The notes beneath the pieces are model-generated. The model saw only the letters and a program-made list of their open reading frames with translations. It was not told the DNA's origin and searched no databases. This document shows positions 1 through 64,000 of a DNA stretch of 64,000 nucleotides, one piece after another. The translations under genes were made by a program, and so were the position numbers. Location of the stretch: positions 16,986 to 80,985 of the forward strand of contig JBLHNG010000001.1 in NCBI GenBank assembly GCA_047621685.1. The letters run 5' to 3'. Within the stretch, counting starts at the first letter, position 1. Each line of letters begins with the position of its first letter. The DNA is from Myxococcota bacterium (GTDB lineage: Bacteria; Myxococcota_A; UBA796).

Positions 1-1398
1 GGCTACGTGCGGGTGATGGCCCGGCCCGATCTCCAGGGTGGCGGAAACCAACTTGGTTACTGGAACCTCTACGGTCGTCTCCTCAACGAAGGCCCCTACG
101 CCACCCTCAACTTCCGCTACGAGGTGCTGGAGCGGCAGTCCGGCGTCGCCGCGCCCTGGACCACGATCAACGCCCGAATCGAGGGCGGCAGCATCACCAA
201 CGCCGACAGCGGCGGCGGCAGCCTCGACAACCTGAGGCTCTCCCAGGTCTTCGTCAATGCGGGCAACATCGGCATTCCCGGAGTGACCTGGCAGGTCGGC
301 ACCCTCGACAGCTACATCGGCGACCTCGGCCTGTACGACATGCGGCCCGCGCAGCTGTTCTTCGAGACCGTCGGGGCATCGGGGCGCTACCAGAACGACA
401 CCCTCGACCTCCTGGTGGGGGTCGGTGACTCTGGCTACGGCATCCGCGGCAGCGACTACACCACCATCCTCACTGCTGGTGGCTGGCTGCGGGTCCATGT
501 CAACGACCACCTCGAGGTCGGTGCCGGAGGGCAGCACCGGTACGAGCCGTCGGTTCCTGGCAGCCGCAACGCCGCGTACATCACCCCGGGCGTGGACTAC
601 GAGGACTGGGTGCGTGGCGAGGTGGTGGAGAACTACCTCCAGGCCAACCCCAACCGGGAGCTGGAGTTCCCCGATCCCGTCCCCACCGACGCCGCCTCCT
701 GGAAGGCCATCGGCTACCTTGGCTTCGGCAACTTCGGTCCCGTGGTGTGGAACAACCTGTTCGCCAGCCTGGAGCGCCGCCACCCAGAGAGCCGGACGCT
801 TGAGACCTACGGGGGCGAGGAGTACACCCTCTACGTCACCGGGCTGACCGACGAGCGCACCGTGCTCACGGTGGGCGATGAGCTTCAGATGACGGTCATC
901 CCGGGCCGCTTCGACATCGCCCTCGCCGGGCTGTACGGACTGCACACCGACGCGGACAACACCATCGTCCCCTCCGACCACGCCCGGTCCTACCGCTCTG
1001 CGGTGCTCCGTGGGCAGTTCTACCTCACCCCGACCGTGCACTGGCTCGTCGAGTCCTCCATCGCCGAGGAGGTCTCCACCAACGGCAACGCCTACCGCGA
1101 GCACGCCGACTCGATCTTCGCCAACACCGGCACCGTCTCGGACACCCGGGGCCTCGAATACGGCGACACCAACACCCGCACCACCTGGCAGGGCAAGACC
1201 GGTCTCGTCCTCAACCCGCTGGGTCGAGGCATCTACACCCGCCCCTCGCTGCGGCTGCTGTATGGGGCGCAGTACTCCAACCAGAACAACGCGTTTGGCA
1301 ACAGCTTCGTCGAGACGCTCGATCAGTACAATCAGTTCGGCAACGTCGAGCGACACTGGCACCATGTGGTCGCCCTGGAGACCGAAGCATGGTTCTGA
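1..1398 (+). CDS. Outer-membrane beta-barrel porin-like protein; 5' end probably outside the window
   Basis: ORF 7..1398 is open back to base 1. Alternating Gly/Tyr/Asn-rich beta-strand-like composition and a C-terminal ...ETEAWF aromatic terminus typical of OM barrels. Overlaps the next gene and is followed by an amylase, so a carbohydrate porin is possible. Confidence 0.6.
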   Translation, partial: GYVRVMARPDLQGGGNQLGYWNLYGRLLNEGPYATLNFRYEVLERQSGVAAPWTTINARIEGGSITNADSGGGSLDNLRLSQVFVNAGNIGIPGVTWQVGTLDSYIGDLGLYDMRPAQLFFETVGASGRYQNDTLDLLVGVGDSGYGIRGSDYTTILTAGGWLRVHVNDHLEVGAGGQHRYEPSVPGSRNAAYITPGVDYEDWVRGEVVENYLQANPNRELEFPDPVPTDAASWKAIGYLGFGNFGPVVWNNLFASLERRHPESRTLETYGGEEYTLYVTGLTDERTVLTVGDELQMTVIPGRFDIALAGLYGLHTDADNTIVPSDHARSYRSAVLRGQFYLTPTVHWLVESSIAEEVSTNGNAYREHADSIFANTGTVSDTRGLEYGDTNTRTTWQGKTGLVLNPLGRGIYTRPSLRLLYGAQYSNQNNAFGNSFVETLDQYNQFGNVERHWHHVVALETEAWF

Positions 1399-1898
1399 TC
1401 CTGTCGATGCTTCTGGGATGCAGCGCGAAGACTGCGGTCGTCAAGGCGCCGAGTCCGATGGACGTCTCCCTGGCTGCCGCGCGAAACAACCTCGACGATC
1501 GGCAGGTCCTTCCCCTCCCCGATCCGCTGCTCGCCGCGATCACCGCCCAGCTCTCTGATCGCAACCTCACCCCGATCCTCCAGCCGCTCTCCACCCTCGC
1601 TGATGCCCGGCTCACTGCCCGACGCCTGGAGATCCTCTCCGCAGACGGCGCCCCGCTGGTGATGCTGGTCGAGACCGAGGCGCTCTACACCGCGCAGCTG
1701 GAGGGGCGGCTGCGGTGGACCGTGCAGGTCACCCTGACGCTGGATCCGGCGGACGGAGAGCCAACGACGTCCGAGTTCTCAGTGCCTGTCTTCCTCCAGT
1801 TCCAGCACCAGGACGCCGACGACGCCCTCCTCGGTGCCGCCCCAATCATCGAGCGCCACGTCGGCTACCTGCTCGATGAGTACCTCTCGGGGCTGTGA
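1389..1898 (+). CDS. Hypothetical lipoprotein
   Basis: N-terminus MVLILSMLLGCSAK has a lipobox (LLGC). Overlaps both neighbours by a few nt, consistent with an operon. Confidence 0.55.
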   Translation: MVLILSMLLGCSAKTAVVKAPSPMDVSLAAARNNLDDRQVLPLPDPLLAAITAQLSDRNLTPILQPLSTLADARLTARRLEILSADGAPLVMLVETEALYTAQLEGRLRWTVQVTLTLDPADGEPTTSEFSVPVFLQFQHQDADDALLGAAPIIERHVGYLLDEYLSGL

Positions 1899-3553
1899 TG
1901 CTGCCGCTGCTGCTGCTCAGCACGGTGCAGGCGGAGGAGCCAGAGAGCGACCTCGTCTCTGAGAGCGACCTCGTCTACTTCGTGCTCGTCGATCGGTTCG
2001 ACAACGGCGATGCGACCAACGACGACACCATCGACCTCGCCGATCCCCACGCCTTCCACGGCGGCGATCTGGCCGGGGTGACCCGTCGGCTGCCCTACCT
2101 CTACGACCTCGGGGTCCGCACGATCTGGCTCTCCCCGGTGTTCACCATGCGCACCGAGAAGTTCCACAGCCACGGCGCGTTCCATGGCTACTGGATCGAG
2201 GATCTCGGCAGCATCGAGCCCCGGTTCGGCGGCGATGAGGCCCTGATCGCGCTGGCGGATGCAGTGGAGGAAGCCGGGATCCGCCTCATCCTCGACATGG
2301 TCTACAACCACACCTCGTTTGATGCCCCTCTCGTGACCCAGCGCCCCGACTGGTTTCACAGCGACGGCAGCATCGAGAACTGGGACGACCCGGTCGAGCT
2401 GATCAACGGGCAGGTCCACGGTCTGCCTGATCTCGCCCAGGAGAACCCGGAGGTCTACGAATACCTGCTGCGCCACTCGCTGCACTGGGGACGCACCCTG
2501 TCCGCGGATGGCTTTCGCATCGACGCCGTCCGACACATGCCCAATGACTTCTTCCACAGCCTGTCCACGGACCTCAAGGAAGAACTTGGCGCGGACTTCT
2601 GGCTGCTGGGCGAGGACTTCCAGGGCGATCCGGTGCAGCTGTCGAGTACCTTCCGGGACGGCGGCTTCGACGCGATGTTCGACTTCCCGCTGCGCTACGC
2701 CCTGGTCGATGTCATCTGCCACGGCACGCACCCCGGTCGGCTGGCGTCCACCCTGTCTGCCGACCACCTCTACGACGATCCGGCAGGCCTGGTCACCTTC
2801 CTCGACAACCACGACCTTCCCCGGCTCGCCAGCGAGTGTGGCGGGGAGCGCTGGCGGGTCGAGGCGGCCCTGATGGCCCTGTTCGCCCTGCGCGGCACTC
2901 CGTCGATTACCTACGGCACCGAGTGGATGCTCGATGGACCGGGGGAGCCGGAGAACCGCGCAGACATGCCCTGGCAGACCCGTGGCCCCCTGGCGGACAC
3001 CCTCGCCACTCTCGCCGCCCTTCGCGCCGAGCACCCCTTCCTGACGGACGCCGAGATCCGCATCGGCAGCCTGGAAGACGACCGGCTTGAGCTGTGGCTG
3101 CTCGGGAAGTCGCAGAGCGCCCGACTCATCCTCAACCTCGGCACACGCCCGCTGACCACGGAGGGGGCCGGGGTGCTCGTCGGGGAGGGCGGCACATTGC
3201 GCGAATTCGAGGGCACCGTCCCATCGCGCTCCGCGGCACTCCTCTTCTCCAGCAGCACACACCTGCCGTGGCCCGACGAGACCGTGAGCGTCCACATTGA
3301 TGTCCAGGCGAAGCGGAGGCGCGGCGAGCAGCTGGTGGTGGTCGGTGCTGGCGAGGCACTCGGAGACTGGGATCCGGCCCGGGGGATCCCGCTGCCGGCG
3401 TCCATCAAGCAGCCCCTCGGCTCGGTGATGGCATACAAGCTTGTCCGCATCGACCGCAAGGGCGTGGCGCACTGGGAAGAGCGGGAGAATCGCTATGCAG
3501 TCGTCGGGGAAGAGGACATGCGGATAGAGGCGCTCTGGGAGGAGAAGCACTAA
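1895..3553 (+). CDS. Secreted GH13 alpha-amylase family glycosidase with C-terminal CBM20-like starch-binding domain
   Basis: GH13 conserved regions present: DLVYFVLVDRFDNGD, DMVYNHTS, GFRIDAVRHMP, LLGEDF, FLDNHDLPR. C-terminal LVVVGAGEALGDWDP...YKLV...WEERENR resembles CBM20. Signal-like N-terminus. Confidence 0.9.
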   Translation: MMLPLLLLSTVQAEEPESDLVSESDLVYFVLVDRFDNGDATNDDTIDLADPHAFHGGDLAGVTRRLPYLYDLGVRTIWLSPVFTMRTEKFHSHGAFHGYWIEDLGSIEPRFGGDEALIALADAVEEAGIRLILDMVYNHTSFDAPLVTQRPDWFHSDGSIENWDDPVELINGQVHGLPDLAQENPEVYEYLLRHSLHWGRTLSADGFRIDAVRHMPNDFFHSLSTDLKEELGADFWLLGEDFQGDPVQLSSTFRDGGFDAMFDFPLRYALVDVICHGTHPGRLASTLSADHLYDDPAGLVTFLDNHDLPRLASECGGERWRVEAALMALFALRGTPSITYGTEWMLDGPGEPENRADMPWQTRGPLADTLATLAALRAEHPFLTDAEIRIGSLEDDRLELWLLGKSQSARLILNLGTRPLTTEGAGVLVGEGGTLREFEGTVPSRSAALLFSSSTHLPWPDETVSVHIDVQAKRRRGEQLVVVGAGEALGDWDPARGIPLPASIKQPLGSVMAYKLVRIDRKGVAHWEERENRYAVVGEEDMRIEALWEEKH

Positions 3554-4557
3554 TGGCAGGCGGCAGCACAAAGGCAGTCTATGCAGCGATCGTGGCCAAC
3601 TCGATCGTCGCGGTCTTAAAGTTTATCGGGTTTGCCTTCAGCGGATCGGGCGCGATGCTCTCCGAAGGAATCCACTCCATCGCCGATGTCACCAACCAGC
3701 TTCTGCTGGCGGTGGGCATCAAGCGGGCGGAGCGCGAGGCGGACGAGGATCACCCCTACGGCTACGGTCGCGACAAGTTCGTCTTCGCGATGATCTCGGC
3801 GGTGGGCATCTTCTGGTTTGGCTGCGGGGTCACCCTGTACCACGGCATCACCTCGCTGCTGCACCCCCACCCCGTCGCGGCCCTGGAGCTGGCGATTGGC
3901 ATCCTGGTGGTCTCTGGGCTCATCGAGTCGGTCACCCTGTGGATTGCCTGGGTCGCGGTGCGGGATGGCGCGAAGAAGGACGGCATGGCCCTCAAGGAGT
4001 ACCTGCTCAAGGGCTCCGATCCGATGGGTGTGGCGGTGCTGCTTGAAGACGGCGCGGCGGTGCTCGGCATCCTGATCGCCCTGGCCACCCTCGGGCTGTC
4101 CCTGGCCACCGGCAACCTGATCTTCGACGCCATCGGCTCCATCCTCATCGGCGTGCTGCTCGGCGCGGTGGCGGCGTTTCTGGTGGTCAAGAACCGCACC
4201 GTGCTGCTCGGACTCTCCATGTCCACCCAGAACACCTCCCGGGTGGTCGAGATCCTGTCCGGCGATCCGGTGGTCGAGTCGGTCCACGACGTCAAGACGA
4301 CGGTGCTCGGCACCGATCAGACTCGCTTCAAGGCCGAGATCCAGTTCGACGGAGAGGCCATCGCCCGGCGGTTCCTGATCACCCAGGATCTGGCGACCAT
4401 CTGGGAGCGCATCAACACCGAGGACGAGCTGCGCACCTTCCTCATTGAGTACGGCGACCACATCGTCGAGGCCCTCGGCGATGAGATCGACCGGCTGGAG
4501 GACAAGGTCCGTCTTGCCGCACCGGAGATCCGGCACGTGGACCTTGAGGCCGAGTAG
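3553..4557 (+). CDS. Cation diffusion facilitator (CDF) family metal efflux transporter
   Basis: N-terminal AIVANSIVAVLKFIGFAFSGSGAMLSEGIHSIADVTNQ and HPYGYGRDKFVF motifs, multiple TM helices, C-terminal cytoplasmic domain. Confidence 0.85.
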   Translation: MAGGSTKAVYAAIVANSIVAVLKFIGFAFSGSGAMLSEGIHSIADVTNQLLLAVGIKRAEREADEDHPYGYGRDKFVFAMISAVGIFWFGCGVTLYHGITSLLHPHPVAALELAIGILVVSGLIESVTLWIAWVAVRDGAKKDGMALKEYLLKGSDPMGVAVLLEDGAAVLGILIALATLGLSLATGNLIFDAIGSILIGVLLGAVAAFLVVKNRTVLLGLSMSTQNTSRVVEILSGDPVVESVHDVKTTVLGTDQTRFKAEIQFDGEAIARRFLITQDLATIWERINTEDELRTFLIEYGDHIVEALGDEIDRLEDKVRLAAPEIRHVDLEAE

Positions 4558-4647
4558 CCGACCGCTCACTGCTGCTTCCTGACCGCTCAGCTCGTCCTCG
4601 CCTGATCCCACCCCACTGCCGGGTGAACATGGATCGAGCGGAGGTGA

Positions 4648-5157
4648 GTGATGCAGGTGACTGGACGGCCCGCCCATTGGGCGAGAGACATGGCGATCGT
4701 GGGCGGAGTGACGGCGAGTCTGGCCCCGCTGCCGGCGCTGGCGCTGGGGGCAACGGCAGCGTTCATCGGGGGCACTGCGGTGACCGGCGCGGTGACTGGA
4801 GCAGCCCTTGGAGCGGTGATGCCGGGGGTGCTGGAGCGGGTTCGTGGGCGGCTGCCGCTGCCGGTCCTCATGGTGCTCGGCCCGATTCCCGGTGCGCTGT
4901 GGGGCGGGATTGTCGGTGCAGTGGGCTTTGCGCTGTCTGGTGTGGGCGTCCCGCTGGCCCTCTGTGTGCTCTGCGCGGCCCTCGCCGGGGCGGTCCAGTT
5001 CGGCCTGTTCTGGTTCCCCTACACCTTCCAGACCGTGCGCGGCGCCCGCCGCTGGCCGGTGGTGCTTGGTGCCTGCGCAGTCACCCCGATGATCGGGCTG
5101 CTGACGGTGGCCATCGTGCTCACCACAGTGCTCGGCTTCCCAGGCAGTCTGATGTGA
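4648..5157 (+). CDS. Hypothetical polytopic membrane protein (start uncertain)
   Basis: Gly/Ala/Val/Leu-rich hydrophobic segments throughout. No recognisable motif. Confidence 0.4.
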   Translation: MMQVTGRPAHWARDMAIVGGVTASLAPLPALALGATAAFIGGTAVTGAVTGAALGAVMPGVLERVRGRLPLPVLMVLGPIPGALWGGIVGAVGFALSGVGVPLALCVLCAALAGAVQFGLFWFPYTFQTVRGARRWPVVLGACAVTPMIGLLTVAIVLTTVLGFPGSLM

Positions 5158-5169
5158 TACACGAGGCGA

Positions 5170-5613
5170 ATGAAGGTCATCTTTGTCCGACATGGTGAGC
5201 GCCGGAAGGGGGAGAGCGACCCTGAGCTGACGTCGTGGGGCCGCCGGATGAGCACCGAGACCGGGCACTGGATTCAGGCGCAGGGGCTCACCCCCGATCA
5301 GGTGATCGTGACCCCGACCATGCGCACCCGGCAGACCGTCGAGGAGATCCTGCTGGTATTCTCTGCCCCGATACCCATCCGGGAGGCAGGGTTGCCGGAA
5401 TTGCTGGAAGACTGGGATGCACTGCTGGAGACCATTCCTGAGAAGGGGGTGGCGCTGCTGGTCGGCCACCACCCCACCATGGACATGCTCCGGCGCGAGC
5501 TTGGCCCCCTGCCGGTGAGCGTGCCACGTGGACACTTCGCCTCGGCGGTGGTGCTGGAAGCCGACGGTGGAAGCTGGCGATGCGCCGCGTCCTGGCCGGG
5601 GAGGCCAGCATGA
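5170..5613 (+). CDS. Histidine phosphatase superfamily protein, SixA-like
   Basis: N-terminal VIFVRHGER...LTSWGRR (RHG catalytic motif). Small size is typical of SixA. Confidence 0.7.
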   Translation: MKVIFVRHGERRKGESDPELTSWGRRMSTETGHWIQAQGLTPDQVIVTPTMRTRQTVEEILLVFSAPIPIREAGLPELLEDWDALLETIPEKGVALLVGHHPTMDMLRRELGPLPVSVPRGHFASAVVLEADGGSWRCAASWPGRPA

Positions 5614-6134
5614 GTGTCGAGAAGCTCTCCCGGCTCCCGCTGTTCCGCAACATCCCAGCGGACTCCCTGAGCAACCTCCTTGAGGTCTGCCCCACCACTT
5701 CCTACCGAATTGCAGCGCGAATCTTCGAGCAGGGCAGCCCGGCAGATCAGGCGCTGCTGCTGCTTGATGGGCGGCTGGAGGTCTCGGTAAAGAACGGCAG
5801 CACCCACCAGCACGTCGGCGAGATTCACCCCGGCGAGGTCGTCGGAGAGCAGGCGCTGTTCGTCTCCGGTGGTCTGCGAAACGCCTCGGTCTTCGCCAAC
5901 CAGCCCAGCACCGCCCTCATCCTCAGCCCGAGGCTGTTCCAGAGCGGCAGCGACGATCCGGCCATCGCCGCCCTGGAGCGACACCTCATCGCCACTCTGT
6001 CCCGGCGAATCCGAAAGACCAACCTGGAGATCCAGAAGGCCTGGAAGGCTTCACGGGTCGAGGAGGCTGAGGAAGTCGCCGAGGCTCCGACCTTCCGCGC
6101 CCGGCTCCGCTCGATGTTTGGAGGTCGGTTTTGA
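5610..6134 (+). CDS. Cyclic nucleotide-binding domain protein
   Basis: LPLFRNIP...IFEQGSPADQALLLLDGRLEV...GEVVGEQALF pattern of cNMP-binding domains. ATG 5610 overlaps the upstream stop (ATGA). Confidence 0.7.
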   Translation: MSVEKLSRLPLFRNIPADSLSNLLEVCPTTSYRIAARIFEQGSPADQALLLLDGRLEVSVKNGSTHQHVGEIHPGEVVGEQALFVSGGLRNASVFANQPSTALILSPRLFQSGSDDPAIAALERHLIATLSRRIRKTNLEIQKAWKASRVEEAEEVAEAPTFRARLRSMFGGRF

Positions 6135-6781
6135 ACGCAGAAGTCCTCAAGCCCATTGCCCGCAAGCTCCTTCGCACCCATCGGGTCCAGGGCGCACGAT
6201 CTGCGGACCTCGCTCAGGCCCTGGCCACTGGAAAGCCCCGAAGGGTGGCCGACGGAGAGCGGCTGTGCAGTGAGGGCGATCCCTCCGACTCGATGTTCAT
6301 CCTGCTCAAGGGGCGCATCCAGGTGCTGCGGAAGGATGACCGCGGAGAGGAGCGCCAGCTCGCGATGCTCACTGCCCCGGCCCTGGTCGGTCACATGGGC
6401 CTGGTGGATGGCTCGGCGAGGTCGGCGAGCTGTGTAGCGATGGGAGAGATCGGCTGCCTGCGGCTGACCCGGGTGGCCTTCCAGCGCCTCCTGGAGGAGT
6501 CCTCTGCCAGCGGTGGTGCGATGCGGCGCCTCATCCTCGCCAGCCTCATCGGCCAGCTCACTTCCGCGAACACCCGCATCAAGGAGATGATCACGGCACC
6601 GGAGCCTCAGCCAGACGCCCCTGAGTCCCTGCGTCGGGACATCTCCTCCGACGACATCCTCAAGCTCGCCGGTGTCCTCGATGGCTGGTCCGTCGACCGC
6701 ACCGCCATGGACACGGAGGTGCGCTTCGTCGAAGACGATGACATGCGGCGCACCCGCGAGGCCCGCGTCCGGAAGCGGTAG
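6131..6781 (+). CDS. Cyclic nucleotide-binding domain protein (paralogue of the upstream gene)
   Basis: GERLCSEGDPSDSMFILLKGRIQVLRKD...ALVGHMGLVDG...ASCVA pattern. TTG start overlaps the upstream stop. Confidence 0.7.
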   Translation: MNAEVLKPIARKLLRTHRVQGARSADLAQALATGKPRRVADGERLCSEGDPSDSMFILLKGRIQVLRKDDRGEERQLAMLTAPALVGHMGLVDGSARSASCVAMGEIGCLRLTRVAFQRLLEESSASGGAMRRLILASLIGQLTSANTRIKEMITAPEPQPDAPESLRRDISSDDILKLAGVLDGWSVDRTAMDTEVRFVEDDDMRRTREARVRKR

Positions 6782-6822
6782 GTGGGCGGCCGCGGAGGGG
6801 ACCAGTACCGATCAGATTTAGG

Positions 6823-7632
6823 CTACGCCGTCCAGGTCCCCGCGCGCGGGAGCCGCAGGGAGAGGCAGGTCAGCGCGCCATCAGCCTTGTGGAACTCATC
6901 AACCTGGAGCACCCGCACCCGCAGGCCCCGGCGGTGCAGAGCCTCGGCGGTCCGCGGCGCGGCGGCGGAGACGAGGATGGTGTCTCCCAGCGCCAGCACG
7001 TTGCCACCGTGGGGCTCCTCGGTGGGCAGCAGCTCTACGCCTGCTTCGGCCAGCGACTCAGGTCTGAGCATCGACGGACAGTAGATCAGCAGCTCAGGGG
7101 TGGCGAGGGTCACTGCGCTCTTGAGGTGCAGGCCCGCCCGGAGCGGCACGGAGCGAACGGTGAGCCCCTCCGCAGTCGCCGCGAGCTTCAGCCAGGCCAG
7201 CCCCTCGCTGTTGCTGCGTTGCGTGCGGCCGACGTAGAGGGTCTGACCGATTCGGAGCACATCGCCGCCGTCGAGGGTGGCGGGTGTGGGCATCGCCGAC
7301 AGGGCGCACCAGTCCGCCAGCGCCTCCGACACCCCGGCAGACTCGCCCCGCCGACCGGGGGCCGCTGAGCGGGTCAGCAGCGCCCGCCGCCCGAGGATCA
7401 CCGCCGGATCCTCCACGAAGCAGCAGTCGGGGTGGTCGGGCAGTGCCGGGAGCACGCGCACCGCCACCCCGACCTCCTTGAGTGCAGAGACATAGGCGGC
7501 GTGCTGGAGGCGCGCCCGGTCCACGTCGATGTCCGCCGGATGTTCCTGGATGGAGTCGGTGAAGCGATCTGGAACCGCACGAACGAGGGCCGCGGCGGGT
7601 GCATCAAACGTGAGCGTGCTCGGCAGGTTCAT
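6823..7632 (-). CDS. Dimethylarginine dimethylaminohydrolase / amidinotransferase-family protein
   Basis: ALVRAVPDRF..., CCFVEDPAVI, and C-terminal FHKADGALTCLSLRL (catalytic Cys context) match the DDAH/arginine deiminase-fold family. Confidence 0.75.
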   Translation of the reverse strand: MNLPSTLTFDAPAAALVRAVPDRFTDSIQEHPADIDVDRARLQHAAYVSALKEVGVAVRVLPALPDHPDCCFVEDPAVILGRRALLTRSAAPGRRGESAGVSEALADWCALSAMPTPATLDGGDVLRIGQTLYVGRTQRSNSEGLAWLKLAATAEGLTVRSVPLRAGLHLKSAVTLATPELLIYCPSMLRPESLAEAGVELLPTEEPHGGNVLALGDTILVSAAAPRTAEALHRRGLRVRVLQVDEFHKADGALTCLSLRLPRAGTWTA

Positions 7633-8800
7633 CGGGTACGGTGTCCTTGAGGAGCTTTCGGGCGAACGAAGGGAACAGCAGGCTGGCGATGATGCCGGCG
7701 GTGATCACCACCGCCCGGGTGGTGTCATCCACCGCGCCGAACCGGTGCCCGATGTCCATGATGGCGATAACCAGAGTCAGCGGCGCGGCGAGCAGCCCGG
7801 CGGTCGCTGCGACCTCCTTGATGCTCAGCCCTCGGAGCAGCAGGAGCGAGCCGGGGATGAGCTTGGCGAGCAGCATCAGGGCGATCAGAGAGAAGATCCA
7901 CCCGATGTTGGTGAGGACCAGATCAGCCGTGAGGGTGAGCTGGATGCCGACGTTGATGAAGAAGACCGGGATGAAGAAGCCGTAGCCCATCGAGGAGAGC
8001 TTGTGCTCCAGCGCGCCCTTCTCCCGGATGACGAACGACAGGATCGCTCCGGCGATGAATGCACCGAGGAAGGGCTCGACGTGCGCGAGCATTGAGAGCC
8101 CGACGAACGAGAACATCAGCCCAAAGCCGACCCGGACCCCGACCTCGGAGGGATCATCGTGAGCAACGAGGCGGGTGAACAGGTGGGGATACCACCACAG
8201 CAGGGCGCGGAGCAGCTGCACCACGACCACCATCACCACCACCAGCCCCAGGAGCCGTCCGATCCCGACAGCGATGTCTCCGAGGTTGTGGGCGTGCTGC
8301 TGGATCTCGACGAGGGAGAGGAAGACGATGGTCAGCGCCTCCCCCACCGCCGCGAAGGTGATCATCGTCGTGCCCAGCGAGGTCGAGGACAGCCGCAGCT
8401 CGCGGACCACCGCCAGCAGCAGCGGCACTGAGGTTGCTCCGGTCGCCAGTCCCACCCACATCCCCCAGCCCTGGTGGATGGACACCCCCATGGACATCAC
8501 AAACGCCAGAGTGGAGACCGCCACCGGCATGATGCCGCCCTTCAGTCCGCGCCCTTCGACGCCACGGAAGTCGATCTCGAGGCCGGCGAGGAACAGGAAG
8601 AAGGCGAAGCCGACCACCGAGAGGAAGCTGATGAATGGGTCGTTGACGTCAGGGACAATGCCGAGGCCGGTGTTGCCGATCAGCAGCCCGAAGGCGATCT
8701 CCATCACCGCGACCGGGATGGCGACCTGCCGGGCCACCCCTGGCACGATGATCGCACCGAGGGTGATGAGGATGAGGGGAATCGCAGCGTTTGGATCCAT
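7604..8800 (-). CDS. CPA2-type cation:proton antiporter (Kef/NhaP-like)
   Basis: About 12 hydrophobic helices with Na+/H+ exchanger family-like composition. ATG at 8800 overlaps the upstream TAA (TAATG), so I prefer it to the ORF-track start at 8821. Confidence 0.8.
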   Translation of the reverse strand: MDPNAAIPLILITLGAIIVPGVARQVAIPVAVMEIAFGLLIGNTGLGIVPDVNDPFISFLSVVGFAFFLFLAGLEIDFRGVEGRGLKGGIMPVAVSTLAFVMSMGVSIHQGWGMWVGLATGATSVPLLLAVVRELRLSSTSLGTTMITFAAVGEALTIVFLSLVEIQQHAHNLGDIAVGIGRLLGLVVVMVVVVQLLRALLWWYPHLFTRLVAHDDPSEVGVRVGFGLMFSFVGLSMLAHVEPFLGAFIAGAILSFVIREKGALEHKLSSMGYGFFIPVFFINVGIQLTLTADLVLTNIGWIFSLIALMLLAKLIPGSLLLLRGLSIKEVAATAGLLAAPLTLVIAIMDIGHRFGAVDDTTRAVVITAGIIASLLFPSFARKLLKDTVPDEPAEHAHV

Positions 8801-10179
8801 TACCGACCCGCCACGTTCCACGGCACGAACAGCACAGAGCAGGGCGTGCTGTGGAGCAGATACATCGAGATATCAGGTGTAAAGAGGGTGTTCCGGCTCT
8901 GGTGCGAGTGCCCGACCACCAGCAGGTCGAAGTTCGCGGCGTGGCTTCGGATCTGCTTGATGGGGTTGCCCTCGGAGATGACGGTGTCGACCTCCAGTCC
9001 ATGCAGCCGGCCCAGATCCGCGACCTGTCGGGGAACCGCTCGGAGGGGTGCGAGGGCCTCCTCGCCTTTGGAGAGCGAGGGCGGCAGCACCGTGAGCACC
9101 GTCAGCGAGGCCCCGACCAGGGTGGCGATGTCCATAGCAATGACGGAGATGGCGTTGACGCTATCCTGAGAGCTGACCGCCAGGAGGATGCGCTTGTAGG
9201 GGCGCTGGCTGCGGGCGATGAGGACCGGGACCCGGGCGGCGAGGATGAGCTTCTTGCGATTGGAGATGCGAAGCCCGAGTCGAGAGCTGAGGCGCAGGGG
9301 GCGGCTCTCCAGGACCAGCAGGCCGACCTCCTGGCGCGACAGGTTCAGGGCGATGTCCGTGGCGCTGAGGATGTTGGTGTCCAGCTTCTCCGAGGGCAGC
9401 GAGATCAGGTGCTCGGCCTGGGTCTTCTCCAGCAGCCAGGCGGCCTCTTTCTGGACCTCATCGTCGCCGAGGTAGCCGATGGAGGCGCCATACTGAGAGG
9501 GGAAGACCGCCTCCGCGCCGTGGATGAAGTTCGCGACACTGTCGACCACGTCGGGCTCACCGGTCAACATCACCCGGTCGCCAGACTCCAGGACCGTCTC
9601 TCCGTGGGGTACGATCAGAGCATCGTTGCGGTAGATCGCCGCCACCAGCCAGCGCCGCGGCTTGAGCTGGCTGAGGGTCCGGCCGATCGCAGCGCTGCCG
9701 GGCAGGACCTGGATGACCTGCAGCTCTCCGCGGGCGAGCTGGTCCGCGAGGAGGTGAGGCTCGCTGCGGCTGAAGTGGTTCATGGTGTGCCGGGCCGCGG
9801 CCACCGAGCGCAGGGCGATCTCATTCCCAGTGAGTCCATTGGCGGCGCTGTTCTCGGCGCTGTTGAGCTGACAGACGAGGTCATCGACCTGAAAGTGGGC
9901 TCGGATCACCCGGGCGATCTCCAGGTTGGTCTCGTCTGACCCGGTGAGGATCGCGACCATGGTTCGGGTGGACAGCCCGACCTGGTTCAGGACCAGTCGG
10001 CTGGTGGCGTCGCCCTGGACCTTGAGGATGGTCTGACCCCCATGTGTCTCCGGGAGTACCGCGAGGGCCTCCGCTGAGGTGTCCACCGCGGACACGGTCC
10101 ATGAGACAGGCAGCTCCGCCAGCAGCGCCAGCCCCACCTCTCCCGCTCCGATCAGCACTACATGACGATGGGTCCGCAA
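8800..10179 (-). CDS. TrkA-N (NAD-binding) / TrkA-C (RCK) / universal stress protein domain fusion regulator
   Basis: HVVLIGAGEVG Rossmann motif. RCK_C-like GDRVMLTG segment. C-terminal Usp-like ILLAV...DLLVVGHSH...VLFVP. Confidence 0.75.
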   Translation of the reverse strand: MRTHRHVVLIGAGEVGLALLAELPVSWTVSAVDTSAEALAVLPETHGGQTILKVQGDATSRLVLNQVGLSTRTMVAILTGSDETNLEIARVIRAHFQVDDLVCQLNSAENSAANGLTGNEIALRSVAAARHTMNHFSRSEPHLLADQLARGELQVIQVLPGSAAIGRTLSQLKPRRWLVAAIYRNDALIVPHGETVLESGDRVMLTGEPDVVDSVANFIHGAEAVFPSQYGASIGYLGDDEVQKEAAWLLEKTQAEHLISLPSEKLDTNILSATDIALNLSRQEVGLLVLESRPLRLSSRLGLRISNRKKLILAARVPVLIARSQRPYKRILLAVSSQDSVNAISVIAMDIATLVGASLTVLTVLPPSLSKGEEALAPLRAVPRQVADLGRLHGLEVDTVISEGNPIKQIRSHAANFDLLVVGHSHQSRNTLFTPDISMYLLHSTPCSVLFVPWNVAGR

Positions 10180-10378
10180 GCTACCCCTCCTCTGGAAAGG
10201 CCACCATCATAGCAGCCCGCAGGAAGGGGTATCTTGATCAAAAGATGACGCTGATGGCAGGGCGGCTCCTGCCAGACGGAGTGTCCCCATCCAGGCCGCA
10301 GAGACCCATCTCCCCGCGACCGCTCGTCGGCTGGGCTACCCTGCCATCAGGTGTAAATACGACCCGCCTCAATAAGTG

Positions 10379-10407
10379 GATATTCCACTTTTAATCAATG
10401 GAATATC
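10379..10407. promoter_or_regulatory. AT-rich inverted repeat GATATTCCA-N11-TGGAATATC
   Basis: Perfect 9-bp arms read directly. Lies just after the FG-GAP gene stop and upstream of the TrkA/Usp-antiporter operon, so either a terminator hairpin or an operator. Confidence 0.35.
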
Positions 10408-10445
10408 TCTCACCGAGCCGGTGTTGTCTCGCCCGATTGAGGTTC

Positions 10446-11753
10446 CTACATCGACCCGGTGGTGATGTTCCAGGTGAAGGTGTTGTCCGCGAGCCGGCCG
10501 AGAAGTTCCTTGTCAAAGGTCTTCTTCTCAGCGTTGTAGCGATAGGCCTTCAGCTCCCGCTGCTCGTCGGCAGCGACGTACAGCTCCAGCTTGCCGTCGC
10601 CGTCGAGGTCCGCGGCGTAGCTGGCGTGCTCGAAGCCACTGGAGACGGCGTCGATGAGAGTCTTCTGCCAGCCGTCTTCCTCCTTCGTCAGCAGCCAGAG
10701 GCCGGTCTTCATCGCCGCAGCGACCAGATCGATGTCGCCGTCGCCGTCGAAGTCGCCGGGGATGAGGAAGCGGGTCTGCCGGTCGTCGATCGTCATGATC
10801 GACTCGTGGGTGAAGGTGCCGTCCTCGCCGAGGGTGTACTGGCGGATCTCGACGGGCTTGACCACGCTCTTGCCTGCTGTCTCGGCCTCCACCACGCTGA
10901 ACAGCTCGCTGGTGCCGTCGCCGTCGATGTCGGTGACCAGGATCTCCTTGGCGTGGGTGGTGCCGAACGGATCGACCAGAGTGCGCACATAGGTGGTGCC
11001 GTCGAAGCGGTACATCACCATCTGACCGGCCTGGCTGGCGTTGGCCTTGTTGCGGTCGGTCGGGGTGGCGAAGAACTCCATCTTGCCGTCGCCGTCAATG
11101 TCACCGATCTCGATCTCGTGGACGAAGGTGTCGGCCTTCTTGTCCAGCTCGATGATCACGGCCTCGCCGCCGTCTTCTGGCGGGTTGTAGACCGCGACCA
11201 CGCCGTAGTCGTGGCTGGCGATGACGTACTCGTCCTTGCCATCTCCATCGACATCGCCGATCTCCAGGTCCCGAAGGCGGTTGAACTTGCCCTCCCAGTC
11301 CTGCTGCCAGAGGGACTCCCCGCTCCAGGCGCCGTCGGCGAAGGTCCACTTCTTGAGGTGAGCCCCCTCTGCGCCGATGGTGAGGATGGAGCCGTCGTCG
11401 AGCTGGATGGCCTTGTGGAAGACGTTGGAGTCGCCGTCTTCGAGGCGGGTCGCCCGCCAGCCGTCCGGGGTCTGACGCCACAGCTCAAGCCGCGCAGGAC
11501 CGGGCTTGGGCTTGTTGGCTTCGTCCTTCCAGAACCACGCCTGTGCGACGAGCAGGGTGGGGTAGGGACCGCCCTCCAGTGCCTCCTGCTCCGGTGTCGG
11601 TGCAGCCTTGCCAGCGGGCGCGGGGGTCGCACCCTTGTCGGTGCCCGCCGTCGGCTTGGTGGTGGGCTCCTCGGTGTCGCCGTCACAGGCAACAACCCCG
11701 AGAGCGATGGCCAGCAGGGCGGAAGGGATAGCAATCAGCAGGCGGTTTTTCAT
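10446..11753 (-). CDS. FG-GAP/VCBS repeat lipoprotein
   Basis: Internal start MKNRLLIAIPSALLAIALGVVAC (lipobox). Repeated DxDGDG motifs: DVDGDGKDE, DIDGDGKME, DIDGDGTSE, DFDGDGDID, DLDGDGKLE. Confidence 0.8.
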   Translation of the reverse strand: MKNRLLIAIPSALLAIALGVVACDGDTEEPTTKPTAGTDKGATPAPAGKAAPTPEQEALEGGPYPTLLVAQAWFWKDEANKPKPGPARLELWRQTPDGWRATRLEDGDSNVFHKAIQLDDGSILTIGAEGAHLKKWTFADGAWSGESLWQQDWEGKFNRLRDLEIGDVDGDGKDEYVIASHDYGVVAVYNPPEDGGEAVIIELDKKADTFVHEIEIGDIDGDGKMEFFATPTDRNKANASQAGQMVMYRFDGTTYVRTLVDPFGTTHAKEILVTDIDGDGTSELFSVVEAETAGKSVVKPVEIRQYTLGEDGTFTHESIMTIDDRQTRFLIPGDFDGDGDIDLVAAAMKTGLWLLTKEEDGWQKTLIDAVSSGFEHASYAADLDGDGKLELYVAADEQRELKAYRYNAEKKTFDKELLGRLADNTFTWNITTGSM

Positions 11754-11842
11754 AGCAGGGCTCCAGTGGTCGCACCGCGAGATATCGGCTCGAAGCGATC
11801 CATTCAAGCACCTGCACGGTTTCTGCAGCCCATCTGTGCCGA

Positions 11843-12322
11843 TCAGACCCCTGTGGAGCCAAATCCGCGCTCGCCTCGCTGGGTGTCGTCGAGGGTGGTG
11901 ACCACTGCGATCTGTGCCTGCGCTACCGCAGCGATGATCATCTGGGCGATGCGCATGCCCCGGGTGACCTCAAACGGATCCGGGCCGAGGTTGATGAGCA
12001 GGACCTTCAGCTCTCCCCGATAGTCGGCGTCGATGGTACCTGGGGAGTTCGGTATCGAGATGCCGTACCGGAACGCGAGCCCGGATCGGGGGCGAATCTG
12101 TGCCTCAAAGCCCATCGGGACCGCGATGCTCAGTCCGGTGGCGACCGCGGCACGGCCCATCGGTGCCAGGGTGAGCGACTCCGCGGCGTGCAGGTCCATG
12201 CCTGCGGCCCCCGGGGTCTGATAGGCGGGCAGGGGGAGCCCTTCTCCATGGGGAAGGACCTTGATCCGAAGCTGAACGTCCACAGCACGCTCTCCAGTCG
12301 AGGGGAGCGCCACCCGTATCAC
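11843..12322 (-). CDS. dut: dUTP diphosphatase
   Basis: [22 protein letters not shown] and C-terminal [10 protein letters not shown] motifs. The true start may be slightly downstream. Confidence 0.9.
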
Positions 12323-12415
12323 GCCAACGAGAGAGCCCCCTCAAGCCGGATCGGAATCCAACCTGAGGGGGCTCGGCGGTCTCAGGCTGAGCCTGCACCG
12401 ACTGCGTGTCGTGGC

Positions 12416-14518
12416 TTAGAGCAGCGCGTCGTCCAGGGCTTCCTTGCGGGAGAGCCGGACCTTGCCGCCCTTGTCGATGTCGATGACCCGGACCAGGACC
12501 TCATCACCCTCGTTGACGATGTCGGTGGTGTTGTTGACCCGCTCCTTGGCGAGGTGGCTGATGTGGACCAGACCCTCGGTTCCGGGGAAGATCTCGACGA
12601 ACGCGCCGAAGTCGACGGTGCGCTTGACCACGCCGAGGTAGAGCTTGCCGATCTCAGCTTCCTGGGTCAGCTCGCGGATGAGGCTGATGGCCTTCTCGGC
12701 GGCTTCCATGGAGGTGGAGGCGACGTCGACCTTTCCGGTGTCGTCCACGGTGACGCGGGTTCCGGTCTGCTCCTGGATGGAGCGGATGGTCCGACCACCG
12801 GGGCCGATGAGCTCGCGGATCTTGTCGTTCTTGATCTTGATGGAGGTGATTCGGGGGGCGTGCGGCGAGAGATCGTCGCGGTGGGTAGCGATGGTCTTGG
12901 CCATCTCGTCGAGGATGTGGATCCGGCCCTCACGCGCCTGGTTCATCGCCCGCAGCATGACCTCACGGGGGATGCTGTCGATCTTGGTGTCCATCTGGAA
13001 GGCGGTGATGCCCTTGTGGGTACCGGTGACCTTGAAGTCCATGTCGCCGAGGTGGTCCTCGTCGCCGAGGATGTCGGACAGGACCGCGAAGGAGTCACCC
13101 TCCTTGATGAGGCCCATCGCGATGCCAGCGACGGGGGCCGTGAGGGGCACACCGGCGTCGAGCAGGGCGAGGGTGGCGCCGCAGACCGAAGCCATGGACG
13201 AGGAGCCGTTGGACTCCAGGACGTCCGCGCAGCAACGGAGGACGTAGGGGAACGCGTCCTGGTTGGGGATGACCGGGACCATTGCGCGGTGGGCGAGGGC
13301 GCCGTGACCGATCTCGCGCCGCTTGGGACCGCGCATCGGGCGGGCCTCGCCGGTGCAGAACGGCGGGAAGTTGTAGGTCAGCATCCAGCGGCGGAAGTTG
13401 TCGGTCGCGCCGGCGTAGTCGATGCGCTGCGAGTCGCGCTCAACACCGAGGGCGGCGGTCACGAGGGTCTGGGTCTCGCCGCGGGTGAACACTGCGGAGC
13501 CGTGGGCACGGGCCGAGACGCCGACCTCACACCAGATGTCGCGGATCTCGTCGGTGGCCCGACCGTCGATGCGGCGGCCCTCTTCGATGACCACGCGGCG
13601 CATCTGCTTGCTGACCATCTTCTGCCAGGCCTTCTTGGCGGTCTTGGTGACCCCATCGACATCCTCACAGCCCTCGGTGAGCTGTGCGATGACGCTGTTG
13701 CGGGCGACCTTGAGGGCTGTGCTGCGCTCGTGCTTGCCGGTGATGGCGAGGGCAGTGACGAGGGGGGTGAGGCCCAGCTCGCTGACCTTGGCCACGACGT
13801 CCGCGTCCAGCGTGGGAGCGGGGGCGATCGTCATCTTCTCGACACCGGCGAGGGTGCGAAGCTCCTCGATGGCGGCGACGATCTTCTTGATCTCTGCGTG
13901 TGCGAGATCCATGGCATCCATCACGATGACCTCTCCGATCTCCTTGGCGCCACCCTCGACCATGCAGATGGCATCTGCGGTGCCAGCGACGGTGAGGTTC
14001 AGCTCGGCCTCGTCCATCTGGGCGCGGCTGGGGTTGACCACCAGCTCACCATCAACGAGAGAGACGCGGACGCCAGCGACCGGCCGCTGCATGGGCAGCT
14101 CGCTGATGTGCATCGCCGCGCTGGCGCCACAGAGGGCGAGCACGTCGGTGTCGCAGTTGGTGTCAAACGAGATGACGGTTGCGATGATCTGCAGGTCGTT
14201 GCGGAAGTGCTTGGGGAACTGCGGACGGATGGGGCGGTCGATGAGCCGACAGATGAGGGTCTCGCGCTCGTTGGAGCGGCCCTCGCGCTTGTGGAAGCTG
14301 CCCGGGATGGTACCGAACGAGCCATTGCGATCCTGGTAGTCCACCGTGAGGGGCAGGAAGTCGAACGGGCGGGGGCTGCGGGAGCAGGCGGCGGTCACGA
14401 GGACCGAGCTGTCGTTCTGGCTGATGACGACGGCGCCAGATGCCTGCTTGGCGAGCTTGCCAGTCTCAAGGGTAAAGGGGCGGCCACCGACGTCGATGGT
14501 AATGGTATGAATGTTCAT
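12416..14518 (-). CDS. pnp: Polyribonucleotide nucleotidyltransferase (PNPase)
   Basis: Full-length duplicated RNase PH domains, KH (GPGGRTIR) and S1 ([19 protein letters not shown]) domains. Start taken at MNIHTITID. Confidence 0.95.
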
Positions 14519-14740
14519 GATTCTTCCGATTGGAAGCACCACACGGCTTCATCCGGAGAACAGGTAACAGGGCACCTGTAGACTTGCGATGTGGCATCAA
14601 GCGAACTTGATGGCGCATCGTTAGCCTGCAGGGATTCCAGCCATCCTGCGACTCCGGGATCACCCGAGTGGAGCGGATTGTGCTGTCTTGTCGCAGCGAG
14701 AGTGCTGCTTAACAACTGTAAAGAACAAGGGGGGTTGTAA

Positions 14741-14774
14741 GAACCAAACAGGGCGACGGTTTCCCGTCGCCCTG
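14741..14774 (-). terminator. Rho-independent terminator/attenuator between rpsO and pnp
   Basis: Perfect hairpin CAGGGCGACGG-gaaa-CCGTCGCCCTG (as read on the minus strand; + strand 14749..14774 shows loop tttc), followed on the minus strand by TTTGGTTCTT, directly after the rpsO stop. The classical rpsO-pnp arrangement. Confidence 0.6.
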
Positions 14775-14781
14775 TCAAGTC

Positions 14782-15051
14782 TTAGCGGCGCAGACCCAGA
14801 CGCTCGATGAGCGCCTTGTAGCGGTTGTTGTCTACCTTCTGGAGGTAGCGCAGCAGCCGCCGGCGCTGGCCGACCAGCTTGAGAAGGCCACGACGGGAGT
14901 GGTGGTCCTTCTTGTGCGTCTGGAAGTGCTCGGTGAGGTAGGTGATGCGCTCGGTGAGGAGTGCGACCTGAACCTCGGGGGAGCCGGTGTCGTTTTCTAC
15001 ACGAGCGTACTCGTGAATGATTTCTGTCTTGCGGTTTGGGGTCATCGCCAT
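14782..15051 (-). CDS. rpsO: 30S ribosomal protein S15
   Basis: 89 aa with [16 protein letters not shown]...[20 protein letters not shown], the canonical S15 sequence. Confidence 0.95.
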
Positions 15052-15252
15052 GATATTTCTCCGGTAAGACCGGGCCTGGCAGGTGGGATGTGGTGGCGTT
15101 CCACTACTCCTTCATCATGTTGTCTTCAGAATGAAAGACACCCAGGATGAAGATCCCTGCCGCACAGGCCGGCATCAAGGAGGGGAAATTGACCCGCTGC
15201 CGGGAGGCTGTCAAGGTGCAGGGGTGTAGATCCAGCCCCGGAGCGCCCCTTT

Positions 15253-15846
15253 ATGTTGACGCCGCACCCCTCCGTTCAGCGAAACAGAGATCCAATAGCA
15301 AAGGTTATTCAAGGCGTATTGCCCGGTGAAGGACTCGTCCTGGAGATCGGAAGTGGCAGTGGTGCGCATGCGGCATGGTTTGCCCCCCGACTCCCTGGAG
15401 TGAGCTGGCAGCCCACCGATGGCGAGCCCGCTTCGCTGCCGATCATCTCTCAGTGGGCCGCGCAGTCCGGTGCCACCAACATCCTCCCCCCGCTCCACCT
15501 CGACGCCACCGCTCAGGACTGGCCTGTCGAGAGGGCTGCAGCGATGGTGTGCATCAACATGATCCACATCTCCCCCTGGCAAGTCACCCTCGGCCTGCTG
15601 GCCGGCGCCGGGCGGGTGCTACCCAGCGGCGGCGTGCTCTACCTCTACGGGCCCTTCCGCATCAACGGGCAGCAGACTGCGCCGAGCAATGTGCAGTTCG
15701 AGGGCTGGCTGAAGGGGCTCGATCCGCGGTTCGGCGTCCGGGATCTCGGCGAGGTCACTGAGGTCGCGGCAGGCCATGGACTGCGACTCACCGAGCGCCG
15801 AGCAATGCCAGCCAACAACTTCTCGGTGGTCTTCCAGCGCGACTGA
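15253..15846 (+). CDS. DUF938-family methyltransferase-like protein
   Basis: LEIGSGSGAHAAWFA..LP...WQPTD, NMIHISPW, LYLYGPF, SN..F...L......GVRD and MPANNFSVVFQR match my recollection of DUF938. Confidence 0.75.
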   Translation: MLTPHPSVQRNRDPIAKVIQGVLPGEGLVLEIGSGSGAHAAWFAPRLPGVSWQPTDGEPASLPIISQWAAQSGATNILPPLHLDATAQDWPVERAAAMVCINMIHISPWQVTLGLLAGAGRVLPSGGVLYLYGPFRINGQQTAPSNVQFEGWLKGLDPRFGVRDLGEVTEVAAGHGLRLTERRAMPANNFSVVFQRD

Positions 15847-15878
15847 ACACCGACTCCAGCAGCTCTACTCCAGCAGCT

Positions 15879-16892
15879 CTACTCCAGCAGCTTCGGCCCG
15901 CCCTTCGCGGCGACCGGTCGACGGATCTGAAGGGTGCGCCCGGCGGTCTGGCCGCTGGCGGTTGCCGCATTGGCGCGCAGGGTGCTCCCCCGCCCAGCGC
16001 GACGGCGGGGGTGGCGGGTCTCCAGGTAGTCCTCCAGTCCCGCCGCCTTCACCCACACCAGCCCGGCCTCCTCGTCGTCGCGCTGCTGAGCCTCCAGCTG
16101 CTGGCGGACCCCCATCATCACCCCGGCGAAGAACCGCTGCCGATCGCGACCGTGGGCGCCGGTGCGCTTCCGATGCGCCCGCCAGAGCCGACCGGTGGCC
16201 TCCAGCAGGAAGCCGTGCATCCAGCAGGCGACCTCCAGGTTCTCCGGGCTGCCGCAGATCTCCAGCACCCGCCCCCGCTTCCTGCGGTCCACCGCGTACC
16301 CGCTCACCCAGATCCCACTGACGAAGAAGTGATCGATGAGGATGGCAGCGAGCAGCTTGTCGTACAGCGGGCGGCTGCCGGAGGGGGTGCCGAGCTGACG
16401 AAAGCCGTAGCGGCTGGTGCCGCCGGCCTCGGAGAGGTTGTGCCGCAGCATCAGCCGCCGGGCCGCCCGGGCTGCGACCTCCGCCTCATGCACGTTGTCG
16501 CTGCCGGCCAGGGCGAGCAGCCGCTGCACCTTGCGCATCGCCTTGCTGGCGCTGTCTGGCAGTCCCCCGGCAGCCGGATCGATCTGGAGCCGTCGGCAGA
16601 CCTCCTGGAACACCGGTCCGTGTGCGGTCTCATCGGCCTTGAGCACCTCAGCGACGTACTGGTGGGCCATCTCGTGCTTGAGGATCTCCACCACCACGCC
16701 CCACGGCTGCGTGGTCACCAGGGTGCGAGACAGGCTCAGGGTGCGACCGGTCGTCGTCCAGGTCCCCAGCGTCGTCTGGCCATCCGAGAGCGCGAGGATC
16801 GGCGCCCGGAGGGCCTCGCGGAAGTGCAGTCGGTTGACCCGCCGCCACTCGGAGAGCAGCTCGTGGATCAGAAGGGACTCGGGGGCGGTCAT
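15879..16892 (-). CDS. SprT-like zinc metallopeptidase domain protein with DUF2786-like segment
   Basis: HEMAHQY (HExxH) in a SprT-like context, plus LALAGSDNVHEAEVAARAARRLMLRHNL. ORF-track start 17117 trimmed to ATG 16892 because the extension overlaps the mutT-like gene. Confidence 0.6.
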   Translation of the reverse strand: MTAPESLLIHELLSEWRRVNRLHFREALRAPILALSDGQTTLGTWTTTGRTLSLSRTLVTTQPWGVVVEILKHEMAHQYVAEVLKADETAHGPVFQEVCRRLQIDPAAGGLPDSASKAMRKVQRLLALAGSDNVHEAEVAARAARRLMLRHNLSEAGGTSRYGFRQLGTPSGSRPLYDKLLAAILIDHFFVSGIWVSGYAVDRRKRGRVLEICGSPENLEVACWMHGFLLEATGRLWRAHRKRTGAHGRDRQRFFAGVMMGVRQQLEAQQRDDEEAGLVWVKAAGLEDYLETRHPRRRAGRGSTLRANAATASGQTAGRTLQIRRPVAAKGGPKLLE

Positions 16893-16917
16893 GGTGTCGT
16901 CTCTATATAAAGCGTCA

Positions 16918-17325
16918 ATGAAGATCATCCGAGTCGTCGCAGGCGCGATCATCAAAGACGGCCTGCTCCTGGCCGCGCTGCGGGGGCCGGGCATGTCCCA
17001 GGCGGGGCTGTGGGAGCTGCCCGGTGGGAAGGTGGAGCCTGGAGAGGATGACCGCAGTGCCCTCGCCCGGGAGCTGCACGAAGAGCTGGGCATCACCGTC
17101 GCCGTCGGGGACTTCATCGCCAGCCACGACCACGCCTACCCCGGCAAGACCGTGCGGCTGGTCGCCTACGCCTGCCGCATCATCGACGGAGCGCTCGCGG
17201 TCACCGAGCACGCGGAGATCCGCTGGGTGAGCGCAGGAGCAATCGACGGGCTGACCTGGGCGCCCGCGGACCTCCCGCTGCTCATCGCCACCCGTCCGCT
17301 GCTCACCGCCCCACCGATGGCTTGA
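16918..17325 (+). CDS. NUDIX hydrolase, MutT-like (8-oxo-dGTP diphosphatase-like)
   Basis: NUDIX box GLWELPGGKVEPGEDDRSALARELHEELGI. About 135 aa. Confidence 0.8.
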   Translation: MKIIRVVAGAIIKDGLLLAALRGPGMSQAGLWELPGGKVEPGEDDRSALARELHEELGITVAVGDFIASHDHAYPGKTVRLVAYACRIIDGALAVTEHAEIRWVSAGAIDGLTWAPADLPLLIATRPLLTAPPMA

Positions 17326-17947
17326 TGTCCGCCCAGGTGTAGCGCCCTGGTTTGAGCGGCGGGACGGGTCGATCCACCAGCGGCGCGAGGACGCGGAGCA
17401 GCTCCAGGAAGCTGTGGGCGGTGCCGCCGAACAGGTGATGCGCTCCGATGTCAAACACCGGCGAGAGCATCGGGCGGCCCCAGCCAGTGAACGGGATCGC
17501 GTCGATGTGGGGGGCTGAGAGAGTCTCCATGATGCCCACGATCAAGACCTTCGCCACCTCACCTGGATCGGGCGTCAGCACATCCTGTTCGACAACCGCC
17601 ACAAACGGCTCCAGCCGGAAGTCGGATGTAAACAGCGGTATCGAGGACATCCTGCCGAGGACCACCGCCCCTTCGATCCCCAGCTCCTCCCGGGCCTCCC
17701 GCAGTGCTGTGGCCTGGATGTCGGCGTCTTGAGGCTCCGGGCGCCCGCCGGGGTAGCTGATCTCACCAGGATGGTTGCGCAGCTGAGACGACCGGAGAAT
17801 CAGCAGACACTCCAGATCTTCCCGCCACCGCAGGGGCACTAAGACCCCGCCCTGGCGGTCATTTCGCCGTCCGGTGTGGGCTGGAGTTTCCTCCCGGGGC
17901 CAACAAGACAGCGCATCGCGGACATCTTCGGGGTGAGGCAGCGTCAT
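17303..17947 (-). CDS. NUDIX hydrolase, CoA pyrophosphatase-like
   Basis: LILRSSQLRNHPGEISYPGGRPEP...ATALREAREELGI. The NUDIX box with preceding context is typical of the CoA pyrophosphatase subgroup. Confidence 0.75.
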   Translation of the reverse strand: MTLPHPEDVRDALSCWPREETPAHTGRRNDRQGGVLVPLRWREDLECLLILRSSQLRNHPGEISYPGGRPEPQDADIQATALREAREELGIEGAVVLGRMSSIPLFTSDFRLEPFVAVVEQDVLTPDPGEVAKVLIVGIMETLSAPHIDAIPFTGWGRPMLSPVFDIGAHHLFGGTAHSFLELLRVLAPLVDRPVPPLKPGRYTWADIKPSVGR

Positions 17948-17982
17948 GTCTCAAGATATAAACGTCTGCCAAGGATGTTCCC

Positions 17983-18498
17983 ATGAACCGAGCCCTGCTG
18001 ATGTTGATGATGGCGGCACCCCTGTCCGCCGGTGCCTACCCAGAGATGATCCCGCTGGAGGAGACCTCCCTGGTCGGCCGTGCGGCCCCGGAGGTTGATC
18101 TCAAGACCCTCGGCGGAGAGGCCTTCGTGCTCTCAGAGGCGAAGAACACGCCGGTCGTTCTGGCGTTCTGGGCGAGCTGGTGTGGCCCCTGCCGCAACGA
18201 GATGCCCGCCCTGATCGAGCTTCAGAAGGCCCGCAGCGATGTGCGCATCGTGATGGTCAACGTCGACCGGGATCGCCGCGACGCCCAGCGCTTCCTCTCC
18301 CAGGTCGGCATCACCCCCGAAGACGCCGAGATCGCCCTGGACAGCGAGGCGCTCGCGCTGGGGGCCTACGGGGTGATGAGCATGCCGACGACGTTCCTGG
18401 TCGACGGCAGCGGCGTCGTGAAGTTCCACAAGGTCGGCTACAGCACTGAGAAGGGCCTCACCGAGCTGATCGAAGCGATCGAGGGGGTGAAGCCATGA
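17983..18498 (+). CDS. Periplasmic TlpA/ResA-like thiol:disulfide oxidoreductase
   Basis: Signal peptide, FWASWCGPCRNEMP (CxxC thioredoxin-fold motif). Confidence 0.85.
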   Translation: MNRALLMLMMAAPLSAGAYPEMIPLEETSLVGRAAPEVDLKTLGGEAFVLSEAKNTPVVLAFWASWCGPCRNEMPALIELQKARSDVRIVMVNVDRDRRDAQRFLSQVGITPEDAEIALDSEALALGAYGVMSMPTTFLVDGSGVVKFHKVGYSTEKGLTELIEAIEGVKP

Positions 18499-20387
18499 AG
18501 AAGGGCGCACTCCTCCTCCTGGTGCTCGTCGGGCTCGCCGGGGCCGCCATCAGCGGGCTGATGACCTGGCACCACGACGTTCAGATGTTCGGAGACGCGG
18601 CGATCCAGGGCGGCCTCATCGGCTGCGAGGCCAGCGAAGAGGTCAACTGCGACATCGTCAACACCAGCGAGTACTCCGAGCTTCTCGGCGTGCCGATCGC
18701 CACCTGGGGCATCGCGACCTACCTGCTGATCGCCATGCTGGCGGCACTGGCTGCGGCCGGGCGTCAGGCCGTGCTCAAGCTGCTGCTGGCCATCGGGGTG
18801 GGCACGACCCTCTACTCCGGCTTCCTGTTCGGCATCTCCAAGCTCCAGCTCAACTACGTCTGTGCCTGGTGCATGCGCCTGTACGGCATCAACCTCTCCA
18901 TCCCGGTGCTCTCCCTGCTCGCCGGTGCCTGGAGTGCGCCGAAGCCGTCGGGGAAGGTCATCGGCTCCGCGCTGGCGGCGTTCGTGCTGCTCTCGGCGGT
19001 CTCAGTCGGCGGAGAGCGGGCGTTTCGGGCGGGTCTGCTCGGTGATGAAGCCAGCACCACCCGGCTCGCAGAGGTCACCCCTCAGGAGGCCACTCCGGTC
19101 GGCCCCCAGCTCGATCCCGAGGGCACCCTCACCGCGCGCACGATGGCGGTGAAGACCGAAGACAAGAACGACGCCATCCTCCACATCCGCGCCGACGACG
19201 CCTGGAAGGGCAACCCGGACGCCGAGGTGATGCTGGTGGAGTTCGCGGACCTGGAGTGCGGCTACTGCAAGCGCACCAGCAGCCAGCTCAAGCGCCTGGT
19301 GGATGCCTACAGCGACGACGTCCTGTTCGTCTTCAAGCACTTCCCGATGGACCCCAGCTGCAACCCCGGGGTGAACAACCGCAAGCACCGAGACGCCTGC
19401 ACCGCAGCGATGGCCAGCGTCTGCGCCCAGCAGCAGGGGCGGTTCTGGTCGTTCCATGACCTCGCGTTCAAGAACCAGCACAAGCTCAAGGCCGACAACC
19501 TCCGGACCTACGCGGAGAGCGTGGGGGCTGACATGGCCACGTTCGACGACTGCATGCGCGACCCGGCCACCAAGCAGGCGGTGGTGGCAGACGCAGAAGA
19601 CGGCGCGGCGGTGGATGCCCACGGCACCCCGCGGATCTTCATCAACGGCCAGCTCTACCGCTCCGGCTCCTCCGCCGAGAAGATGGCCACAGCGATCGAG
19701 CGCGCGCTGGGGGCAGACGCCGCGACAGCCCGGGAGTCCGCCAAGGCCGTCGCGGAGGAGCGGCTCACCACCACCCCCATCCCCGATGACGTCGAAGAGA
19801 TGCAGCGCATCACCCACGGCGACCTCGACTTCCTCATCGACACCTTCGAGTCCGCCCTCTCCGTGCAAGGAAGCACCGCGACCGCACAGCAGGGCCGCCA
19901 CCTCATCCCCGCCACTCAGATGAGCTGGTTCGCCGCCAACGAGGCCTGCTCAGCAGCGGGCAAGCGCATGTGCACCGAGGCGGAGTGGGTGGCCACCTGC
20001 CAGAACACCGCGCCCGTCGACGACGACGGAAACGGCCAGTTCGCCGACGACATGGTCGAGGGCACCAGCTACCCCTACGCCGACTACCACTCCCCCGGGC
20101 GCTGCTGGGATGGCCACGCACGCGGCAGCAAGTGCGGTGAGGAGAAGGACCAGGACTGCCGACCGGTCTACACCGGCGAGATGCCCGGCTGTGTGTCCGC
20201 GGGCGGGGTCTATGACCTGACCGGAAACGTCGAGGAGTGGGTCGGAGACAGCGCAGAGACCGCAGTGCTGCTCGGCGGCGCGTTCGACACCTCCAAGGAC
20301 CACGCCCGCTGCTATCGCAGAAACGACACCTACGGTCCTGGCTTCGCCAATGTCCGGACCGGCTTTCGGTGCTGCAAGAACCCGTGA
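18495..20387 (+). CDS. Triple-domain fusion: VKOR membrane domain + DsbA-like thioredoxin domain + FGE/SUMF1-type domain
   Basis: N-terminal TM helices with Cys pairs (CEASEEVNCD, CAWC). Central VEFADLECGYCKR DsbA motif. C-terminal MSWFAANEAC..GKRMCTEAEW, YDLTGNVEEWV, RTGFRCC FGE-sulfatase signature. Confidence 0.8.
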   Translation: MKKGALLLLVLVGLAGAAISGLMTWHHDVQMFGDAAIQGGLIGCEASEEVNCDIVNTSEYSELLGVPIATWGIATYLLIAMLAALAAAGRQAVLKLLLAIGVGTTLYSGFLFGISKLQLNYVCAWCMRLYGINLSIPVLSLLAGAWSAPKPSGKVIGSALAAFVLLSAVSVGGERAFRAGLLGDEASTTRLAEVTPQEATPVGPQLDPEGTLTARTMAVKTEDKNDAILHIRADDAWKGNPDAEVMLVEFADLECGYCKRTSSQLKRLVDAYSDDVLFVFKHFPMDPSCNPGVNNRKHRDACTAAMASVCAQQQGRFWSFHDLAFKNQHKLKADNLRTYAESVGADMATFDDCMRDPATKQAVVADAEDGAAVDAHGTPRIFINGQLYRSGSSAEKMATAIERALGADAATARESAKAVAEERLTTTPIPDDVEEMQRITHGDLDFLIDTFESALSVQGSTATAQQGRHLIPATQMSWFAANEACSAAGKRMCTEAEWVATCQNTAPVDDDGNGQFADDMVEGTSYPYADYHSPGRCWDGHARGSKCGEEKDQDCRPVYTGEMPGCVSAGGVYDLTGNVEEWVGDSAETAVLLGGAFDTSKDHARCYRRNDTYGPGFANVRTGFRCCKNP

Positions 20388-20503
20388 GCTGATCGGGCCA
20401 AAAAAAGCGGGGTGTCGAAGGCATACGACAGGGCTGTAGAAGGCTTACGACAGCGGCCACCAGCCTCGGATCGCTACTTCTTTCTCATCAATCCCCCTGA
20501 TAG

Positions 20504-22102
20504 ATGAGGAAACAGCCCGTGGCGATCATCAACACTCCGAAGCACCTCAAATACAGCAAGACAAAGCTCAAGCAGCTCAAGGCCGGCAGCCACACCGAGG
20601 GGCTGGCCTTCTGCATCCTCCGGAGGAAGGGTGCCCAGGACGCCGTGGTCCACTTCGACAAGCCCGCCCGCGTCGGGCAGTACAAGAACCCGGCGGCCAT
20701 CCACAAGGTGCTGAAGAAGACCACTGCGTTCGACCTCGACGATGCCAATCCCTTCTTCAACGACATCTCCAAGCTCGTCTCGCTGACCGGCGTGGTGACC
20801 CACACCGACGGCAAGCTCCACTTCCAGAAGACCCTCGGTCGCGGAAAGGAAGCGGACCTCAAGCTGGGCATGAAGTTCTTGAAGCAGGCGAAGTTTTCCT
20901 TCGGAACCACGGCCCCCGGTCGCGAGGAGGTTGTGGCCGCGACCAGCAGGTCCACCGAACGCATCACCGCCTTGAAGACGCTCTCGCCAGACGACTGGGC
21001 CACCGTCGCCTCCGATCCTGGAGCCCACTTCGGCACCGTCGAGGGCCTCGGTGACATCATCGAGCAGCTCACCGAGAGCGGCGAGGACCCGGTGCTCCTC
21101 CAGAAGCTGAAGGCTGCCTATACATCGATTGACGACTGGTCCGAAGACGGCATCGAGCCGGTCGACGACGCCATGGCGCTCCTCAGCGGGATCACCGACT
21201 TCCGCGAAGAGGAGACGGACATCCAGGATGCCTGGCAGATGGGGACCGCGGACATGCGGATCGAGCTGTCGAAGCTCCGAACGAAGGCTGCAGAGATGCT
21301 CACTCAGAAGAGCTTCGGCGGCCAATTCAAGAGCCTGTTCAGTCAGGCGCGGACGATGAGCACCATGCGGATGGGCCACTATCAGTTCGTCCATAAGACC
21401 ATTGAAGCGGTCGGCGGTGGCCCGCTGCTGATGGTGAGCGCCTCCTCTACCTTCCAGCACCAGATACTGTTCGACGATGTGAAAGCCGTCCCAATCGCCG
21501 CGGGCCGGTTTCGTCGAAGCAAGAGCGGCAAGAAGATCGCATTCCAGGTCAACAACGGCAGCACCACCGAGCACCTGCTCCAGAGCGCCCTCAAGAAGTC
21601 AGGGCTCGCCAGCAGCACAGCGTTTATCGTCGACGACTTCGACGACTTCCAGGCGACGATGAAGGCAAAGCGCCAGGTCAACGACCTCAAGTCTCCTGCC
21701 GCGATCGCGACGCTGACGCTCTCGTTCACCCTCGAAAAGCCGCTCCTCCGAGACCTCTTTGCCGAGCACTGTGCTGATGAGTACAGCGCGGAGAACATCG
21801 CGTACTACCTGCAGGAAGAAGGGCTCCCCATCCCGAGCTGCATTCCCGCCGACCTGGTGATTATAGACGCGGTGGTTCGCCACCAGGCCTTCATCTCCAA
21901 GGGCCTGAGCACCTCGCTCAACCTGCCCCACACCGTGTACGAGACTGCGGTGGAGCAGGACCCTGTCACGGCCTATTCCACCGTAAAAATAGAAGTCATC
22001 ACGCTGTTCAGGGACACCTTCGCTCGCTTCGTCAAGGGCAAGCATCTGAGCAACGCCGTCGGCACCTCCGCCGAGATCCGCACCCTGATCGGCATCCGCT
22101 GA
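20504..22102 (+). CDS. Cytoplasmic protein with C-terminal RGS (regulator of G-protein signalling)-like domain
   Basis: Residues encoded around 21721..22050: LFAEHCADEYSAENIAYYL ... HQAFIS....SLNLP ... ITLFRDTFARFVKGKHL. These parallel the RGS hallmarks (F..FL.SE[FY]SEEN..FW, ..FI....EVNL, ..M..DS[FY].RFL.S). The N-terminal ~400 aa are unassigned. Confidence 0.65.
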   Translation: MRKQPVAIINTPKHLKYSKTKLKQLKAGSHTEGLAFCILRRKGAQDAVVHFDKPARVGQYKNPAAIHKVLKKTTAFDLDDANPFFNDISKLVSLTGVVTHTDGKLHFQKTLGRGKEADLKLGMKFLKQAKFSFGTTAPGREEVVAATSRSTERITALKTLSPDDWATVASDPGAHFGTVEGLGDIIEQLTESGEDPVLLQKLKAAYTSIDDWSEDGIEPVDDAMALLSGITDFREEETDIQDAWQMGTADMRIELSKLRTKAAEMLTQKSFGGQFKSLFSQARTMSTMRMGHYQFVHKTIEAVGGGPLLMVSASSTFQHQILFDDVKAVPIAAGRFRRSKSGKKIAFQVNNGSTTEHLLQSALKKSGLASSTAFIVDDFDDFQATMKAKRQVNDLKSPAAIATLTLSFTLEKPLLRDLFAEHCADEYSAENIAYYLQEEGLPIPSCIPADLVIIDAVVRHQAFISKGLSTSLNLPHTVYETAVEQDPVTAYSTVKIEVITLFRDTFARFVKGKHLSNAVGTSAEIRTLIGIR

Positions 22103-22133
22103 TCTACCCCATCCCCACCCGCAGGAGCCCACC

Positions 22134-22532
22134 ATGACCAGCAAGTCCGATCGCCACCTCATCGTCCTTCTCTCCCTCGTCGTCGCTGCTGACGCTGGTC
22201 CCGAGGGGCCGTCCATTCGCAAGCGCCGGGCGATGCAGCTCGTCCTCCGGAGCCGGTTTCCCGACCGGGGCTACGCCGATGTCCAGAAGCTCATCGCGAA
22301 GGCCAACACCGGCATGCCCGCGATCACAAGCGGCCTCGACATCATGAAGATCACCGAGCGTCAGGCAGAGAAGCTCGCCGCCACCCTGCCTGCCGAGGAG
22401 CGCGAGGAGGCGCTGCTCACCATCCTCGATGTCGCTGCTGCCGTCCCGGTGATCAGCGCCCAGTCCGAGCGCATCCTCCGCGTCATCGCCCGGACGCTGG
22501 ACCTCTCCGAGCGCCTTCCCGCCGCAGCCTGA
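22134..22532 (+). CDS. Hypothetical protein (weak TerB-like resemblance)
   Basis: 132-aa ORF with coding-like composition. The pattern VVAADAG...ERILRVIARTLDLS is loosely TerB/DjlA-N-like. Confidence 0.4.
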   Translation: MTSKSDRHLIVLLSLVVAADAGPEGPSIRKRRAMQLVLRSRFPDRGYADVQKLIAKANTGMPAITSGLDIMKITERQAEKLAATLPAEEREEALLTILDVAAAVPVISAQSERILRVIARTLDLSERLPAAA

Positions 22533-22685
22533 TCAGTCCTCCCCTGGCTGTCCTTTGCCGGGCGGGTTTCTGACCCAGCTCTGAAGTCTCCCTCACAAGA
22601 CCTGAAGCCCTCTGGCAAGAGCTGGACAAGATCGCTTTCAAAAAACAGAGAGTGATGTAAATTCGGGTCAACTCGGAGACCCCCC

Positions 22686-25600
22686 ATGACGCTGCTCCTC
22701 ACCCTCTCAGCCCCCTCCCTCGCCGCGACCCTCATCGTCGACCCGTCCACCTCCGGTGCATATGCCACCATCCAGGACGGCATCGACGCGGCAAGCTCCG
22801 GCGACACCGTCACGGTGGCGAGCGGGACGTACTACGAGTGCATCGACACCGAAGGGAAGGACCTCACCGTCAGCGGCTCCAGCGCGACCATCGACGGCGC
22901 GGGGTACTGCACCACTGGTGTCATCACCGTGGACGGGGGCGAGACCGTCACCTTCTCCGGCTTCACGATCCGCAACACCTACTACCGCGGCGCCTACGTC
23001 TACTACAGCGACGTCACCTTCGATGATGTCTCCTTCAACGGCAACGGGCACACCTCGTACACCACCTACGGCGGCGGGCTCTACGCCGAGGGCGCCACGG
23101 TGACGATCACCGACTCAGAGTTCACCGACAACGACGCCTACTACGGCGGTGCGATCTACCTCACCCTGGGGGCCGACCTGACCATCTCCGACACGGAGAT
23201 CTCGGACAACTACGGCTACTACGGTGCGGGAATCTACGCGAACACCTCCACCACCGTCTCGCTGGACGCCGTCACCCTCGACACCAACTTCGCCTACTAC
23301 TACGGCGGCGCGGTCTACCTGAACTCCTACGCTGACCTCGAGAGCACCGACTCCACCTGGACCTCAAACGGGGGCTACTACACCCACGGTGCCGGCGTCT
23401 ACGGCTACGCTCAGAATGAGATCACCCTGTCAGGCGACACCTTCGATGACAACGCCGCCACCTACTACACCTCCGGCTACCACGGCGGCGCGGTCTACCT
23501 GGGCACCTACGCGAACCTGACCGCCTCAGACACCACGTTCTCCAACAACGCTGGCTACAACGGTGGTGCGATCTACTCGACCTCGTACAACGACATCGAC
23601 CTCACCGACGTCGACTTCGACGCCAACTACGCCCGCTACTACGGCGGCGCGATCTATGCGTACTACTACAGCGACATCTCGCACAACGGTGGTGAGTACA
23701 CCAGCAACTCGTCGTACTACTCCGGCGGTGCGATCTACTCGACCTACTACGGTGACGTCGATCTCGACAACCTCGACTTCACCTCGACGACCTCGCTGTA
23801 TGGCTACGGCGGCGCGGTCTACCAGTACTACTACGGCTCCCAGAGCATCGCGGACACTACGTTCACCGACTCGACGGCCTACTACGGCGGCGGCGCGCTG
23901 TACCTCCACCAGCTCTACACCTCCGTCACCATCGCCCGCACCGACTTCGACGGCAGCACCGCAACCTACCAGCATGGCGGCGCGATCCACGCCGACTACT
24001 ACGTCGGCCTCGGCATCACCAACAGCACCTTCACCGACAGCCACAGCTACAGCAACGGCGGTGCGATCTACCAGTACCGCTACGGTGCGCTGTCCATCGA
24101 CGCTTCGACCTTTGATGGCAACGACACCACCTACGGCCACGGCGGCGCGATCTACGCCTACCCGGCGACGACGGGGGCCTACGACCTGCTGGTGACCGAC
24201 TCGGAGTTCACCGACAACGAGACGTACTACAACGGCGGTGCGATCTACGCCTACTACATCGATGACCTCGAGATCTCCGGCTCCACCTTCGAGTCCAACG
24301 TCGCCAACAGCTCCAACAGCTCCTACTCGGGCGGCGCGCTGTACCTGTACTACAACGACGACGTCACCGTCGCCTCGAACATGTTCTGCAACAACGAGGC
24401 GTACAATGGCGGTGGCGTCTACAGCTACTACGCCTACGGCGGCACCGATGAGTGGACCAACAACATCTTCCAGGAGAACGTCGCCACCTACGCTGGCGGC
24501 GCGCTCTACTTCTACTCCAACCACTACAACGAGTTCATCAACAACACGCTGGTCGGAAACGATGCCAACACCTACGGCGGCTCAGTCTACTTCCTCGGGA
24601 CCTACTCGTCGTTCTTCAACAACATCATCGCCTACAGCCTCGATGGTGGCGGAGTCTACGCCGCGGGCACCGCCAGCGACACCAACTCTGACTTCTACTA
24701 CAACGACTGGTACAGCAACCTCGGTGGCGACACCGCGGGCTCGTTTTCCTTCTCGACCTCCGGCAACGGCAACATCACCGATGACCCGGACTTCGGCAGC
24801 TACAACCTCGACGGAGACTGCGAAAACGACGACCTGACCCTCGACTCCGGCTCGGCCCTCATCGACGCTGGACACACCGCCTACCAGGACCCCGACGGGA
24901 CCACCTCAGACATCGGTGCCTACGGCGGCCCGGACAGTCCGCTCGTGGACGACGACGGGGATGGCTACTACCAGGGCGATGACTGCGACGACGACGACGC
25001 CAGCACCTACCCGGGCGCGACGGACACCTGGTACGATGGCGTGGACTCGGACTGCGACGGCGCCAGCGACTACGACCAGGACGGAGATGGCGAGGACTCC
25101 GATGCCTACGGCGGCGTAGACTGCGACGACACTGCCGCCAGCATCAACACTTCCGCCTCGGACACCTGGTACGATGGCGTGGACTCGGACTGCGATGGTG
25201 CCAGCGACTACGATCAGGATGCCGACGGCTATGATCACGACAGCTACGGCGGAAGCGACTGCGATGATGTCGACGACAGCGTCAATCCCGGCGAGAGTGA
25301 GACCTGGTACGATGGCATCGACACCGACTGCAGCGGCACCAGTGACTACGACGCCGATGGAGACGGCGAGGACTCCGACGCCTACAGCGGCACCGACTGC
25401 GACGATGCGGACGCCAGCATCAACACCACCACCTCAGAGACCTGGTACGATGGCATCGACTCGGACTGCGATGGCGCCAGCGACTACGATGCAGATGGCG
25501 ACGGCTACGACTCCGACAGTTACAGCGGAACCGACTGCGATGACTCCACCGCGAGCACCAACCCCGGGGCCTCAGAGACCTGGTACGATGGCGTCGATGC

Positions 25601-26774
25601 GGACTGCGCAGGCGACTCTGACTACGATGCAGACGGCGACGGAGAGGACTCCAGCAGCTACAGCGGAGACGACTGCGACGACACGGATGCGACCGTCAAC
25701 ACCACGGCCACTGAGACCTGGTACGATGGCGTCGATGCGGACTGCGCGGGCGACTCCGACTACGACGCGGACATCGACGGCTACGATTCCGACAGCTACG
25801 GCGGAACCGACTGCGATGATGCGGACCTCGCCATCAACCCGGGTGCCTCCGAGACCTGGTACGATGGCATCGACACCGACTGCGACGCCCTGAGCGACTA
25901 CGACCAGGACGGCGACGGCGAAGACTCCGATGCCTACAGCGGTCCGGACTGCAATGACACCGACGCTACCGTCAATACCACATCTGCAGAGATCTGGTAC
26001 GACGGCGTTGATCAAGACTGCAACGGTGCGAGTGACTACGACGCCGACCTCGACGGCTACAACCTGGACACCTACGGCGGCACTGACTGCGACGACACCG
26101 ACGATGCGGTCAACCCCGCTGAGAGCGAGGTCTGGTACGACGGGGTCGATCAGGACTGCGACGGTGCCAGCGACTACGACGCCGACGGCGACGGCTACGA
26201 TCAGGAAGGCCTCGGCGGAGACGACTGCCAGGATGCGGACCCTGACATCTACCCGGGCGCGAAGGATGACCCCTACGACGGCATCGATCAGGACTGCTCT
26301 GGTGACTCGGACTACGACAACGACGGCGATGGCTACGACTCGGTGGACTACGGCGGTCCGGACTGCGACGACGACGACGAGGACATCCACCCCTCCGCCA
26401 CCGAGATCTGGTACGACGGCGTGGATGGCGACTGCGATGGTGCCAGCGACTACGACGCCGACGCTGATGGCTATGAGGCCGCGGACTTTGGCGGCGAAGA
26501 CTGCGACGATGAGGATGGTGCCATCAGCCCGGCCGCTGAGGAGGTCGCTGACGACGGCATCGACCAGGACTGCGACGGCGAAGACCTCGTCACCGAGGAC
26601 ACCACGCCCATCGATGGCGGAGAGGACACCGGCGAGGGCGACGGCGGAGAGTACACCGGTGGGAACACCGATGAGGATGGCGACAAGGCATGCAGCCACG
26701 TGCGGTCGGGGACGGCTGGGCTCTGGGGCCTCATGGTCCTCTTCGTTGGCCTCGTCCGCCGTCGGCGGGAGTGA
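22686..26774 (+). CDS. Giant secreted surface protein: right-handed beta-helix / PMP-type (GGAIY) repeats + 11 tandem 46-aa Cys/Asp repeats + Cys-containing C-terminal sorting tail
   Basis: Signal-like MTLLLTLSAPSLAATL. More than 20 YYGGA[IV]Y-type repeats. Repeats of WYDG[VI]D.DC.G.SDYD.D.DG... Tail ACSHVRSGTAGLWGLMVLFVGLVRRRRE. Confidence 0.85.
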   Translation: MTLLLTLSAPSLAATLIVDPSTSGAYATIQDGIDAASSGDTVTVASGTYYECIDTEGKDLTVSGSSATIDGAGYCTTGVITVDGGETVTFSGFTIRNTYYRGAYVYYSDVTFDDVSFNGNGHTSYTTYGGGLYAEGATVTITDSEFTDNDAYYGGAIYLTLGADLTISDTEISDNYGYYGAGIYANTSTTVSLDAVTLDTNFAYYYGGAVYLNSYADLESTDSTWTSNGGYYTHGAGVYGYAQNEITLSGDTFDDNAATYYTSGYHGGAVYLGTYANLTASDTTFSNNAGYNGGAIYSTSYNDIDLTDVDFDANYARYYGGAIYAYYYSDISHNGGEYTSNSSYYSGGAIYSTYYGDVDLDNLDFTSTTSLYGYGGAVYQYYYGSQSIADTTFTDSTAYYGGGALYLHQLYTSVTIARTDFDGSTATYQHGGAIHADYYVGLGITNSTFTDSHSYSNGGAIYQYRYGALSIDASTFDGNDTTYGHGGAIYAYPATTGAYDLLVTDSEFTDNETYYNGGAIYAYYIDDLEISGSTFESNVANSSNSSYSGGALYLYYNDDVTVASNMFCNNEAYNGGGVYSYYAYGGTDEWTNNIFQENVATYAGGALYFYSNHYNEFINNTLVGNDANTYGGSVYFLGTYSSFFNNIIAYSLDGGGVYAAGTASDTNSDFYYNDWYSNLGGDTAGSFSFSTSGNGNITDDPDFGSYNLDGDCENDDLTLDSGSALIDAGHTAYQDPDGTTSDIGAYGGPDSPLVDDDGDGYYQGDDCDDDDASTYPGATDTWYDGVDSDCDGASDYDQDGDGEDSDAYGGVDCDDTAASINTSASDTWYDGVDSDCDGASDYDQDADGYDHDSYGGSDCDDVDDSVNPGESETWYDGIDTDCSGTSDYDADGDGEDSDAYSGTDCDDADASINTTTSETWYDGIDSDCDGASDYDADGDGYDSDSYSGTDCDDSTASTNPGASETWYDGVDADCAGDSDYDADGDGEDSSSYSGDDCDDTDATVNTTATETWYDGVDADCAGDSDYDADIDGYDSDSYGGTDCDDADLAINPGASETWYDGIDTDCDALSDYDQDGDGEDSDAYSGPDCNDTDATVNTTSAEIWYDGVDQDCNGASDYDADLDGYNLDTYGGTDCDDTDDAVNPAESEVWYDGVDQDCDGASDYDADGDGYDQEGLGGDDCQDADPDIYPGAKDDPYDGIDQDCSGDSDYDNDGDGYDSVDYGGPDCDDDDEDIHPSATEIWYDGVDGDCDGASDYDADADGYEAADFGGEDCDDEDGAISPAAEEVADDGIDQDCDGEDLVTEDTTPIDGGEDTGEGDGGEYTGGNTDEDGDKACSHVRSGTAGLWGLMVLFVGLVRRRRE
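25023..26540. repeat. Tandem array of 11 x 138 bp (46-aa units) inside the giant gene
   Basis: Unit starts checked at 25023, 25161 and 26403 (exact 138-bp phase). Units alternate between a ...DGDGEDSDAY.G.DC.DTDA.VNTT... type and a ...D.DGYDSDSYGG.DCDD.D..[IV]NPG.SE... type. Confidence 0.9.
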
Positions 26775-26783
26775 TGCGTCCCT

Positions 26784-26822
26784 GACATCTGAAGCCGACA
26801 TCTGAAGCCGACATCTGAAGTC
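26784..26822. repeat. 3 x 13-bp direct repeat GACATCTGAAGCC in the spacer between the two giant paralogues
   Basis: Read directly: copies at 26784, 26797 and 26810. The last copy ends ...GTC. Confidence 0.8.
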
Positions 26823-26890
26823 AGAAAACTCTCCCCTCTCCGACTGGCTGGTTGCTCGATTACAGTGGGAGTACCGATTCGGAGGCTACC

Positions 26891-29800
26891 GTGCTCGCCC
26901 TGCTCCTTGCTATGCCGTCCCTGGCAGCGACCCTCACAGTCTCCGCTTCGGGGACCTACACCACCATCCAGTCCGCGGTCACGGCCGCCTCGGATGGGGA
27001 CACCATCTCGATCTCGGCAGGGACCTACATCGAGTGTGTGGATCTCGGCGGACTCGATCTCATCCTGATCGGCGCCTCTACCTCTTCGACCACCGTCGAC
27101 GGTGGCGGGTGTTCTGCGGGTGCATTTTCCATGACCGGGGGCGAGACCGCGGAGATCAGCGACCTCACCATCACCAACAGTGGCTACTCTGCGGTGGTGG
27201 TCGAGAGCAGCTTCCTGACCCTGGACAATGTGGTGATCGAGTCCTCTGGCTCGGTGAGCTTTGGCCGGGACGGCGGCGCGATCTTTGCCGACAGCAGCTA
27301 CATCGAGATCACCGACTCCGTCTTCGACAGCAACGGCGGCTACTACGGCGGCGCGATCGCGCTGGAGTCTGCCTCCGCCCTGGTCGTCGATGATGTGACC
27401 TTCACTGACAACCTGGGCCAGTTCGGTGCGGGCATCTCGCTGAAGGATGCCTCATCCGCCGACATCACCAACACCACCTTCGAGGGCGGACTGGTGAGCG
27501 TGACGGGCTACGGCAAGGGCGGCGCGATCTACAGCTACTACGACGTCGAAGTGACCATCGACAGCTCGACGTTCACCGACAACGATGCCGCGACCTTCGG
27601 CGGTGCCATCTCCATGGAGAGCGGCGGCAGCCTGGTCATCACGAGCTCGATCTTCGACAGCAACGAGATCCTCACCTCGCTGGCTGCCCCCAGCAGCGGC
27701 GGCGCGATCTACACCTACGACCTCGATGAGATGTCCATCTCAGACTCAGAATTCACGGATAACGTCGGTTATTTCTATGGCGGTGCGGTCTTCGCCAACA
27801 ACATGAACGATGAGACCGAGATCAGCGACTCGATCTTCTCTGGCAACGAGATTCAGAGCAAGCGCGGTGGCGCGGTCGAGTTCTCCGCGGGCTCAGATCT
27901 GGTGATCACCCGCTGCACCTTTGAGGACAACATCTCCGCAGAGGGCGGCGCGGCGCTGAGTGTGTACCAAAACGTCACACTGGAAATTACGGAATCCACC
28001 TTCTCCAGAAACACCAACTCCTCCACCCGGGATGCCTACGGCGGCGCGATCTTCGTCTATGACGACGACAACGGCGAAGACCTGACCATCACCGACAGCA
28101 CCTTTGACGACAACGAGGCTGCCCTCTCCGGTGGCGCACTCTACGTCTATGGAATGGACACGGTCGATATCAGCGGGACCGCCTTCCGCAACAACGCAGC
28201 GAGCGGGGTCGGCAGCTCGTCGGTGTACTACGGCGGCGCAGCCAACTTCTACGATGTCTCCGAGGTGAACATCACCAACGCCGATGTCTGTGGAAACGAG
28301 GCAGACTACGCCGGTGGCTTCTATATGGAGCTGATCGACGCGGTCTCGATGAAGAACTCCACGATGGTGGAGAACACCGCCGCGTTTGAGGGCGGCAGCG
28401 GCTACATCCTGGACGTCACGGATGTGGTGATTGAGAACAACACCTTCATCGCAGCGACCGGCGGCGGGCTGTACTTCGGCCAGACCGCGGTGACCTTCAC
28501 CAACAACGTCGTCGCCTACACCACCGACACCTACGGGGTGTACGCCGAGGACTCCGACACCGACACCGACTCCGACTTCACCTACAACGACTGGTACGAC
28601 AACGGAACCGACGACACCGACGGCTACTTCAGCTTCTCGACCACCAGCGACGGCAACATCACCGATGAGCCGGAGTTCAACGACTACTCCGAAGACGGTG
28701 ACTGCACCAACGACGACCTCACCCCCGCCATCGGCTCCCCCCTGATCGACGCCGGCGACCCCGCCATCACCGATCCCGACGACTCCGACAGCGACATCGG
28801 CGCCTATGGTGGTCAGGGCAGCACTGCAGTGGATGAAGACGGCGACGGCTACTACATCAACACCGACTGCGACGACACCGACAGCGACATCAACCCAGGG
28901 GCGACCGAGATCTGTGATGGGGTGGACAACGACTGCGACGGCACCGTCGACATCGGCAGCGACGACGGCGACACCTACTACGCCGACGACGACGGCGACG
29001 GCTTCGGCGACGCCGACGACAGCAGCTTCCTCTGCGAAGAGACCAGCGGCTACGTCACTGACGACACCGACTGTGACGATGGTGACAGCGACATCAACCC
29101 CGACGCCGAAGAAGTCTGTGACAATGAAGACAACGACTGTGACGGCGACATCGACGGCGAAGATGCTACCGATGTGACCACCTGGTACCTCGACTACGAC
29201 TCCGATGGCTATGGCGGGAGTGCCTACACCGAGACCGCCTGCGATCAGCCCTCCGGATACGTCGCTGACAGCACCGACTGCGACGACGGCGACTCCAGCA
29301 TCAGCCCGGGTGCTGATGAGTACTGCGACGGCGACGACAACGACTGCGACGGCGACACCGACGAGGACTCCGCTCTCGATGCCACCACCTGGTACATCGA
29401 CTTCGACAGCGACGGCTACGGGGTCGCAACGTTCACTGAGATCTCCTGCGATGAGCCTTCCGGCTTCGTCGACAACATCGACGACTGCGACGACACCGAC
29501 AGCAGCGTGAGCCCGGATGCTGACGAGGTCTGCGATGGCATCGACAACAACTGTGACGGCACCACAGACACCGATGCCATCGATCTCGCGACCTGGTACG
29601 CCGACGCCGACGGCGACACCTACGGCGACCCTTCAGACAGCGAGATGACCTGCGAGCCCTCGTCCGGCTACGTCGACAACGATGACGACTGCGACGACGA
29701 CTCCGCTGAGGCCCTGCCCGGCGGCACCGAGATCTGTGACGGACTCGACAACGACTGTGACGGCAGCACCGACGACGGAAGCGCAGACATCTCAATGTTC

Positions 29801-30451
29801 TACGCGGACTTTGACGGAGACGGCTACGGCGACCCGGATAGCCTCACCGAGGCATGTGAGGCCCCGGGCGGCCACGTCGAGAACGGCGAAGACTGCGACG
29901 ACGGCGTCAGCTACTCCTACCCTGGCGCCGATGAGGTCTGCGACGACCTCGACAACGACTGCGATGGCGAGATCGACGAAGACGCCATCGACATGCTCAC
30001 GTACTACGCCGACAGCGACGACGACGGCTACGGCGACGCCAGCAGCGTGATGATGTCCTGCGACCCGCTCTCCGGCTTCGTGCTCGACAGCAGCGACTGC
30101 AACGACGACGCAGATTCCGCCTACCCCGGCGGCACCGAGATCCCCTACGACGGCATCGACAACGACTGCGACGGCAGCGATCTCACCGACGTCGATGGCG
30201 ACGGGTATGAGTCGGATGTGATCGGTGGAGAAGACTGCGACGATGACGATGATGTCATCAACCCCGAGGGCGACGACATCGCCGGAGACGGTGTGGACCA
30301 GGACTGTGACGGGTCTGATACACCGCTTGACGGCTCGGAAACGGACGACGACAAGGGCTCTTGTAGCTATGTCGGCGGTGGAGATGCCGGGCTCTGGGGG
30401 CTGCTGGCGGTCGCCGGTCTCCTCCGGCGTCGGCGCCGCACAGAGGCGTGA
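26891..30451 (+). CDS. Giant secreted surface protein, paralogue of 22686..26774: beta-helix/PMP repeats + MopE-type putative metal-binding Cys/Asp repeats + C-terminal sorting tail
   Basis: GTG 26891 preceded by GGAGG gives VLALLLAMPSLAATLTV, parallel to the paralogue N-terminus (the ORF track starts at TTG 26852). GGAI[YF] repeats. About 7 repeats of DCDD.D..[IV].P.A.E.CDG.DNDCDG..D. Tail GSCSYVGGGDAGLWGLLAVAGLLRRRRR. Confidence 0.85.
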   Translation: MLALLLAMPSLAATLTVSASGTYTTIQSAVTAASDGDTISISAGTYIECVDLGGLDLILIGASTSSTTVDGGGCSAGAFSMTGGETAEISDLTITNSGYSAVVVESSFLTLDNVVIESSGSVSFGRDGGAIFADSSYIEITDSVFDSNGGYYGGAIALESASALVVDDVTFTDNLGQFGAGISLKDASSADITNTTFEGGLVSVTGYGKGGAIYSYYDVEVTIDSSTFTDNDAATFGGAISMESGGSLVITSSIFDSNEILTSLAAPSSGGAIYTYDLDEMSISDSEFTDNVGYFYGGAVFANNMNDETEISDSIFSGNEIQSKRGGAVEFSAGSDLVITRCTFEDNISAEGGAALSVYQNVTLEITESTFSRNTNSSTRDAYGGAIFVYDDDNGEDLTITDSTFDDNEAALSGGALYVYGMDTVDISGTAFRNNAASGVGSSSVYYGGAANFYDVSEVNITNADVCGNEADYAGGFYMELIDAVSMKNSTMVENTAAFEGGSGYILDVTDVVIENNTFIAATGGGLYFGQTAVTFTNNVVAYTTDTYGVYAEDSDTDTDSDFTYNDWYDNGTDDTDGYFSFSTTSDGNITDEPEFNDYSEDGDCTNDDLTPAIGSPLIDAGDPAITDPDDSDSDIGAYGGQGSTAVDEDGDGYYINTDCDDTDSDINPGATEICDGVDNDCDGTVDIGSDDGDTYYADDDGDGFGDADDSSFLCEETSGYVTDDTDCDDGDSDINPDAEEVCDNEDNDCDGDIDGEDATDVTTWYLDYDSDGYGGSAYTETACDQPSGYVADSTDCDDGDSSISPGADEYCDGDDNDCDGDTDEDSALDATTWYIDFDSDGYGVATFTEISCDEPSGFVDNIDDCDDTDSSVSPDADEVCDGIDNNCDGTTDTDAIDLATWYADADGDTYGDPSDSEMTCEPSSGYVDNDDDCDDDSAEALPGGTEICDGLDNDCDGSTDDGSADISMFYADFDGDGYGDPDSLTEACEAPGGHVENGEDCDDGVSYSYPGADEVCDDLDNDCDGEIDEDAIDMLTYYADSDDDGYGDASSVMMSCDPLSGFVLDSSDCNDDADSAYPGGTEIPYDGIDNDCDGSDLTDVDGDGYESDVIGGEDCDDDDDVINPEGDDIAGDGVDQDCDGSDTPLDGSETDDDKGSCSYVGGGDAGLWGLLAVAGLLRRRRRTEA

Positions 30452-30873
30452 TGCTTCCGCTGCTGATGCTGCTGGGCTGTGACAATGCGGTCGAGGGGCC
30501 CTGGCAGGGCTTCTCGATTCACCCGGTCGTCGAGACCGGTGGCACCGCGCTGCCACAGCATGGCTCCGATACGCCCCTCCAGGTCGGCGAGGCGGTTCTG
30601 GACGGCAGCTGTGTGGCGTCCGCGAAGGTGAGCACCGACGCAGCGAGCGGATCCGCCATCCTCACCCGGTTCACTCCGAAGTGCGCCACACGGCTCGCCG
30701 ACTTCACCGGCGAGAACATCGGCCACTCCATCGCCCTGGTGGTCCGCGGTGAGGTCTACTCAGCCCCGGTGATCATGGAGCGCATTGAGGGGGGCGAGGT
30801 CTTGCTGAGCCTCGGTGGTCAGTACTCACCGGAGCAGGCTGAGCGGCTTCTTGTTGAGCTCAGTGGACCATAA
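30448..30873 (+). CDS. Small lipoprotein with SecD P1-head-like segment
   Basis: MMLPLLMLLGCDN lipobox. GHSIALVVRGEVYSAPVIMERIEGGEVLLSLG resembles the SecD periplasmic (LDG.V.SAP.I...I.GG) motif. Start overlaps the giant gene stop (TGATG). Confidence 0.55.
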   Translation: MMLPLLMLLGCDNAVEGPWQGFSIHPVVETGGTALPQHGSDTPLQVGEAVLDGSCVASAKVSTDAASGSAILTRFTPKCATRLADFTGENIGHSIALVVRGEVYSAPVIMERIEGGEVLLSLGGQYSPEQAERLLVELSGP

Positions 30874-30902
30874 GTGCATGAGTAACGCCACCTCGCAGCG
30901 GC

Positions 30903-32096
30903 TTAGCCAGCAATGTTCCACGTGGAACACACCACATGCAGCGCATGCAGTCCCGCCAGAAGACGCCGACCAGCAGCAGTGGGCTGGCCCTTCTCAGCAA
31001 CAGTAGCCAGCCCACGGGCGTTGCTCTCCAGCACCGCATCCCGCCGACGACGAAAGTGCGGAGTCTGACTGATCGGATGCCCAAGCGCCTCCAGGCGGGC
31101 ATGCATCGCCGCGACCGGAACGAAGGCATGAGCAGCCAGAAGCACGCCGGACAGCGGACGGAGGTCTGGCCGAACCGGAGAAGCGGTCCACTCGCTTCGA
31201 CCGTTCTTGAGCACCGGATCCAGCCACATCAGCGTGTTCAGCCGACTGTGCTGGGTCTCATGCACGATCGCTTCGGCCAGGGTCAGCGGATCGGGGTGTA
31301 GCGTCATCCAGGCCACCCCCGGGGCCTCCAGGTAGGACGCTGACAGGTGCATCTCCGCCTCAAAGCCCACCGGCACCAGCCGCTCCAGGCTCAGCGGAAG
31401 CTCTCGCCACCACTCCGGCAGGGCCACCGCAATCAGCGCCAGCGCCTCAGACAGCGCAGCCACCCACTCCGTCGCAGCCTTCCCGCCCAGGCTCACCGCG
31501 TTGCCAGCTTTGTCGGGGTGGTCTTCGAGCATCGAGAGCGGGTTGGTGTCCCGGGTGCTGAGGTGCAGTCGGGGGAGGTCGGGGTGCAGCGGGTGGTAGG
31601 GGCGGCGGGCGTCTTGGGGCGGGACGGAGAGCCGGGTGCCGTCGGCCAGGGCCAGCGACAGCCCGCTCGGATCGGCGACCACCACTGAGAGCGGTGCATC
31701 GATGGCGAAGCCCAGCCGCGGTGCGGACAGCCCCGGAGCGGGGTGGTCCCAGAGGATCGCCTCGGTGAGCGCACGGGCGGGCAGGGCAGCGAGGAGGTCT
31801 GGGCCGACAGCGGCGAGCTGGGCGATCGCATCGACCTGGGGGTGCGCCAGCGACAGCAGGCGCGGCAGCACATCGGGGGCACCGATGGCGGAGAGGGTGG
31901 CAGCCGGGTGGCGTCGGGCGGTGTCGGTGAGCACCGGACGCAGTCGAATCAGCGCACTTCGCAGTGTCGGCGGAAGGCCATCGAGGGGCCAGGTCAGCAG
32001 CCGACGCAGGGCCAGGAGGCGAACCTTACGCACGAGCCGGGGCCAGGAGCTGTCCGATGCCGGGAGCGTGAGAAAGGCGGAGGGGAGGTCGAGCAT
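30903..32096 (-). CDS. HExxH-motif protein, aKG-HExxH-type peptide beta-hydroxylase-like (TIGR04267-like)
   Basis: LAEAIVHETQHSRLNTLMWLDP motif in a ~400-aa soluble protein, transcribed divergently from a radical SAM operon. That context is typical of this family as I recall it. Confidence 0.7.
   Translation of the reverse strand: MLDLPSAFLTLPASDSSWPRLVRKVRLLALRRLLTWPLDGLPPTLRSALIRLRPVLTDTARRHPAATLSAIGAPDVLPRLLSLAHPQVDAIAQLAAVGPDLLAALPARALTEAILWDHPAPGLSAPRLGFAIDAPLSVVVADPSGLSLALADGTRLSVPPQDARRPYHPLHPDLPRLHLSTRDTNPLSMLEDHPDKAGNAVSLGGKAATEWVAALSEALALIAVALPEWWRELPLSLERLVPVGFEAEMHLSASYLEAPGVAWMTLHPDPLTLAEAIVHETQHSRLNTLMWLDPVLKNGRSEWTASPVRPDLRPLSGVLLAAHAFVPVAAMHARLEALGHPISQTPHFRRRRDAVLESNARGLATVAEKGQPTAAGRRLLAGLHALHVVCSTWNIAG
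30910..30931. promoter_or_regulatory. Copy A of 22-bp motif GCAATGTTCCACGTGGAACACA (perfect 16-bp palindrome TGTTCCACGTGGAACA at 30914..30929)
   Basis: Identical 22-mer also at 50253..50274. Read directly. Confidence 0.4.
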
Positions 32097-32150
32097 GGCG
32101 GCTTTATATCAGCCGACCCCGACAGCCCGAGGCAAGGCGTTGTGATACCG

Positions 32151-33482
32151 ATGGGTATGGATCACGCCGAGGAGAACCACCGCACCAAGGGGCTGACCCG
32201 GCTGACCATGGCCTGCAATGAGCGGTGTCCGTTCTGCAACGTGCCGATGGAGGACTACCCTCGCCTCACGCCGCCGGAGTCCGAGGTCCTCGCCGAGCTT
32301 CAGAGCTTCTTCGACAGCGGCGCGCAGACCCTGACCATCTCCGGTGGCGAGCCCACCCTGCTGAGGCGCCGGCTGCTGTCGCTGGTCGACAAGGCGCGGC
32401 AGGGCGGCATCCGCTCCATTGAGCTGCAGACCAACGCTGTGCTGATCGATGGGGCCTACGCGACAGATCTCGCTGAGGCTGGGCTGACCAGTGCGTTCGT
32501 CTCGCTGCTCTCTGAGAGCGCTGAGCTGCACGACCACCTCGCTGGCCTCCCCGGCGCCTTCCCCCGGTGCCTCGCGGGCATCGACGCGCTGATCGCGGCG
32601 GGGGTGTCCGTGACGCTCAACCCGGTCATCGCCTCTGCGACCCAGGCGCGGGTCGTGGACTACATGCGCTTCGTCGTGCAGCGCCTGCCGGCAGTGCGCT
32701 CGATCTCCCTGTCCGCAGTGCAGCCCCATGGCCGGGCCGCCGACAACCTCGATCTCCTGCCCGACTACGGCGTGCTCGCTCAGCAGCTTCCGGAGGCCCG
32801 ACAGGTCGCTCAGGCTGCTGGGGTCACCGTGCTCAACCCCTACTGCGGGCTGCCGCTGTGCGTGGGCTGGAGCGGTGACCTGGGGCAGTGTGTGGAGGCC
32901 GCAGAGGCCCGTGACGGCGGCTGGCGGGCGCGTCCAGGCATCGACAACCAGGGCAACAAGTCCCACGGCGCGGTGTGTGGTCCCTGCGTGCTGCGTCCCT
33001 GGTGTGGTGGCGCCTGGCATGCCTACTGGCAGCATCGGGATGGCGCGGGCATCGCACCCCCGGCCGAGCGGATCCCGCCGTGGCGTGCTGGAGCCTCGAC
33101 GGCCCCCTGGCAGTCGGTGGTCTCCGCGCCCGGTGGCTTGACCGATGCCGCTCGGACCGCACTTCAGTCCGCCGAGACCCCGACGATCTGGCTGTGGACG
33201 GATCGGCTGACCCGGGCAGATGTCGTGCCGCTGCTGACCTCCCGCTGCACTGCGGTGGGGCTGGAGGTGGTGGCTGACGGGCTGGCCTCCGGTGCTCGCC
33301 CCGACTGGCTCCGTCCGCTGCGGGCGCTGCTCCGTGGTGGCTGTGCGGCCCACCTCGCGGTGCGTCGGCCGCTGCTGGCAGGGGATCGTCAAGCGCTGGC
33401 AGCGCTGGCGGACCGGCTCGGGGTGACCGGAGTCGATGTGCTTCCCGAGAGACAGCATGCTTCCAGCACGGCAGGGGCCTGA
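32151..33482 (+). CDS. Radical SAM protein with partial SPASM/twitch-like C-terminal Cys motif (rSAM1)
   Basis: LTMACNERCPFCNV (CxxxCxxC), ISGGEPTLL, ELQTNAVLI, CGPCVLRPWCGG. Start taken at ATG 32151 (GTG 32142 is also possible). Confidence 0.85.
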   Translation: MGMDHAEENHRTKGLTRLTMACNERCPFCNVPMEDYPRLTPPESEVLAELQSFFDSGAQTLTISGGEPTLLRRRLLSLVDKARQGGIRSIELQTNAVLIDGAYATDLAEAGLTSAFVSLLSESAELHDHLAGLPGAFPRCLAGIDALIAAGVSVTLNPVIASATQARVVDYMRFVVQRLPAVRSISLSAVQPHGRAADNLDLLPDYGVLAQQLPEARQVAQAAGVTVLNPYCGLPLCVGWSGDLGQCVEAAEARDGGWRARPGIDNQGNKSHGAVCGPCVLRPWCGGAWHAYWQHRDGAGIAPPAERIPPWRAGASTAPWQSVVSAPGGLTDAARTALQSAETPTIWLWTDRLTRADVVPLLTSRCTAVGLEVVADGLASGARPDWLRPLRALLRGGCAAHLAVRRPLLAGDRQALAALADRLGVTGVDVLPERQHASSTAGA

Positions 33483-33483
33483 C

Positions 33484-34947
33484 ATGAGACAGCGACTTCC
33501 CCAGCCGATGTGGGTCGACATCGGCGGCACGACCCGAAGCCCCGAGCGTCTGGATGTGGTGCCGGCCCCAGCGCGCTCCACGGAAGGCCTCCGCAGTGAC
33601 ATCGCCGCCGCCGGGCGTCACTGGATGCTCACCGGCGGCGAGCCCACCCTGCGTGCAGACCTCTTAGCGCTGCTCTCCGGTGGCGGAATCCGCACCGACG
33701 GCCTCCTCCTCAGCCGCCCTGATGCCCTCGCCACCCTCCAGCGCGCCGGACTGAAGCGCGTGCGCATTCGCATCCACAGCAGCCGTCCCGACGCCCACGA
33801 CTGGCTCTCTGGAACGAAGGGCTCGCTTCGGCACGCCCTGAGGGGGCTCCAGGCATGCACCCGCGCGGGGATTCCCGCGGAGGTCGAGATCGTGCTCACC
33901 CGACCCACCATCGGCCACCTCGACGAGACCGTCGCTCTGGTGACCCGGCTGGGTGCTCGGGGGGTGGCGCTGCGTCGGCTCACCGCTCAGGGGACTGCAG
34001 CGGCGGACTTCATCGCCCTCTCCCCGCGCCTCGGTCTGCTGAGTGCCCCCCTGGAGGATGCAATGGCCGCAGCGGATGCGGCTGGTGTTCCGGCCTGGAC
34101 TGAGGGAGTGCCGACCTGCATGGCGCCCGCCTCTCGGCTGCGAGCGACGCCGACCGGGCGCACTCCGGGATGTGCAGACTGCCCGGCGGACTGCCCCGGC
34201 TACCCAACCGACTACGCAGAGCGCTTCGGGCTCGCGGAGCTGTGGCGGGTGGCTGGAGCGCCGTCCCGGGAGCAGATCCGGGTGGTGATCTCCCCAGACG
34301 AGGCCACCCGGGATGTCCGCCGACGCCTGGTCGCTGCTGCAATGTGTCGTCCAGAGACCCTGCGGGTGGTCGGGGCCGCATCTCACCCCGCACGGTCCGA
34401 CCTGCTGCGAGAGCTGCTGCGCCTGTCGGTCTCCAGTGTCGAGCTGTGTGGAGTGATGGATGGGCTCGCCACCCTCTCCGGGGCTGATCAGCTCCGGCTG
34501 CGTGGATTTGCCCGCATCGACGCCGCCCTCCTCGGCAGCACCGCAGCAACCCACGATGCCGCGGTCGGTCGTCCCGGTGCGTTTGATGCGGTGAAGCAGC
34601 TGCGCAATGTGACGTGTTACGGCATCGTGCGATCCGCTGAAGAGGCCGCTGCGTTCGTCTCCACAGGGGTCACCGATCTGAGGCTCGCCGAGCCGGGCGG
34701 CACCCTCACCTCGCTGTCTGGCATCGCCGCGCTGGCCCCTCTGATCCCGCCTTGTCTTGGTGGCAGCGGCAGCAGCCCGCCCCCTGCCGAGGACTTTCAC
34801 GGCTCCACCCCCGCCGGTCGGCAGGGCTGCTCCACAGACCGCATCGGCGCCACCACCCCCTGCCCCCACGCCGCGCGCTGTTCCGCAGCCGATCGCTGCC
34901 CGGGGCTCGCGGTTGGCTGGGATGCAGAAGGCGTGACACCGCTGTGA
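33484..34947 (+). CDS. Radical SAM-fold paralogue lacking the CxxxCxxC motif (rSAM2, probably catalytically degenerate)
   Basis: Retains MLTGGEPTLRADL, RIRIHSSRPDAHDWLSGTKGSL and CADCPADCPG. The N-terminal 60 aa contain no Cys (MWVDIGGTTRSPERL replaces the cluster loop). ATG lies 1 nt after the rSAM1 stop. Confidence 0.7.
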   Translation: MRQRLPQPMWVDIGGTTRSPERLDVVPAPARSTEGLRSDIAAAGRHWMLTGGEPTLRADLLALLSGGGIRTDGLLLSRPDALATLQRAGLKRVRIRIHSSRPDAHDWLSGTKGSLRHALRGLQACTRAGIPAEVEIVLTRPTIGHLDETVALVTRLGARGVALRRLTAQGTAAADFIALSPRLGLLSAPLEDAMAAADAAGVPAWTEGVPTCMAPASRLRATPTGRTPGCADCPADCPGYPTDYAERFGLAELWRVAGAPSREQIRVVISPDEATRDVRRRLVAAAMCRPETLRVVGAASHPARSDLLRELLRLSVSSVELCGVMDGLATLSGADQLRLRGFARIDAALLGSTAATHDAAVGRPGAFDAVKQLRNVTCYGIVRSAEEAAAFVSTGVTDLRLAEPGGTLTSLSGIAALAPLIPPCLGGSGSSPPPAEDFHGSTPAGRQGCSTDRIGATTPCPHAARCSAADRCPGLAVGWDAEGVTPL

Positions 34948-35008
34948 TGCTGCCACTCACCCTGGAGACAGAGGGCAAGTGGCCCCCACCTGCGATAGGA
35001 TCCGCTCA

Positions 35009-36814
35009 ATGAACCTTCGCGACACGATGCTGGAGCGCGAGCAGATCGCCAACCGCCGCAAGCACTGGGTGCGTGCAGTCACCGCCTGCAACAGCCGCTG
35101 TGTGTTCTGCCTGGACATGGACACCCCCCGCAACGTCTTCCTGCCCATCGAGGAGGTCCAGGCGGAGCTGCAGCGCGGTCGGGAGGAGCTGGACGCCGAC
35201 AAGGTGATCATCTCCGGCGGCGAGGCATCGCTGCATCCGTCGTTCCACGAGCTGGTCCGCTATGGACGCAGCATCGGCTACGACCGGGTCCAGACCGTCA
35301 CCAACGGCTGGAACTTCGCCGAGCGGGACTTCTACCGAGAGGCCATGGCTGCCGGGCTCGGCGAGATCACCTTCAGCCTCCACGGCCACACCGCCGAGCT
35401 GCACGACCGGCTCACTCGCCACCACGGCTCGTTTGCCCGGCTGATGAAGGGCATGATCCGGGCCATCCGCGATCCCCGCGGCCCGATCGTCAACGTCGAT
35501 GTGGTGATCAACAAGCAGAACGTCGGGGTGCTCGACCGCATCATCGAGCTGTGCATCTCCGTCGGCGTGACTGAGTTCGACCTGCTCCATGTCATCCCGC
35601 AGTCTGAGGCATACCGGAATCGTGAGGACCTGTTTTACGATGTTCGCGACCACATGGACGTGCTGCATCGGGTCTTCCGACTCAACCGCCATCCCCGGCT
35701 GGTGATCTGGACCAATCGCTTCCCGATCTCCTACCTGGAGGGGCTCGAAGACCTCATCCAGGACCCCCACAAGATGCTCGACGAGGTCAACGGCCGCCGC
35801 TTCCAGGTCCGCCGCTATCTCGACACCGGCGAGCCCCTCGACTGCCGCCAGCAGGAGCGGTGCGTGCACTGCTTCATCGAGCCGTTCTGCACCACCATGG
35901 ACCGGGTCATCACCACCCAGCACGCCGGGGGCTTCGAGGTGTGGCAGGGCGAGACACAGGGAGAGGATGCGGGTGAGCTGCCGTTTGGCTGCACCCGCTG
36001 GGGACAGACCGCCGCCTCCTGGGACGACGTGCAGTGGCCGGATGTCGGCGGGCTGGAGCTGACCGGAATGGCCGCTGAGCCCATCCCCCGGGCGCTGCCG
36101 GTTCCGGTTCGGATGATCGCCGATCACCCCGACCAGCTCACCGCCTGGCTGAGCGGTCCGCTGCCAGCGCTCGTCGAGGTCGAGGTGGTGCTCAACCAGG
36201 TGACCGCCCCCTGGCTGATGAAGCACCGCGAGACACTGCTCCCACTGCTCGACAGCCTCCGCATTCACCAGCCCTCCCACACGAAGCTGGCCGGGGCCAT
36301 GAAGCAGGATGTCCGCAATCCAGGTGGATTCTTCACCCGACTCGCGCTGCCGATCCGGGTCAGCGGTCTGCCCGCCTGCCTCACCACTGGTGCGGTGGTG
36401 GTCTCGCCCGTTGCTCGCCTCAGTCCGGCCCTGTTCGACCCCGAGCTGGGCCGCCTGGACTCCCGGGCACTCTCTGAGCACCACATCGAGCAGAACTACC
36501 GGGCGAAGTCCGAGCGCTGTCGGGATTGTGCAGTGACCAACGCCTGTGACGGCATCCACGTCAACATGATCCGCGACCAGGGGCTCGCCCTCGCCCGCCC
36601 CCTCGCGCAGGCCCCTGCCGTACACCCGCCCATCGGGGTTCGCATCGCCGAGGGCTGTCCCCCGCTGCCCCCCGCAGAGAGCCTGCCTGGGTTCGCGCCC
36701 CCCCAGGCCCCACCCCGCGATCCCCTCTCCGTCATGGCCGAGCAGATAGACGCCCGCCGCGAGGCCAAACGGGTGGCCCGGAAGAAGATGCTCGCTGATG
36801 CAAGGGAGAGCTGA
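35009..36814 (+). CDS. Radical SAM protein with two SPASM-like Cys motifs (rSAM3)
   Basis: VTACNSRCVFCLD, ISGGEASL, FSLHGHTAELHDRLTRHHGSF, CVHCFIEPFC, CRDCAVTNACDG. Alternative GTG start at 34979. Confidence 0.85.
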   Translation: MNLRDTMLEREQIANRRKHWVRAVTACNSRCVFCLDMDTPRNVFLPIEEVQAELQRGREELDADKVIISGGEASLHPSFHELVRYGRSIGYDRVQTVTNGWNFAERDFYREAMAAGLGEITFSLHGHTAELHDRLTRHHGSFARLMKGMIRAIRDPRGPIVNVDVVINKQNVGVLDRIIELCISVGVTEFDLLHVIPQSEAYRNREDLFYDVRDHMDVLHRVFRLNRHPRLVIWTNRFPISYLEGLEDLIQDPHKMLDEVNGRRFQVRRYLDTGEPLDCRQQERCVHCFIEPFCTTMDRVITTQHAGGFEVWQGETQGEDAGELPFGCTRWGQTAASWDDVQWPDVGGLELTGMAAEPIPRALPVPVRMIADHPDQLTAWLSGPLPALVEVEVVLNQVTAPWLMKHRETLLPLLDSLRIHQPSHTKLAGAMKQDVRNPGGFFTRLALPIRVSGLPACLTTGAVVVSPVARLSPALFDPELGRLDSRALSEHHIEQNYRAKSERCRDCAVTNACDGIHVNMIRDQGLALARPLAQAPAVHPPIGVRIAEGCPPLPPAESLPGFAPPQAPPRDPLSVMAEQIDARREAKRVARKKMLADARES

Positions 36815-37872
36815 TGGCCAACCTCGGCTACCTCCAGCTCACCCGCAACTGCGTCCAGCGCTGCCGGTTCTGCAGCAACCCGCCCACCGGGGTCGAGCTG
36901 ACCGAGCCCCAGATGCGGGGCCTCATCGATGAGCTGGTCGACCTGGGCTACGACGGGGTCATCCTGACCGGCGGCGAGCCCAGCTACTCCCCGCTGCTGT
37001 TCCCCGCCCTGAAGTACGCCACCGAGAAGGGGCTGTACAACCGGATGATCACCAACGGGCAGCGTCTCGCGGAGCCGGACTTCTTCCAGAAGTGCGTCGA
37101 TGCCGGGCTGTCCCACATCCACGTCTCGCTGCACTCCTGCCGTCGGGAAGTCCACGACTACATCACCCGCTACCCCGGGGCCTATGATGTGCTCGTCCGC
37201 TGCCTGGAGTTGGTGCCGAAGATGGGCATCACCTGTGACATCAACACGGTAATAAACACGTATAACGCTGATCATCTCCATGAGACGGTCCAGTGGCTCT
37301 GTGAGCGGTTCCCGTTCATCCGCCACTTCGTCTGGAACAACATGGACCCGGACGGCAACCGCGCGGAGGACAACCCCGACTGCATCGCGTTTCACCATGA
37401 GTTCCAGGTCAGCCTGGAGCTGGCGATGGACTACCTCTCCCGCACCGGACGCACCTTCCGGGCCGAGCGGGTTCCGCTGTGCTTCATGCGGCGCTACGCC
37501 CACTGCTCGACTGAGACCCGCAAGATCGTCAAGGAGGAGGAGCGCTGCATCCAGTTCCTCGACAACAAGGGCTTCGTCCACCAGCTGGAATTCCTGCACG
37601 GCAAGGGAGACGCCTGCAATGCGTGCCGCTGGGACGGCATCTGTGCAGGCATGTTCTCGATGGCGCGGACTTTCGATGAGCGGGAGCTGTCGCCGATCTT
37701 CGAGGATCCCCTCCCGGTCATTCGGGCGGTGCTCGGAGAGGAGCCCACCCCGGCCCTTCTGGAGCGGATCGAGGCCAGGAAGGGGCGCCGAAGCACCACC
37801 GAGCAGCCCGACGAAGAGACGCGGGGTGCGTACCGGATGCTGCCGCTGTTCCGCTCAGCGGTGAGAGAGTAG
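36814..37872 (+). CDS. Radical SAM protein with SPASM-like Cys motif (rSAM4)
   Basis: LTRNCVQRCRFCSN, LTGGEPSY, ITNGQRL, VSLHSCRREVHDYITRYPGAY, CNACRWDGICAG. ATG overlaps the rSAM3 stop (TGATG). Confidence 0.85.
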   Translation: MANLGYLQLTRNCVQRCRFCSNPPTGVELTEPQMRGLIDELVDLGYDGVILTGGEPSYSPLLFPALKYATEKGLYNRMITNGQRLAEPDFFQKCVDAGLSHIHVSLHSCRREVHDYITRYPGAYDVLVRCLELVPKMGITCDINTVINTYNADHLHETVQWLCERFPFIRHFVWNNMDPDGNRAEDNPDCIAFHHEFQVSLELAMDYLSRTGRTFRAERVPLCFMRRYAHCSTETRKIVKEEERCIQFLDNKGFVHQLEFLHGKGDACNACRWDGICAGMFSMARTFDERELSPIFEDPLPVIRAVLGEEPTPALLERIEARKGRRSTTEQPDEETRGAYRMLPLFRSAVRE

Positions 37873-38552
37873 CGCCACGGCGATGTTGTCCTCACCGCCA
37901 TGTTCCAGGGCAGCGGTGGTCAGGTTGATCGCGGCCTGTTGGGCGGTGCCCCCGGTGGCGATCTGGCCGACCTGATGGGCGGAGAGAGTGGGGATGTTGT
38001 AGCGGCACTCGGGCAGCCCATCGGATGCCAATATGATCCGATCACCAGCCTGTAACGAGTACTCTCCCGTGCTCACTGACAGCAACCTCCAGTCCCCGAG
38101 GTAGCGCCCTTCCAGGGGGTTGAGCACCACCGTCTGCTCCGAACGGAGTCGATAGAGCCGGCAGTCTCCGATGGAAGCCCAGCTGAGCCAGTCCTCCTGA
38201 ACCACCACCGCCAGCAGCGCGCAGGCTGAGGAGCCAAGCAGCACCCGCCGGTTGATCTTCGAGAGCCGCCCCTTCAGCCAGCCGATCGGATCGTTGTCTG
38301 GGGGGGAGGACATCGCGGCATACAGCAGGGCGTCGACCGCAGTCTCCGCAGAGCTGCGCCCGAAGTGAGCGTCTGCGACCACTGCGACGGAGGCACCGGA
38401 CACGGTGACCACACCGCAGGAGTCTTCGTTGGGATCCTGCTTCGGCGCCGGACTCTCCAGACCCCGACACAGGGCAAGCCCCCAGCCGCCGTGCTCGGCG
38501 TGCTGGATGGTGCCATATTCGATGCAGTCACGCCCATGAAGGACGGCAGGCT

Positions 38553-38556
<4 letters not shown>
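37855..38556 (-). CDS. PP2C-family Ser/Thr protein phosphatase
   Basis: NEDSCGV, VADAHFG, ILASDGL and GGEDNIAVALL motifs. Confidence 0.85.
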
Positions 38557-39560
<1,004 letters not shown>

Positions 39561-39626
39561 TGTGGAATCCCCATCTCTCTCAGTGAGTTGAGCGCAGGAT
39601 ACCCTGCGGTTTCAGGAGGAGTTGTC

Positions 39627-40043
39627 ATGTCTGTGCTATCGCTATTGATCGGAACCGCTTTGGCGGATGTTCAGGTCTCGGTCTCGGAGCTTTCTGTCGA
39701 TGGACTCCAGGTCCGTTCTCTTGAATGTACCCTGGATAAGGGCGGGTTTCTGGCCGCTGCCACGGTCGTGGGCTCGCTCGCACAGCAGGACGACGCATTG
39801 GACGCCTGTTCCCAGGAAGGAGCGGCATTCTCGGTGCAGTGGACCTGGGGGGCCGCTTCGGATGCGGTGGTGCTCACATCCAGCCGTCCCAGCGCAGATG
39901 TCTGCATTCAGTCAATTCTGAAGACCACCACCTCCAGCCTCAACGGGCAGTGCACGGCGGTGATCCTGGTCGGTGAGGAGGTCGCGGCTGCTGCGGCTGC
40001 GACTGCATTGGCTACAGCCGCGTCGCCTCCGGCCACCCCGTGA
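39627..40043 (+). CDS. Small hypothetical secreted protein
   Basis: ATG 39627 preceded by AGGAGGA. MSVLSLLIGTALA signal-like N-terminus. No recognisable domain. Confidence 0.45.
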   Translation: MSVLSLLIGTALADVQVSVSELSVDGLQVRSLECTLDKGGFLAAATVVGSLAQQDDALDACSQEGAAFSVQWTWGAASDAVVLTSSRPSADVCIQSILKTTTSSLNGQCTAVILVGEEVAAAAAATALATAASPPATP

Positions 40044-41035
40044 GCCATGGTCGGGTCCTCCAGAGCGGCTTCTCCCCGCCCTGGTGGCTGAAGAACCCCC
40101 ACCTCCAGACCTTCTGGCCGGTGCTCTTCCGCCGCCAGCCGCCCCTGCCGCACCGCACTGAGCGGCTGGAGCTGCCAGACGGAGACTTCGTGGATCTGTG
40201 CTGGACCGGTCCCGATCAGGGGCCACTGGTCATCGTGCTCCATGGCCTCCAGGGCTCGATTCAATCGCCTTACGCCGTCGGCATCCTGCGGACCCTGGCC
40301 GAGCGCGGCATTCGGGGAGTGCTGATGCACTTTCGGGGCTGCTCCGGGCAGCCCAACCGTCTGGCACGGGGCTACCACTCCGGTGAGACCGAGGATCTGC
40401 GCTTCCTCATCTCCACCCTTCGACAGCGAGAGCCGGAGACCCCGCTTGCGGCGGTGGGCTACTCGCTGGGCGGCAACGTGCTGCTGAAGTACCTCGGGGA
40501 GTCCGGCGCAGAGACCCCGCTGTGTGTGGGCGCGGCGGTCTCGGTGCCGATGGTGCTGCGGACCGCCTCGGACCGACTCGGGAGCGGTCTGTCCCGGATC
40601 TACGACCGCTACCTGCTCCGGGGGCTGCTGGCTGGCGCGAAGAACAAGGCGGCACTGCTGGAGGGGGCGGGGCTGGATGTGCCAGCGGTGCTGGACTGCC
40701 AGAGCATCCGGGAGTTCGACGATCGGCTGACCGCTCCGCTCCATGGCTTCGCCGATGCGCCGGACTACTACACTCAATGCTCCAGCCGCAGCTTCCTCGA
40801 CCGCATCCAGCGTCCCACCCTCATCCTCCACGCCGCCGACGATCCGTTCATGCGCCCCGATGTGGTCCCCGATGCGACCGAGCTGTCGGAGTCGGTGACC
40901 CTGGAGCTGTCTGAGGGCGGCGGGCACGTCGGGTTCGTCTCGGGGATCGGGCGGTACTGGCTGGAGGAGCGGATCCCGGCGTTCATTACTCCGATGCTGC
41001 TCAGCTCCCCAGAAGCCGCCACAGGGTCAGCTTGA
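40040..41035 (+). CDS. Alpha/beta hydrolase, YheT/ABHD1-3-like
   Basis: PLVIVLHGLQGS..SPY, GYSLGGNVLLKYLGE (GxSxG nucleophile elbow), C-terminal GGHVGF. Confidence 0.8.
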   Translation: MSHGRVLQSGFSPPWWLKNPHLQTFWPVLFRRQPPLPHRTERLELPDGDFVDLCWTGPDQGPLVIVLHGLQGSIQSPYAVGILRTLAERGIRGVLMHFRGCSGQPNRLARGYHSGETEDLRFLISTLRQREPETPLAAVGYSLGGNVLLKYLGESGAETPLCVGAAVSVPMVLRTASDRLGSGLSRIYDRYLLRGLLAGAKNKAALLEGAGLDVPAVLDCQSIREFDDRLTAPLHGFADAPDYYTQCSSRSFLDRIQRPTLILHAADDPFMRPDVVPDATELSESVTLELSEGGGHVGFVSGIGRYWLEERIPAFITPMLLSSPEAATGSA

Positions 41036-41600
41036 GGTACTCGTTGCGCACCTGCCGACGCTGACGGTCATCTCGCCACCAGCCGTCGGGATCAAACGGG
41101 TCCTCTGGTGCTGGCGCGGTGAGCACCTCAATGTCCAACGACTCAAGCACTTCCTCGAACAGCACCCCGGCCCGCCAGGTGTGGTAGGGCGAGGTGACCA
41201 CGATGATCCTTCCCCATCCCCGATCCACGGCATAGTCCGCTGCAGCACGGGCTTCCTGGAGGGTGGAGGGCTCGTACTGTCCCGAGACGAGGATGCGATC
41301 TTCAGGCACCCCGAGGGTCTGGAGGAGCCGGGCGGTCTTGTAGGCCTGTGAGCGGGTCCCATCGGACTCGATGCCGCCCACAGCGAGCACCACCGGAGCG
41401 AGGCCCTCGGCGAACAGGGCCGCGCCATGCGGTGCCCGATGCTGAGCATCTCCACCGAGAATCACGACTGCATCAGCGACGGTCAGGGTGTCCTGGCGGA
41501 CGAGTTGGTGTCCGATCGTAGACGCAAGCGGGCCGCTCAGGCCGAGGAGAATCCCCACCAGAGACATCAGGAGCAGCAGTCTCTGCCATCGCCTGCCCAT
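41001..41600 (-). CDS. DUF218 (YdcF/ElyC-like) membrane-anchored protein
   Basis: MGRRWQRLLLLMSLVGILLGL anchor, VILGGD, VVTSPYHTWRA. Start uncertain (ATG 41600 or 41627); the ORF-track start at 41864 is an unlikely extension. Confidence 0.7.
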   Translation of the reverse strand: MGRRWQRLLLLMSLVGILLGLSGPLASTIGHQLVRQDTLTVADAVVILGGDAQHRAPHGAALFAEGLAPVVLAVGGIESDGTRSQAYKTARLLQTLGVPEDRILVSGQYEPSTLQEARAAADYAVDRGWGRIIVVTSPYHTWRAGVLFEEVLESLDIEVLTAPAPEDPFDPDGWWRDDRQRRQVRNEYLKLTLWRLLGS

Positions 41601-41629
41601 GCCACCGTTGTATCGGTAGACTCCCATCC

Positions 41630-41952
41630 ATGCACCCCTTCCATGAGCTGTATGGTGCGCTTCCCCGGCAGGGACCGGGCTCAGCGACCTCGACCCGTCG
41701 GGCGCTCTCCGCGCTCGACCTCTTGCATGGCGCCTCCGTGCTCGACATTGGCTGTGGCTCTGGCACCCAGACCACCGCTCTCGCCGAGCGGGAAGACCTG
41801 TGCTGCAGGATCGAATCGCACAGCTCTGGCCGTCCTGGTCCGCTGATGAGACACGACGAGCCATCTTGGAGGAAGCTCGCCGCGAGGTCTCGCTGTTTGA
41901 GCGTTACAGCTGTGAATACGGCTATGTGTTCTACTTGATTCGGGCTCAGTAA
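41630..41952 (+). pseudogene. Remnant of a class I SAM-dependent methyltransferase (internal deletion plus frameshift)
   Basis: Frame 1 encodes a ~55-aa N-terminus with motif I (VLDIGCGSGTQTTALAE), then degenerates. A different frame from ~41790 reads RIAQLWPSWSADETRRAILEEARREVSLFERYSCEYGYVFYLIRAQ-stop (41950..41952), a typical C-terminus of such enzymes. The middle ~150 aa of a normal enzyme are missing. Confidence 0.55.
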
Positions 41953-43163
41953 GCCTTCAGCCAGCCCCAGGTCGGGCTCGCCCAGTTGGCAGTGGTGGGG
42001 GGCTGGGACCACTCGGTGGGGCGGCCGGTGTAGCCCTCGGTCACCAGACTGCCGACGAAGCTGGCGTCGGAGTAGACCCGATCGATCTGCGCACGGAGCC
42101 GGGCGGCATCGGCATCGGTGAGGGTGCCGGTGTCGGTGGCCTGGTAGAACTGCACGGTCACCCGGACCGGGAATTGATCATCGCGCTCAATGTCGAGATC
42201 GTGGAGCTCGGTGAATGGACCCTCGACCGCGCCGTGTCCGATCACCGCCTGCTCCATGCCCCGGCTGTTCTGGGAGGCTGGCATGTTCATGTCCATGGCG
42301 TCGACCTCCAACATTCCGCCGTAGCCGAAGAGTCCTTGATTGGGCGCTTTCTGCTTGAGCGGGACCTGGATGACCAGCACGACGTTGTTCATGCCCTCCT
42401 GGACTGCCTGCTCCCGGGGCGTGTTGGCGGTGTTGTCGTCGCCGCCGTTGTCGATCCAGTCGCTGAGGCGCTCGGCAACGAACGGAGCACGCTGTCCGTC
42501 GTGGTTGAAGAACAGCGGCTGGCTCATGTACCCGCCGTCGTTCTCGACGACTGAGATGCTGGTGCCCTCTCGGGTGGCGACGATGGTGAGCACCGCCGGG
42601 TCGCCGGGGTAGGACTGGTAGTTGTAGATCACCGGGGTGAAGGTGGCCTCTCCATGAGCAGGCACCGGGAGCAGGCAGGCCTGGGCGCTGACCAGGACGT
42701 GCTCGTCGCGATCCGCCCACACCGAGCGCTGTCGCCCTTCCCAGGAGCCGGGCTCATGCAGGAAGCCACGGAGATTCTGGAGCATCTGGTCCAGCCGGAT
42801 CGCTTCCAGGTCGCTGCCGCGCTCGTTGCCGGCCAGCAACCAGAACCGGTCGGACTGAACATCGGCTGTAACATCGTTAAAGTTATCGAATCGCAGGACC
42901 GGCATCGGGTGAAGTGCGCCGGAGCTGTCTCGAACGCCGATGGTCATGTCGCTGATGTTTGGCCCCCATGACGAGCCCTTGCTGCGGCCAGTGTCCTCCC
43001 AGGTGACGTTGACCAGGCTCAGCCCGTGGCGGGCGGCGGTCTGGGTAGCGTTGCTGTCCCAGACCATTCCCTCGACCTGACTGATGGTCGCGTCGATGGT
43101 GGAGCGACTGCGGGCGTCGGCGCTGAGGCTGAGGGCGGCTGCGAGGGGGAGGAGGAAGCGCAT
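41946..43163 (-). CDS. Hypothetical secreted protein
   Basis: ATG 43163 preceded by GGAGA. MRFLLPLAAALSLSADA signal peptide. ~400 aa with coding-like composition and no motif recognised. Confidence 0.6.
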   Translation of the reverse strand: MRFLLPLAAALSLSADARSRSTIDATISQVEGMVWDSNATQTAARHGLSLVNVTWEDTGRSKGSSWGPNISDMTIGVRDSSGALHPMPVLRFDNFNDVTADVQSDRFWLLAGNERGSDLEAIRLDQMLQNLRGFLHEPGSWEGRQRSVWADRDEHVLVSAQACLLPVPAHGEATFTPVIYNYQSYPGDPAVLTIVATREGTSISVVENDGGYMSQPLFFNHDGQRAPFVAERLSDWIDNGGDDNTANTPREQAVQEGMNNVVLVIQVPLKQKAPNQGLFGYGGMLEVDAMDMNMPASQNSRGMEQAVIGHGAVEGPFTELHDLDIERDDQFPVRVTVQFYQATDTGTLTDADAARLRAQIDRVYSDASFVGSLVTEGYTGRPTEWSQPPTTANWASPTWGWLKAY

Positions 43164-43212
43164 TGGTGTCTCCGTTTCGTTTCGGAACATCAACGGGCGC
43201 TTCGGAGCGGGC

Positions 43213-43545
43213 TTACAGCGCGGGGGTGTTTTTGTTGTCCAGCGCCTTCTGGCGGCCAGTCCACTTCGCAACGATCGGGGTCAGGGCCAGGGTCGCGAGG
43301 ATGCGAAACGGCTGGATCGCCTTGGTCGCGGCATAGGCGATGACCACAGTCCCGGTCTTTCCAGTGCCGCTGTCCACCTCAAAGCCAGCCTTGATCGCAA
43401 TGAAAAAGACAGCGATGGAGCCGAAGAAGATGGTGAAGTAGATGATGAACGCCAGGCGTCCATATGTCTCCATCAGCGCCTTGAGCTGCTCCTTGAGCGC
43501 CTGAAGACGCTCCTTGATCGACGGCTTCTTCTCTTCTTCGCCCAC
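43213..43545 (-). CDS. DUF1279 (FAM210-like) small membrane protein
   Basis: LKALMETYGRLAFIIYFTIFFGSIAVFF...YAATKAIQPFRILATLALTPIVAKW. GTG 43545 preceded by GGGGGAG is preferred to ORF-track start 43629, which overlaps the upstream gene. Confidence 0.5.
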   Translation of the reverse strand: MGEEEKKPSIKERLQALKEQLKALMETYGRLAFIIYFTIFFGSIAVFFIAIKAGFEVDSGTGKTGTVVIAYAATKAIQPFRILATLALTPIVAKWTGRQKALDNKNTPAL

Positions 43546-43573
43546 GGTCTCCCCCCTTGCGACCCCTCCAGTA

Positions 43574-44863
43574 TCAGGGAATCGGAGAGTCTGGAGCAGA
43601 CAGGAGCACCTCAGCCGGTCCCGGGCCACTCAGGGCCTCCAGGAACGCCACCACATCGGCGACACCCGCTTCATCCAGCTCAAGCGGCACCATCAGGTCT
43701 TCCCGGTGCCCCCAGTCTGGCTCCTCGTCCAGCTCATTGTAGAAGGTGACCACCTCCGTGAGAGACTCGAAGTGACCGCCGTGCATATACGGTGGGTGTG
43801 AGGCGACGTTTCTCAGAGAGGGGACCTTGAACTGGCCGAGCTGTTCGGGGGTCTGGGCGAGGAAGTTGAGGGTGATCTCAGCGGACGCCGGATCGTCGGA
43901 GTAGGGGCCGGTGCCGTTGAACGGGCTCTCCAGCAGAGCGGTGATGCCGTCGAACCGGCCAGTGTCCTCAGGGCGCAGCCAGTCCCGGGGGCCGAGGCCG
44001 ATGTTGTGGAACTCGTTGTTGGAGTAGTTCGCACCGGCGTGGCAGAAGTGGCAGTTGCCCTCGCCGACGAACACCTCCAGGCCGCGCTGGGCCTCCTCGG
44101 AGAGCAGCCCGGAGGCGGCATCTTCGCCTTGTGAGACCAGGGTGTCGATGTAGTCGTCTGCGGGGGCGGGGCCGGTGACGATGAGGCGCTCATAGGCCGC
44201 GATGGCCTTGCCGACGTTGGCGAAGATGGTGTTGATGGTGGTCTGGTCTTCGGCAGCCATGCCGTCCCAGGCGATGTGGAGCGGATCGGTGATGTCCTCC
44301 ATCGGACGACCGGCGGGGGGGAATCGCTCAGCGTCGGAGAGGTCGGGCAGCGTGGTGAAGACGGCAGCATAGGCCGCAGAGAGGTCCGCATCGTTGGCCA
44401 GGAGGTGTGCGACCTGGAGCCGGGTGAAGTCCATCTCACCGGGATCTTCGATGGGGCCGAGCGCCTGGCACCAGTGGGAGTCGCAGCGGCCGTCCCAGAA
44501 CATCCACCGGTTGTAGACGGTGTTGAAGATGGAGGGGGCGTGACGGCCGGTGGTGGAGAGGCCCTCAGACAGTGCGAGCCCGTCGCCAAAGCCCAGTGTC
44601 GGCTCGTGGCAGGTCGCACAGGACACCGCGCCGTTGTCGGAGAAGCGGTCGTCGAAGTAGAGCCAGCGGCCGAAGTGTGCGGCGTCTTCGTCGTCTGCGA
44701 CGGCGTTGGTTGGGTCCGCAGGGATGGCCGGAAGCGGGGTGAGAGAGGCGAGGATCGCCAGCTCTTCATTGGTGAACCGGCCGGTCTGCTCTGCGGTGTC
44801 TCCGGTGTCCGGGCTGCCGGAGCAGGCGAAGAGGATCAGGAGACTACTCACAGCATTCCACAT
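43574..44863 (-). CDS. Di-haem cytochrome c peroxidase / MauG family
   Basis: Two CxxCH motifs (CATCHEP, CHFCHAG), PSLRNV...PYMHGG distal motif, lipoprotein-like N-terminus (LILFACSG). Confidence 0.9.
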   Translation of the reverse strand: MWNAVSSLLILFACSGSPDTGDTAEQTGRFTNEELAILASLTPLPAIPADPTNAVADDEDAAHFGRWLYFDDRFSDNGAVSCATCHEPTLGFGDGLALSEGLSTTGRHAPSIFNTVYNRWMFWDGRCDSHWCQALGPIEDPGEMDFTRLQVAHLLANDADLSAAYAAVFTTLPDLSDAERFPPAGRPMEDITDPLHIAWDGMAAEDQTTINTIFANVGKAIAAYERLIVTGPAPADDYIDTLVSQGEDAASGLLSEEAQRGLEVFVGEGNCHFCHAGANYSNNEFHNIGLGPRDWLRPEDTGRFDGITALLESPFNGTGPYSDDPASAEITLNFLAQTPEQLGQFKVPSLRNVASHPPYMHGGHFESLTEVVTFYNELDEEPDWGHREDLMVPLELDEAGVADVVAFLEALSGPGPAEVLLSAPDSPIP

Positions 44864-45257
44864 CGAAGTAGCCCTCTTCAGTCACGCCATCCTGGGTCAG
44901 CGCGAACTCAATCGTCCAGTGGCCGGTCATGTGGAACAGGAGCGGGGTGGCGGTGAAGGTACCGTCGCCGTTGTCGGTGACTTCCGGGGTGACGTTCATG
45001 CCGTGCCCGTGGCTGGTCATCACCGCATCAAGTTCCACGGAAGCACCCGTTAGCGGTGTGCTTCCATCGGACTCAAATGCGGAGAGGGTCACCGAGAAGT
45101 AGTCATCGTTGGGGATGGAGGTGGGGTCGGTGGTGTAGGAAGCCATGAACGAGCCGCCGTCCGTGGCAGCGGTGGTGGTGAAGTTGGTCTCCACCACGCT
45201 CCCAGAGTCGCCCTCTTTGTCTCCACAGCCAATCAGCATGGCAAGCATCCACATCAT
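44844..45257 (-). CDS. Small lipoprotein, YtkA/FixH-like
   Basis: MMWMLAMLIGCGD lipobox. MTSHGHGMNVTPEVTDNGDGTFTATPLLFHMTGHWTIEF resembles the YtkA-like domain. Overlaps the peroxidase gene by 20 nt. Confidence 0.55.
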   Translation of the reverse strand: MMWMLAMLIGCGDKEGDSGSVVETNFTTTAATDGGSFMASYTTDPTSIPNDDYFSVTLSAFESDGSTPLTGASVELDAVMTSHGHGMNVTPEVTDNGDGTFTATPLLFHMTGHWTIEFALTQDGVTEEGYFDVECCE

Positions 45258-45316
45258 TGCTCTCCTCCTCGTTCATGTATCTGGCACCTTCGATACGGCC
45301 ACACGCTACCTCTGGA

Positions 45317-46558
45317 TCACGGTGAAGTCGGTGGAAGTCCGGGAGCGGGCAGCACCCGCAGCAGGGAGACGGCATCGGGCGAGAAGAAATCATTGATGAA
45401 AGCATTGATTTCAGCGATGGGTAGCGTCTCAGCATCGTCGATGACCGCCGTGCTGTGATCCTGCGGCCAGTCGTGCCGGAGGGCCTCCATGGTGGCGAGC
45501 AGGGCGTCATCGGGTGTGGTGGGTGTGTCGCGGAGCCGGAGGGCGCGGATCGCGACGGTGCGCTCTGGCTCGGTGATGCCACGGGCGGCGAAGTCCGAGA
45601 GGAGCTGATCGGTGAGCTGTGTGGTCTGGCTGAGCTGGCTGGCCCGGGTCGGGATGGTGATGGTCATCAGTCCAGGGATGGGTCCGGCACCGTCAGAAGC
45701 GGAGAGGCTGTAGATCAGCCCGGCCTCATGGCGGAGGGCGATCAGCAGTCGGCTTCGAGCGCCACCCGCGAGTGCATGCAGCGCGACCAGGAGCGCGGGG
45801 TAGTCCGGATCGGTCTTCGCGAGGCCCGCCCGGGCCAGCACGACCGCACCCTGCCCCCCGCCCGGAAGCCACCCGGCCCTCACGCCGCCGGGGGTGGGCG
45901 GGATGGGGGTCAGCACCGGGGCGAGGTTGTCGGGCAGCGTGGTGGCGGGAGTCGGCAGCAGTGCAGCGGCGGACTCTCGGGCCTGCTGGATGGTTACATC
46001 ACCTGTAAAGCCGATGATACGATCCTGGAGGCCAACCAGCGCCGAGCGGGTTCGCTGAAGCCGGGACAGCCTTCGAGGCGGAGACGGAGCGGGTCGGCGG
46101 CGCAGATCCCGGGGATCGAGCAGCATGCGCTCCACCATGACCGACAGGGCGCGCCGGGGTGCCTCCCATGGCCCCCGACCCGCGCTTCGCCAGGCCCGCA
46201 GCGTGCTCCGCTCAACCGAGCCGCCTGAGAGAAAGTCCGCGAGTGCGGAGATGGCGTGGTCGAGGTCCTGGGTCCGGAACCGGGCGGAGAGGGTGGTGCT
46301 CCACGCATCAGAGGACAGGTCCAGCGCCATGAGCTCGTCGATTCTAACCGTTAGCTGTGGGTCAGCGCGGGGCAGGTGCCAGGCGGCGGCGACATCGGCA
46401 TCCCACCACCAGGAACTCAGGCGCCCCACCGGCAGTGCAATGCGCACCCCGACGAGGGCGGCCCGGGTGTCGGGGACCACCACCAGGGTGTCGCCCTCTG
46501 GGGTGGTCTCGATGACCGGTGCCGCGAGCACCACAGCCAGCAGCAGCTCAGCCCACAT
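45317..46558 (-). CDS. M16 (pitrilysin) family peptidase-like protein, non-catalytic subunit
   Basis: Size and pairing with the upstream M16 gene. No HxxEH motif present. Confidence 0.65.
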   Translation of the reverse strand: MWAELLLAVVLAAPVIETTPEGDTLVVVPDTRAALVGVRIALPVGRLSSWWWDADVAAAWHLPRADPQLTVRIDELMALDLSSDAWSTTLSARFRTQDLDHAISALADFLSGGSVERSTLRAWRSAGRGPWEAPRRALSVMVERMLLDPRDLRRRPAPSPPRRLSRLQRTRSALVGLQDRIIGFTGDVTIQQARESAAALLPTPATTLPDNLAPVLTPIPPTPGGVRAGWLPGGGQGAVVLARAGLAKTDPDYPALLVALHALAGGARSRLLIALRHEAGLIYSLSASDGAGPIPGLMTITIPTRASQLSQTTQLTDQLLSDFAARGITEPERTVAIRALRLRDTPTTPDDALLATMEALRHDWPQDHSTAVIDDAETLPIAEINAFINDFFSPDAVSLLRVLPAPGLPPTSP

Positions 46559-47747
46559 CTGCGAGCACCTCGACGGGGTCCGCGGTGCTGATCCAGCGCT
46601 GCCAGACTGCGGAGACCACCTCCAGGGTCAGCGCCTCCAGGGCGACCACCGTCGCATCCGCAGAGTGCACCTCGCCACGCATCACCGCCGACCAGCCCAG
46701 CCCCCTTGCCAGCGGACTCGGATCGAGGCGGTGGCTCAGGGTCTGTCGGATCAGGCGCGCCCGGGCGGACTCCAGGCGCTCTGCGGTGAGCCAGCTTGCG
46801 GTCAGGGTCGCAGTGAGGCCGAGGTCTGCCTTGATGCGCTCGTCGCTCCGAAGCGCGCTGTAGACCCCCGAGAGCAGCAGGCGACTCCCGTCCCGTCCCC
46901 AGGAGACATGGCCACCCGCTGACAGTGTGCCTGGCATCAGCGACGGCGCGGCTCTGGGCAGTCCCCCGAGCGCGAGCTGGAGCGCGGGCTGGTCGGGGTG
47001 TGTGGTGGGCGGGAGTGGCCAGATGAGCCCAGCGAGACGGACCGCGGAGGGGCCGGTGCTCAGGGCTATCTGCTCCGGAATACTGTGGGTCGAATCAACC
47101 GTAACGGTAGCTTCTTCAGTGAGATCGCCGTAGTGCTCTCGAACGGTCGAGAGGGCTTCTTCGGTGTCGATTGGCCCGACAATCACCAGCTGCGTCTGCC
47201 CGGGGCGGTATCGGGCGGTGATGAAGTCTGCGCAGTCGGTGGCGGTGAGGGTGTCGGGATCGACCAGCATCCAGCTCGCTGTGGCGGCGTAGGGGTGCTC
47301 GCGCCAGTAGGCGATGTCGATCGCCGCACGGAGGCGCGCGGTGTAGCCGCCCCGCTGCGCCAGCTCCTCAGCGACCACCCGACGGGCAGAGGCGAGGGTG
47401 GCCTCGGTGGGGGTGATCGGGGTGAGGATCTGGAGGGTCTCAGAGAGGTCAGTGGGAGGGACCAGGGCGCTGTAGCGGGTGTAGTCCGGCGCGGTGTAGG
47501 CGGAGAGCTGACCGCCGAGTGCTGCGATGGTCTCCTCCATCCCGCTGTCTCTGACCACGACATGCTCGACGAGGTGGGCGAGTCCAGGCTGGGTCGGCTG
47601 ATCGGATGCGGAGCCGCTCATCACCCAGTGCTGCACGACGAGGTGAGGCATGGCCTCATCAGCGATCACTGTGACGGTCAGCCCGTTGTCCAGGATGACC
47701 TGATGCGGCTCCCCGGCAGCCGCCGTCAGCACTGAGAGCCACAGCAT
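46548..47747 (-). CDS. M16 (pitrilysin/insulinase) family zinc peptidase
   Basis: GLAHLVEHVV (HxxEH inverted zincin motif) near the N-terminus. Overlaps the downstream M16 paralogue. Confidence 0.8.
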   Translation of the reverse strand: MLWLSVLTAAAGEPHQVILDNGLTVTVIADEAMPHLVVQHWVMSGSASDQPTQPGLAHLVEHVVVRDSGMEETIAALGGQLSAYTAPDYTRYSALVPPTDLSETLQILTPITPTEATLASARRVVAEELAQRGGYTARLRAAIDIAYWREHPYAATASWMLVDPDTLTATDCADFITARYRPGQTQLVIVGPIDTEEALSTVREHYGDLTEEATVTVDSTHSIPEQIALSTGPSAVRLAGLIWPLPPTTHPDQPALQLALGGLPRAAPSLMPGTLSAGGHVSWGRDGSRLLLSGVYSALRSDERIKADLGLTATLTASWLTAERLESARARLIRQTLSHRLDPSPLARGLGWSAVMRGEVHSADATVVALEALTLEVVSAVWQRWISTADPVEVLADVG

Positions 47748-47777
47748 CCCAGGCAGTATAGGACCACCCGCGCGGGG

Positions 47778-48992
47778 TTGGGGGTTGGTATCATCGTCAC
47801 CGCGAGGTGGGTGTTGCAGTGGTTCAGTGAGGTATCGACCGGCTCGGGTGCGCTTGAAGCGTGCATCGGGCGGCTGTCAGAGCGGGCGGAGGAGCCCACG
47901 CTGCTGGTTGCCTTTGTCTCACCGGATCTTGCCAGCAAGGCACCGGAGCGGCTGGCGAAGGCATTTCCGAGCGCGACGGTGCTGGGATGCTCCGCGGCGG
48001 GTGTGGTCGGCGGCGGGCGAGAGGTCGAAGATGGCCCGATGGTGGCTCTGACTGCGGCATCGCTCCCCGATGTCGCCGTGGTGCCCTTCCACATGACCAT
48101 GGGCCGTCTGCCCAGCCTCGATTCTCCGCCAGAGGCCTGGCATGCGCTGGTCGGCGTCGAGCCGGAGGTCCAGCCGATCTTCCTGCTGCTGCCGGACCCG
48201 TTCACCTTTGAGCCCCGGGTGCTCACCGGTGGGCTCGACGATGCCTACCCTGATGCGCCCAAGATCGGCGGAATGGCCAGCGGCGGGAGGCGTCCCGGAG
48301 AGAGCCTCCTGATGCTCGGCGAGCCCGGTCGGGTGACCAGCCATCGGGCTGGCGCGGTGGGTGTGGCGCTGTATGGCGACGTCGCGATGGACACCGTGGT
48401 CGCGCAGGGGTGTCGCCCGGTCGGCGCGCCGATGGTCATCACCCGCTGTGCACGCAACCACATCAGGGAGCTGGACGGACGCCCCGTGATTGCGACCCTG
48501 GAGTCGCTGTTCATGTCGATGTCTGACCACGACCAGCAGCTCTTCCGGCGCTCACCGATGCTGGGTCTGGCGATGCAGGGGGAGCGGCGTCCGCTTCGGC
48601 AGGGGGACTTCCTCATCCGAAACATCCAGGGCATCTCACGGCGCACTGGAGCGATGGCGATCGCGGCGATGCCAGCAGACGGCATGGTGGTTCAGTTTCA
48701 CATCCGCGATGCCAAGACCTCCACCCGCGACCTCACCGAGCTGCTCTCCCGCCACCAGCGGCGCCCGGACTTCGTCGCACCGTCTGGCGGGCTGCTGTTC
48801 TCCTGCCTCGGACGTGGTGAGAAATTCTACGGAACAACAGGTCACGACTCGAAGATCATCACCGACAGCCTCGGCGAAATACCGATCGGGGGCTTCTTCT
48901 GCAATGGGGAGATCGGCCCGGTGCATGGAAAGACCTTCCTCCACGGCTACACCAGCTCTCTGGGGCTGTTCCGCCCGCGCGGCTGGAGCTGA
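47778..48992 (+). CDS. FIST-N/FIST-C domain sensory protein (start uncertain)
   Basis: PTLLVAFVSPD..., and C-terminal GLLFSCLGRG...GGFFCNGEIGPV..KTFLHGYT, typical of FIST_C. Confidence 0.75.
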   Translation: MGVGIIVTARWVLQWFSEVSTGSGALEACIGRLSERAEEPTLLVAFVSPDLASKAPERLAKAFPSATVLGCSAAGVVGGGREVEDGPMVALTAASLPDVAVVPFHMTMGRLPSLDSPPEAWHALVGVEPEVQPIFLLLPDPFTFEPRVLTGGLDDAYPDAPKIGGMASGGRRPGESLLMLGEPGRVTSHRAGAVGVALYGDVAMDTVVAQGCRPVGAPMVITRCARNHIRELDGRPVIATLESLFMSMSDHDQQLFRRSPMLGLAMQGERRPLRQGDFLIRNIQGISRRTGAMAIAAMPADGMVVQFHIRDAKTSTRDLTELLSRHQRRPDFVAPSGGLLFSCLGRGEKFYGTTGHDSKIITDSLGEIPIGGFFCNGEIGPVHGKTFLHGYTSSLGLFRPRGWS

Positions 48993-49129
48993 GCCCTGGT
49001 ACTGCTCGGCAGAAGTCATGCCCCCCTTCGGGGATCCATGATTTCCACCGCTCATTCCCAGCCTTTTTTGGGGGTTGCCCCCCTCCTGCCTTCGGCAGCC
49101 CCCGCTGACTCTTCGTGTCAGCCCATGAC

Positions 49130-49184
49130 GTACCACTCGGCAGAAGCCTTCTGACGACCTCTGACGACTTCTGCCGAGTGGTAC
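49130..49184. terminator. 17-bp-stem hairpin between convergent FIST and K+ channel genes
   Basis: GTACCACTCGGCAGAAG (49130..49146) pairs perfectly with CTTCTGCCGAGTGGTAC (49168..49184). The loop contains CTGACGAC twice. A third, near-identical arm copy GTACTGCTCGGCAGAAG lies at 48999..49015. Confidence 0.5.
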
Positions 49185-50236
49185 TACAGCGCCTGAGCCA
49201 GCGCGCGGACTCCCTCTGAGCGGCCGACCACGATGAGCACGTCCCCGACCTCCAGGGTCACGTCGCCATCGGGAGCCGCGAGCATCTGGCCGCTGGCCCG
49301 TCGGATCGCCACCACGAGCACCCCGTACTCCCGACGCACCCCCAGAGCGCCGAGGGTCTGACCGACGAGCCGGCAGCCCTCTTTAAGGAGCAGCTCGTCG
49401 ATGAGCAGCTCGTCGTTGGCCGCGAGGGTGGCGAGATCGAGGAAGTTGCTGGTGTCGGGTCGGATGAGGCCGTGCGCCATGCGCCAGCCGCCCATCCGGA
49501 ACGGACTGACCACGCTGGTCGCTCCAGCGCGTCGGGCCTTCAGCGCCTCCTCCTGATCAGAGGCTCGGGTTGAGATGGGCAGGTCCGGGCTGAGGTGGCG
49601 TGCGGAGAGGGTGACGAAGATCGCCTCCGCGCCCGAGGGCACCGCCACCGCCATGCCCTGCGCCCGGGCGATGCCGGCCTCTCGGAGCACGTCGTCGTTG
49701 GAGCCGTCTCCCTGGATCACCAGCAGGCCGCGACGGCTGAGTGCTGCGATGCGCTCCGGATCGCGCTCGATCACGCAGACCTGCCCGCCGGATGCCGTGA
49801 CCTCATCGATCACCGACATGCCCAGTCGACCCGCACCGACGATGATGTAGTGGTTGCTCAGCCGCGTCATCTGCCAGCTCCTTCGGCTGAAGCGAATGTC
49901 GTCCAGCAGTGTGCCCTCGACCAGCAGGGCGGTGATCCGGGTGAGGGCGTAGGTGCCCACGCTTACCCCGCTGATGATCAGCGCGACGGTCCACAGCCGA
50001 CCGCCATCGCTCAGCGGATGGACCTCGCCGTAGCCGATGGTGGTCAGAGTGATGAAGATCATCCACAGGGCGTCCCAGGCGCTCCACCCCTCGATGACCA
50101 TGTAGCCGACCACTCCCACCGCAATGATGAGCAGAAGCAGGGCTGTGGCATACCGAATCGGACGGGGAAGCCACGACATCAGATCCGCGGATCCGGCCTG
50201 TTGCTTCGGGCTGCTGGACTGGGTGTCCACGATCAT
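49184..50236 (-). CDS. Two-TM potassium channel with TrkA-N/TrkA-C (RCK) domains
   Basis: Selectivity filter TLTTIGYGEV. IIVGAGRLG Rossmann motif. RCK_C-like GDVLIVVG. Start set at MIVDTQ because the ORF-track N-terminus (MMCSTWNIA) is the translation of the palindromic motif. Confidence 0.85.
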   Translation of the reverse strand: MIVDTQSSSPKQQAGSADLMSWLPRPIRYATALLLLIIAVGVVGYMVIEGWSAWDALWMIFITLTTIGYGEVHPLSDGGRLWTVALIISGVSVGTYALTRITALLVEGTLLDDIRFSRRSWQMTRLSNHYIIVGAGRLGMSVIDEVTASGGQVCVIERDPERIAALSRRGLLVIQGDGSNDDVLREAGIARAQGMAVAVPSGAEAIFVTLSARHLSPDLPISTRASDQEEALKARRAGATSVVSPFRMGGWRMAHGLIRPDTSNFLDLATLAANDELLIDELLLKEGCRLVGQTLGALGVRREYGVLVVAIRRASGQMLAAPDGDVTLEVGDVLIVVGRSEGVRALAQAL

Positions 50237-50252
50237 CCCACTCTGTATCGCG

Positions 50253-50274
50253 GCAATGTTCCACGTGGAACACA
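50253..50274. promoter_or_regulatory. Copy B of 22-bp motif GCAATGTTCCACGTGGAACACA (palindrome at 50257..50272)
   Basis: Identical to 30910..30931. Lies in the divergent spacer between the K+ channel and ferredoxin genes. Confidence 0.45.
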
Positions 50275-50301
50275 TCACCAGATGTCGGCTACAGTGGCGG
50301 T

Positions 50302-50592
50302 GTGGCGAACATCGTGACCTTCCTCCCCGCTGAAATTACCGTCTCCATTGATGGGCGGACGACCCTGTTTGAGGCGGCCAATCAGGCTGGACTCCCGGTG
50401 GGCAGCTCGTGTCAGGCGGAGGGAATCTGTGCACACTGTGGGCTGCGGATTCTGTCGGGGCTGGAGAACCTCTCAACGGAGAGTCCCCTGGAGAAGCGGG
50501 TCAAGACGGCCAACCGGGTCGACCCTTTGCTGCGGCTGTCCTGCCTCGTCCGGATCCGCGGTCCAGTCACTGTGACCGCAGACTACTGGTAG
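50302..50592 (+). CDS. 2Fe-2S ferredoxin-like protein
   Basis: 96 aa. SSCQAEGICAHCGLRI Cys cluster plus a distal Cys (LSCLV). GTG start. Confidence 0.7.
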   Translation: MANIVTFLPAEITVSIDGRTTLFEAANQAGLPVGSSCQAEGICAHCGLRILSGLENLSTESPLEKRVKTANRVDPLLRLSCLVRIRGPVTVTADYW

Positions 50593-50820
50593 ATCGGGCA
50601 CCGGTCACACGGTGCATCATCTGCGGACAGTCTTCCGCCGCAGACTCTCTGCGGCGAAGATGGGGAAGAATCTGTCTTCCCCTCAGCAGAAAAGCGCACC
50701 GGTCGAGCCGGATACTGTCCGGCTCGGTGACTGGTGCCGTAGATCGTCTGCAACAAGGCATCGATGGCTTGCGTATCCCTCTGCCTCGAATAAGACGCCT
50801 GATCTGCCCAGGAGCCAAAG

Positions 50821-51699
50821 ATGCCCACTACTGTCGCCACCCACTCTGGGCCGTTCCACGCCGATGACGTCCTGGCCTGGGCGCTCATCCGGACCTTCTT
50901 CGACGCCGATGCTGCGCTGATCCGCACCCGGGATCAGGCCCTCATCGAGACCACAGACATCGTGGTAGACGTCGGCGGCCTGTACGATCCGGCCACGCTC
51001 CGCTTCGATCACCACCAGCAGGAGTACACCGGGCTGCTCTCCTCCGCAGGCATGGTGCTGCACTGGCTGGCAGATGACGGGCGCATCACCCCTGCGCTCG
51101 CTGGGGAGCTTCGCGGGCAGATGGTGGACTACGTCGATGACGTCGACAATGGCCGGAGGATGCCGGACACCGCGGTGCCCTGCTTCGCCTTGCTGGTCAG
51201 CGCCTACAACCAGGGCTGCCACACCCTCGAAGAGTTCGACGCCGCCTTCCTGCGTGCGGGAGAGGCCGCCGCCGGCATGGTCGCTGGGATCGTCGCTGGA
51301 CACACGGAGCGACTCGCCAGCGCCGCCACCGTGATCGCCGCCATGGACGCCGCCACAGCAGCCGGTCAGAACGTCATCTTCATGGACCGCTACCACTCCT
51401 GGAAGGACATCTACTTCGCCAACGGCGGCGAGGATCACCCCACCGAGTACGTTGTCCATCCCGGCATCGATGGGCGCTGGCGGGCGGTGGGCATCCCCCC
51501 GGTTCGCGGCAGCTTCGCTCAGAAGCGCGCCTTTCCGGAGGCCTGGGCCGGGCTGCGTGACGAGGAGCTGTCTGCGGTGACCGGCGTGGAGGGCGCGCTG
51601 TTCTGCCACAAGAACCGGTTCATCGCGGTGTTTTTGACCCGCGAGGGTGTGCTGGAGGCGATGGGGCGGTTTGGCCTGCTGGTCGGCTTCAGTCGATGA
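50821..51699 (+). CDS. MYG1/UPF0160 family metal-dependent hydrolase
   Basis: N-terminal THSGPFHADDVLA and FDHHQ motifs. Confidence 0.8.
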   Translation: MPTTVATHSGPFHADDVLAWALIRTFFDADAALIRTRDQALIETTDIVVDVGGLYDPATLRFDHHQQEYTGLLSSAGMVLHWLADDGRITPALAGELRGQMVDYVDDVDNGRRMPDTAVPCFALLVSAYNQGCHTLEEFDAAFLRAGEAAAGMVAGIVAGHTERLASAATVIAAMDAATAAGQNVIFMDRYHSWKDIYFANGGEDHPTEYVVHPGIDGRWRAVGIPPVRGSFAQKRAFPEAWAGLRDEELSAVTGVEGALFCHKNRFIAVFLTREGVLEAMGRFGLLVGFSR

Positions 51700-53254
51700 C
51701 CTCGCCCGCCAGGTAGACCGCCTCGACCGTCAGACCAGACAGCTCAGCAGGCTCGACATCCCACGGAGACTCAGAGAGCACCGTGATGTCAGCAGTGCAG
51801 CCGACCGACAGGCACCCCAGGACCCCGTCCTGCCCGACCGCTGCCGCGCCGCCTGCGGTGTAGGCGGTCAGGGCGGCGGCGAGGCTCATCGGATGCTCCA
51901 CACCCACCGCTGACCACAGGCTGTTCGCGACATGCAGGGTGGGCCACACCGGCCAGTCCGTGCCCAGCGCCATCGGGATGTCGTAGCTCTCGAGGGTGGT
52001 GTAGTCGTAGGCCCGGGCGAACCGCTCGGAGCCCCAGGCCTCCGCAGAGTCCCCAAACGCTGCGACGAGGGCGTGGGGTGGCTGCACGGAGACCACCAGA
52101 CCCAGCGCGCTGATGCGGGCGTAGTCGGCCTCGTCGATGAGCACTGCGTGGTCGAGGACGTGGGGCTGGCTCAGCGGTGCCACGGCCTCCAGGGCATCGA
52201 GCACCGCAGCGACCGCAGCGTCGCCGTTGGCGTGGAACTTCAGCGGCAGCCCCACAGCCTCGGCCCGGGCGACCACGTCGAGGATCTGCTCGGCGGTGAA
52301 GTAGTGGCTGCCGTGCTCGTCGTCGGTGCCCTCATGCGGCTCGCTGACCCAGCTCTGCGCCGTGCCCATCGAGCCATCCACCCACACCTTGGCCCCGGCA
52401 AACCGGACCCGCTCGCCGTCGTACACCCCTGCCAGTGCTGCCACTGACTCAACGTCCTCCGTCGAGAACAGCGGCACGTAGTAGTAGACGCGAACCGGAA
52501 GCTCTCCGCTGTTCTCCAGGGTCTCGTACAGCCACGGCCAGGTCAGGTCGAGGCCAGGGCTGGCGAGGATCTCGGAGATCGAGGTGATGCCAGAGGCCGG
52601 CAGGGTGGCGAGCTGCTCGCGGAGGGGGGTGAGGAACTGCTCGTCGTTGTAGTCGGCCAGGGCGACCGGGGTGATCAGCGACAGGGCCTCCTCCAGCAGC
52701 AGCCCGGTGGGCTCGCCGGTCTTTGGGTCCCGGACGATCTCGCCGCCGATTGGATCGGGGGTGTCCGCGGTGATGCCCGCAGCATTCAGCGCGGCGGAGT
52801 TGACCAGGGCGGCGTGGCCGGAGCTGTCGACGAGGATGACCGGCCGGTCAGAGACGACCGCGTCGATCGCCACACCGCTTGGGTCTTCCACCAGGGCGTG
52901 GACCCAGCCAAACCCGATGATCCAGGGCTCGCTCGGGGCCTCCTCGGCGTAGTCTTCCACCGCAGAGAGGACGCTGTTCATCGAGCCGGTGCCCAGCATC
53001 ACCAGGCGCTCCATGACGAACGAGCCGGGCAGGAAGTGGGCGTGGGCGTCGTGGAAGCCAGGGAAGGCGGTGCCAGTCAGCGCGATGGTCTGTGTGTCGT
53101 CGCCGATCAGCGCCTCGGCGTCTGCCCCGGTGGCGACCACCACCCCATCGGTGACCGCCAGCGCGGTCGTGACTGTCTCGGCGTCGGTAAAGATCTCCCC
53201 GGTGAAGACCTGCTCGGCAGGCTCTCCGCCGCAGGCCAGCATCAGCATCAGCAT
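51689..53254 (-). CDS. Amidohydrolase-3 (YtcJ-like) family metallo-hydrolase lipoprotein
   Basis: MLMLMLACGG lipobox, FPGFHDAHAHF, KFHANGD, LGTDWP. The ORF-track 798-aa ORF is trimmed to ATG 53254, 2 nt after the upstream gene stop. Confidence 0.8.
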   Translation of the reverse strand: MLMLMLACGGEPAEQVFTGEIFTDAETVTTALAVTDGVVVATGADAEALIGDDTQTIALTGTAFPGFHDAHAHFLPGSFVMERLVMLGTGSMNSVLSAVEDYAEEAPSEPWIIGFGWVHALVEDPSGVAIDAVVSDRPVILVDSSGHAALVNSAALNAAGITADTPDPIGGEIVRDPKTGEPTGLLLEEALSLITPVALADYNDEQFLTPLREQLATLPASGITSISEILASPGLDLTWPWLYETLENSGELPVRVYYYVPLFSTEDVESVAALAGVYDGERVRFAGAKVWVDGSMGTAQSWVSEPHEGTDDEHGSHYFTAEQILDVVARAEAVGLPLKFHANGDAAVAAVLDALEAVAPLSQPHVLDHAVLIDEADYARISALGLVVSVQPPHALVAAFGDSAEAWGSERFARAYDYTTLESYDIPMALGTDWPVWPTLHVANSLWSAVGVEHPMSLAAALTAYTAGGAAAVGQDGVLGCLSVGCTADITVLSESPWDVEPAELSGLTVEAVYLAGEVID

Positions 53255-53256
53255 GG

Positions 53257-53745
53257 TTACTCCTGGAACTGCTTGCGAAGCTCGCGCATCTCCAGCCGAC
53301 GTGCCCGGCGGAGGTCGGCCTCTTTCGTTCGGCGGATCATGTCGACATCCTCGCCCGGATCCAGCGACACGATGCTCCGGGGCTGGCCGTGGGCGTCGAG
53401 CGCGACGAAGGTGAGGTAGGCGGTGCAGCAGTGGACCAGGGAGCCGGTGGCGGGATCTTCGGCATCCACCCGCACCCCGACTTCCATCGAAGTCCGCCAC
53501 GCCTGGTTGACCTGGGACTTGAGGATCACGACCATGCCCCGCCGCACTGGCCGGAGGAAGTGAAGCTGATCCATCGAGGCTGTGACCACCGCTCCCCGGC
53601 AGAACCGCTGCGCAGAGATTGCCGCGCAGATGTCGCACCACGCTGCGATCTGACCGCCGAACACGGTGTCGTGGTTGTTGGTGTGGGTCGGGAGCACGAT
53701 CTGGTGCATCTCGGAGCGGCTGTTGGCGGGGTTCTTTGGGCTCAT
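53257..53745 (-). CDS. Acyl-CoA thioesterase (hotdog fold, YciA-like)
   Basis: VLPTHTNNHDTVFGGQIAAWCD and the ASMDQLHFLRPV pattern. Confidence 0.8.
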   Translation of the reverse strand: MSPKNPANSRSEMHQIVLPTHTNNHDTVFGGQIAAWCDICAAISAQRFCRGAVVTASMDQLHFLRPVRRGMVVILKSQVNQAWRTSMEVGVRVDAEDPATGSLVHCCTAYLTFVALDAHGQPRSIVSLDPGEDVDMIRRTKEADLRRARRLEMRELRKQFQE

Positions 53746-53783
53746 GGAGGCACCGTATCGCGGAACCGGGGTATGTCGGAGAG

Positions 53784-54608
53784 ATGAAGCAGACGCTGAT
53801 CACCGGAGCCAACACCGGACTCGGGCTGGCCTCCTCCAAGATGCTTGCCCGCGCCGGACACCACGTCATCATGCTGTGCCGGAGCCCGGAGAAGGGGGCT
53901 GCGGCGCTGGCGGAGGTCGCTGCAGAGGGCTCTGCGGAGCTGGTGCTGTGCGACCTGTCAGACTTCGAGCAGGTCCGTGGACTGGCGCAGACTTTTGCAG
54001 GACGCCCCCTCGATGTTCTGCTCCACAACGCCGGGATCGTGCTCACCGAGCGCAAGACCTGCCCCCAGGGCTTCGAGCGGACCATCTCTGTGAACCACCT
54101 CGCCCCCTACCTGCTCACCCACACCCTCTGGGGCTCGCTTCAGGAAGGCAGCCGGGTGGTGATCGTCGCCTCGGATGCTCACCGGGCTGGCACGCTCGAT
54201 CTTGAGACCTGGATGGCGGAGGAGAAGTACTCCACCATCCAGCAATACGGCCGCAGCAAGATGTGTAACATCCTGTTCTCTGATGCTCTCTCCCGCAGAG
54301 CAGAGCCCCACGGTGTGACCGTGAACTGTCTCCATCCCGGTGTGGTCAATACTTCGCTCGGAGACGGAAACGACGTCTGGTACAGCTTCCTTGGCAAGTG
54401 GGCCAAGCGCTTCATGACCAGCCCGGAGAAGGGCGCTGACACCCAGGTCTGGCTGGCGGACTCCCCGGAGGTTGAGGGGAGGACCGGCGGCTATTACGCG
54501 AAGCGAAAGCCCGGAAAGCGTAGCCGTCAGGCCAGTGATGCGGTGCTGTCTGAGGCCCTGTGGCAGCGCAGCGCCGACCTCCTCGGTATCAAGTCCGACT
54601 GGCCCTGA
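53784..54608 (+). CDS. Short-chain dehydrogenase/reductase (SDR)
   Basis: ITGANTGLGLA (TGxxxGxG), NAGI, and the Y..SK catalytic pair (YGRSKMCN). Confidence 0.85.
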   Translation: MKQTLITGANTGLGLASSKMLARAGHHVIMLCRSPEKGAAALAEVAAEGSAELVLCDLSDFEQVRGLAQTFAGRPLDVLLHNAGIVLTERKTCPQGFERTISVNHLAPYLLTHTLWGSLQEGSRVVIVASDAHRAGTLDLETWMAEEKYSTIQQYGRSKMCNILFSDALSRRAEPHGVTVNCLHPGVVNTSLGDGNDVWYSFLGKWAKRFMTSPEKGADTQVWLADSPEVEGRTGGYYAKRKPGKRSRQASDAVLSEALWQRSADLLGIKSDWP

Positions 54609-55754
54609 GTCGTCCCGCTACACTGTGAGACATGATGCTCTCACTGTGGCTGCTGGCGGGTGCCTCCGCTGACTCACCCCGCGCGACGATCGACCCGCGC
54701 TTCCTGCCGACGGCTCCCACGCTGCTCTCTCAGGCCCCACGGCTGGAGGAGCCCGAGCCCCTCGCACATCCGCTGTGAGCGCTGCCGAACCTCTCGGAGA
54801 GAGGTGACCCGAGCCCTCCGGTTCTGCTGCTCCAGGTGCCGCTGCCCGGTTCTCGGCGGTAGCTGATGTTCGGAGTTCAGACGGAGCCGGTCGGGTGGCT
54901 GGCTGTGGCCTGACCTGTGAGTTGGGGCAGCAGCCGGTCGAAGGCGGGCGAGCTGACCTGCGGGGGGCGGTGCGGGGACGGGGTGAGGCATCCGAAGCCG
55001 GTCAGGTGGCTGCCTAACCCCCCAAATTTGTTGATTGTATTGTTTGGATCGCCTTGTCTCAAGTCGCAGTCCGCCCGGGCGCGCGCAGGGGGACCCGCAG
55101 AGGGCCGTGTCGGAGACCCTGCACGCCAGATTCTCTGGCAGGGTCGGAGACAGCCAGCGACCCGAGGCTGGTAACGAAGGCAGTTTCTGAACAGTGGACG
55201 CCGACAGGGAGTGAGAGGCGGAGCCGCTGGAGCGGGCACTCATGGAGACGGCTCAGAGCCGGCACTCGCGAAGCGGAGTTACGACCGCGGAGGGGACCCC
55301 AGGCGATCAGCGTCCAAGGACGGAGACGTCGCTGGCATCACCTCCAGTTGAGGCTTCGCCCATCTCTGCTTTTGATAGTGCCGACCTGTCCTGCTCGCCC
55401 TTCGGTCTTCTCAGCCAGGGGCGATGGGATGACGGCGGGTTCTCCCTCCCCGTGTGAGCTGAGGTTCGCCATCGTCGGCGCCATTCTTTTTCTGGCCACT
55501 CCGCTCCAACGCAGGCCTTACGGCTTGCTTATGTCGCTTCGCTCAAGGGGGCTGCACTCCTTGCGTCTCACTCCGTTCGCCTCCAGTCCCCGCCCCCTGC
55601 GATCCCCACCCCGACACCAATTACTCCCCACTCACCGCACTCTCAAAGGACCTTCCTGTACCACCCAGAGCACCACATGCTTCCGCAGTCAGATTCCCAC
55701 ATTCGCCGCAAGAATCGGGTCGCTGCCAGACTTCCTGCCGCATACCTCCCCTGC

Positions 55755-56594
55755 ATGCCCAGTGACTACGCCCGCATCGCCACCGCAATCCGCTACCTCG
55801 ACACCACCGCCACCACCCAGCCCTCCCTCGCAGAAGTCGCCGCCCACATCGGCCTCAGCGAACACCACTTCCAGCGCCTGTTCCGTCGCTGGGCCGGAGT
55901 CTCGCCCAAGCGCTTCCTCCAGTTCCTCACCGTCACCCACGCCCGGCAGCTCCTCGAGGACTCCCACAGCAGCGTCCAGACTGCAATGAAGACCGGCCTC
56001 TCCAGCCCTGGTCGGCTGCACGATCTGGTCTGCACCATCGAGGCTGCCACCCCGGGTGAGCTGAAGAAAGGCGGGATGCACATCCGCTGGGGCATCTCTG
56101 AGAGTCCGTATGGCCGGGTGATGCTCGGGCAGACTGACCGCGGAGTGTGCTGGCTGGACTTTCTGCCCGACGACATGACCGAAGAGGACTCAGTGGGACG
56201 GCTGGCCCATGCCTGGCCGGGTGCGGACCTGCTCCACCATCCCGATGAGGCCAGCACGCTGGTTACACGCATATTTGCTGGCGAGCGCCCAGCACTGCTG
56301 ACCACCGGCACCAACTTCCAGCTCCAGGTCTGGCGGGCGCTGCTGCGCATCCCTCCGGGCACGGTCACCTCGTATGGCGTGCTGGCGAATGCCATCGGGC
56401 GCTCCGGTGCCAGCCGCGCGGTCGGTCGCGCCATCGGCAGCAACCCCATCGGCTACCTGATTCCCTGCCATCGGGTGATTCGCCAGACCGGCGGGTTTGC
56501 GAGCTATCGCTGGGGGCTGGTCCGAAAGAAGGCGCTGCTCGGACACGAGGCCGTGACACACCGAGGGGGTGTCCAACCTGACGCTGCGCGGTGA
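55755..56594 (+). CDS. AraC-type HTH fused to methylated-DNA-protein-cysteine methyltransferase (Ada/AdaA-Ogt-like)
   Basis: SLAEVAAHIGLSEHHFQRLFRRWAGVSPKRF (AraC HTH). C-terminal IPCHRVI active-site motif with SYGVLA...AVG.A.G.NP. Confidence 0.85.
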   Translation: MPSDYARIATAIRYLDTTATTQPSLAEVAAHIGLSEHHFQRLFRRWAGVSPKRFLQFLTVTHARQLLEDSHSSVQTAMKTGLSSPGRLHDLVCTIEAATPGELKKGGMHIRWGISESPYGRVMLGQTDRGVCWLDFLPDDMTEEDSVGRLAHAWPGADLLHHPDEASTLVTRIFAGERPALLTTGTNFQLQVWRALLRIPPGTVTSYGVLANAIGRSGASRAVGRAIGSNPIGYLIPCHRVIRQTGGFASYRWGLVRKKALLGHEAVTHRGGVQPDAAR

Positions 56595-56607
56595 TACCTT
56601 CCCCGGC

Positions 56608-58410
56608 ATGAAGCCCTTTACCTTCGCGGTCATCGCCGACTCCCACTTCCACCCGCCGGGCATCCCCGCCCAGGCTGCCTGGGAGTCCGACGCCTCCTTC
56701 AACGACCGCAACCGCCACGCCGTCGACCTCGTCGTCCATGCCCGGCCCGAGTTCGTCGTGCATGTCGGCGACGTGCCCCATCCGGTGCCCGGCCTCGTTG
56801 CCCATGAGCGCGCCCTCGATGTCGCCCAGGCCACCTACGCCGCCCTGCCCTGTCCGCTGTTCATGGTCCCCGGCAACCACGACATCGGCGACAAGCCCCA
56901 CCCCTGGGCTCCCGCCCCCACCGTAACCGTGGAGCGTCACGAGGCGTTTACGGCCCGCTGGGGTCCGCCATGGCAGGTCTTTGAGCACAGCGGCTGTCGG
57001 ATGCTGCTCATCGACACCCCGGTGCTCAACTCTGGCCTGCCGATGGAGGCGGAGCAGTGGGCCTGGCTGGAGGGTGTCCTGGCAGAGCCGATGCGCACCT
57101 TCGTCTTCCTGCACTACCCGCCGTTCCTGCTCAACCGCGACGAGCCGGAGCACTACGACAACATCGCCCAGCCCGCCCGGGATCGGCTGCTGGCGCTGCT
57201 GGCGGGCACCGAGGCGATCTTCTGCGGGCACGTCCACCGCTTCTTCTGGAACCCCGTCGAAGAGACTGACCTGTATGTGGTCCCAGCGACCTCGTTCGTG
57301 CGGCCCGGCTACAGCGAGCTGGGGCGCACCGGTCCGGGCGCGGAGTTTGGCCGAAACGACGAAGACAAGCTCGGCATCGCGTTTGTGCATGTCACCGAGG
57401 ATGGTCACCGGGTGGAGTGGGTGCGCACCAACCAGCCCCGCCCCGCCCTGCCCGCGCTGATGCCGGGCCAGTCACCAGCCCCCGCCTGTCCGCTGGGCGT
57501 CACCCTCCGGCACGCCTGGGATCAGCCGATGGACGTGCCCTGCGATGGGCTCGACCCGTTCCGCCGCAAGCAGGCGCGGGACGATCTGGTCATCCAGGCG
57601 ATCTGGGAGCTTGGGATCACCCAGCTGCGGCTGCCGATCTCTGACCTCATCCAGCCCGCGACCCGCTCCCGGCTCATCGCCCTCGCCCGACACGGCCAGC
57701 GTGCGGTGTTGTTCTCCGCCGAATTGCCCAATGCAGAGACCCTCGCGCTGCTGGTGGAACACCGGGAGATCATCACCGCCTTCGAGCTGATCGTGCCGCG
57801 CAGCTGGGTGTCGCGAACCGATCTGCTGCCCGACCTCGACGGTCTGCCCCCGGTGTGGCTCTCGGCGGTCGGTCGCAAGACCGCCACCGACGAGGTCTGC
57901 TTCTCCCACTTCCCTCGGCCCGGCTTCCTGCCAGAGGAAGACATCGACCTGCCGAGCGGGGCGGTGGTTCGCATCTCACCGGAGCGGGACGCCTTTGAGG
58001 GCGTGGCTTCCGCAGAGAGAGTGGGCGCAGTTGCAGCGCATGTCTGGCTGCCGAGGGCCGAGGAGTCGAGCCGCTTCACTGACGATGCCGCGGTCACCCG
58101 GCGGGTGGTGGAGGCTGCAATCGCTGCCCATGCCCACCCCGCCATCTCGGTCATCCTCGACGCATTCCTCGACCATGATCGAGGTTACTACCCCCGTAAT
58201 GGTCTTCTCACCCGGCAGACGGTGCCCCGGCCGGCGTTCCATGCGCTGCGCAACCTCTCCCGACTCCTGCCTGCCGGGGCCACCGTGACCCGGATTGATG
58301 GCGGCTATGCGCTGTCCACCGGCGCGAAGGTGCTGCTGTCGGCGGGGGCGGAGGGCATCGATCTGGTGACCGGCCAGCCCGCTGAGGATGGCCCGCGCTG
58401 GGTTCAGTAG
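56608..58410 (+). CDS. Calcineurin-like metallophosphoesterase with large C-terminal extension
   Basis: FAVIADSHF, HVGDV, VPGNHD, FLHYPP, CGHVHRF motifs. The ~330-aa C-terminal region is unassigned. Confidence 0.75.
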   Translation: MKPFTFAVIADSHFHPPGIPAQAAWESDASFNDRNRHAVDLVVHARPEFVVHVGDVPHPVPGLVAHERALDVAQATYAALPCPLFMVPGNHDIGDKPHPWAPAPTVTVERHEAFTARWGPPWQVFEHSGCRMLLIDTPVLNSGLPMEAEQWAWLEGVLAEPMRTFVFLHYPPFLLNRDEPEHYDNIAQPARDRLLALLAGTEAIFCGHVHRFFWNPVEETDLYVVPATSFVRPGYSELGRTGPGAEFGRNDEDKLGIAFVHVTEDGHRVEWVRTNQPRPALPALMPGQSPAPACPLGVTLRHAWDQPMDVPCDGLDPFRRKQARDDLVIQAIWELGITQLRLPISDLIQPATRSRLIALARHGQRAVLFSAELPNAETLALLVEHREIITAFELIVPRSWVSRTDLLPDLDGLPPVWLSAVGRKTATDEVCFSHFPRPGFLPEEDIDLPSGAVVRISPERDAFEGVASAERVGAVAAHVWLPRAEESSRFTDDAAVTRRVVEAAIAAHAHPAISVILDAFLDHDRGYYPRNGLLTRQTVPRPAFHALRNLSRLLPAGATVTRIDGGYALSTGAKVLLSAGAEGIDLVTGQPAEDGPRWVQ

Positions 58411-59369
58411 TCGTCGACCTTCGACAGACCGCCGCGCTTTCGCAGCCACAGCTCCATGCCCTCTCGGCCCGCCAGTGCTGTGGCGAGTCTGGTCAGCAGT
58501 GCCGGGGTCGCGAGGGTGGTGAGGTCACCGAGCGCGGCAAAGTCCCCGGAAGTCAGCACTGCGGCCACCGCCTCAAGCTCGTCGACGTCTGCGGTGATGA
58601 CCACCTCATCATCTTCTGCTAACGACGCCTCTCGACCGGCCTTGCCCTCTCGCCAGGCCGCCAGCGCGAGGGCAAGCCCAGCTCGGGATACCCCGTCGAA
58701 CTCCCCGCGAAGCCACAGCCCCTCGGTGGAGATCGGGGCGCGGTCGGGGGCGTCCTCGGAGACTGTGAGGCCCCGGTTCCTGAGATCGGCGAGGGTCGCT
58801 GGGCTCAGGGCGCTCCGCCGAATCCCGACCGCGTCGATGTGTGCTCCGGTGACGTCTGCCATGAGCAGGTCCGCCCACTTCAGGTCCACTCCTCGCAGGT
58901 CCGCGCCGCGCAGGGTGGCACTCCGCATCCGGGCGCGCTGGAGGTTGGCGCCATTGAGGCTGGCGCTGGCGAGGTTGGCCCCCTGGAGGACGGCCAGCTG
59001 AGCGCGCGCCTGGTTCAGCTCGGCGAAGCGCAGGTCGGCCCCGGCGAGCACTGCGCCCTCCAGCTGGGCGCTGTGCAGGCGAGTGTTGCGCAGGTCGGCG
59101 TCGTTGAGCTTCGCCCCCTGGAGATTGGCCCGGCTGAGCTGAGCACCAGACAGGATGGCGCCGCGGAGATCGGCTCCGAACAGATTGGCCCCGGTGAGGG
59201 TCGCCCCGGACAGGTCGGCTCCCCTCAGGTCGGTGTTTCGCAGCGCGGCGGTGGAGAAGTCGAGTCCCCGAACCGGGCGTCTGGCGGAGAGGTAGCTGAG
59301 GAGGAGCTTTCCCTTCTCTTCGACATTGAGGTGGGAGCCGGGCACAGGTAGGGAGTCGTCGTACAACAC
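58404..59369 (-). CDS. Pentapeptide repeat protein
   Basis: Long run of A(D/N)LxG-type pentapeptides (LRGADLSGATLTGANLFGADLRGAILSGAQLSRANLQGAKL...). Confidence 0.85.
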   Translation of the reverse strand: MLYDDSLPVPGSHLNVEEKGKLLLSYLSARRPVRGLDFSTAALRNTDLRGADLSGATLTGANLFGADLRGAILSGAQLSRANLQGAKLNDADLRNTRLHSAQLEGAVLAGADLRFAELNQARAQLAVLQGANLASASLNGANLQRARMRSATLRGADLRGVDLKWADLLMADVTGAHIDAVGIRRSALSPATLADLRNRGLTVSEDAPDRAPISTEGLWLRGEFDGVSRAGLALALAAWREGKAGREASLAEDDEVVITADVDELEAVAAVLTSGDFAALGDLTTLATPALLTRLATALAGREGMELWLRKRGGLSKVDDY

Positions 59370-59518
59370 AGTGTCCTTGGATGCAGCCGTTACACTATGC
59401 GGCTCACAGGAGTCCTCAACATGAAATCACCGGGTCCATTCCACCTGAACACCACGCGGCTCGTCCTCGGTCGAGGCTCTCAGGCCACCACAAAAGCCGT
59501 AACACCGGGGCGCGAGCG

Positions 59519-60694
59519 ATGAGGGCCATGCTCGGGGATCGCAGTCTGTTCCCGGACCTCTCCTGGGAGGTCTACCTCAACCACGCTGCGATCTCTCCGC
59601 CCTCCACCCCGGTCCTCCAGGCTGCAGCAGCGGTGTCGCAGTCCTATGCATCACAGGGTGTTACGGCATTCCCGATTTGGATGGAGTCCCGGGAGGTTCT
59701 GCGTGGAAAGCTCGCCCGCCTCATCCATGCCGCACCCGAAGACATTGCCCTGACTGCCAACACCACCGCCGGGGTGATCGCGGTGGCCAATTGTTTCCCG
59801 TGGAACAATGGGGACGGTGTGGTGGTGTTCTCTGGGGAGTTTCCCACCAACGTCACCCCCTGGCAGCAGGCTGCGCGCAGCTTCGGGCTTCGGCTCACTC
59901 AGCTCTCCCTGGATGGCTTCGGGGATGGCAGCGGCGCTGGGCTGGCTCGGCTGGAGGCGGCGCTGAAGCAGGGCGTGGTGCTGGTGGCGGTCAGCGCGGT
60001 GCAGTTCCAGACCGGACTGGCCATGCCGATCAAGGCGATGGCCGACCTCGCCCACCGCTACGGTGCTCAGCTGTTCGTGGATGGCATCCAGGCGGTCGGT
60101 GCGGTCGAGCTGGATGCACGCGATGTGGACTACCTCGCTGTTGGCTCTCACAAGTGGCTGATGGGCATCGAGGGCTGTGGGTTCCTCTACGTTCATCCCG
60201 ATCGCATCGGCGCGTTGGTGCCGCGCATGGCCGGCTGGTTGTCCCATGACGACGGGCTCGGTTTCTTGTTCAACGGCGCGGGACACCTCCGCTATGACCG
60301 GCCGATTCGCCGTCGGGCCGACTTCTTAGAGGCCGGGGCATACAACTCGGCGGGCTTCCAGGCGCTGCTCGCCTCGGTGTCTCTCATCGAACACCTTGGT
60401 GTTACGGCGATCTTTGCGCACATCACCGCCTACCTCGACGCCCTGGAGCTCGGCCTGCTCGCCCAGGGCTTCACCAGCCTTCGAGCACCCGATCCCGCTG
60501 CGCGCTCGGGCATCCTCAGTGTGCTTCCGCCAGAAGGGGTGGATCTCCTCCAGCTCGCTGAGGCCCTCGCCGCTCGTGGCATCGGGGTGACCACTCCTGA
60601 CGGGCGCCTGCGGTTCTCGCCACACTGGCCCAACAGCCTCGATGAGGTCCCGGTGGTTCTGGCGGCAACCGAGGCCGCGATCAGATCGGCGTGA
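59519..60694 (+). CDS. Class V aminotransferase / cysteine desulfurase-like PLP enzyme
   Basis: YLNHAAISP, ALTANTT, and SHKWLMG (PLP-Lys context). The 3' end overlaps the convergent rSAM gene by 14 nt. Confidence 0.8.
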   Translation: MRAMLGDRSLFPDLSWEVYLNHAAISPPSTPVLQAAAAVSQSYASQGVTAFPIWMESREVLRGKLARLIHAAPEDIALTANTTAGVIAVANCFPWNNGDGVVVFSGEFPTNVTPWQQAARSFGLRLTQLSLDGFGDGSGAGLARLEAALKQGVVLVAVSAVQFQTGLAMPIKAMADLAHRYGAQLFVDGIQAVGAVELDARDVDYLAVGSHKWLMGIEGCGFLYVHPDRIGALVPRMAGWLSHDDGLGFLFNGAGHLRYDRPIRRRADFLEAGAYNSAGFQALLASVSLIEHLGVTAIFAHITAYLDALELGLLAQGFTSLRAPDPAARSGILSVLPPEGVDLLQLAEALAARGIGVTTPDGRLRFSPHWPNSLDEVPVVLAATEAAIRSA

Positions 60695-61721
60695 GCCCGT
60701 CGTCGCCCCAGATGTCCAGGTAGTTCTGCCAGACTCCCTCGCACAGGTCGGCCCGGGTGCAGGTGCTGCAGGCTTTGGGGTGGCCCTTGAGGTCGTGGCG
60801 CTTGCGGTCCTGCCAGTTGAATCGGGCGCGACCGCCGTCGATTCGGGTCACGCCGTCGACCTCACCGTCGCCGTGCTTGTCGCTTCGGATCGAGCAGTCC
60901 GTAGACAGGTCGCGGTACTCGCCCATGTACTTCTTCAGCAGCCGCTCGCTCCGGCGTAGCTCCACCGGCAGCACACAGAGGGGGAAGCCGCCGAAGGTGA
61001 AGGTCTTCTTGAAGTGGAACTCGTTGAGCAGGATCGCTTTCTGGAGGATGGGCACGACCTTGTCGTACTGTGGGGTCAGGGAGCGGCTGCCCTCGGCGTA
61101 GCCCTCGGGGCGCACGAAGTTGACCCGGATGTCATCCAGCTCCAGCTCATCATAGAAGAACCGCATCATCTTCGGCAGATAACGGTAGTTCCAGCCGTTC
61201 AGGACGACGTTGATGGCGAGCCCATCGGGCAGGTAGCCGGCGGCACGCTTGGTGTTGAGGTAGCGGATGGCGGTGCACTTCTTCTCGAAGTTGCCAGGCA
61301 CCCGGGTGAGCCGGTCTTCCAGCGAGGCGGTGTGGCCATGCATGGAGATGGTGATTCGGGTCAGCCCGGCGTCGAGGATGCGGTCGGTGAAGTGCGTGAG
61401 GCGCAGCTTGGTGGCGTTGGTGGCGATGGCGATGCGGGTGAAGCCGATCTCCTTGCCATAGGCCACGGACTGCACGATCTTCGGGTAGGTCGTGGGCTCT
61501 CCACCCAGAAAGCCCAGCGAGCGGTGCCCGGCTGCGTGCCACTGCCGGATCTCCGCCTGCATCTGGTCAAACGGCATGTAGCTGCGGTCTTCTTTCTTGG
61601 GCAGACCGTCGAGGCAGAACACGCAGCGGTTGTTGCACGCCTTGCCGATGTTGATCTCGACGTTGCGGCGGACATCCCGGAGGGGGTTGTACAGCTGGTT
61701 GGCGGGGTGTTCTTCAGCCAT
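60681..61721 (-). CDS. Radical SAM protein with SPASM-like Cys motif (rSAM-C, third maturase of the HxS operon)
   Basis: IGKACNNRCVFCLDG, LGGEPTT, IATNATKL, ISMHGHTASLEDRLTRVPGNF, CSTCTRADLCEG, C-terminal ...DGLTPI. Confidence 0.85.
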   Translation of the reverse strand: MAEEHPANQLYNPLRDVRRNVEINIGKACNNRCVFCLDGLPKKEDRSYMPFDQMQAEIRQWHAAGHRSLGFLGGEPTTYPKIVQSVAYGKEIGFTRIAIATNATKLRLTHFTDRILDAGLTRITISMHGHTASLEDRLTRVPGNFEKKCTAIRYLNTKRAAGYLPDGLAINVVLNGWNYRYLPKMMRFFYDELELDDIRVNFVRPEGYAEGSRSLTPQYDKVVPILQKAILLNEFHFKKTFTFGGFPLCVLPVELRRSERLLKKYMGEYRDLSTDCSIRSDKHGDGEVDGVTRIDGGRARFNWQDRKRHDLKGHPKACSTCTRADLCEGVWQNYLDIWGDDGLTPI

Positions 61722-61730
61722 AAGCTCAGC

Positions 61731-62690
61731 CTATCCCAGAATCGGGGTCAGATCGGTGGTCGGCCACTTGCGGGCATATTCGTCGAACACCCCCATGCAG
61801 ACGCCGCGAAGGGTGCAGCCCTCGCACTGCGCGACATGGACTCGCTTGCGGTCAGGTGCCCAGGAGTAGAGGCCCTCGAACTTCACCGAGCCGGGGTGAG
61901 CGGTCCACTCCACGGTCACCCGGGGATCCCAGTGCAGATCGTTGGACAGCGCGCGGTGGCTGCCCAGCAGGCACATCGGCACCCCGAAGAAGCGCAACAC
62001 GGCGGTCTCTGCGGCGGACACGGAGCGGGGCAGGACATCGGCGAGCACACTCAGCGGCACCGCGAGGTCTTCGTAGGCATCGAGCCCTGCGCCCTCGGGG
62101 GTGGTGTTGGAGACCACGATGAGCTTCGCGCCCAGCGAGTCCGCCAGGGCGATGGTCTCGGGGAGCTTCTCAGCATTGTGACGGGTGATCACGGTGTTGA
62201 TGAAGGCTCCGAAGTCTCCTCGAAGCGCGATACAGCGGCGGATTGCCTCGGTGACCCGGTCGAAGCTGCCCTCGCGGCGGGCGAGGGCGTCGTGGGTGGC
62301 GGCATCTGGGCCGTGCAGGGAGAACAGGCCCTCGTCGAGGTACTCGATGACCGTCTCTGCGAAGCCTGGTCGGGACAGCATGGTGCCGATGGTGCCGATG
62401 GAGGTGCGCATCCCCAGCTTCTTGGACAGCCGGAGGACGTCGAGAAAGCGGGGGTGTATCGTCGGCTCACCGCCGGTGAAGTGCACCCCGTCTCCGCCCC
62501 GGGCCGCATGTCGACGCAGCACGGTCGCCGCCCGCCCCCAGGTCACCGGGAAGCGCTTGAAGCGCTCCATCCGGTGCTCCTCGGAGCAGAACACGCAGCG
62601 CTCCGGGCAGGTGTAGGTCAGGTGCAATTCCAGCCGGCGCATGATCTGACCCTCAGGGCCGATCCAGGGAGTGAGGTTCTGCTCGGTCAT
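61731..62690 (-). CDS. Radical SAM protein with SPASM-like Cys motif (rSAM-B)
   Basis: LTYTCPERCVFCSE, FTGGEPTI, FSLHGPDAATHDALARREGSF, CEGCTLRGVCMG, C-terminal ...TDLTPI. ATG 62690 overlaps the upstream stop (ATGA). Confidence 0.85.
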   Translation of the reverse strand: MTEQNLTPWIGPEGQIMRRLELHLTYTCPERCVFCSEEHRMERFKRFPVTWGRAATVLRRHAARGGDGVHFTGGEPTIHPRFLDVLRLSKKLGMRTSIGTIGTMLSRPGFAETVIEYLDEGLFSLHGPDAATHDALARREGSFDRVTEAIRRCIALRGDFGAFINTVITRHNAEKLPETIALADSLGAKLIVVSNTTPEGAGLDAYEDLAVPLSVLADVLPRSVSAAETAVLRFFGVPMCLLGSHRALSNDLHWDPRVTVEWTAHPGSVKFEGLYSWAPDRKRVHVAQCEGCTLRGVCMGVFDEYARKWPTTDLTPILG

Positions 62691-63649
62691 GCCGCTCCCC
62701 TCCGCTTTCGATAGGCACGCAGCGCGGGGTAGAGCCCGCGACACAGCCGGGTCAGCTCTGCATCGACCGCCATGGTGGACTGCCACACCTTCTCTGGGAG
62801 GTGAGTCGCCAGCAGCCCGTTGATCGCCTCGGCTTTCTCGGCGAGGGCCTCGGGAGTGGGCGGGTCATCGAGGGTGCCGATGGTGGTCTGATCGCGGAGG
62901 TGGTCCAGGGTGCCGGAGAGCCCGACATTGGAGGGGTGGATGGTGCGGTCGGAGTCGACCACGAAGCCGGTGTTGAAGAACGGGGTGGGTGCCTGGGTGA
63001 ACAGGTTTCGCAGGTAGAAGTGTCGACCGGAGCGCCAGCGATCCTCGATGATCCCTCGGATGGCGTCGAAGGAAGCCGCCAGCGCGGCGAGCTGGTGGGT
63101 CTTCCAGGGGATGTAGTAGCCGGGGAGCAGGTTGAACCGGTAGAATCCAAGCGACAGCAGGTGGCTCAGGTTGTCGGCGGCCCGGCTGGCGGTGGCGGGC
63201 GGGATGGTCTGGGTGATGACCAGCCGGGTGAGGGTGAGCAGCGACTCACGCAGGGTCATCAGGTGGTCGTAGGCGTCCGCGACTCCAGGCAGTGCCCGAC
63301 GCATTCGGCGGTGATCTTCGGGCGCACCGTCCATGGAGATGGTCAGGATTCCCTTCTTGTAACCTCGGAGATACTCGATCCACTCCGGCGTGAGGCCGAG
63401 ACCGTTGGTGGAGAGGTAGACCCGCCGGATCTCCGGACGATCTCGGGCGGCCTCCATCGCGGCCCGGACCACCTCAGGGACCAGCAAGGGCTCGCCGCCA
63501 AACAGCTTGACGTCACCGCCGCCGTATCGATCGGCGAACAGAGACACCGCCAGCCGGGCGTCGTCCGGTGTCAGGGAGGGCCAGCCGTCTTTTGCCGTGG
63601 GGCAATACGAGCAGCGGAGGTCACAAGCCCGGGTGACGGTGAGAATCAC
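62687..63649 (-). CDS. Radical SAM protein without C-terminal Cys cluster motif (rSAM-A, first maturase after the HxS precursor)
   Basis: VTRACDLRCSYCP (CxxxCxxC), LFGGEPLL, LSTNGLGL, ISMDGAPEDHRRMR. GTG start 12 nt after, and in the same frame as, the precursor stop. Confidence 0.85.
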   Translation of the reverse strand: MILTVTRACDLRCSYCPTAKDGWPSLTPDDARLAVSLFADRYGGGDVKLFGGEPLLVPEVVRAAMEAARDRPEIRRVYLSTNGLGLTPEWIEYLRGYKKGILTISMDGAPEDHRRMRRALPGVADAYDHLMTLRESLLTLTRLVITQTIPPATASRAADNLSHLLSLGFYRFNLLPGYYIPWKTHQLAALAASFDAIRGIIEDRWRSGRHFYLRNLFTQAPTPFFNTGFVVDSDRTIHPSNVGLSGTLDHLRDQTTIGTLDDPPTPEALAEKAEAINGLLATHLPEKVWQSTMAVDAELTRLCRGLYPALRAYRKRRGAA

Positions 63650-63661
63650 AGGTGAACCGGT

Positions 63662-64000
63662 TTACCACTGCCCGTGGGAGCCGTGGGAGCCATGGGAGCC
63701 GTGAGAGCCGTGAGAGCCGTGAGAGCCGTGGGAGCCGTGGGAACCATGAGAGCCATGAGAGCCGTGGGAACCATGAGAGCCGTGGGAACCATGAGAGCCA
63801 TGAGAGCCATGGGAGCAGTGAGAGGCATGAACCACGCCGGCGGTCGCTGGATCCGCGAGCAGGGCATCGGCCTTCAGCAGCAGCTCGCCGGAGTGATCCT
63901 TGCGGCAGGCCTGCTGGCGCTCAGATGCCTGGAGGTGGTCGGTGGCTTTGCGGGTGAGGGTGGGCAGCTTGGGAGCAGCCTTCTCGGTCCTGGTGCTGTC
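63662..64000 (-). CDS. His-Xaa-Ser repeat protein (HxsA-like RiPP-type precursor), 5'-truncated by the window edge; absent from the ORF track
   Basis: Manual translation of the minus strand (codons phased on 63662): ...KAAPKLPTLTRKATDHLQASERQQACRKDHSGELLLKADALLADPATAGVV-HAS-HCS-(HGS)x15-HGQW-TAA. The frame is open to base 64000. All inter-repeat nucleotide differences are synonymous in this frame only. Confidence 0.75.
   Translation of the reverse strand, partial: DSTRTEKAAPKLPTLTRKATDHLQASERQQACRKDHSGELLLKADALLADPATAGVVHASHCSHGSHGSHGSHGSHGSHGSHGSHGSHGSHGSHGSHGSHGSHGSHGSHGQW
63677..63829. repeat. 17 tandem 9-bp units encoding HxS triplets
   Basis: + strand units [ga]ga-[ga]c[ca]-[ga]tg, counted one by one: 15 HGS, 1 HCS, 1 HAS. 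Confidence 0.95.

Follow-up and report, generated by a model that had tools for sequence, protein, structure and literature searches.

Gene composition of the locus

The window, i.e., the whole stretch of 64,000 nucleotides analysed, contains seven genes of the radical-SAM (rSAM) family, here designated A, T, B, C, D, E and F. Gene T, located at 33484..34947 of the forward strand, encodes a twin rSAM-fold protein of 487 aa without the Cys triad CxxxCxxC, as identified from its translation, a partial match to Pfam PF04055, AF2 and Foldseek results and the family alignment. The longest open reading frame opens at 33436; homologues open at MRRRLPEP, corresponding to 33484. The triad is present in the six other paralogues, as the initial annotation had reported.

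T is located on the forward strand within the module A-T-B-C. Gene A (32151..33482), assigned by profile and sequence, encodes an active-looking rSAM protein with the triad CNERCPFC; its C-terminal extension was considered as a further pseudo-half and rejected (hhalign probability 4%, not significant). Gene B (34979..36814), likewise assigned by profile and sequence, encodes a 611-aa rSAM protein (CNSRCVFC) that also has a second, degenerate rSAM-like domain. Gene C (36814..37872) encodes a 352-aa rSAM protein (CVQRCRFC), identified by profile; by locus comparison and dN/dS, it is the best-conserved protein of the module. The paralogues F (62687..63661), E (61731..62864) and D (60681..61730), also assigned by profile and sequence, form a trio on the reverse strand (60681..63661), 23 kb from A-T-B-C, with the triads CDLRCSYC, CPERCVFC and CNNRCVFC. 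At the related loci L002, L007 and L094 this trio is found 1–5 kb from the module, and F and E are located near it in L009 and L093.

On the reverse strand, a divergently transcribed gene at 30903..32096 encodes a protein whose domain is of the aKG-HExxH peptide beta-hydroxylase type (TIGR04267, 97.6 bits, cutoff 40); a gene of this type occupies the equivalent position in L001, L004, L005, L007 and L009. Genes for a MauG-like di-haem peroxidase (43574..44863) and a pair of M16 peptidases (45317..47876), all on the reverse strand and assigned by profile matches, are syntenic in L001, and in L094 the M16 pair adjoins the T-like gene. The peroxidase and the M16 pair are probable accessory genes of the system, of uncertain membership.

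The position of T among active paralogues and its tight coupling to them, proposed earlier, were confirmed: a single base separates the stop codon of A from the ATG of T (TGAcATG), and in L005, L007 and L009 these two codons lie within a 4-bp overlap. T and B are separated by 31 nt in the window but overlap by 4 bp in L002, L005 and L007, and the last base of B is also the first of C. The order HExxH gene followed by A-T-B-C is repeated in L001, L005, L007 and L009, which are distant Myxococcota-like loci, and in L004 with C displaced by about 4.5 kb. A is absent beside T in L002, where the order is T-B-C, and in L006. At every locus with a triad-less T and available flanking sequence, B is found directly or closely downstream of T, with one 368-aa gene between them in L006. 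Two natural fusions, each on a single metagenomic contig and each a possible indel artefact, were also found: a continuous 915-aa open reading frame in L008, in which A is fused to the T orthologue and B and C follow, and a T-B fusion of 896 aa (P0156, L093), in which T is truncated with most of its second half gone.

Motifs and predicted fold of T

The landmarks quoted for T in the initial annotation (MLTGGEPTLRADL, RIRIHSSRPDAHDWLSGTKGSLRHAL, CADCPADCPG, CSAADRCPG...GVTPL and LRVVGAA...VELCGVMDG) are all present in the translation of 33484..34947. The absence of cysteines near the N-terminus, noted at the same time, extends to the first cysteine at residue 125; the motif CxxxCxxC is found nowhere along the protein, and rSAM landmarks are still kept. 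When the seven rSAM-family proteins encoded in the window are aligned, six contain triads resembling ACNxRCxFC, and T reads IGGTTR----SPERLD at this place. Alignments assign the loop after strand beta-1, the CxxxCxxC site of the paralogues, to GGTTRSPERLD in T (33520..33555, forward strand), in which R18 is kept in at least 90% of family sequences and 'RLD' is the family consensus. The Pfam model Radical_SAM (PF04055) matches residues 44–150 of T with profile positions 46–163 of 166 (35.7 bits, cutoff 29.5), and since the match begins at position 46, the triad-carrying part of the profile is missing. Without the cluster ligands, T is predicted not to cleave SAM reductively to the 5'-deoxyadenosyl radical; judged by its sequence, T lacks the SAM-cleaving [4Fe-4S] cluster and should be unable to start radical chemistry.

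The motif GGEPTLRADL is retained in T (33634..33663, forward strand) and, according to the family alignment, no other stretch of the family is as well conserved: G51 and G52 are invariant, and E53, P54, T55, R57, D59 and L60 are found in at least 90% of sequences. Residues H105, D106, R140 and E148 are also strongly conserved. In active rSAM enzymes, the GGE motif contacts SAM. The near-invariant GGEPTLRxDLP hints at a retained small-molecule site in T, since a pure scaffold would have no obvious need of it.

Two sets of four conserved cysteines were identified in T, for which no match to the Pfam model SPASM (PF13186) was found. The first set (C212, C230, C233, C237; 34117..34194, forward strand), a putative auxiliary Fe-S site in the N-terminal half recognized by conservation and alignment, has its cysteines present in 27–28 of 27–29 sequences and aligns with PLC...CxxC..C[GA]G of the active paralogues A and C, i.e., with their auxiliary-cluster cysteines. 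The second set (C424, C460, C466, C472; 34753..34899, forward strand), a putative second auxiliary Fe-S site recognized by conservation, is found in 22/24, 22/24, 16/19 and 23/23 sequences, respectively, and is wholly absent from the family members P0025, P0027, P0037, P0039 and P0041. Survival of the two sets suggests that T is probably still an Fe-S protein, and the sets most likely bind auxiliary Fe-S clusters.

The assignment of T to the rSAM fold, initially made by inspection of the sequence, agrees with structure prediction: the AF2 model of the full-length protein has a pLDDT of 88.2, and Foldseek matched it to the rSAM enzymes SkfB, GDGT-MAS, BlsE, viperin, MoaA and PqqE (E = 3e-9 to 1e-5). 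The modelled fold corresponds to the partial TIM-barrel (beta-alpha)6 core of the Radical SAM superfamily. The initial annotation also regarded the C-terminal half as a second, further degenerated copy of the same fold, and four lines of evidence, namely hhalign, a PDB profile search, Foldseek and the triad of the sister clade, bear this out. Together with the AF2 model, they place a second, more degenerate rSAM-like (beta-alpha) half barrel, without triad and without GGE, at 34267..34683 of the forward strand. The C-terminal half aligned with the N-terminal half in register (hhalign probability 87.8%, E = 3.3e-6), and its profile matched BlsE (E = 5e-4) and SkfB (E = 0.008) among PDB sequences; the AF2 model of this half (pLDDT 88.5, pTM 0.84) gave BlsE as the top Foldseek match (E = 1e-4). 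In the sister clade, a second intact triad (APCxxxCxxC) lies exactly at the position of the second barrel of T, and a remnant of it, ACxxC, is kept in 7/29 family members. T is best explained as a tandem of two rSAM half barrels with a small Cys-rich module behind each of them.

T resembles the twitch/SPASM-type rSAM proteins SkfB, BlsE, MoaA and PqqE in the partial (beta-alpha)6 barrel, the GGE motif, the 'HS..DAHD' beta-4 region and the Cys-rich module after the barrel, but differs from them in the absence of CxxxCxxC and in the tandem duplication of the domain, the second copy of which also lacks GGE. A two-domain layout is likewise known for the rSAM enzyme FbiC (CofG+CofH). None of the seven paralogues reached the cutoff of an NCBIfam model. 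The ranking for T is headed by AhbD (58.0 bits), followed by HxsC, a radical SAM maturase of the His-Xaa-Ser (HXS) system (TIGR03977, 48.2 bits, cutoff 267.9), which ranks first for the family member P0017. T is not a member of HxsC and lacks the cluster; HxsD-, HxsB- and HxsA-like genes, of the kind that accompany HxsC, are found in the gene neighbourhood at related loci. T is also not a member of HxsC4 (NF038332, 36.2 bits, cutoff 500) or of TIGR04347, 'pseudo-SAM/SPASM protein' (41.9 bits, cutoff 525). The likeness of the latter to T is judged by the family name, denoting an rSAM/SPASM look-alike that is not a true rSAM enzyme; it belongs to another lineage, and T differs in its twin architecture and gene context.

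Homologues, origin and selection

Absence of the triad is conserved among homologues. The initial annotation had left room for orthologues that retain the triad, making T a strain-specific pseudogene, and for an upstream segment with CxxxCxxC hidden by a sequencing or assembly error; neither was found. All 42 of the 42 homologue clusters obtained in the first search (29–76% identity) are without the triad. An exhaustive search gave 682 representative clusters at E <= 1e-30, and among its top 150 matches a triad before GGEP occurs in only 4/91 complete new sequences and is absent from 87/91. A search of genome contigs with the T family alignment and the pattern GGEPT[LM]RxDL was swamped by ordinary rSAM genes and returned no true orthologue. 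Upstream of T there is no room for a hidden segment, because gene A, which carries a triad itself, extends to within one base of the start codon of T; the idea of a frameshift or hidden exon was thus rejected from the sequence itself.

Proteins of the sister clade have the same two-domain layout as T and share with it the inter-domain linker 'PPxRxGRPxAT'. Both triads are intact in P0170, P0179, P0184 and P0187, and P0171 is also placed in this clade; in contrast to T, which has none, triad-keeping twin proteins retain one or both triads. In L094, the T-like gene of the sister clade is found within an HXS-type (His-Xaa-Ser) gene cluster like that of the T family; the contig of P0179 is too short to show gene context. 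The family P0044–P0065, twin-active rSAM proteins of about 610 aa, has a similar two-domain layout but is more distant than the sister clade; as candidates for the active ancestors of T these proteins were rejected, being closer to A and located in a different multi-rSAM cluster (L090). The ancestor of T would have been a twin rSAM enzyme with one CxxxCxxC triad in each half, both of which were later lost.

Comparison of T with an orthologue gave a dN/dS of 0.169 (0.153 for the N-terminal and 0.146 for the C-terminal half); among its operon neighbours, A has a value of 0.134, B of 0.142 and C of 0.057. Identity between the window and L007 is 38% for T, 60% for A, 68% for B and 77% for C. The faster divergence of T relative to A, B and C is as expected for a non-catalytic subunit. 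A decaying pseudogene, or a frameshift or mis-assembly artefact concealing the triad, might be suspected from this divergence, the greatest in the operon, and from a GC3 of 0.77 in T against 0.82–0.89 in the neighbours. However, the open reading frame of T is intact and full-length at all loci examined, dN/dS is about 0.17 with both halves constrained, its AF2 model is confident, and the reading is refuted by the triad-less homologues, by purifying selection and by gene A directly abutting T; such an origin of T is thus extremely improbable. The substitution rates indicate that T is under purifying selection at a dN/dS like that of its neighbours; taken with the triad-less homologues, they dismiss both pseudogene and artefact.

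Possible function and relation to the HXS system

The 3' part of an HxsA-like gene (63662..64000, reverse strand), with a long (His-Gly-Ser)n array at 63677-63829 and the terminus ...HGSHGQW*, runs off the end of the window. Proteins of this (HGS)n HxsA-like type are also encoded in L009, L093 and L094, adjoining HxsD- and HxsB-like genes. An HXS-type cluster consisting of HxsD, HxsB-like and (HGS)n HxsA genes adjoins the module or its triad-keeping variant at five loci (L002, L005, L009, L093 and L094), where the HxsD (PF27806) gene and a gene for an rSAM protein of 500–510 aa, called HxsB-like from gene order and size only, were found beside the module. No match for HxsD or HxsB was obtained by tblastn inside the window; they may lie beyond base 64000. 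This gene neighbourhood, with the two modules 23 kb apart in the window, suggests that A-T-B-C is part of an enlarged HXS-type system or associated with one. PADLOC 2.0 detected nothing specific for T and only generic viperin-like rSAM matches for the other paralogues. The canonical HXS system comprises four genes, is found at 99.7% in Pseudomonadota and is without a pseudo-rSAM protein; HxsC acts in complex with the non-catalytic partner HxsD, and the system blocks entry of phage DNA in E. coli, its function being known for the E. coli-type system only (PMC13128918).

The conserved operon position of T, the overlapping stop and start codons and the natural A-T and T-B fusions argue for a role as a non-catalytic partner, and a function in scaffolding, in recognizing the substrate or in forming a complex would be consistent with these data. 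A non-catalytic Fe-S subunit bridging A and B is the reading to which we incline, by a modest preference. The tightly coupled operon would yield T and the active rSAM enzymes A, B and C in stoichiometric amounts; bound to A and B, T would hold or present the substrate, pass electrons from cluster to cluster, or do both. Gene neighbourhood suggests the (His-Gly-Ser)n HxsA-like protein of the linked HXS-type system as the likely substrate of the whole set. A radical-SAM-type machine with unequal paralogous subunits, one of them not catalytic, is known in Dph1-Dph2; the analogy with T is functional only, fold and cluster binding being unrelated.

It is rather unlikely that T is still an enzyme, binding SAM or a related ligand in the GGE pocket for a non-radical step, or performing radical chemistry through its own four-Cys set or a partner cluster in trans. 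Such activity would be consistent with the constraint on GGEPTLRxDLP and on H105, D106, R140 and E148, with purifying selection as strong as on the active neighbours, and with ThiC and Dph2, in which rSAM-type chemistry relies on cluster ligands outside the canonical triad. However, the first four-Cys set matches the one that A and C carry beside their own triads, which points to an auxiliary site instead of a replacement; no cysteine occurs within the first 124 residues, and T diverges more rapidly than its partners A, B and C. Still less probable is a mainly electron-transferring module, in which T would use two auxiliary [4Fe-4S] clusters to connect a reductant, or the clusters of A and B, and would take no part in substrate binding. 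The eight conserved cysteines in two sets favour it, as does a small ferredoxin gene after B-C in L094, from which additional Fe-S carriers are seen to serve the system, but five family members lack the C-terminal Cys set, the T-B fusion has lost most of the second half of T, and a pair of complete barrels is more scaffold than electron conduction would seem to need.

Beyond the bridging subunit, and only as a speculative and rather doubtful extension, T may be the obligate pseudo-enzyme hub of an undescribed eight-component rSAM machine, whose dead barrels would grip and thread the long (His-Gly-Ser)n repeat protein, while the two auxiliary clusters feed electrons and A, B and C, perhaps with D, E and F, modify many repeats processively. 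If so, T would be, to our knowledge, the first rSAM pseudo-enzyme with a defined mechanistic role, acting in an enlarged Myxococcota version of HXS.

Radical-SAM enzymes form one of the largest enzyme superfamilies. A literature search for pseudo-rSAM or CxxxCxxC-less members returned no experimental study, and at least one such family is curated. The T family most likely represents pseudo-rSAM partner proteins, a kind already known, of which the twin triad-less variant is new. The locus also draws attention to a large unannotated HXS variant. In the window it has six active rSAM enzymes and one dead member, and related loci add an HxsB-like enzyme; a HExxH hydroxylase-like protein, a putative substrate with a very long (HGS)n array and probably M16 peptidases also belong to it. 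The sister clade with both triads, the members with a two-Cys remnant of the second and T with none form a natural series, all under purifying selection in one conserved operon, and the natural fusions point to the partners; this series and the fusions make the role of a dead rSAM domain directly testable.

Loss of the cysteine triad

The target gene T (33484–34947, forward strand) encodes a 487-aa protein of the radical SAM (rSAM) family. Its GC3 of 0.77, within a window of 62–70% G+C, is a coding-type signal, and all motifs quoted in the initial annotation are present in its translation. The start was set at 33484 and not at the upstream ATG 33436, because homologues start at MRRRLPEP. The Pfam Radical_SAM profile PF04055 matches T with 35.7 bits (cutoff 29.5), but only over residues 44–150, corresponding to profile positions 46–163, so that the first 45 positions, including the Cys triad CxxxCxxC, are without counterpart in T. 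No CxxxCxxC was found across the whole protein, the earliest cysteine of which is residue 125.

Six other rSAM-family genes, all with an intact triad, were found in the window: A (32151–33482, forward strand, CNERCPFC), B (34979–36814, forward, CNSRCVFC), C (36814–37872, forward, CVQRCRFC), D (60681–61730, reverse, CNNRCVFC), E (61731–62864, reverse, CPERCVFC) and F (62687–63661, reverse, CDLRCSYC). A, T, B and C form a module, in which one base separates the stop codon of A from the ATG of T, 31 nt separate T from B, and B and C share one base. In the seven-way alignment, GGEP, T71 and G113 are common to all seven proteins, and at the triad position the other six read ACNxRCxFC, whereas T reads IGGTTR----SPERLD. 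Judged from its sequence, T is unable to ligate the SAM-cleaving cluster.

Invariant or nearly invariant positions of the T family include G51, G52, E53, P54, T55, R57, D59, L60, D72, G73, H105, D106, W107, G113, R140, E148 and R182. Two four-cysteine sets were also found: C212/C230/C233/C237, kept in 27–28 of 27–29 sequences, and C424/C460/C466/C472, kept in 16–23 of 19–24. The motif PLC...CxxC..C[GA]G of the active paralogues A and C aligns with the first set, which is accordingly a site of the auxiliary-cluster type and not a substitute for the triad; in A and C such a putative site occurs in addition to the triad. Fe–S clusters are probably still bound at the first set of T.

Fold and internal duplication

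The AlphaFold2 model of T, built with the family alignment, has pLDDT 88.2 and pTM 0.65. Its top Foldseek matches in the PDB are the radical-SAM enzymes SkfB (3e-9), GDGT-MAS (4e-9) and BlsE (6e-9), followed by viperins, Mmp10, NifB, PFL-AE, MoaA, PqqE and SuiB; BlsE, MoaA, SkfB and PqqE align to the T family profile from the GGE strand onward.

The C-terminal half (residues 262–487), tested separately, is the second degenerate copy of the fold proposed in the initial annotation. With hhalign it matches the N-half profile in register (probability 87.8%, E = 3.3e-6), 'GGEPTLRaDL' corresponding to 'l-HPaa-eLL' and 'HSaRaDAHDWLvG-pGA' to 'L-GpdA--HDA--g--GAf'. Searched against all PDB sequences, the C-half profile finds BlsE (E = 5e-4) and SkfB (E = 0.008); the C-half model is a beta-alpha repeat (pLDDT 88.5, pTM 0.84), matched best by BlsE (E = 1e-4), then by generic TIM barrels and, more weakly, by rSAM proteins.

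The strongest support for the duplication is comparative and comes from a small sister clade, the homologous proteins P0170, P0171, P0179, P0184 and P0187 (460–514 aa). T is their best match in the window, and the alignment reaches its second half, to about residue 355–376. The N-terminal triad is retained in all five (e.g., CNNRCRYC), and four carry a second triad, 'APCxxxCxxC', exactly where the second half begins. Of the 29 T-family members, 7 retain 'ACxxC' at this column, Ser standing in place of the first Cys; the subgroup of T itself has a deletion there. Accordingly, T is a twin rSAM protein whose two catalytic sites have both decayed, the second more than the first. Residues 301–539 of B likewise match the profile of the N half of T (82%, E = 1e-5), so that in B a dead rSAM domain follows the active one; a CxxCx5C motif ends the protein. 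The cluster shows a graded series, from the sister clade with both domains active, through B with one dead, to T with both dead.

Conservation, gene order and fusions

A hidden upstream segment carrying the triad, which the initial annotation had considered, is impossible, because that space is filled by A with its own triad. The orthologue check also suggested there gave a uniform result: a word-indexed search yielded 65 clusters of T homologues, and in all 42 that align along T (29–76% identity) the triad is absent and GGEPTLR is kept. An exhaustive profile search returned 29,450 proteins at E <= 0.001, the majority of them typical rSAM enzymes; at E <= 1e-30 it gave 682 representative clusters. 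The best 150 matches all have E <= 1e-63, and among them 4 of 91 new sequences with a complete N-terminus have a triad before GGEP. Relative to its orthologue in locus L001, a Myxococcota MAG (75% identity), T has a dN/dS of 0.169 (N half 0.153, C half 0.146), with 0.134 for A, 0.142 for B and 0.057 for C. The filled upstream space, the triad-less homologues and the dN/dS of 0.169 rule out an artefact or pseudogene.

Gene order around T homologues of unrelated assemblies is constant: a divergent gene of a HExxH-domain protein (in the window, TIGR04267, 97.6 bits), then A, T, B and C. This order was found in loci L001, L005, L007 and L009, and in L004 with C displaced by about 4.5 kb; L002 contains T-B-C without A, and L006 contains T, a 368-aa gene and then B. 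Stop and start codons overlap by 4 bp between A and T in L005, L007 and L009, and between T and B in L002, L005 and L007. The most divergent module member is always T (window versus L007: T 38%, A 60%, B 68%, C 77% identity). Fusions of T with A or with B occur occasionally, each on one metagenomic contig: in L008, one continuous 915-aa ORF has A (with CNERCLFC) running directly into T, and in L093, P0156 (896 aa) comprises the N half and the start of the C half of T, then full B (54.5% identity in the B part). T is thus conserved, under selection and encoded together with A, B and C.

Other multi-domain rSAM proteins were also observed. P0181 and P0192 (1054–1070 aa), found by the exhaustive search in low-G+C organisms, contain three complete rSAM domains per chain, with triads at about 25, 470–485 and 750–772; the domains best match, in order, B, A (D in P0181) and D. 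The two proteins resemble several enzymes of the T system joined into one chain. A different multi-rSAM cluster (L090, 5779–9860) encodes a 619-aa twin rSAM protein of the P0064 family with both triads intact, adjoining a 734-aa rSAM–ferredoxin (Fer2) fusion and a 340-aa rSAM protein.

Just upstream of the module, two very large proteins of 1362 and 1199 aa (22686–30451, forward) contain 12 and 7 putative MopE-type copper-binding motifs, respectively, as well as Chlamydia-PMP and beta-helix repeats; the pair is syntenic in L001 and not in more distant loci. A single 645-aa ORF (18450–20387, forward) combines VKOR, DsbA-like thioredoxin and FGE-sulfatase (formylglycine-generating enzyme-like) domains, an unusual three-domain fusion. 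At 37855–39560 (reverse), a PP2C-type phosphatase-like gene (233 aa) overlapping the 3' end of C on the opposite strand is followed by a gene of a 335-aa protein, the C-terminus of which weakly resembles C-terminal sorting domains (myxosortase/Synerg-CTERM type); both are syntenic in L001.

Link to an enlarged His-Xaa-Ser-type system

In L002, L005, L009 and L093, T-B-C (A-T-B-C in L005 and L009) lies directly 5' of genes of the His-Xaa-Ser (HXS) type: an HxsD-like gene (PF27806), a gene of roughly 80 aa, a 500–510-aa rSAM gene, HxsB-like by position, and a gene of a small protein with a long terminal (His-Gly-Ser)n array, '...AQHCSHGSHGS...HGSHGQW'. The array was read in L009 and L093; L005 has a partial match only, and L002 an unannotated gap at that place. 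Orthologues of F and E follow in L002, L009 and L093, with D also in L002; the L005 contig, which ends just past the repeat gene, does not contain F or E.

In the window, the 3' part of an HxsA-like gene (63662–64000, reverse), encoding about 16 uninterrupted His-Gly-Ser repeats and then 'HGQW*', is located immediately upstream of F-E-D and runs off the window end. HxsD and HxsB were not found within the 64-kb window and would lie beyond its end. In L094, the gene of the triad-keeping T-like P0184 shares one cluster with HxsD-, HxsB- and HxsA-like genes, with F, E, D, B and C, and with genes of two M16 peptidases, an HExxH protein and a ferredoxin; A is absent. Two M16 genes also occur as a pair in the window, as does a gene of a MauG-like di-haem protein, which matches the 'His-Xaa-Ser system-associated MauG-like' model weakly (84.6 bits, cutoff 340).

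[quoted passage not shown] The canonical system has four genes, and the system here thus appears to be an enlarged variant; a description of such a variant was sought and none was found. Downstream of A-T-B-C in L007 (16292–18002) and L008 (9471–10986), a Cys-rich protein of about 190–200 aa is followed by a C39-like peptidase, the C-terminal part of which repeats the Cys-rich sequence; these could be an alternative substrate/protease pair where no HXS genes adjoin.

The GGE strand is conserved so strongly that T may have retained a ligand site, which is the main rival reading. We infer that T is a non-catalytic Fe–S subunit in contact with A and B. Its dead barrels would hold or present the repeat substrate, or T would relay electrons, or both.

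At least one family of rSAM look-alikes, TIGR04347, has already been curated under a 'pseudo' name, but T is not a member (41.9 bits, cutoff 525), nor does it belong to HxsC or HxsC4. New here are the doubly degenerate twin architecture of T, the graded loss of the triads, the fusions that point to its partners, and its link to the enlarged HXS-type system.

What the first reader, a model, noticed from the sequence alone, without database searches (positions are those of the whole stretch)
60681..63649. Three tightly coupled radical SAM genes immediately downstream of the HxS precursor: a variant His-Xaa-Ser maturation operon
The precursor stop (63662) is followed 12 nt later, in the same frame, by the GTG start of rSAM-A (63649). 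The rSAM-A stop and rSAM-B start overlap as ATGA (62687..62690). rSAM-C starts 9 nt after the rSAM-B stop.

All three carry a CxxxCxxC motif (CDLRCSYC, CPERCVFC, CNNRCVFC) and GGEP. rSAM-B and rSAM-C also carry a CxxCxxxxxC.G auxiliary-cluster-like motif, which rSAM-A lacks.

The Hxs system as I recall it has two rSAM enzymes (HxsB, HxsC) plus HxsD. Here there are three rSAM paralogues, and no protein with the HxsD-type LLNDYxLRE motif is visible in the window. It could still lie upstream of 64000.

A class V aminotransferase/cysteine desulfurase-like gene converges on the operon with a 14-nt overlap (60681..60694).
Basis: partly seen in the sequence, partly recalled or inferred. Interest (0 to 1): 0.85.

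Follow-up and report, generated by a model that had tools for sequence, protein, structure and literature searches.

The report
Extra radical-SAM genes of HxsA4 system
The three radical-SAM genes are real and lie at the downstream end of a widely conserved but uncharacterised Myxococcota operon (HxsD, HxsD-like, HxsB, HxsA4 precursor, then these three enzymes) that most likely modifies a His-Gly-Ser repeat peptide; it is an expanded variant of the His-Xaa-Ser system recently shown to block phage DNA entry in E. coli.

Summary

The precursor reading frame is open to the window edge. It is a ~116-aa HxsA4 protein (NCBIfam NF038313, above cutoff), not a 57-aa peptide.

In relatives with longer contigs the operon reads: TAT-signal protein, HxsD, HxsD-like, HxsB, HxsA4, rA, rB, rC. 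HxsD and HxsB are therefore not missing; they should lie just beyond position 64000.

Across 80 species-level loci, mostly Myxococcota MAGs:
- HxsA4 precedes rA in 63 of 67 loci.
- rB follows rA in 71 of 75 loci.
- rC follows in 44 of 69 loci.
- The aminotransferase is present in only 2 of 38 loci, so it is not a conserved component.

None of the three enzymes reaches the HxsC or HxsC4 cutoffs. rB and rC are distant HxsC-type paralogues with four invariant extra cysteines. rA has a CteB/anSME-like fold without auxiliary-cluster cysteines.

The window also holds a second module at 30.9-37.9 kb: an aKG-HExxH peptide hydroxylase plus four HxsC-like rSAM genes. Orthologues of this module flank the operon in other genomes.

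Verdict: a new, unpublished variant of a known kind. The chemistry and the biological role remain unknown.

The parts
63662..64000 (-). HxsA4 precursor, truncated by the window edge (about 4 N-terminal codons missing). It has a ~57-aa leader without a signal peptide, then HAS-HCS-(HGS)15-HGQW. The repeat-coding DNA spans 63672-63830.
   Evidence: The frame is open to position 64000. NF038313 HxsA4 scores 72.3 bits against a cutoff of 55. The sequence is nearly identical to the 116-aa L013 protein, which scores 79.2 bits. The tandem repeat has a 9-nt period in 17 copies. The same architecture occurs in 73 homologues, with HGQW at the C-terminus in 72 of them.
62687..63649 (-). rSAM-A (rA), 320 aa. 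CxxxCxxC begins at residue 9, so there is no N-terminal peptide-binding domain. It has no auxiliary-cluster cysteines.
   Evidence: PF04055 scores 68 bits. The best NCBIfam hit is PapB at 71.6 bits (cutoff 340); HxsB scores 32.7. The AF2 model has pLDDT 89. Foldseek top hits are CteB, anSME, ChlB, SkfB and SuiB, with TMq 0.64-0.78. Among 185,579 species genomes, 121 stretches encode a relative.
61731..62690 (-). rSAM-B (rB), 319 aa, translationally coupled to rA through an ATGA overlap. It is an HxsC/HxsC4-like paralogue with a CxxCx5C C-terminal motif.
   Evidence: PF04055 scores 70 bits. HxsC4 scores 78.9 (cutoff 500) and HxsC 62.6 (cutoff 267.9). C28, C32, C35, C240, C289, C292 and C298 are invariant in 75 of 75 sequences. 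rB follows rA in 71 of 75 loci.
60681..61721 (-). rSAM-C (rC), 346 aa. It is the most HxsC4-like of the three and has a CxxCx5C C-terminal motif.
   Evidence: HxsC4 scores 129.4 bits over its full length (cutoff 500); HxsC scores 65.4. Invariant cysteines are C29, C33, C36, C249, C276, C318, C321 and C327. rC follows rB in 44 of 69 loci. In one assembly it is unlinked but present in the same genome. The AF2 model has pLDDT 82.
59381..60694 (+). Class-V aminotransferase / cysteine-desulfurase-like gene converging on rC. It is a lineage-specific neighbour and probably not part of the system. The true start is probably downstream, because homologues are 391 aa.
   Evidence: PF00266 scores 126 bits. 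SufS scores 103 bits, far below its cutoff of 475. An orthologue lies within 10 kb in only 2 of 38 fully flanked loci. Homologues are called at 391 aa.
30903..32096 (-). aKG-HExxH-type peptide beta-hydroxylase, divergent from the second rSAM cluster.
   Evidence: TIGR04267 scores 97.6 bits against a cutoff of 40. The HETQH motif is present. Homologues lie within 10 kb of the Hxs4 operon in 25 of 79 other loci.
32151..33482 (+). Cluster-2 rSAM 'c2a', HxsC-like. The longest ORF starts at 31743, but the likely start is 32151.
   Evidence: PF04055 scores 61 bits. HxsC scores 90.6 (cutoff 267.9). It contains CNERCPFC, GGEP and CxxCx5C.
33436..34947 (+). Cluster-2 'c2b': a degenerate rSAM-like protein with GGEP but no CxxxCxxC.
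   Evidence: PF04055 scores 35.6 bits over a partial match. HxsC scores 48 bits. The motif scan found no CxxxCxxC.
34979..36814 (+). Cluster-2 rSAM 'c2c', 611 aa, HxsC4/HxsC-like.
   Evidence: HxsC4 scores 86.3 and HxsC 75.5. Its orthologue scores 610 bits to the gene directly upstream of the Hxs4 operon in L060 and 497 bits to the gene downstream of rC in L089. It lies within 10 kb of the operon in 18 of 38 loci. An orthologue is also present in the unrelated HxsA4 locus L098.
36814..37872 (+). Cluster-2 rSAM 'c2d', 352 aa, HxsC-like.
   Evidence: HxsC scores 87.2 (cutoff 267.9). It scores 608 bits to L060 and 462 bits to L089 orthologues that flank the operon. It lies within 10 kb in 14 of 38 loci. 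An orthologue is present in L098.

Best explanation
The three genes form the downstream half of an HxsA4-type His-Xaa-Ser peptide-maturation operon. This operon is conserved in a large group of mostly uncultured Myxococcota.

The full unit, seen intact in relatives, is: TAT-signal 165-aa protein, HxsD, HxsD-like 80-aa protein, HxsB (rSAM/SPASM), HxsA4 precursor, rA, rB, rC.

Proposed mechanism, with shown and inferred steps marked:
1. Shown: the precursor has a conserved ~60-aa leader (LPxLxRKPxxFLQ ... LLxKADxLLxDPxNxG) and a core of one HCS unit, then (HGS)n, then an invariant HGQW C-terminus.
2. Inferred from homology with the E. coli HXS system: HxsB and the HxsD/HxsD-like proteins recognise the leader and present the repeat core to the enzymes.
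3. Inferred: rA, rB and rC take the place of the missing HxsC. Each cleaves SAM at its CxxxCxxC cluster and abstracts hydrogen from His, Ser or Gly positions of every repeat. rB and rC use a fully Cys-ligated auxiliary cluster (one upstream Cys plus CxxCx5C, the C-terminal motif that canonical HxsC also carries). rA is a cluster-less relative of the CteB/anSME/HxsB-type peptide maturases. Several non-redundant enzymes imply several chemical steps per repeat.
4. Shown: stop/start overlaps and very short gaps (precursor to rA, rA to rB, rB to rC) couple translation of substrate and enzymes.
5. Inferred from gene neighbourhoods in other genomes: the second module in the window (aKG-HExxH hydroxylase plus four HxsC-like rSAM genes at 30.9-37.9 kb) acts on the same precursor. 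It is the only HxS-repeat ORF in the window.
6. Inferred: the conserved TAT-signal partner points to an extracytoplasmic destination.

The biological role is not established. It could be an HXS-like envelope barrier against phage DNA, or a metal- or redox-active poly-His product.
For: - The precursor is HxsA4, above the NCBIfam cutoff.
- The full operon is seen in close relatives L012-L014 (86% identity to rA). HxsD, HxsD_rel and HxsB there are all above their curated cutoffs.
- Across 80 species-level loci: HxsB 59/65, HxsD 55/59, HxsD_rel 51/59, TAT protein 54/58, HxsA4 63/67, rB 71/75, rC 44/69.
- A GTGA overlap joins the precursor and rA in 16 loci.
- The top NCBIfam hits for rB and rC are HxsC4 and HxsC.
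- Canonical HxsC also ends in CxxCx5C.
- rB has four invariant extra cysteines in 75 of 75 sequences; rC has five.
- The nearest structures to rA are all peptide-modifying rSAM enzymes.
- HxsB in relatives is 36% identical to canonical HxsB over its full length.
- Orthologues of c2c and c2d directly flank the operon in other genomes and in an unrelated HxsA4 locus.
- HxsA4 loci in Omnitrophota and in two other lineages also carry 3 to 8 extra HxsC-like rSAM genes.
Against: - No biochemical data exist for any HxsA4 system.
- HxsD and HxsB of this genome lie outside the window and are inferred from relatives.
- None of rA, rB or rC reaches a curated family cutoff. rC is only 23% identical to canonical HxsC, and rB gives no BLAST hit to it at E<=1e-3.
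- rC is absent from the cluster in about a third of loci. It can sit alone next to rhamnose-biosynthesis and MMPL genes.
- Structural neighbours of rC include small-molecule enzymes: BlsE, MoaA and viperin.
- The 65-70% identity of rA and rC across the family is unusually high for RiPP tailoring enzymes.
- No leader protease or exporter is conserved in the cluster.
Confidence: 0.75

Rival explanations
1. The three rSAM enzymes, or at least rC, do not act on HxsA4. They instead make or modify a small molecule, cofactor, sugar or lipid, and are merely co-located or co-regulated with the Hxs genes.
For: - rC orthologues at ~70% identity occur as single genes between rmlABCD / GH92 genes and an MMPL transporter.
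- The rSAM triad lies 5.7 kb from the HxsD-HxsB-HxsA4 module in L010. It lacks that module within 10 kb in L037 and L042.
- The best structural and PDB-sequence matches for rC are BlsE, GDGT-MAS and MoaA.
- Sequence conservation is very high.
Against: - The solo rC in assembly JACKEP01 coexists with an rA-rB pair on another contig of the same assembly, so its presence still tracks the system.
- rA is translationally coupled to the precursor by a stop/start overlap in 16 loci and is adjacent to it in 63 of 67 loci.
- Structural neighbours of rA are exclusively peptide maturases at the top of the list.
- The best family hits for rB and rC are HxsC4 and HxsC.
- No small-molecule family cutoff is approached: MoaA scores 43-64 bits against cutoffs of 284-325, and PqqE scores 64 against 381.
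Confidence: 0.1
2. In biological role, the operon is an antiphage defence system working like E. coli HXS. The matured HxsA4 would be exported to the envelope, where its poly-His repeats would hold incoming phage DNA.
For: - HxsB, HxsD and the HxS-repeat effector are homologous to the E. coli HXS components shown to block phage DNA entry (PMC13128918).
- A TAT-signal protein is conserved at the head of the operon.
- The genes flanking the operon differ between genomes, which is compatible with an accessory island.
- Omnitrophota HxsA4 carries a hydrophobic, signal-like segment.
Against: - Myxococcota HxsA4 has no signal peptide and no peptidoglycan-binding domain.
- Its repeats are neutral HGS units rather than the basic-residue-rich units described for E. 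coli HxsA.
- The gene order and the rSAM set differ from the canonical system.
- PADLOC gives only weak, generic rSAM-core hits to pVip.
- No recognisable defence genes were seen in the window neighbourhood.
- 99.7% of canonical HXS systems are in Pseudomonadota.
Confidence: 0.25
3. The product is a metal-binding or redox-active species. It would be either a modified poly-His peptide or many copies of a small HGS-derived unit released from the repeat array, working in the periplasm with the TAT-exported partner.
For: - The core is essentially (His-Gly-Ser)n, with n ranging from 5 to 58 between genomes. Such variation is expected if copy number only sets yield or capacity.
- Giant proteins with 7-12 MopE 'putative metal-binding' motifs lie next to the second module in the window. 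Homologues lie within 10 kb of the operon in 11-17 other genomes.
- CutA1, DsbD and thioredoxin genes lie beside the Omnitrophota locus.
- A MauG/MbnH-like di-haem enzyme is in the window.
Against: - All of this is circumstantial.
- MopE-motif repeat proteins may simply be common in these genomes; this was not tested, so the co-occurrence may be background.
- No conserved protease that could release repeat units is present; the M16 pair in the window is not conserved near other loci.
- No metal transporter is present in the cluster.
Confidence: 0.2

Closest known systems
Canonical His-Xaa-Ser (HXS) system HxsD-HxsB-HxsC-HxsA (TIGR03976-03979; antiphage role shown in E. coli, PMC13128918)
   Same: - It has an HxS-repeat substrate protein.
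- HxsB and HxsD orthologues are present: relatives score above the curated cutoffs, and HxsB is 36% identical over its full length to Aeromonas plasmid HxsB.
- More than one rSAM enzyme acts per substrate.
- rB and rC share the C-terminal CxxCx5C motif with HxsC.
   Different: - There is no HxsC orthologue. rB and rC score 63-65 bits against a cutoff of 267.9, are at most 23% identical, and lack HxsC's ~110-aa N-terminal domain.
- Three extra rSAM genes lie in the operon and four more HxsC-like genes plus a hydroxylase lie elsewhere in the window.
- An extra HxsD-like protein and a TAT-signal protein are present.
- The gene order is D-Drel-B-A-rA-rB-rC rather than D-B-C-A.
- The precursor has 5-58 near-identical HGS units ending in HGQW, with no signal peptide and no peptidoglycan-binding domain. 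Canonical HxsA has about five basic-rich repeats.
- The host range is Myxococcota rather than Pseudomonadota.
NCBIfam 'type 4' Hxs models: HxsA4 (NF038313), HxsD_rel (NF038315), HxsC4 (NF038332, 'rare')
   Same: - The precursor scores above the HxsA4 cutoff in the window.
- In relatives, the precursor and the 80-aa protein score above the HxsA4 and HxsD_rel cutoffs respectively.
- rC aligns to HxsC4 over the whole model.
- An NCBI-named HxsA4 locus in Omnitrophota has the same HxsD-HxsD_rel-HxsB-HxsA4 core, followed by many HxsC-like rSAM genes.
   Different: - rC scores 129 bits, rB 79 bits, and even the Omnitrophota paralogues at most 208 bits, against the HxsC4 cutoff of 500. None is HxsC4 itself.
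- rA has no counterpart in the Omnitrophota locus.
- No paper describing HxsA4 or HxsC4 was found.
SPASM/twitch peptide-modifying rSAM maturases (CteB, anSME, SkfB, SuiB, PapB)
   Same: - The rA model superposes on CteB, anSME, ChlB and SkfB over ~300 residues, with TMq 0.64-0.78.
- Its best sequence-family hit is PapB and its best PDB sequence hit is CteB.
- rB and rC carry extra invariant cysteines consistent with one auxiliary cluster.
   Different: - rA lacks the auxiliary-cluster cysteines, having only one conserved C-terminal Cys.
- rA has no N-terminal RRE-type domain; its CxxxCxxC begins at residue 9.
- No Pfam SPASM hit was found for any of the three.

Membership tests
Radical SAM superfamily (PF04055) | A CxxxCxxC cluster motif and the rSAM core domain above the Pfam gathering score | tested here: met
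   rA scores 68, rB 70.1 and rC 65.4 bits against a cutoff of 29.5. The motifs are at residues 9, 28 and 29, and GGEP is present in all three.
Canonical His-Xaa-Ser system (Haft & Basu; TIGR03976-03979) | An HxS-repeat substrate protein | tested here: met
   There are 17 HxS units. The protein matches HxsA4 (NF038313) at 72.3 bits against a cutoff of 55. No canonical HxsA model appeared among its 6 listed matches at E<=0.01.
Canonical His-Xaa-Ser system (Haft & Basu; TIGR03976-03979) | The HxsB maturase (TIGR03978, cutoff 370) | tested here: inconclusive
   No HxsB is inside the window; rA scores only 32.7 bits. In relatives, the gene directly upstream of the precursor scores 488.5 bits and is present in 59 of 65 loci. 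For this genome it is inferred to lie beyond position 64000.
Canonical His-Xaa-Ser system (Haft & Basu; TIGR03976-03979) | The HxsC maturase (TIGR03977, cutoff 267.9) | tested here: not met
   rB scores 62.6 and rC 65.4 bits; rA gives no hit. The cluster-2 genes score 48-91 bits. rC is 23% identical to Aeromonas HxsC, and rB gives no hit at E<=1e-3.
Canonical His-Xaa-Ser system (Haft & Basu; TIGR03976-03979) | The HxsD protein (TIGR03976, cutoff 50) | tested here: inconclusive
   HxsD is not in the window. In relatives it scores 65.9 bits and hits PF27806. It is present in 55 of 59 loci.
Canonical His-Xaa-Ser system (Haft & Basu; TIGR03976-03979) | [quoted passage not shown] | tested here: not met
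   The order is D-Drel-B-A4-rA-rB-rC. The HxsA4 leader is hydrophilic and has no additional domain, unlike canonical HxsA.
HxsA4-type system (NCBIfam NF038313, NF038315, NF038332) | The HxsA4 precursor and the HxsD_rel protein above their cutoffs | tested here: met
   HxsA4 scores 72.3 bits in the window and 79.2 in L013, against a cutoff of 55. HxsD_rel scores 53 against 41 in L013.
HxsA4-type system (NCBIfam NF038313, NF038315, NF038332) | The HxsC4 rSAM protein (cutoff 500) | tested here: not met
   rC scores 129.4 and rB 78.9 bits. The paralogues of the Omnitrophota HxsA4 locus score at most 207.7.
SPASM/twitch-domain rSAM maturases | A C-terminal Cys-rich domain binding one or two auxiliary [4Fe-4S] clusters | tested here: inconclusive
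   No PF13186 hit was found. rB has 4 invariant extra cysteines and rC has 5, including CxxCx5C. rA has none beyond a single Cys. Cluster binding itself cannot be tested with these tools.
Characterised non-peptide rSAM families (MoaA, PqqE, BlsE, AhbD, NirJ, viperin) | A score above the family's curated cutoff | tested here: not met
   All hits are 23-65 bits against cutoffs of 180-650.
Known antiphage defence systems (PADLOC-DB v2) | A specific match to a defence-system protein model | tested here: not met
   Only partial pVip rSAM-core hits of 35-70 bits were found. HxsD, HxsD_rel, HxsA4 and the TAT protein gave nothing. The database predates the HXS paper, so this result does not exclude a defence role.

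The most novel reading that the evidence does not exclude
A clade-wide Myxococcota pathway, with cousins in Omnitrophota and other phyla, uses HxsB plus up to seven HxsC-like radical-SAM enzymes and an aKG-HExxH hydroxylase. Together they process a ribosomally made (His-Gly-Ser)n array of freely varying length (5-58 units, always starting with HCS and ending with HGQW). The product would be a new kind of repeat-unit molecule: either a densely modified poly-His polymer, or many copies of a small HGS-derived cofactor or metallophore. Its chemistry would differ from that of any characterised RiPP.
Probability: 0.3. Interest if true: 0.85.

Novelty: new variant of a known kind. Interest (0 to 1): 0.62.

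Why it matters
The chemistry of the His-Xaa-Ser family is still unsolved. For the E. coli system only a +8 Da change on one SHRSS motif has been reported, and it has not been assigned to an enzyme (PMC13128918).

The HxsA4 branch described here has features that could make the question more tractable:
- The substrate has 15-58 near-identical HGS units, so any modification should be amplified many-fold in MS or NMR.
- The pathway is split into separable enzymes (HxsB, rA, rB, rC, and the cluster-2 enzymes), which could be added one at a time.

It also shows that the Hxs theme is far broader than the four-gene Pseudomonadota defence cassette. At least 121 species-level genomes carry the rA-type operon, and multi-rSAM HxsA4 loci occur in other phyla.

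If the product is an envelope effector, the system extends a new defence principle to predatory and social bacteria. If the product is a cofactor or metal ligand, it would be a new class of peptide-derived molecule.

Tried and rejected
1. Read-through or fusion of the precursor with rA. The in-frame TAA and 12-nt gap suggested this. It is rejected because the spacing and frame vary between loci, and the commonest form is a GTGA overlap in a different frame.
2. The aminotransferase as a system component. It is rejected as a core part: orthologues lie within 10 kb in only 2 of 38 loci. The Aminotran_5 gene in the distant locus L099 is only a remote relative at 52 bits.
3. The M16 peptidase pair (45317-47747) and the MauG-like gene (43574-44863) as leader protease or modifier. 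They are not found near other loci. The MauG-like protein scores 85 bits against a cutoff of 340 for the Hxs-associated MauG family.
4. Filing rC under HxsC4, or rB/rC under HxsC. The scores are far below the cutoffs.
5. A defence-island reading through PADLOC. Only generic pVip core similarity was found.
6. Recovering the window's own contig beyond position 64000. The look-up returned only a 3.2-kb Logan contig that ends inside the repeat. The four nearest relatives (L002-L005) begin immediately upstream of rA, presumably for the same reason. The upstream genes had to be taken from relatives at 86% identity.
7. A second HxS precursor for the cluster-2 enzymes. None is present in the window.
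8. The ORF downstream of c2d in L060 (x426) as a homologue of the window's HExxH gene. The two are unrelated.

Full report
**1. Observation**

- rA is 62687-63649: GTG start, 320 aa, motif CDLRCSYC at residue 9.
- rB is 61731-62690: 319 aa, motif CPERCVFC. Its ATG overlaps the rA stop as ATGA.
- rC is 60681-61721: 346 aa, motif CNNRCVFC. Its ATG lies 9 nt after the rB stop.
- All three carry GGEP.
- rB and rC carry CxxCxxxxxCxG; rA does not.
- All three pass PF04055, and no other Pfam domain is found.
- The class-V aminotransferase ORF converges on rC with a 14-nt overlap.

Two details needed correction.
- The precursor frame is open all the way to position 64000. It reproduces the 116-aa protein MSNDDSTRTEK... 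of a close relative from that protein's residue 5 onward. The real precursor therefore starts about four codons outside the window.
- The precursor consists of a ~57-aa leader followed by HAS-HCS-(HGS)15-HGQW. The repeat DNA spans 63672-63830.
- The 12-nt in-frame gap between the precursor and rA is specific to this lineage. Among 79 precursor-to-rA junctions measured (the window and related loci), the commonest form is a GTGA stop/start overlap (16 loci), and all three frames occur.

**2. What the genes are**

- The precursor scores 72.3 bits on NCBIfam HxsA4 (NF038313, cutoff 55).
- None of the three enzymes reaches any curated cutoff.
  - rC: HxsC4 129.4 bits (cutoff 500, aligned over the whole model); HxsC 65.4 (cutoff 267.9).
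  - rB: HxsC4 78.9; HxsC 62.6.
  - rA: PapB 71.6 (cutoff 340); HxsB 32.7 (cutoff 370).
- Non-peptide families such as MoaA, PqqE, BlsE and AhbD are equally far below their cutoffs.
- Against a canonical HXS cassette from an Aeromonas plasmid, rC is 23% identical to HxsC and rB gives no BLAST hit at E<=1e-3. rA matches only the rSAM core of HxsB. Canonical HxsC also ends in CxxCx5C, the same motif as in rB and rC.
- In rB, C28, C32, C35, C240, C289, C292 and C298 are invariant in 75 of 75 sequences.
- In rC, C29, C33, C36, C249, C276, C318, C321 and C327 are invariant.
- I infer one fully Cys-ligated auxiliary cluster in each of rB and rC.
- An AlphaFold model of rA (pLDDT 89) superposes best on CteB, anSME, ChlB, SkfB and SuiB. 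All are peptide-modifying rSAM enzymes (TMq 0.64-0.78).
- The rC model (pLDDT 82) gives less specific neighbours: BlsE, SuiB, MoaA and viperin.

**3. The full operon, from relatives**

- The window derives from an NCBI Myxococcota MAG. P0121 is 100% identical to rA and sits on an 88-kb contig. The look-up returned only a 3.2-kb contig that ends inside the repeat.
- The four nearest relatives (L002-L005) begin immediately upstream of rA, presumably because their assemblies also break in the repeat.
- A relative at 86% identity (GCA_029251165.1; loci L012-L014) shows the whole unit: a 165-aa protein with a TAT signal, HxsD (147 aa), an 80-aa protein, a 500-aa rSAM protein, the 116-aa precursor, rA, rB, rC, then the convergent aminotransferase.
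- The upstream proteins pass curated cutoffs: HxsD (TIGR03976) 65.9 against 50; HxsD_rel (NF038315) 53 against 41; HxsB (TIGR03978) 488.5 against 370; HxsA4 79.2 against 55.
The operon has four rSAM enzymes, not three.

**4. Conservation**

A scan of one genome per species (185,579 species) with an rA alignment found 121 relatives. The best 80 loci are almost all Myxococcota-type MAGs: Polyangiaceae, Sandaracinaceae and 'Deltaproteobacteria'. A few record titles carry implausible names.

I mapped the components with phmmer and counted only loci with enough flanking sequence.

| Component | Position relative to rA | Loci with it |
|---|---|---|
| HxsB | upstream | 59/65 |
| HxsD | upstream | 55/59 |
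| HxsD_rel | upstream | 51/59 |
| TAT-signal protein | upstream | 54/58 |
| HxsA4 | upstream | 63/67 |
| rB | downstream | 71/75 |
| rC | downstream | 44/69 |
| aminotransferase | within 10 kb | 2/38 |

- In assembly JACKEP01, rA-rB sit on one contig. rC sits alone on another, between rhamnose-biosynthesis and MMPL genes. rC can thus be unlinked yet retained in the same genome.
- In 73 homologues the precursor keeps a strict architecture: a leader with the motifs LPxLxRKPxxFLQ and LLxKADxLLxDPxNxG; a first HCS unit in most; (HGS)n with n from 5 to 58; and an HGQW C-terminus in 72 of 73.

**5. A second module in the same window**

- Searching the window with the extra rSAM genes that flank the operon in other genomes revealed four tandem plus-strand genes at 32151-37872. 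I call them c2a to c2d.
  - c2a, c2c and c2d have CxxxCxxC and CxxCx5C.
  - c2b has lost the CxxxCxxC motif.
  - Their best NCBIfam hits are again HxsC or HxsC4, at 48-91 bits.
- A divergent gene at 30903-32096 is an aKG-HExxH-type peptide beta-hydroxylase (TIGR04267, 97.6 against cutoff 40).
- Orthologues of c2c and c2d lie directly upstream of the TAT gene in L060 and downstream of rC in L089. They lie within 10 kb of the operon in 18 and 14 of 38 loci respectively.
- Homologues of the hydroxylase lie near the operon in 25 of 79 loci.
- The window contains only one HxS-repeat ORF. I infer that this module works on the same precursor.

**6. Wider family**

- An NCBI-named HxsA4 in Omnitrophota (L096) sits in a cluster of a 145-aa protein, HxsD, HxsD_rel, HxsB, a 325-aa protein and HxsA4, followed by at least seven more rSAM genes. 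None of those reaches the HxsC4 or HxsC cutoff either.
- Two further lineages (L098, L099) show the same core with three to six extra rSAM genes. L098 has clear c2c and c2d orthologues.
- Multiplication of HxsC-like enzymes is therefore a general property of HxsA4-type systems. The rA-rB-rC triad is the Myxococcota version.
- No paper mentions HxsA4 or HxsC4.
- The only functional study of any Hxs system is the 2026 E. coli work. There, HxsB, HxsC and HxsD mature a periplasmic, peptidoglycan-anchored HxsA that blocks phage DNA entry. The study reports a +8 Da change on one SHRSS motif and an HxsC-HxsD complex (PMC13128918).

**7. Mechanism**

Best-supported reading, confidence about 0.75: leader-guided, multi-enzyme radical-SAM maturation of HxsA4.
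- HxsB and the two HxsD-type proteins recognise and present the peptide.
- rA, rB and rC replace HxsC and each perform a distinct hydrogen-abstraction-initiated step on every repeat.
- The cluster-2 enzymes and the hydroxylase add further steps.

What is shown directly: the gene content, the coupling, the conservation, the cluster motifs and the fold similarities.

What is inferred: the substrate assignment, the division of labour between enzymes, and the extracytoplasmic destination suggested by the conserved TAT protein.

The biological role is open.
- An HXS-like phage barrier is possible (about 0.25). However, the Myxococcota precursor lacks a signal peptide, a peptidoglycan-binding domain and basic repeats, and PADLOC gives nothing specific.
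- A metal- or redox-active product is equally speculative (about 0.2). It rests on the poly-His core, the free variation in repeat number, and neighbouring MopE-motif proteins.
- The rival that the three enzymes serve a non-peptide pathway (about 0.1) rests on solo rC genes and on rC's unspecific fold neighbours. It is contradicted by the stop/start coupling of rA to the precursor and by the Hxs-type best hits.

**8. Verdict**

- I rate it a new variant of a known kind, with moderately high interest.
- It offers a natural, repeat-amplified and enzyme-separable model for solving the unknown chemistry of His-Xaa-Ser maturation.

Noticed in passing
window 30903-37872: A second peptide-modification module: an aKG-HExxH beta-hydroxylase (minus strand) divergent from four tandem HxsC-like rSAM genes. 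One of the four (33436-34947) has lost its CxxxCxxC motif. Orthologues flank the Hxs4 operon in other genomes.
   Followed up: yes
window 22686-26774 and 26852-30451: Two giant proteins (1362 and 1199 aa) carry 12 and 7 'Cu-binding_MopE' putative metal-binding motifs, plus beta-helix / PMP repeats. Homologues lie within 10 kb of the Hxs4 operon in 11-17 other genomes. This could be a real association or simply background from a protein type that is common in these genomes (not tested).
   Followed up: partly
window 43574-44863 (-) and 45317-47747 (-): A MauG/MbnH-like di-haem peroxidase (137 bits to MauG; 85 bits to the 'His-Xaa-Ser system-associated MauG-like' family, cutoff 340) lies near a pair of M16 peptidase genes. 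Neither is conserved near other Hxs4 loci.
   Followed up: partly
L001-L005 (short-read contigs of close relatives): L001 demonstrably ends inside the HxS repeat DNA. L002-L005 begin immediately upstream of rA, at the position where the repeat should lie. The 9-nt-period repeat appears to be a systematic assembly breakpoint, so this operon is probably often split in metagenome assemblies.
   Followed up: partly
L006-L009 versus L030 (assembly JACKEP01): An rC orthologue (~70% identity) sits alone between the rmlABCD / GH92 genes and an MMPL transporter. The rA-rB pair is on another contig of the same assembly.
   Followed up: partly
L024, L045, L098: Variants in precursor arrangement. L024 has the precursor (58 repeats) between rB and rC. 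L045 has two HxsA4 paralogues (19 and 42 repeats) and two copies of the TAT protein. L098 has two tandem precursors ending in HGSW.
   Followed up: no
L010 11035-14163; L023; L096 18040-20076: A very large (678-1042 aa) rSAM protein follows rC in some loci. It is similar to rA, HxsB and PapB, and the 1042-aa form in L010 also has a weak B12-binding hit. In the Omnitrophota locus a separate 738-aa B12-binding rSAM gene (L096 14898-17114) lies upstream of the 678-aa one.
   Followed up: partly
L012 6890-7387 (relative; expected beyond window position 64000): A 165-aa protein with a twin-arginine signal and no Pfam family heads the operon in 54 of 58 loci. It is a candidate periplasmic partner or carrier of the mature product.
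   Followed up: partly
window 55677-59369: An Ada-like AraC/MGMT fusion (55677-56594), a 613-aa metallophosphoesterase (56569-58410) and a 321-aa pentapeptide-repeat protein (58404-59369) lie downstream of the operon. They are conserved only in the closest relatives.
   Followed up: partly
window 12416-15111 (-): A ribosomal protein S15-like ORF (14785-15111) lies upstream of a 708-aa ORF that is probably PNPase. This suggests an ordinary chromosomal context rather than a plasmid or phage.
   Followed up: no
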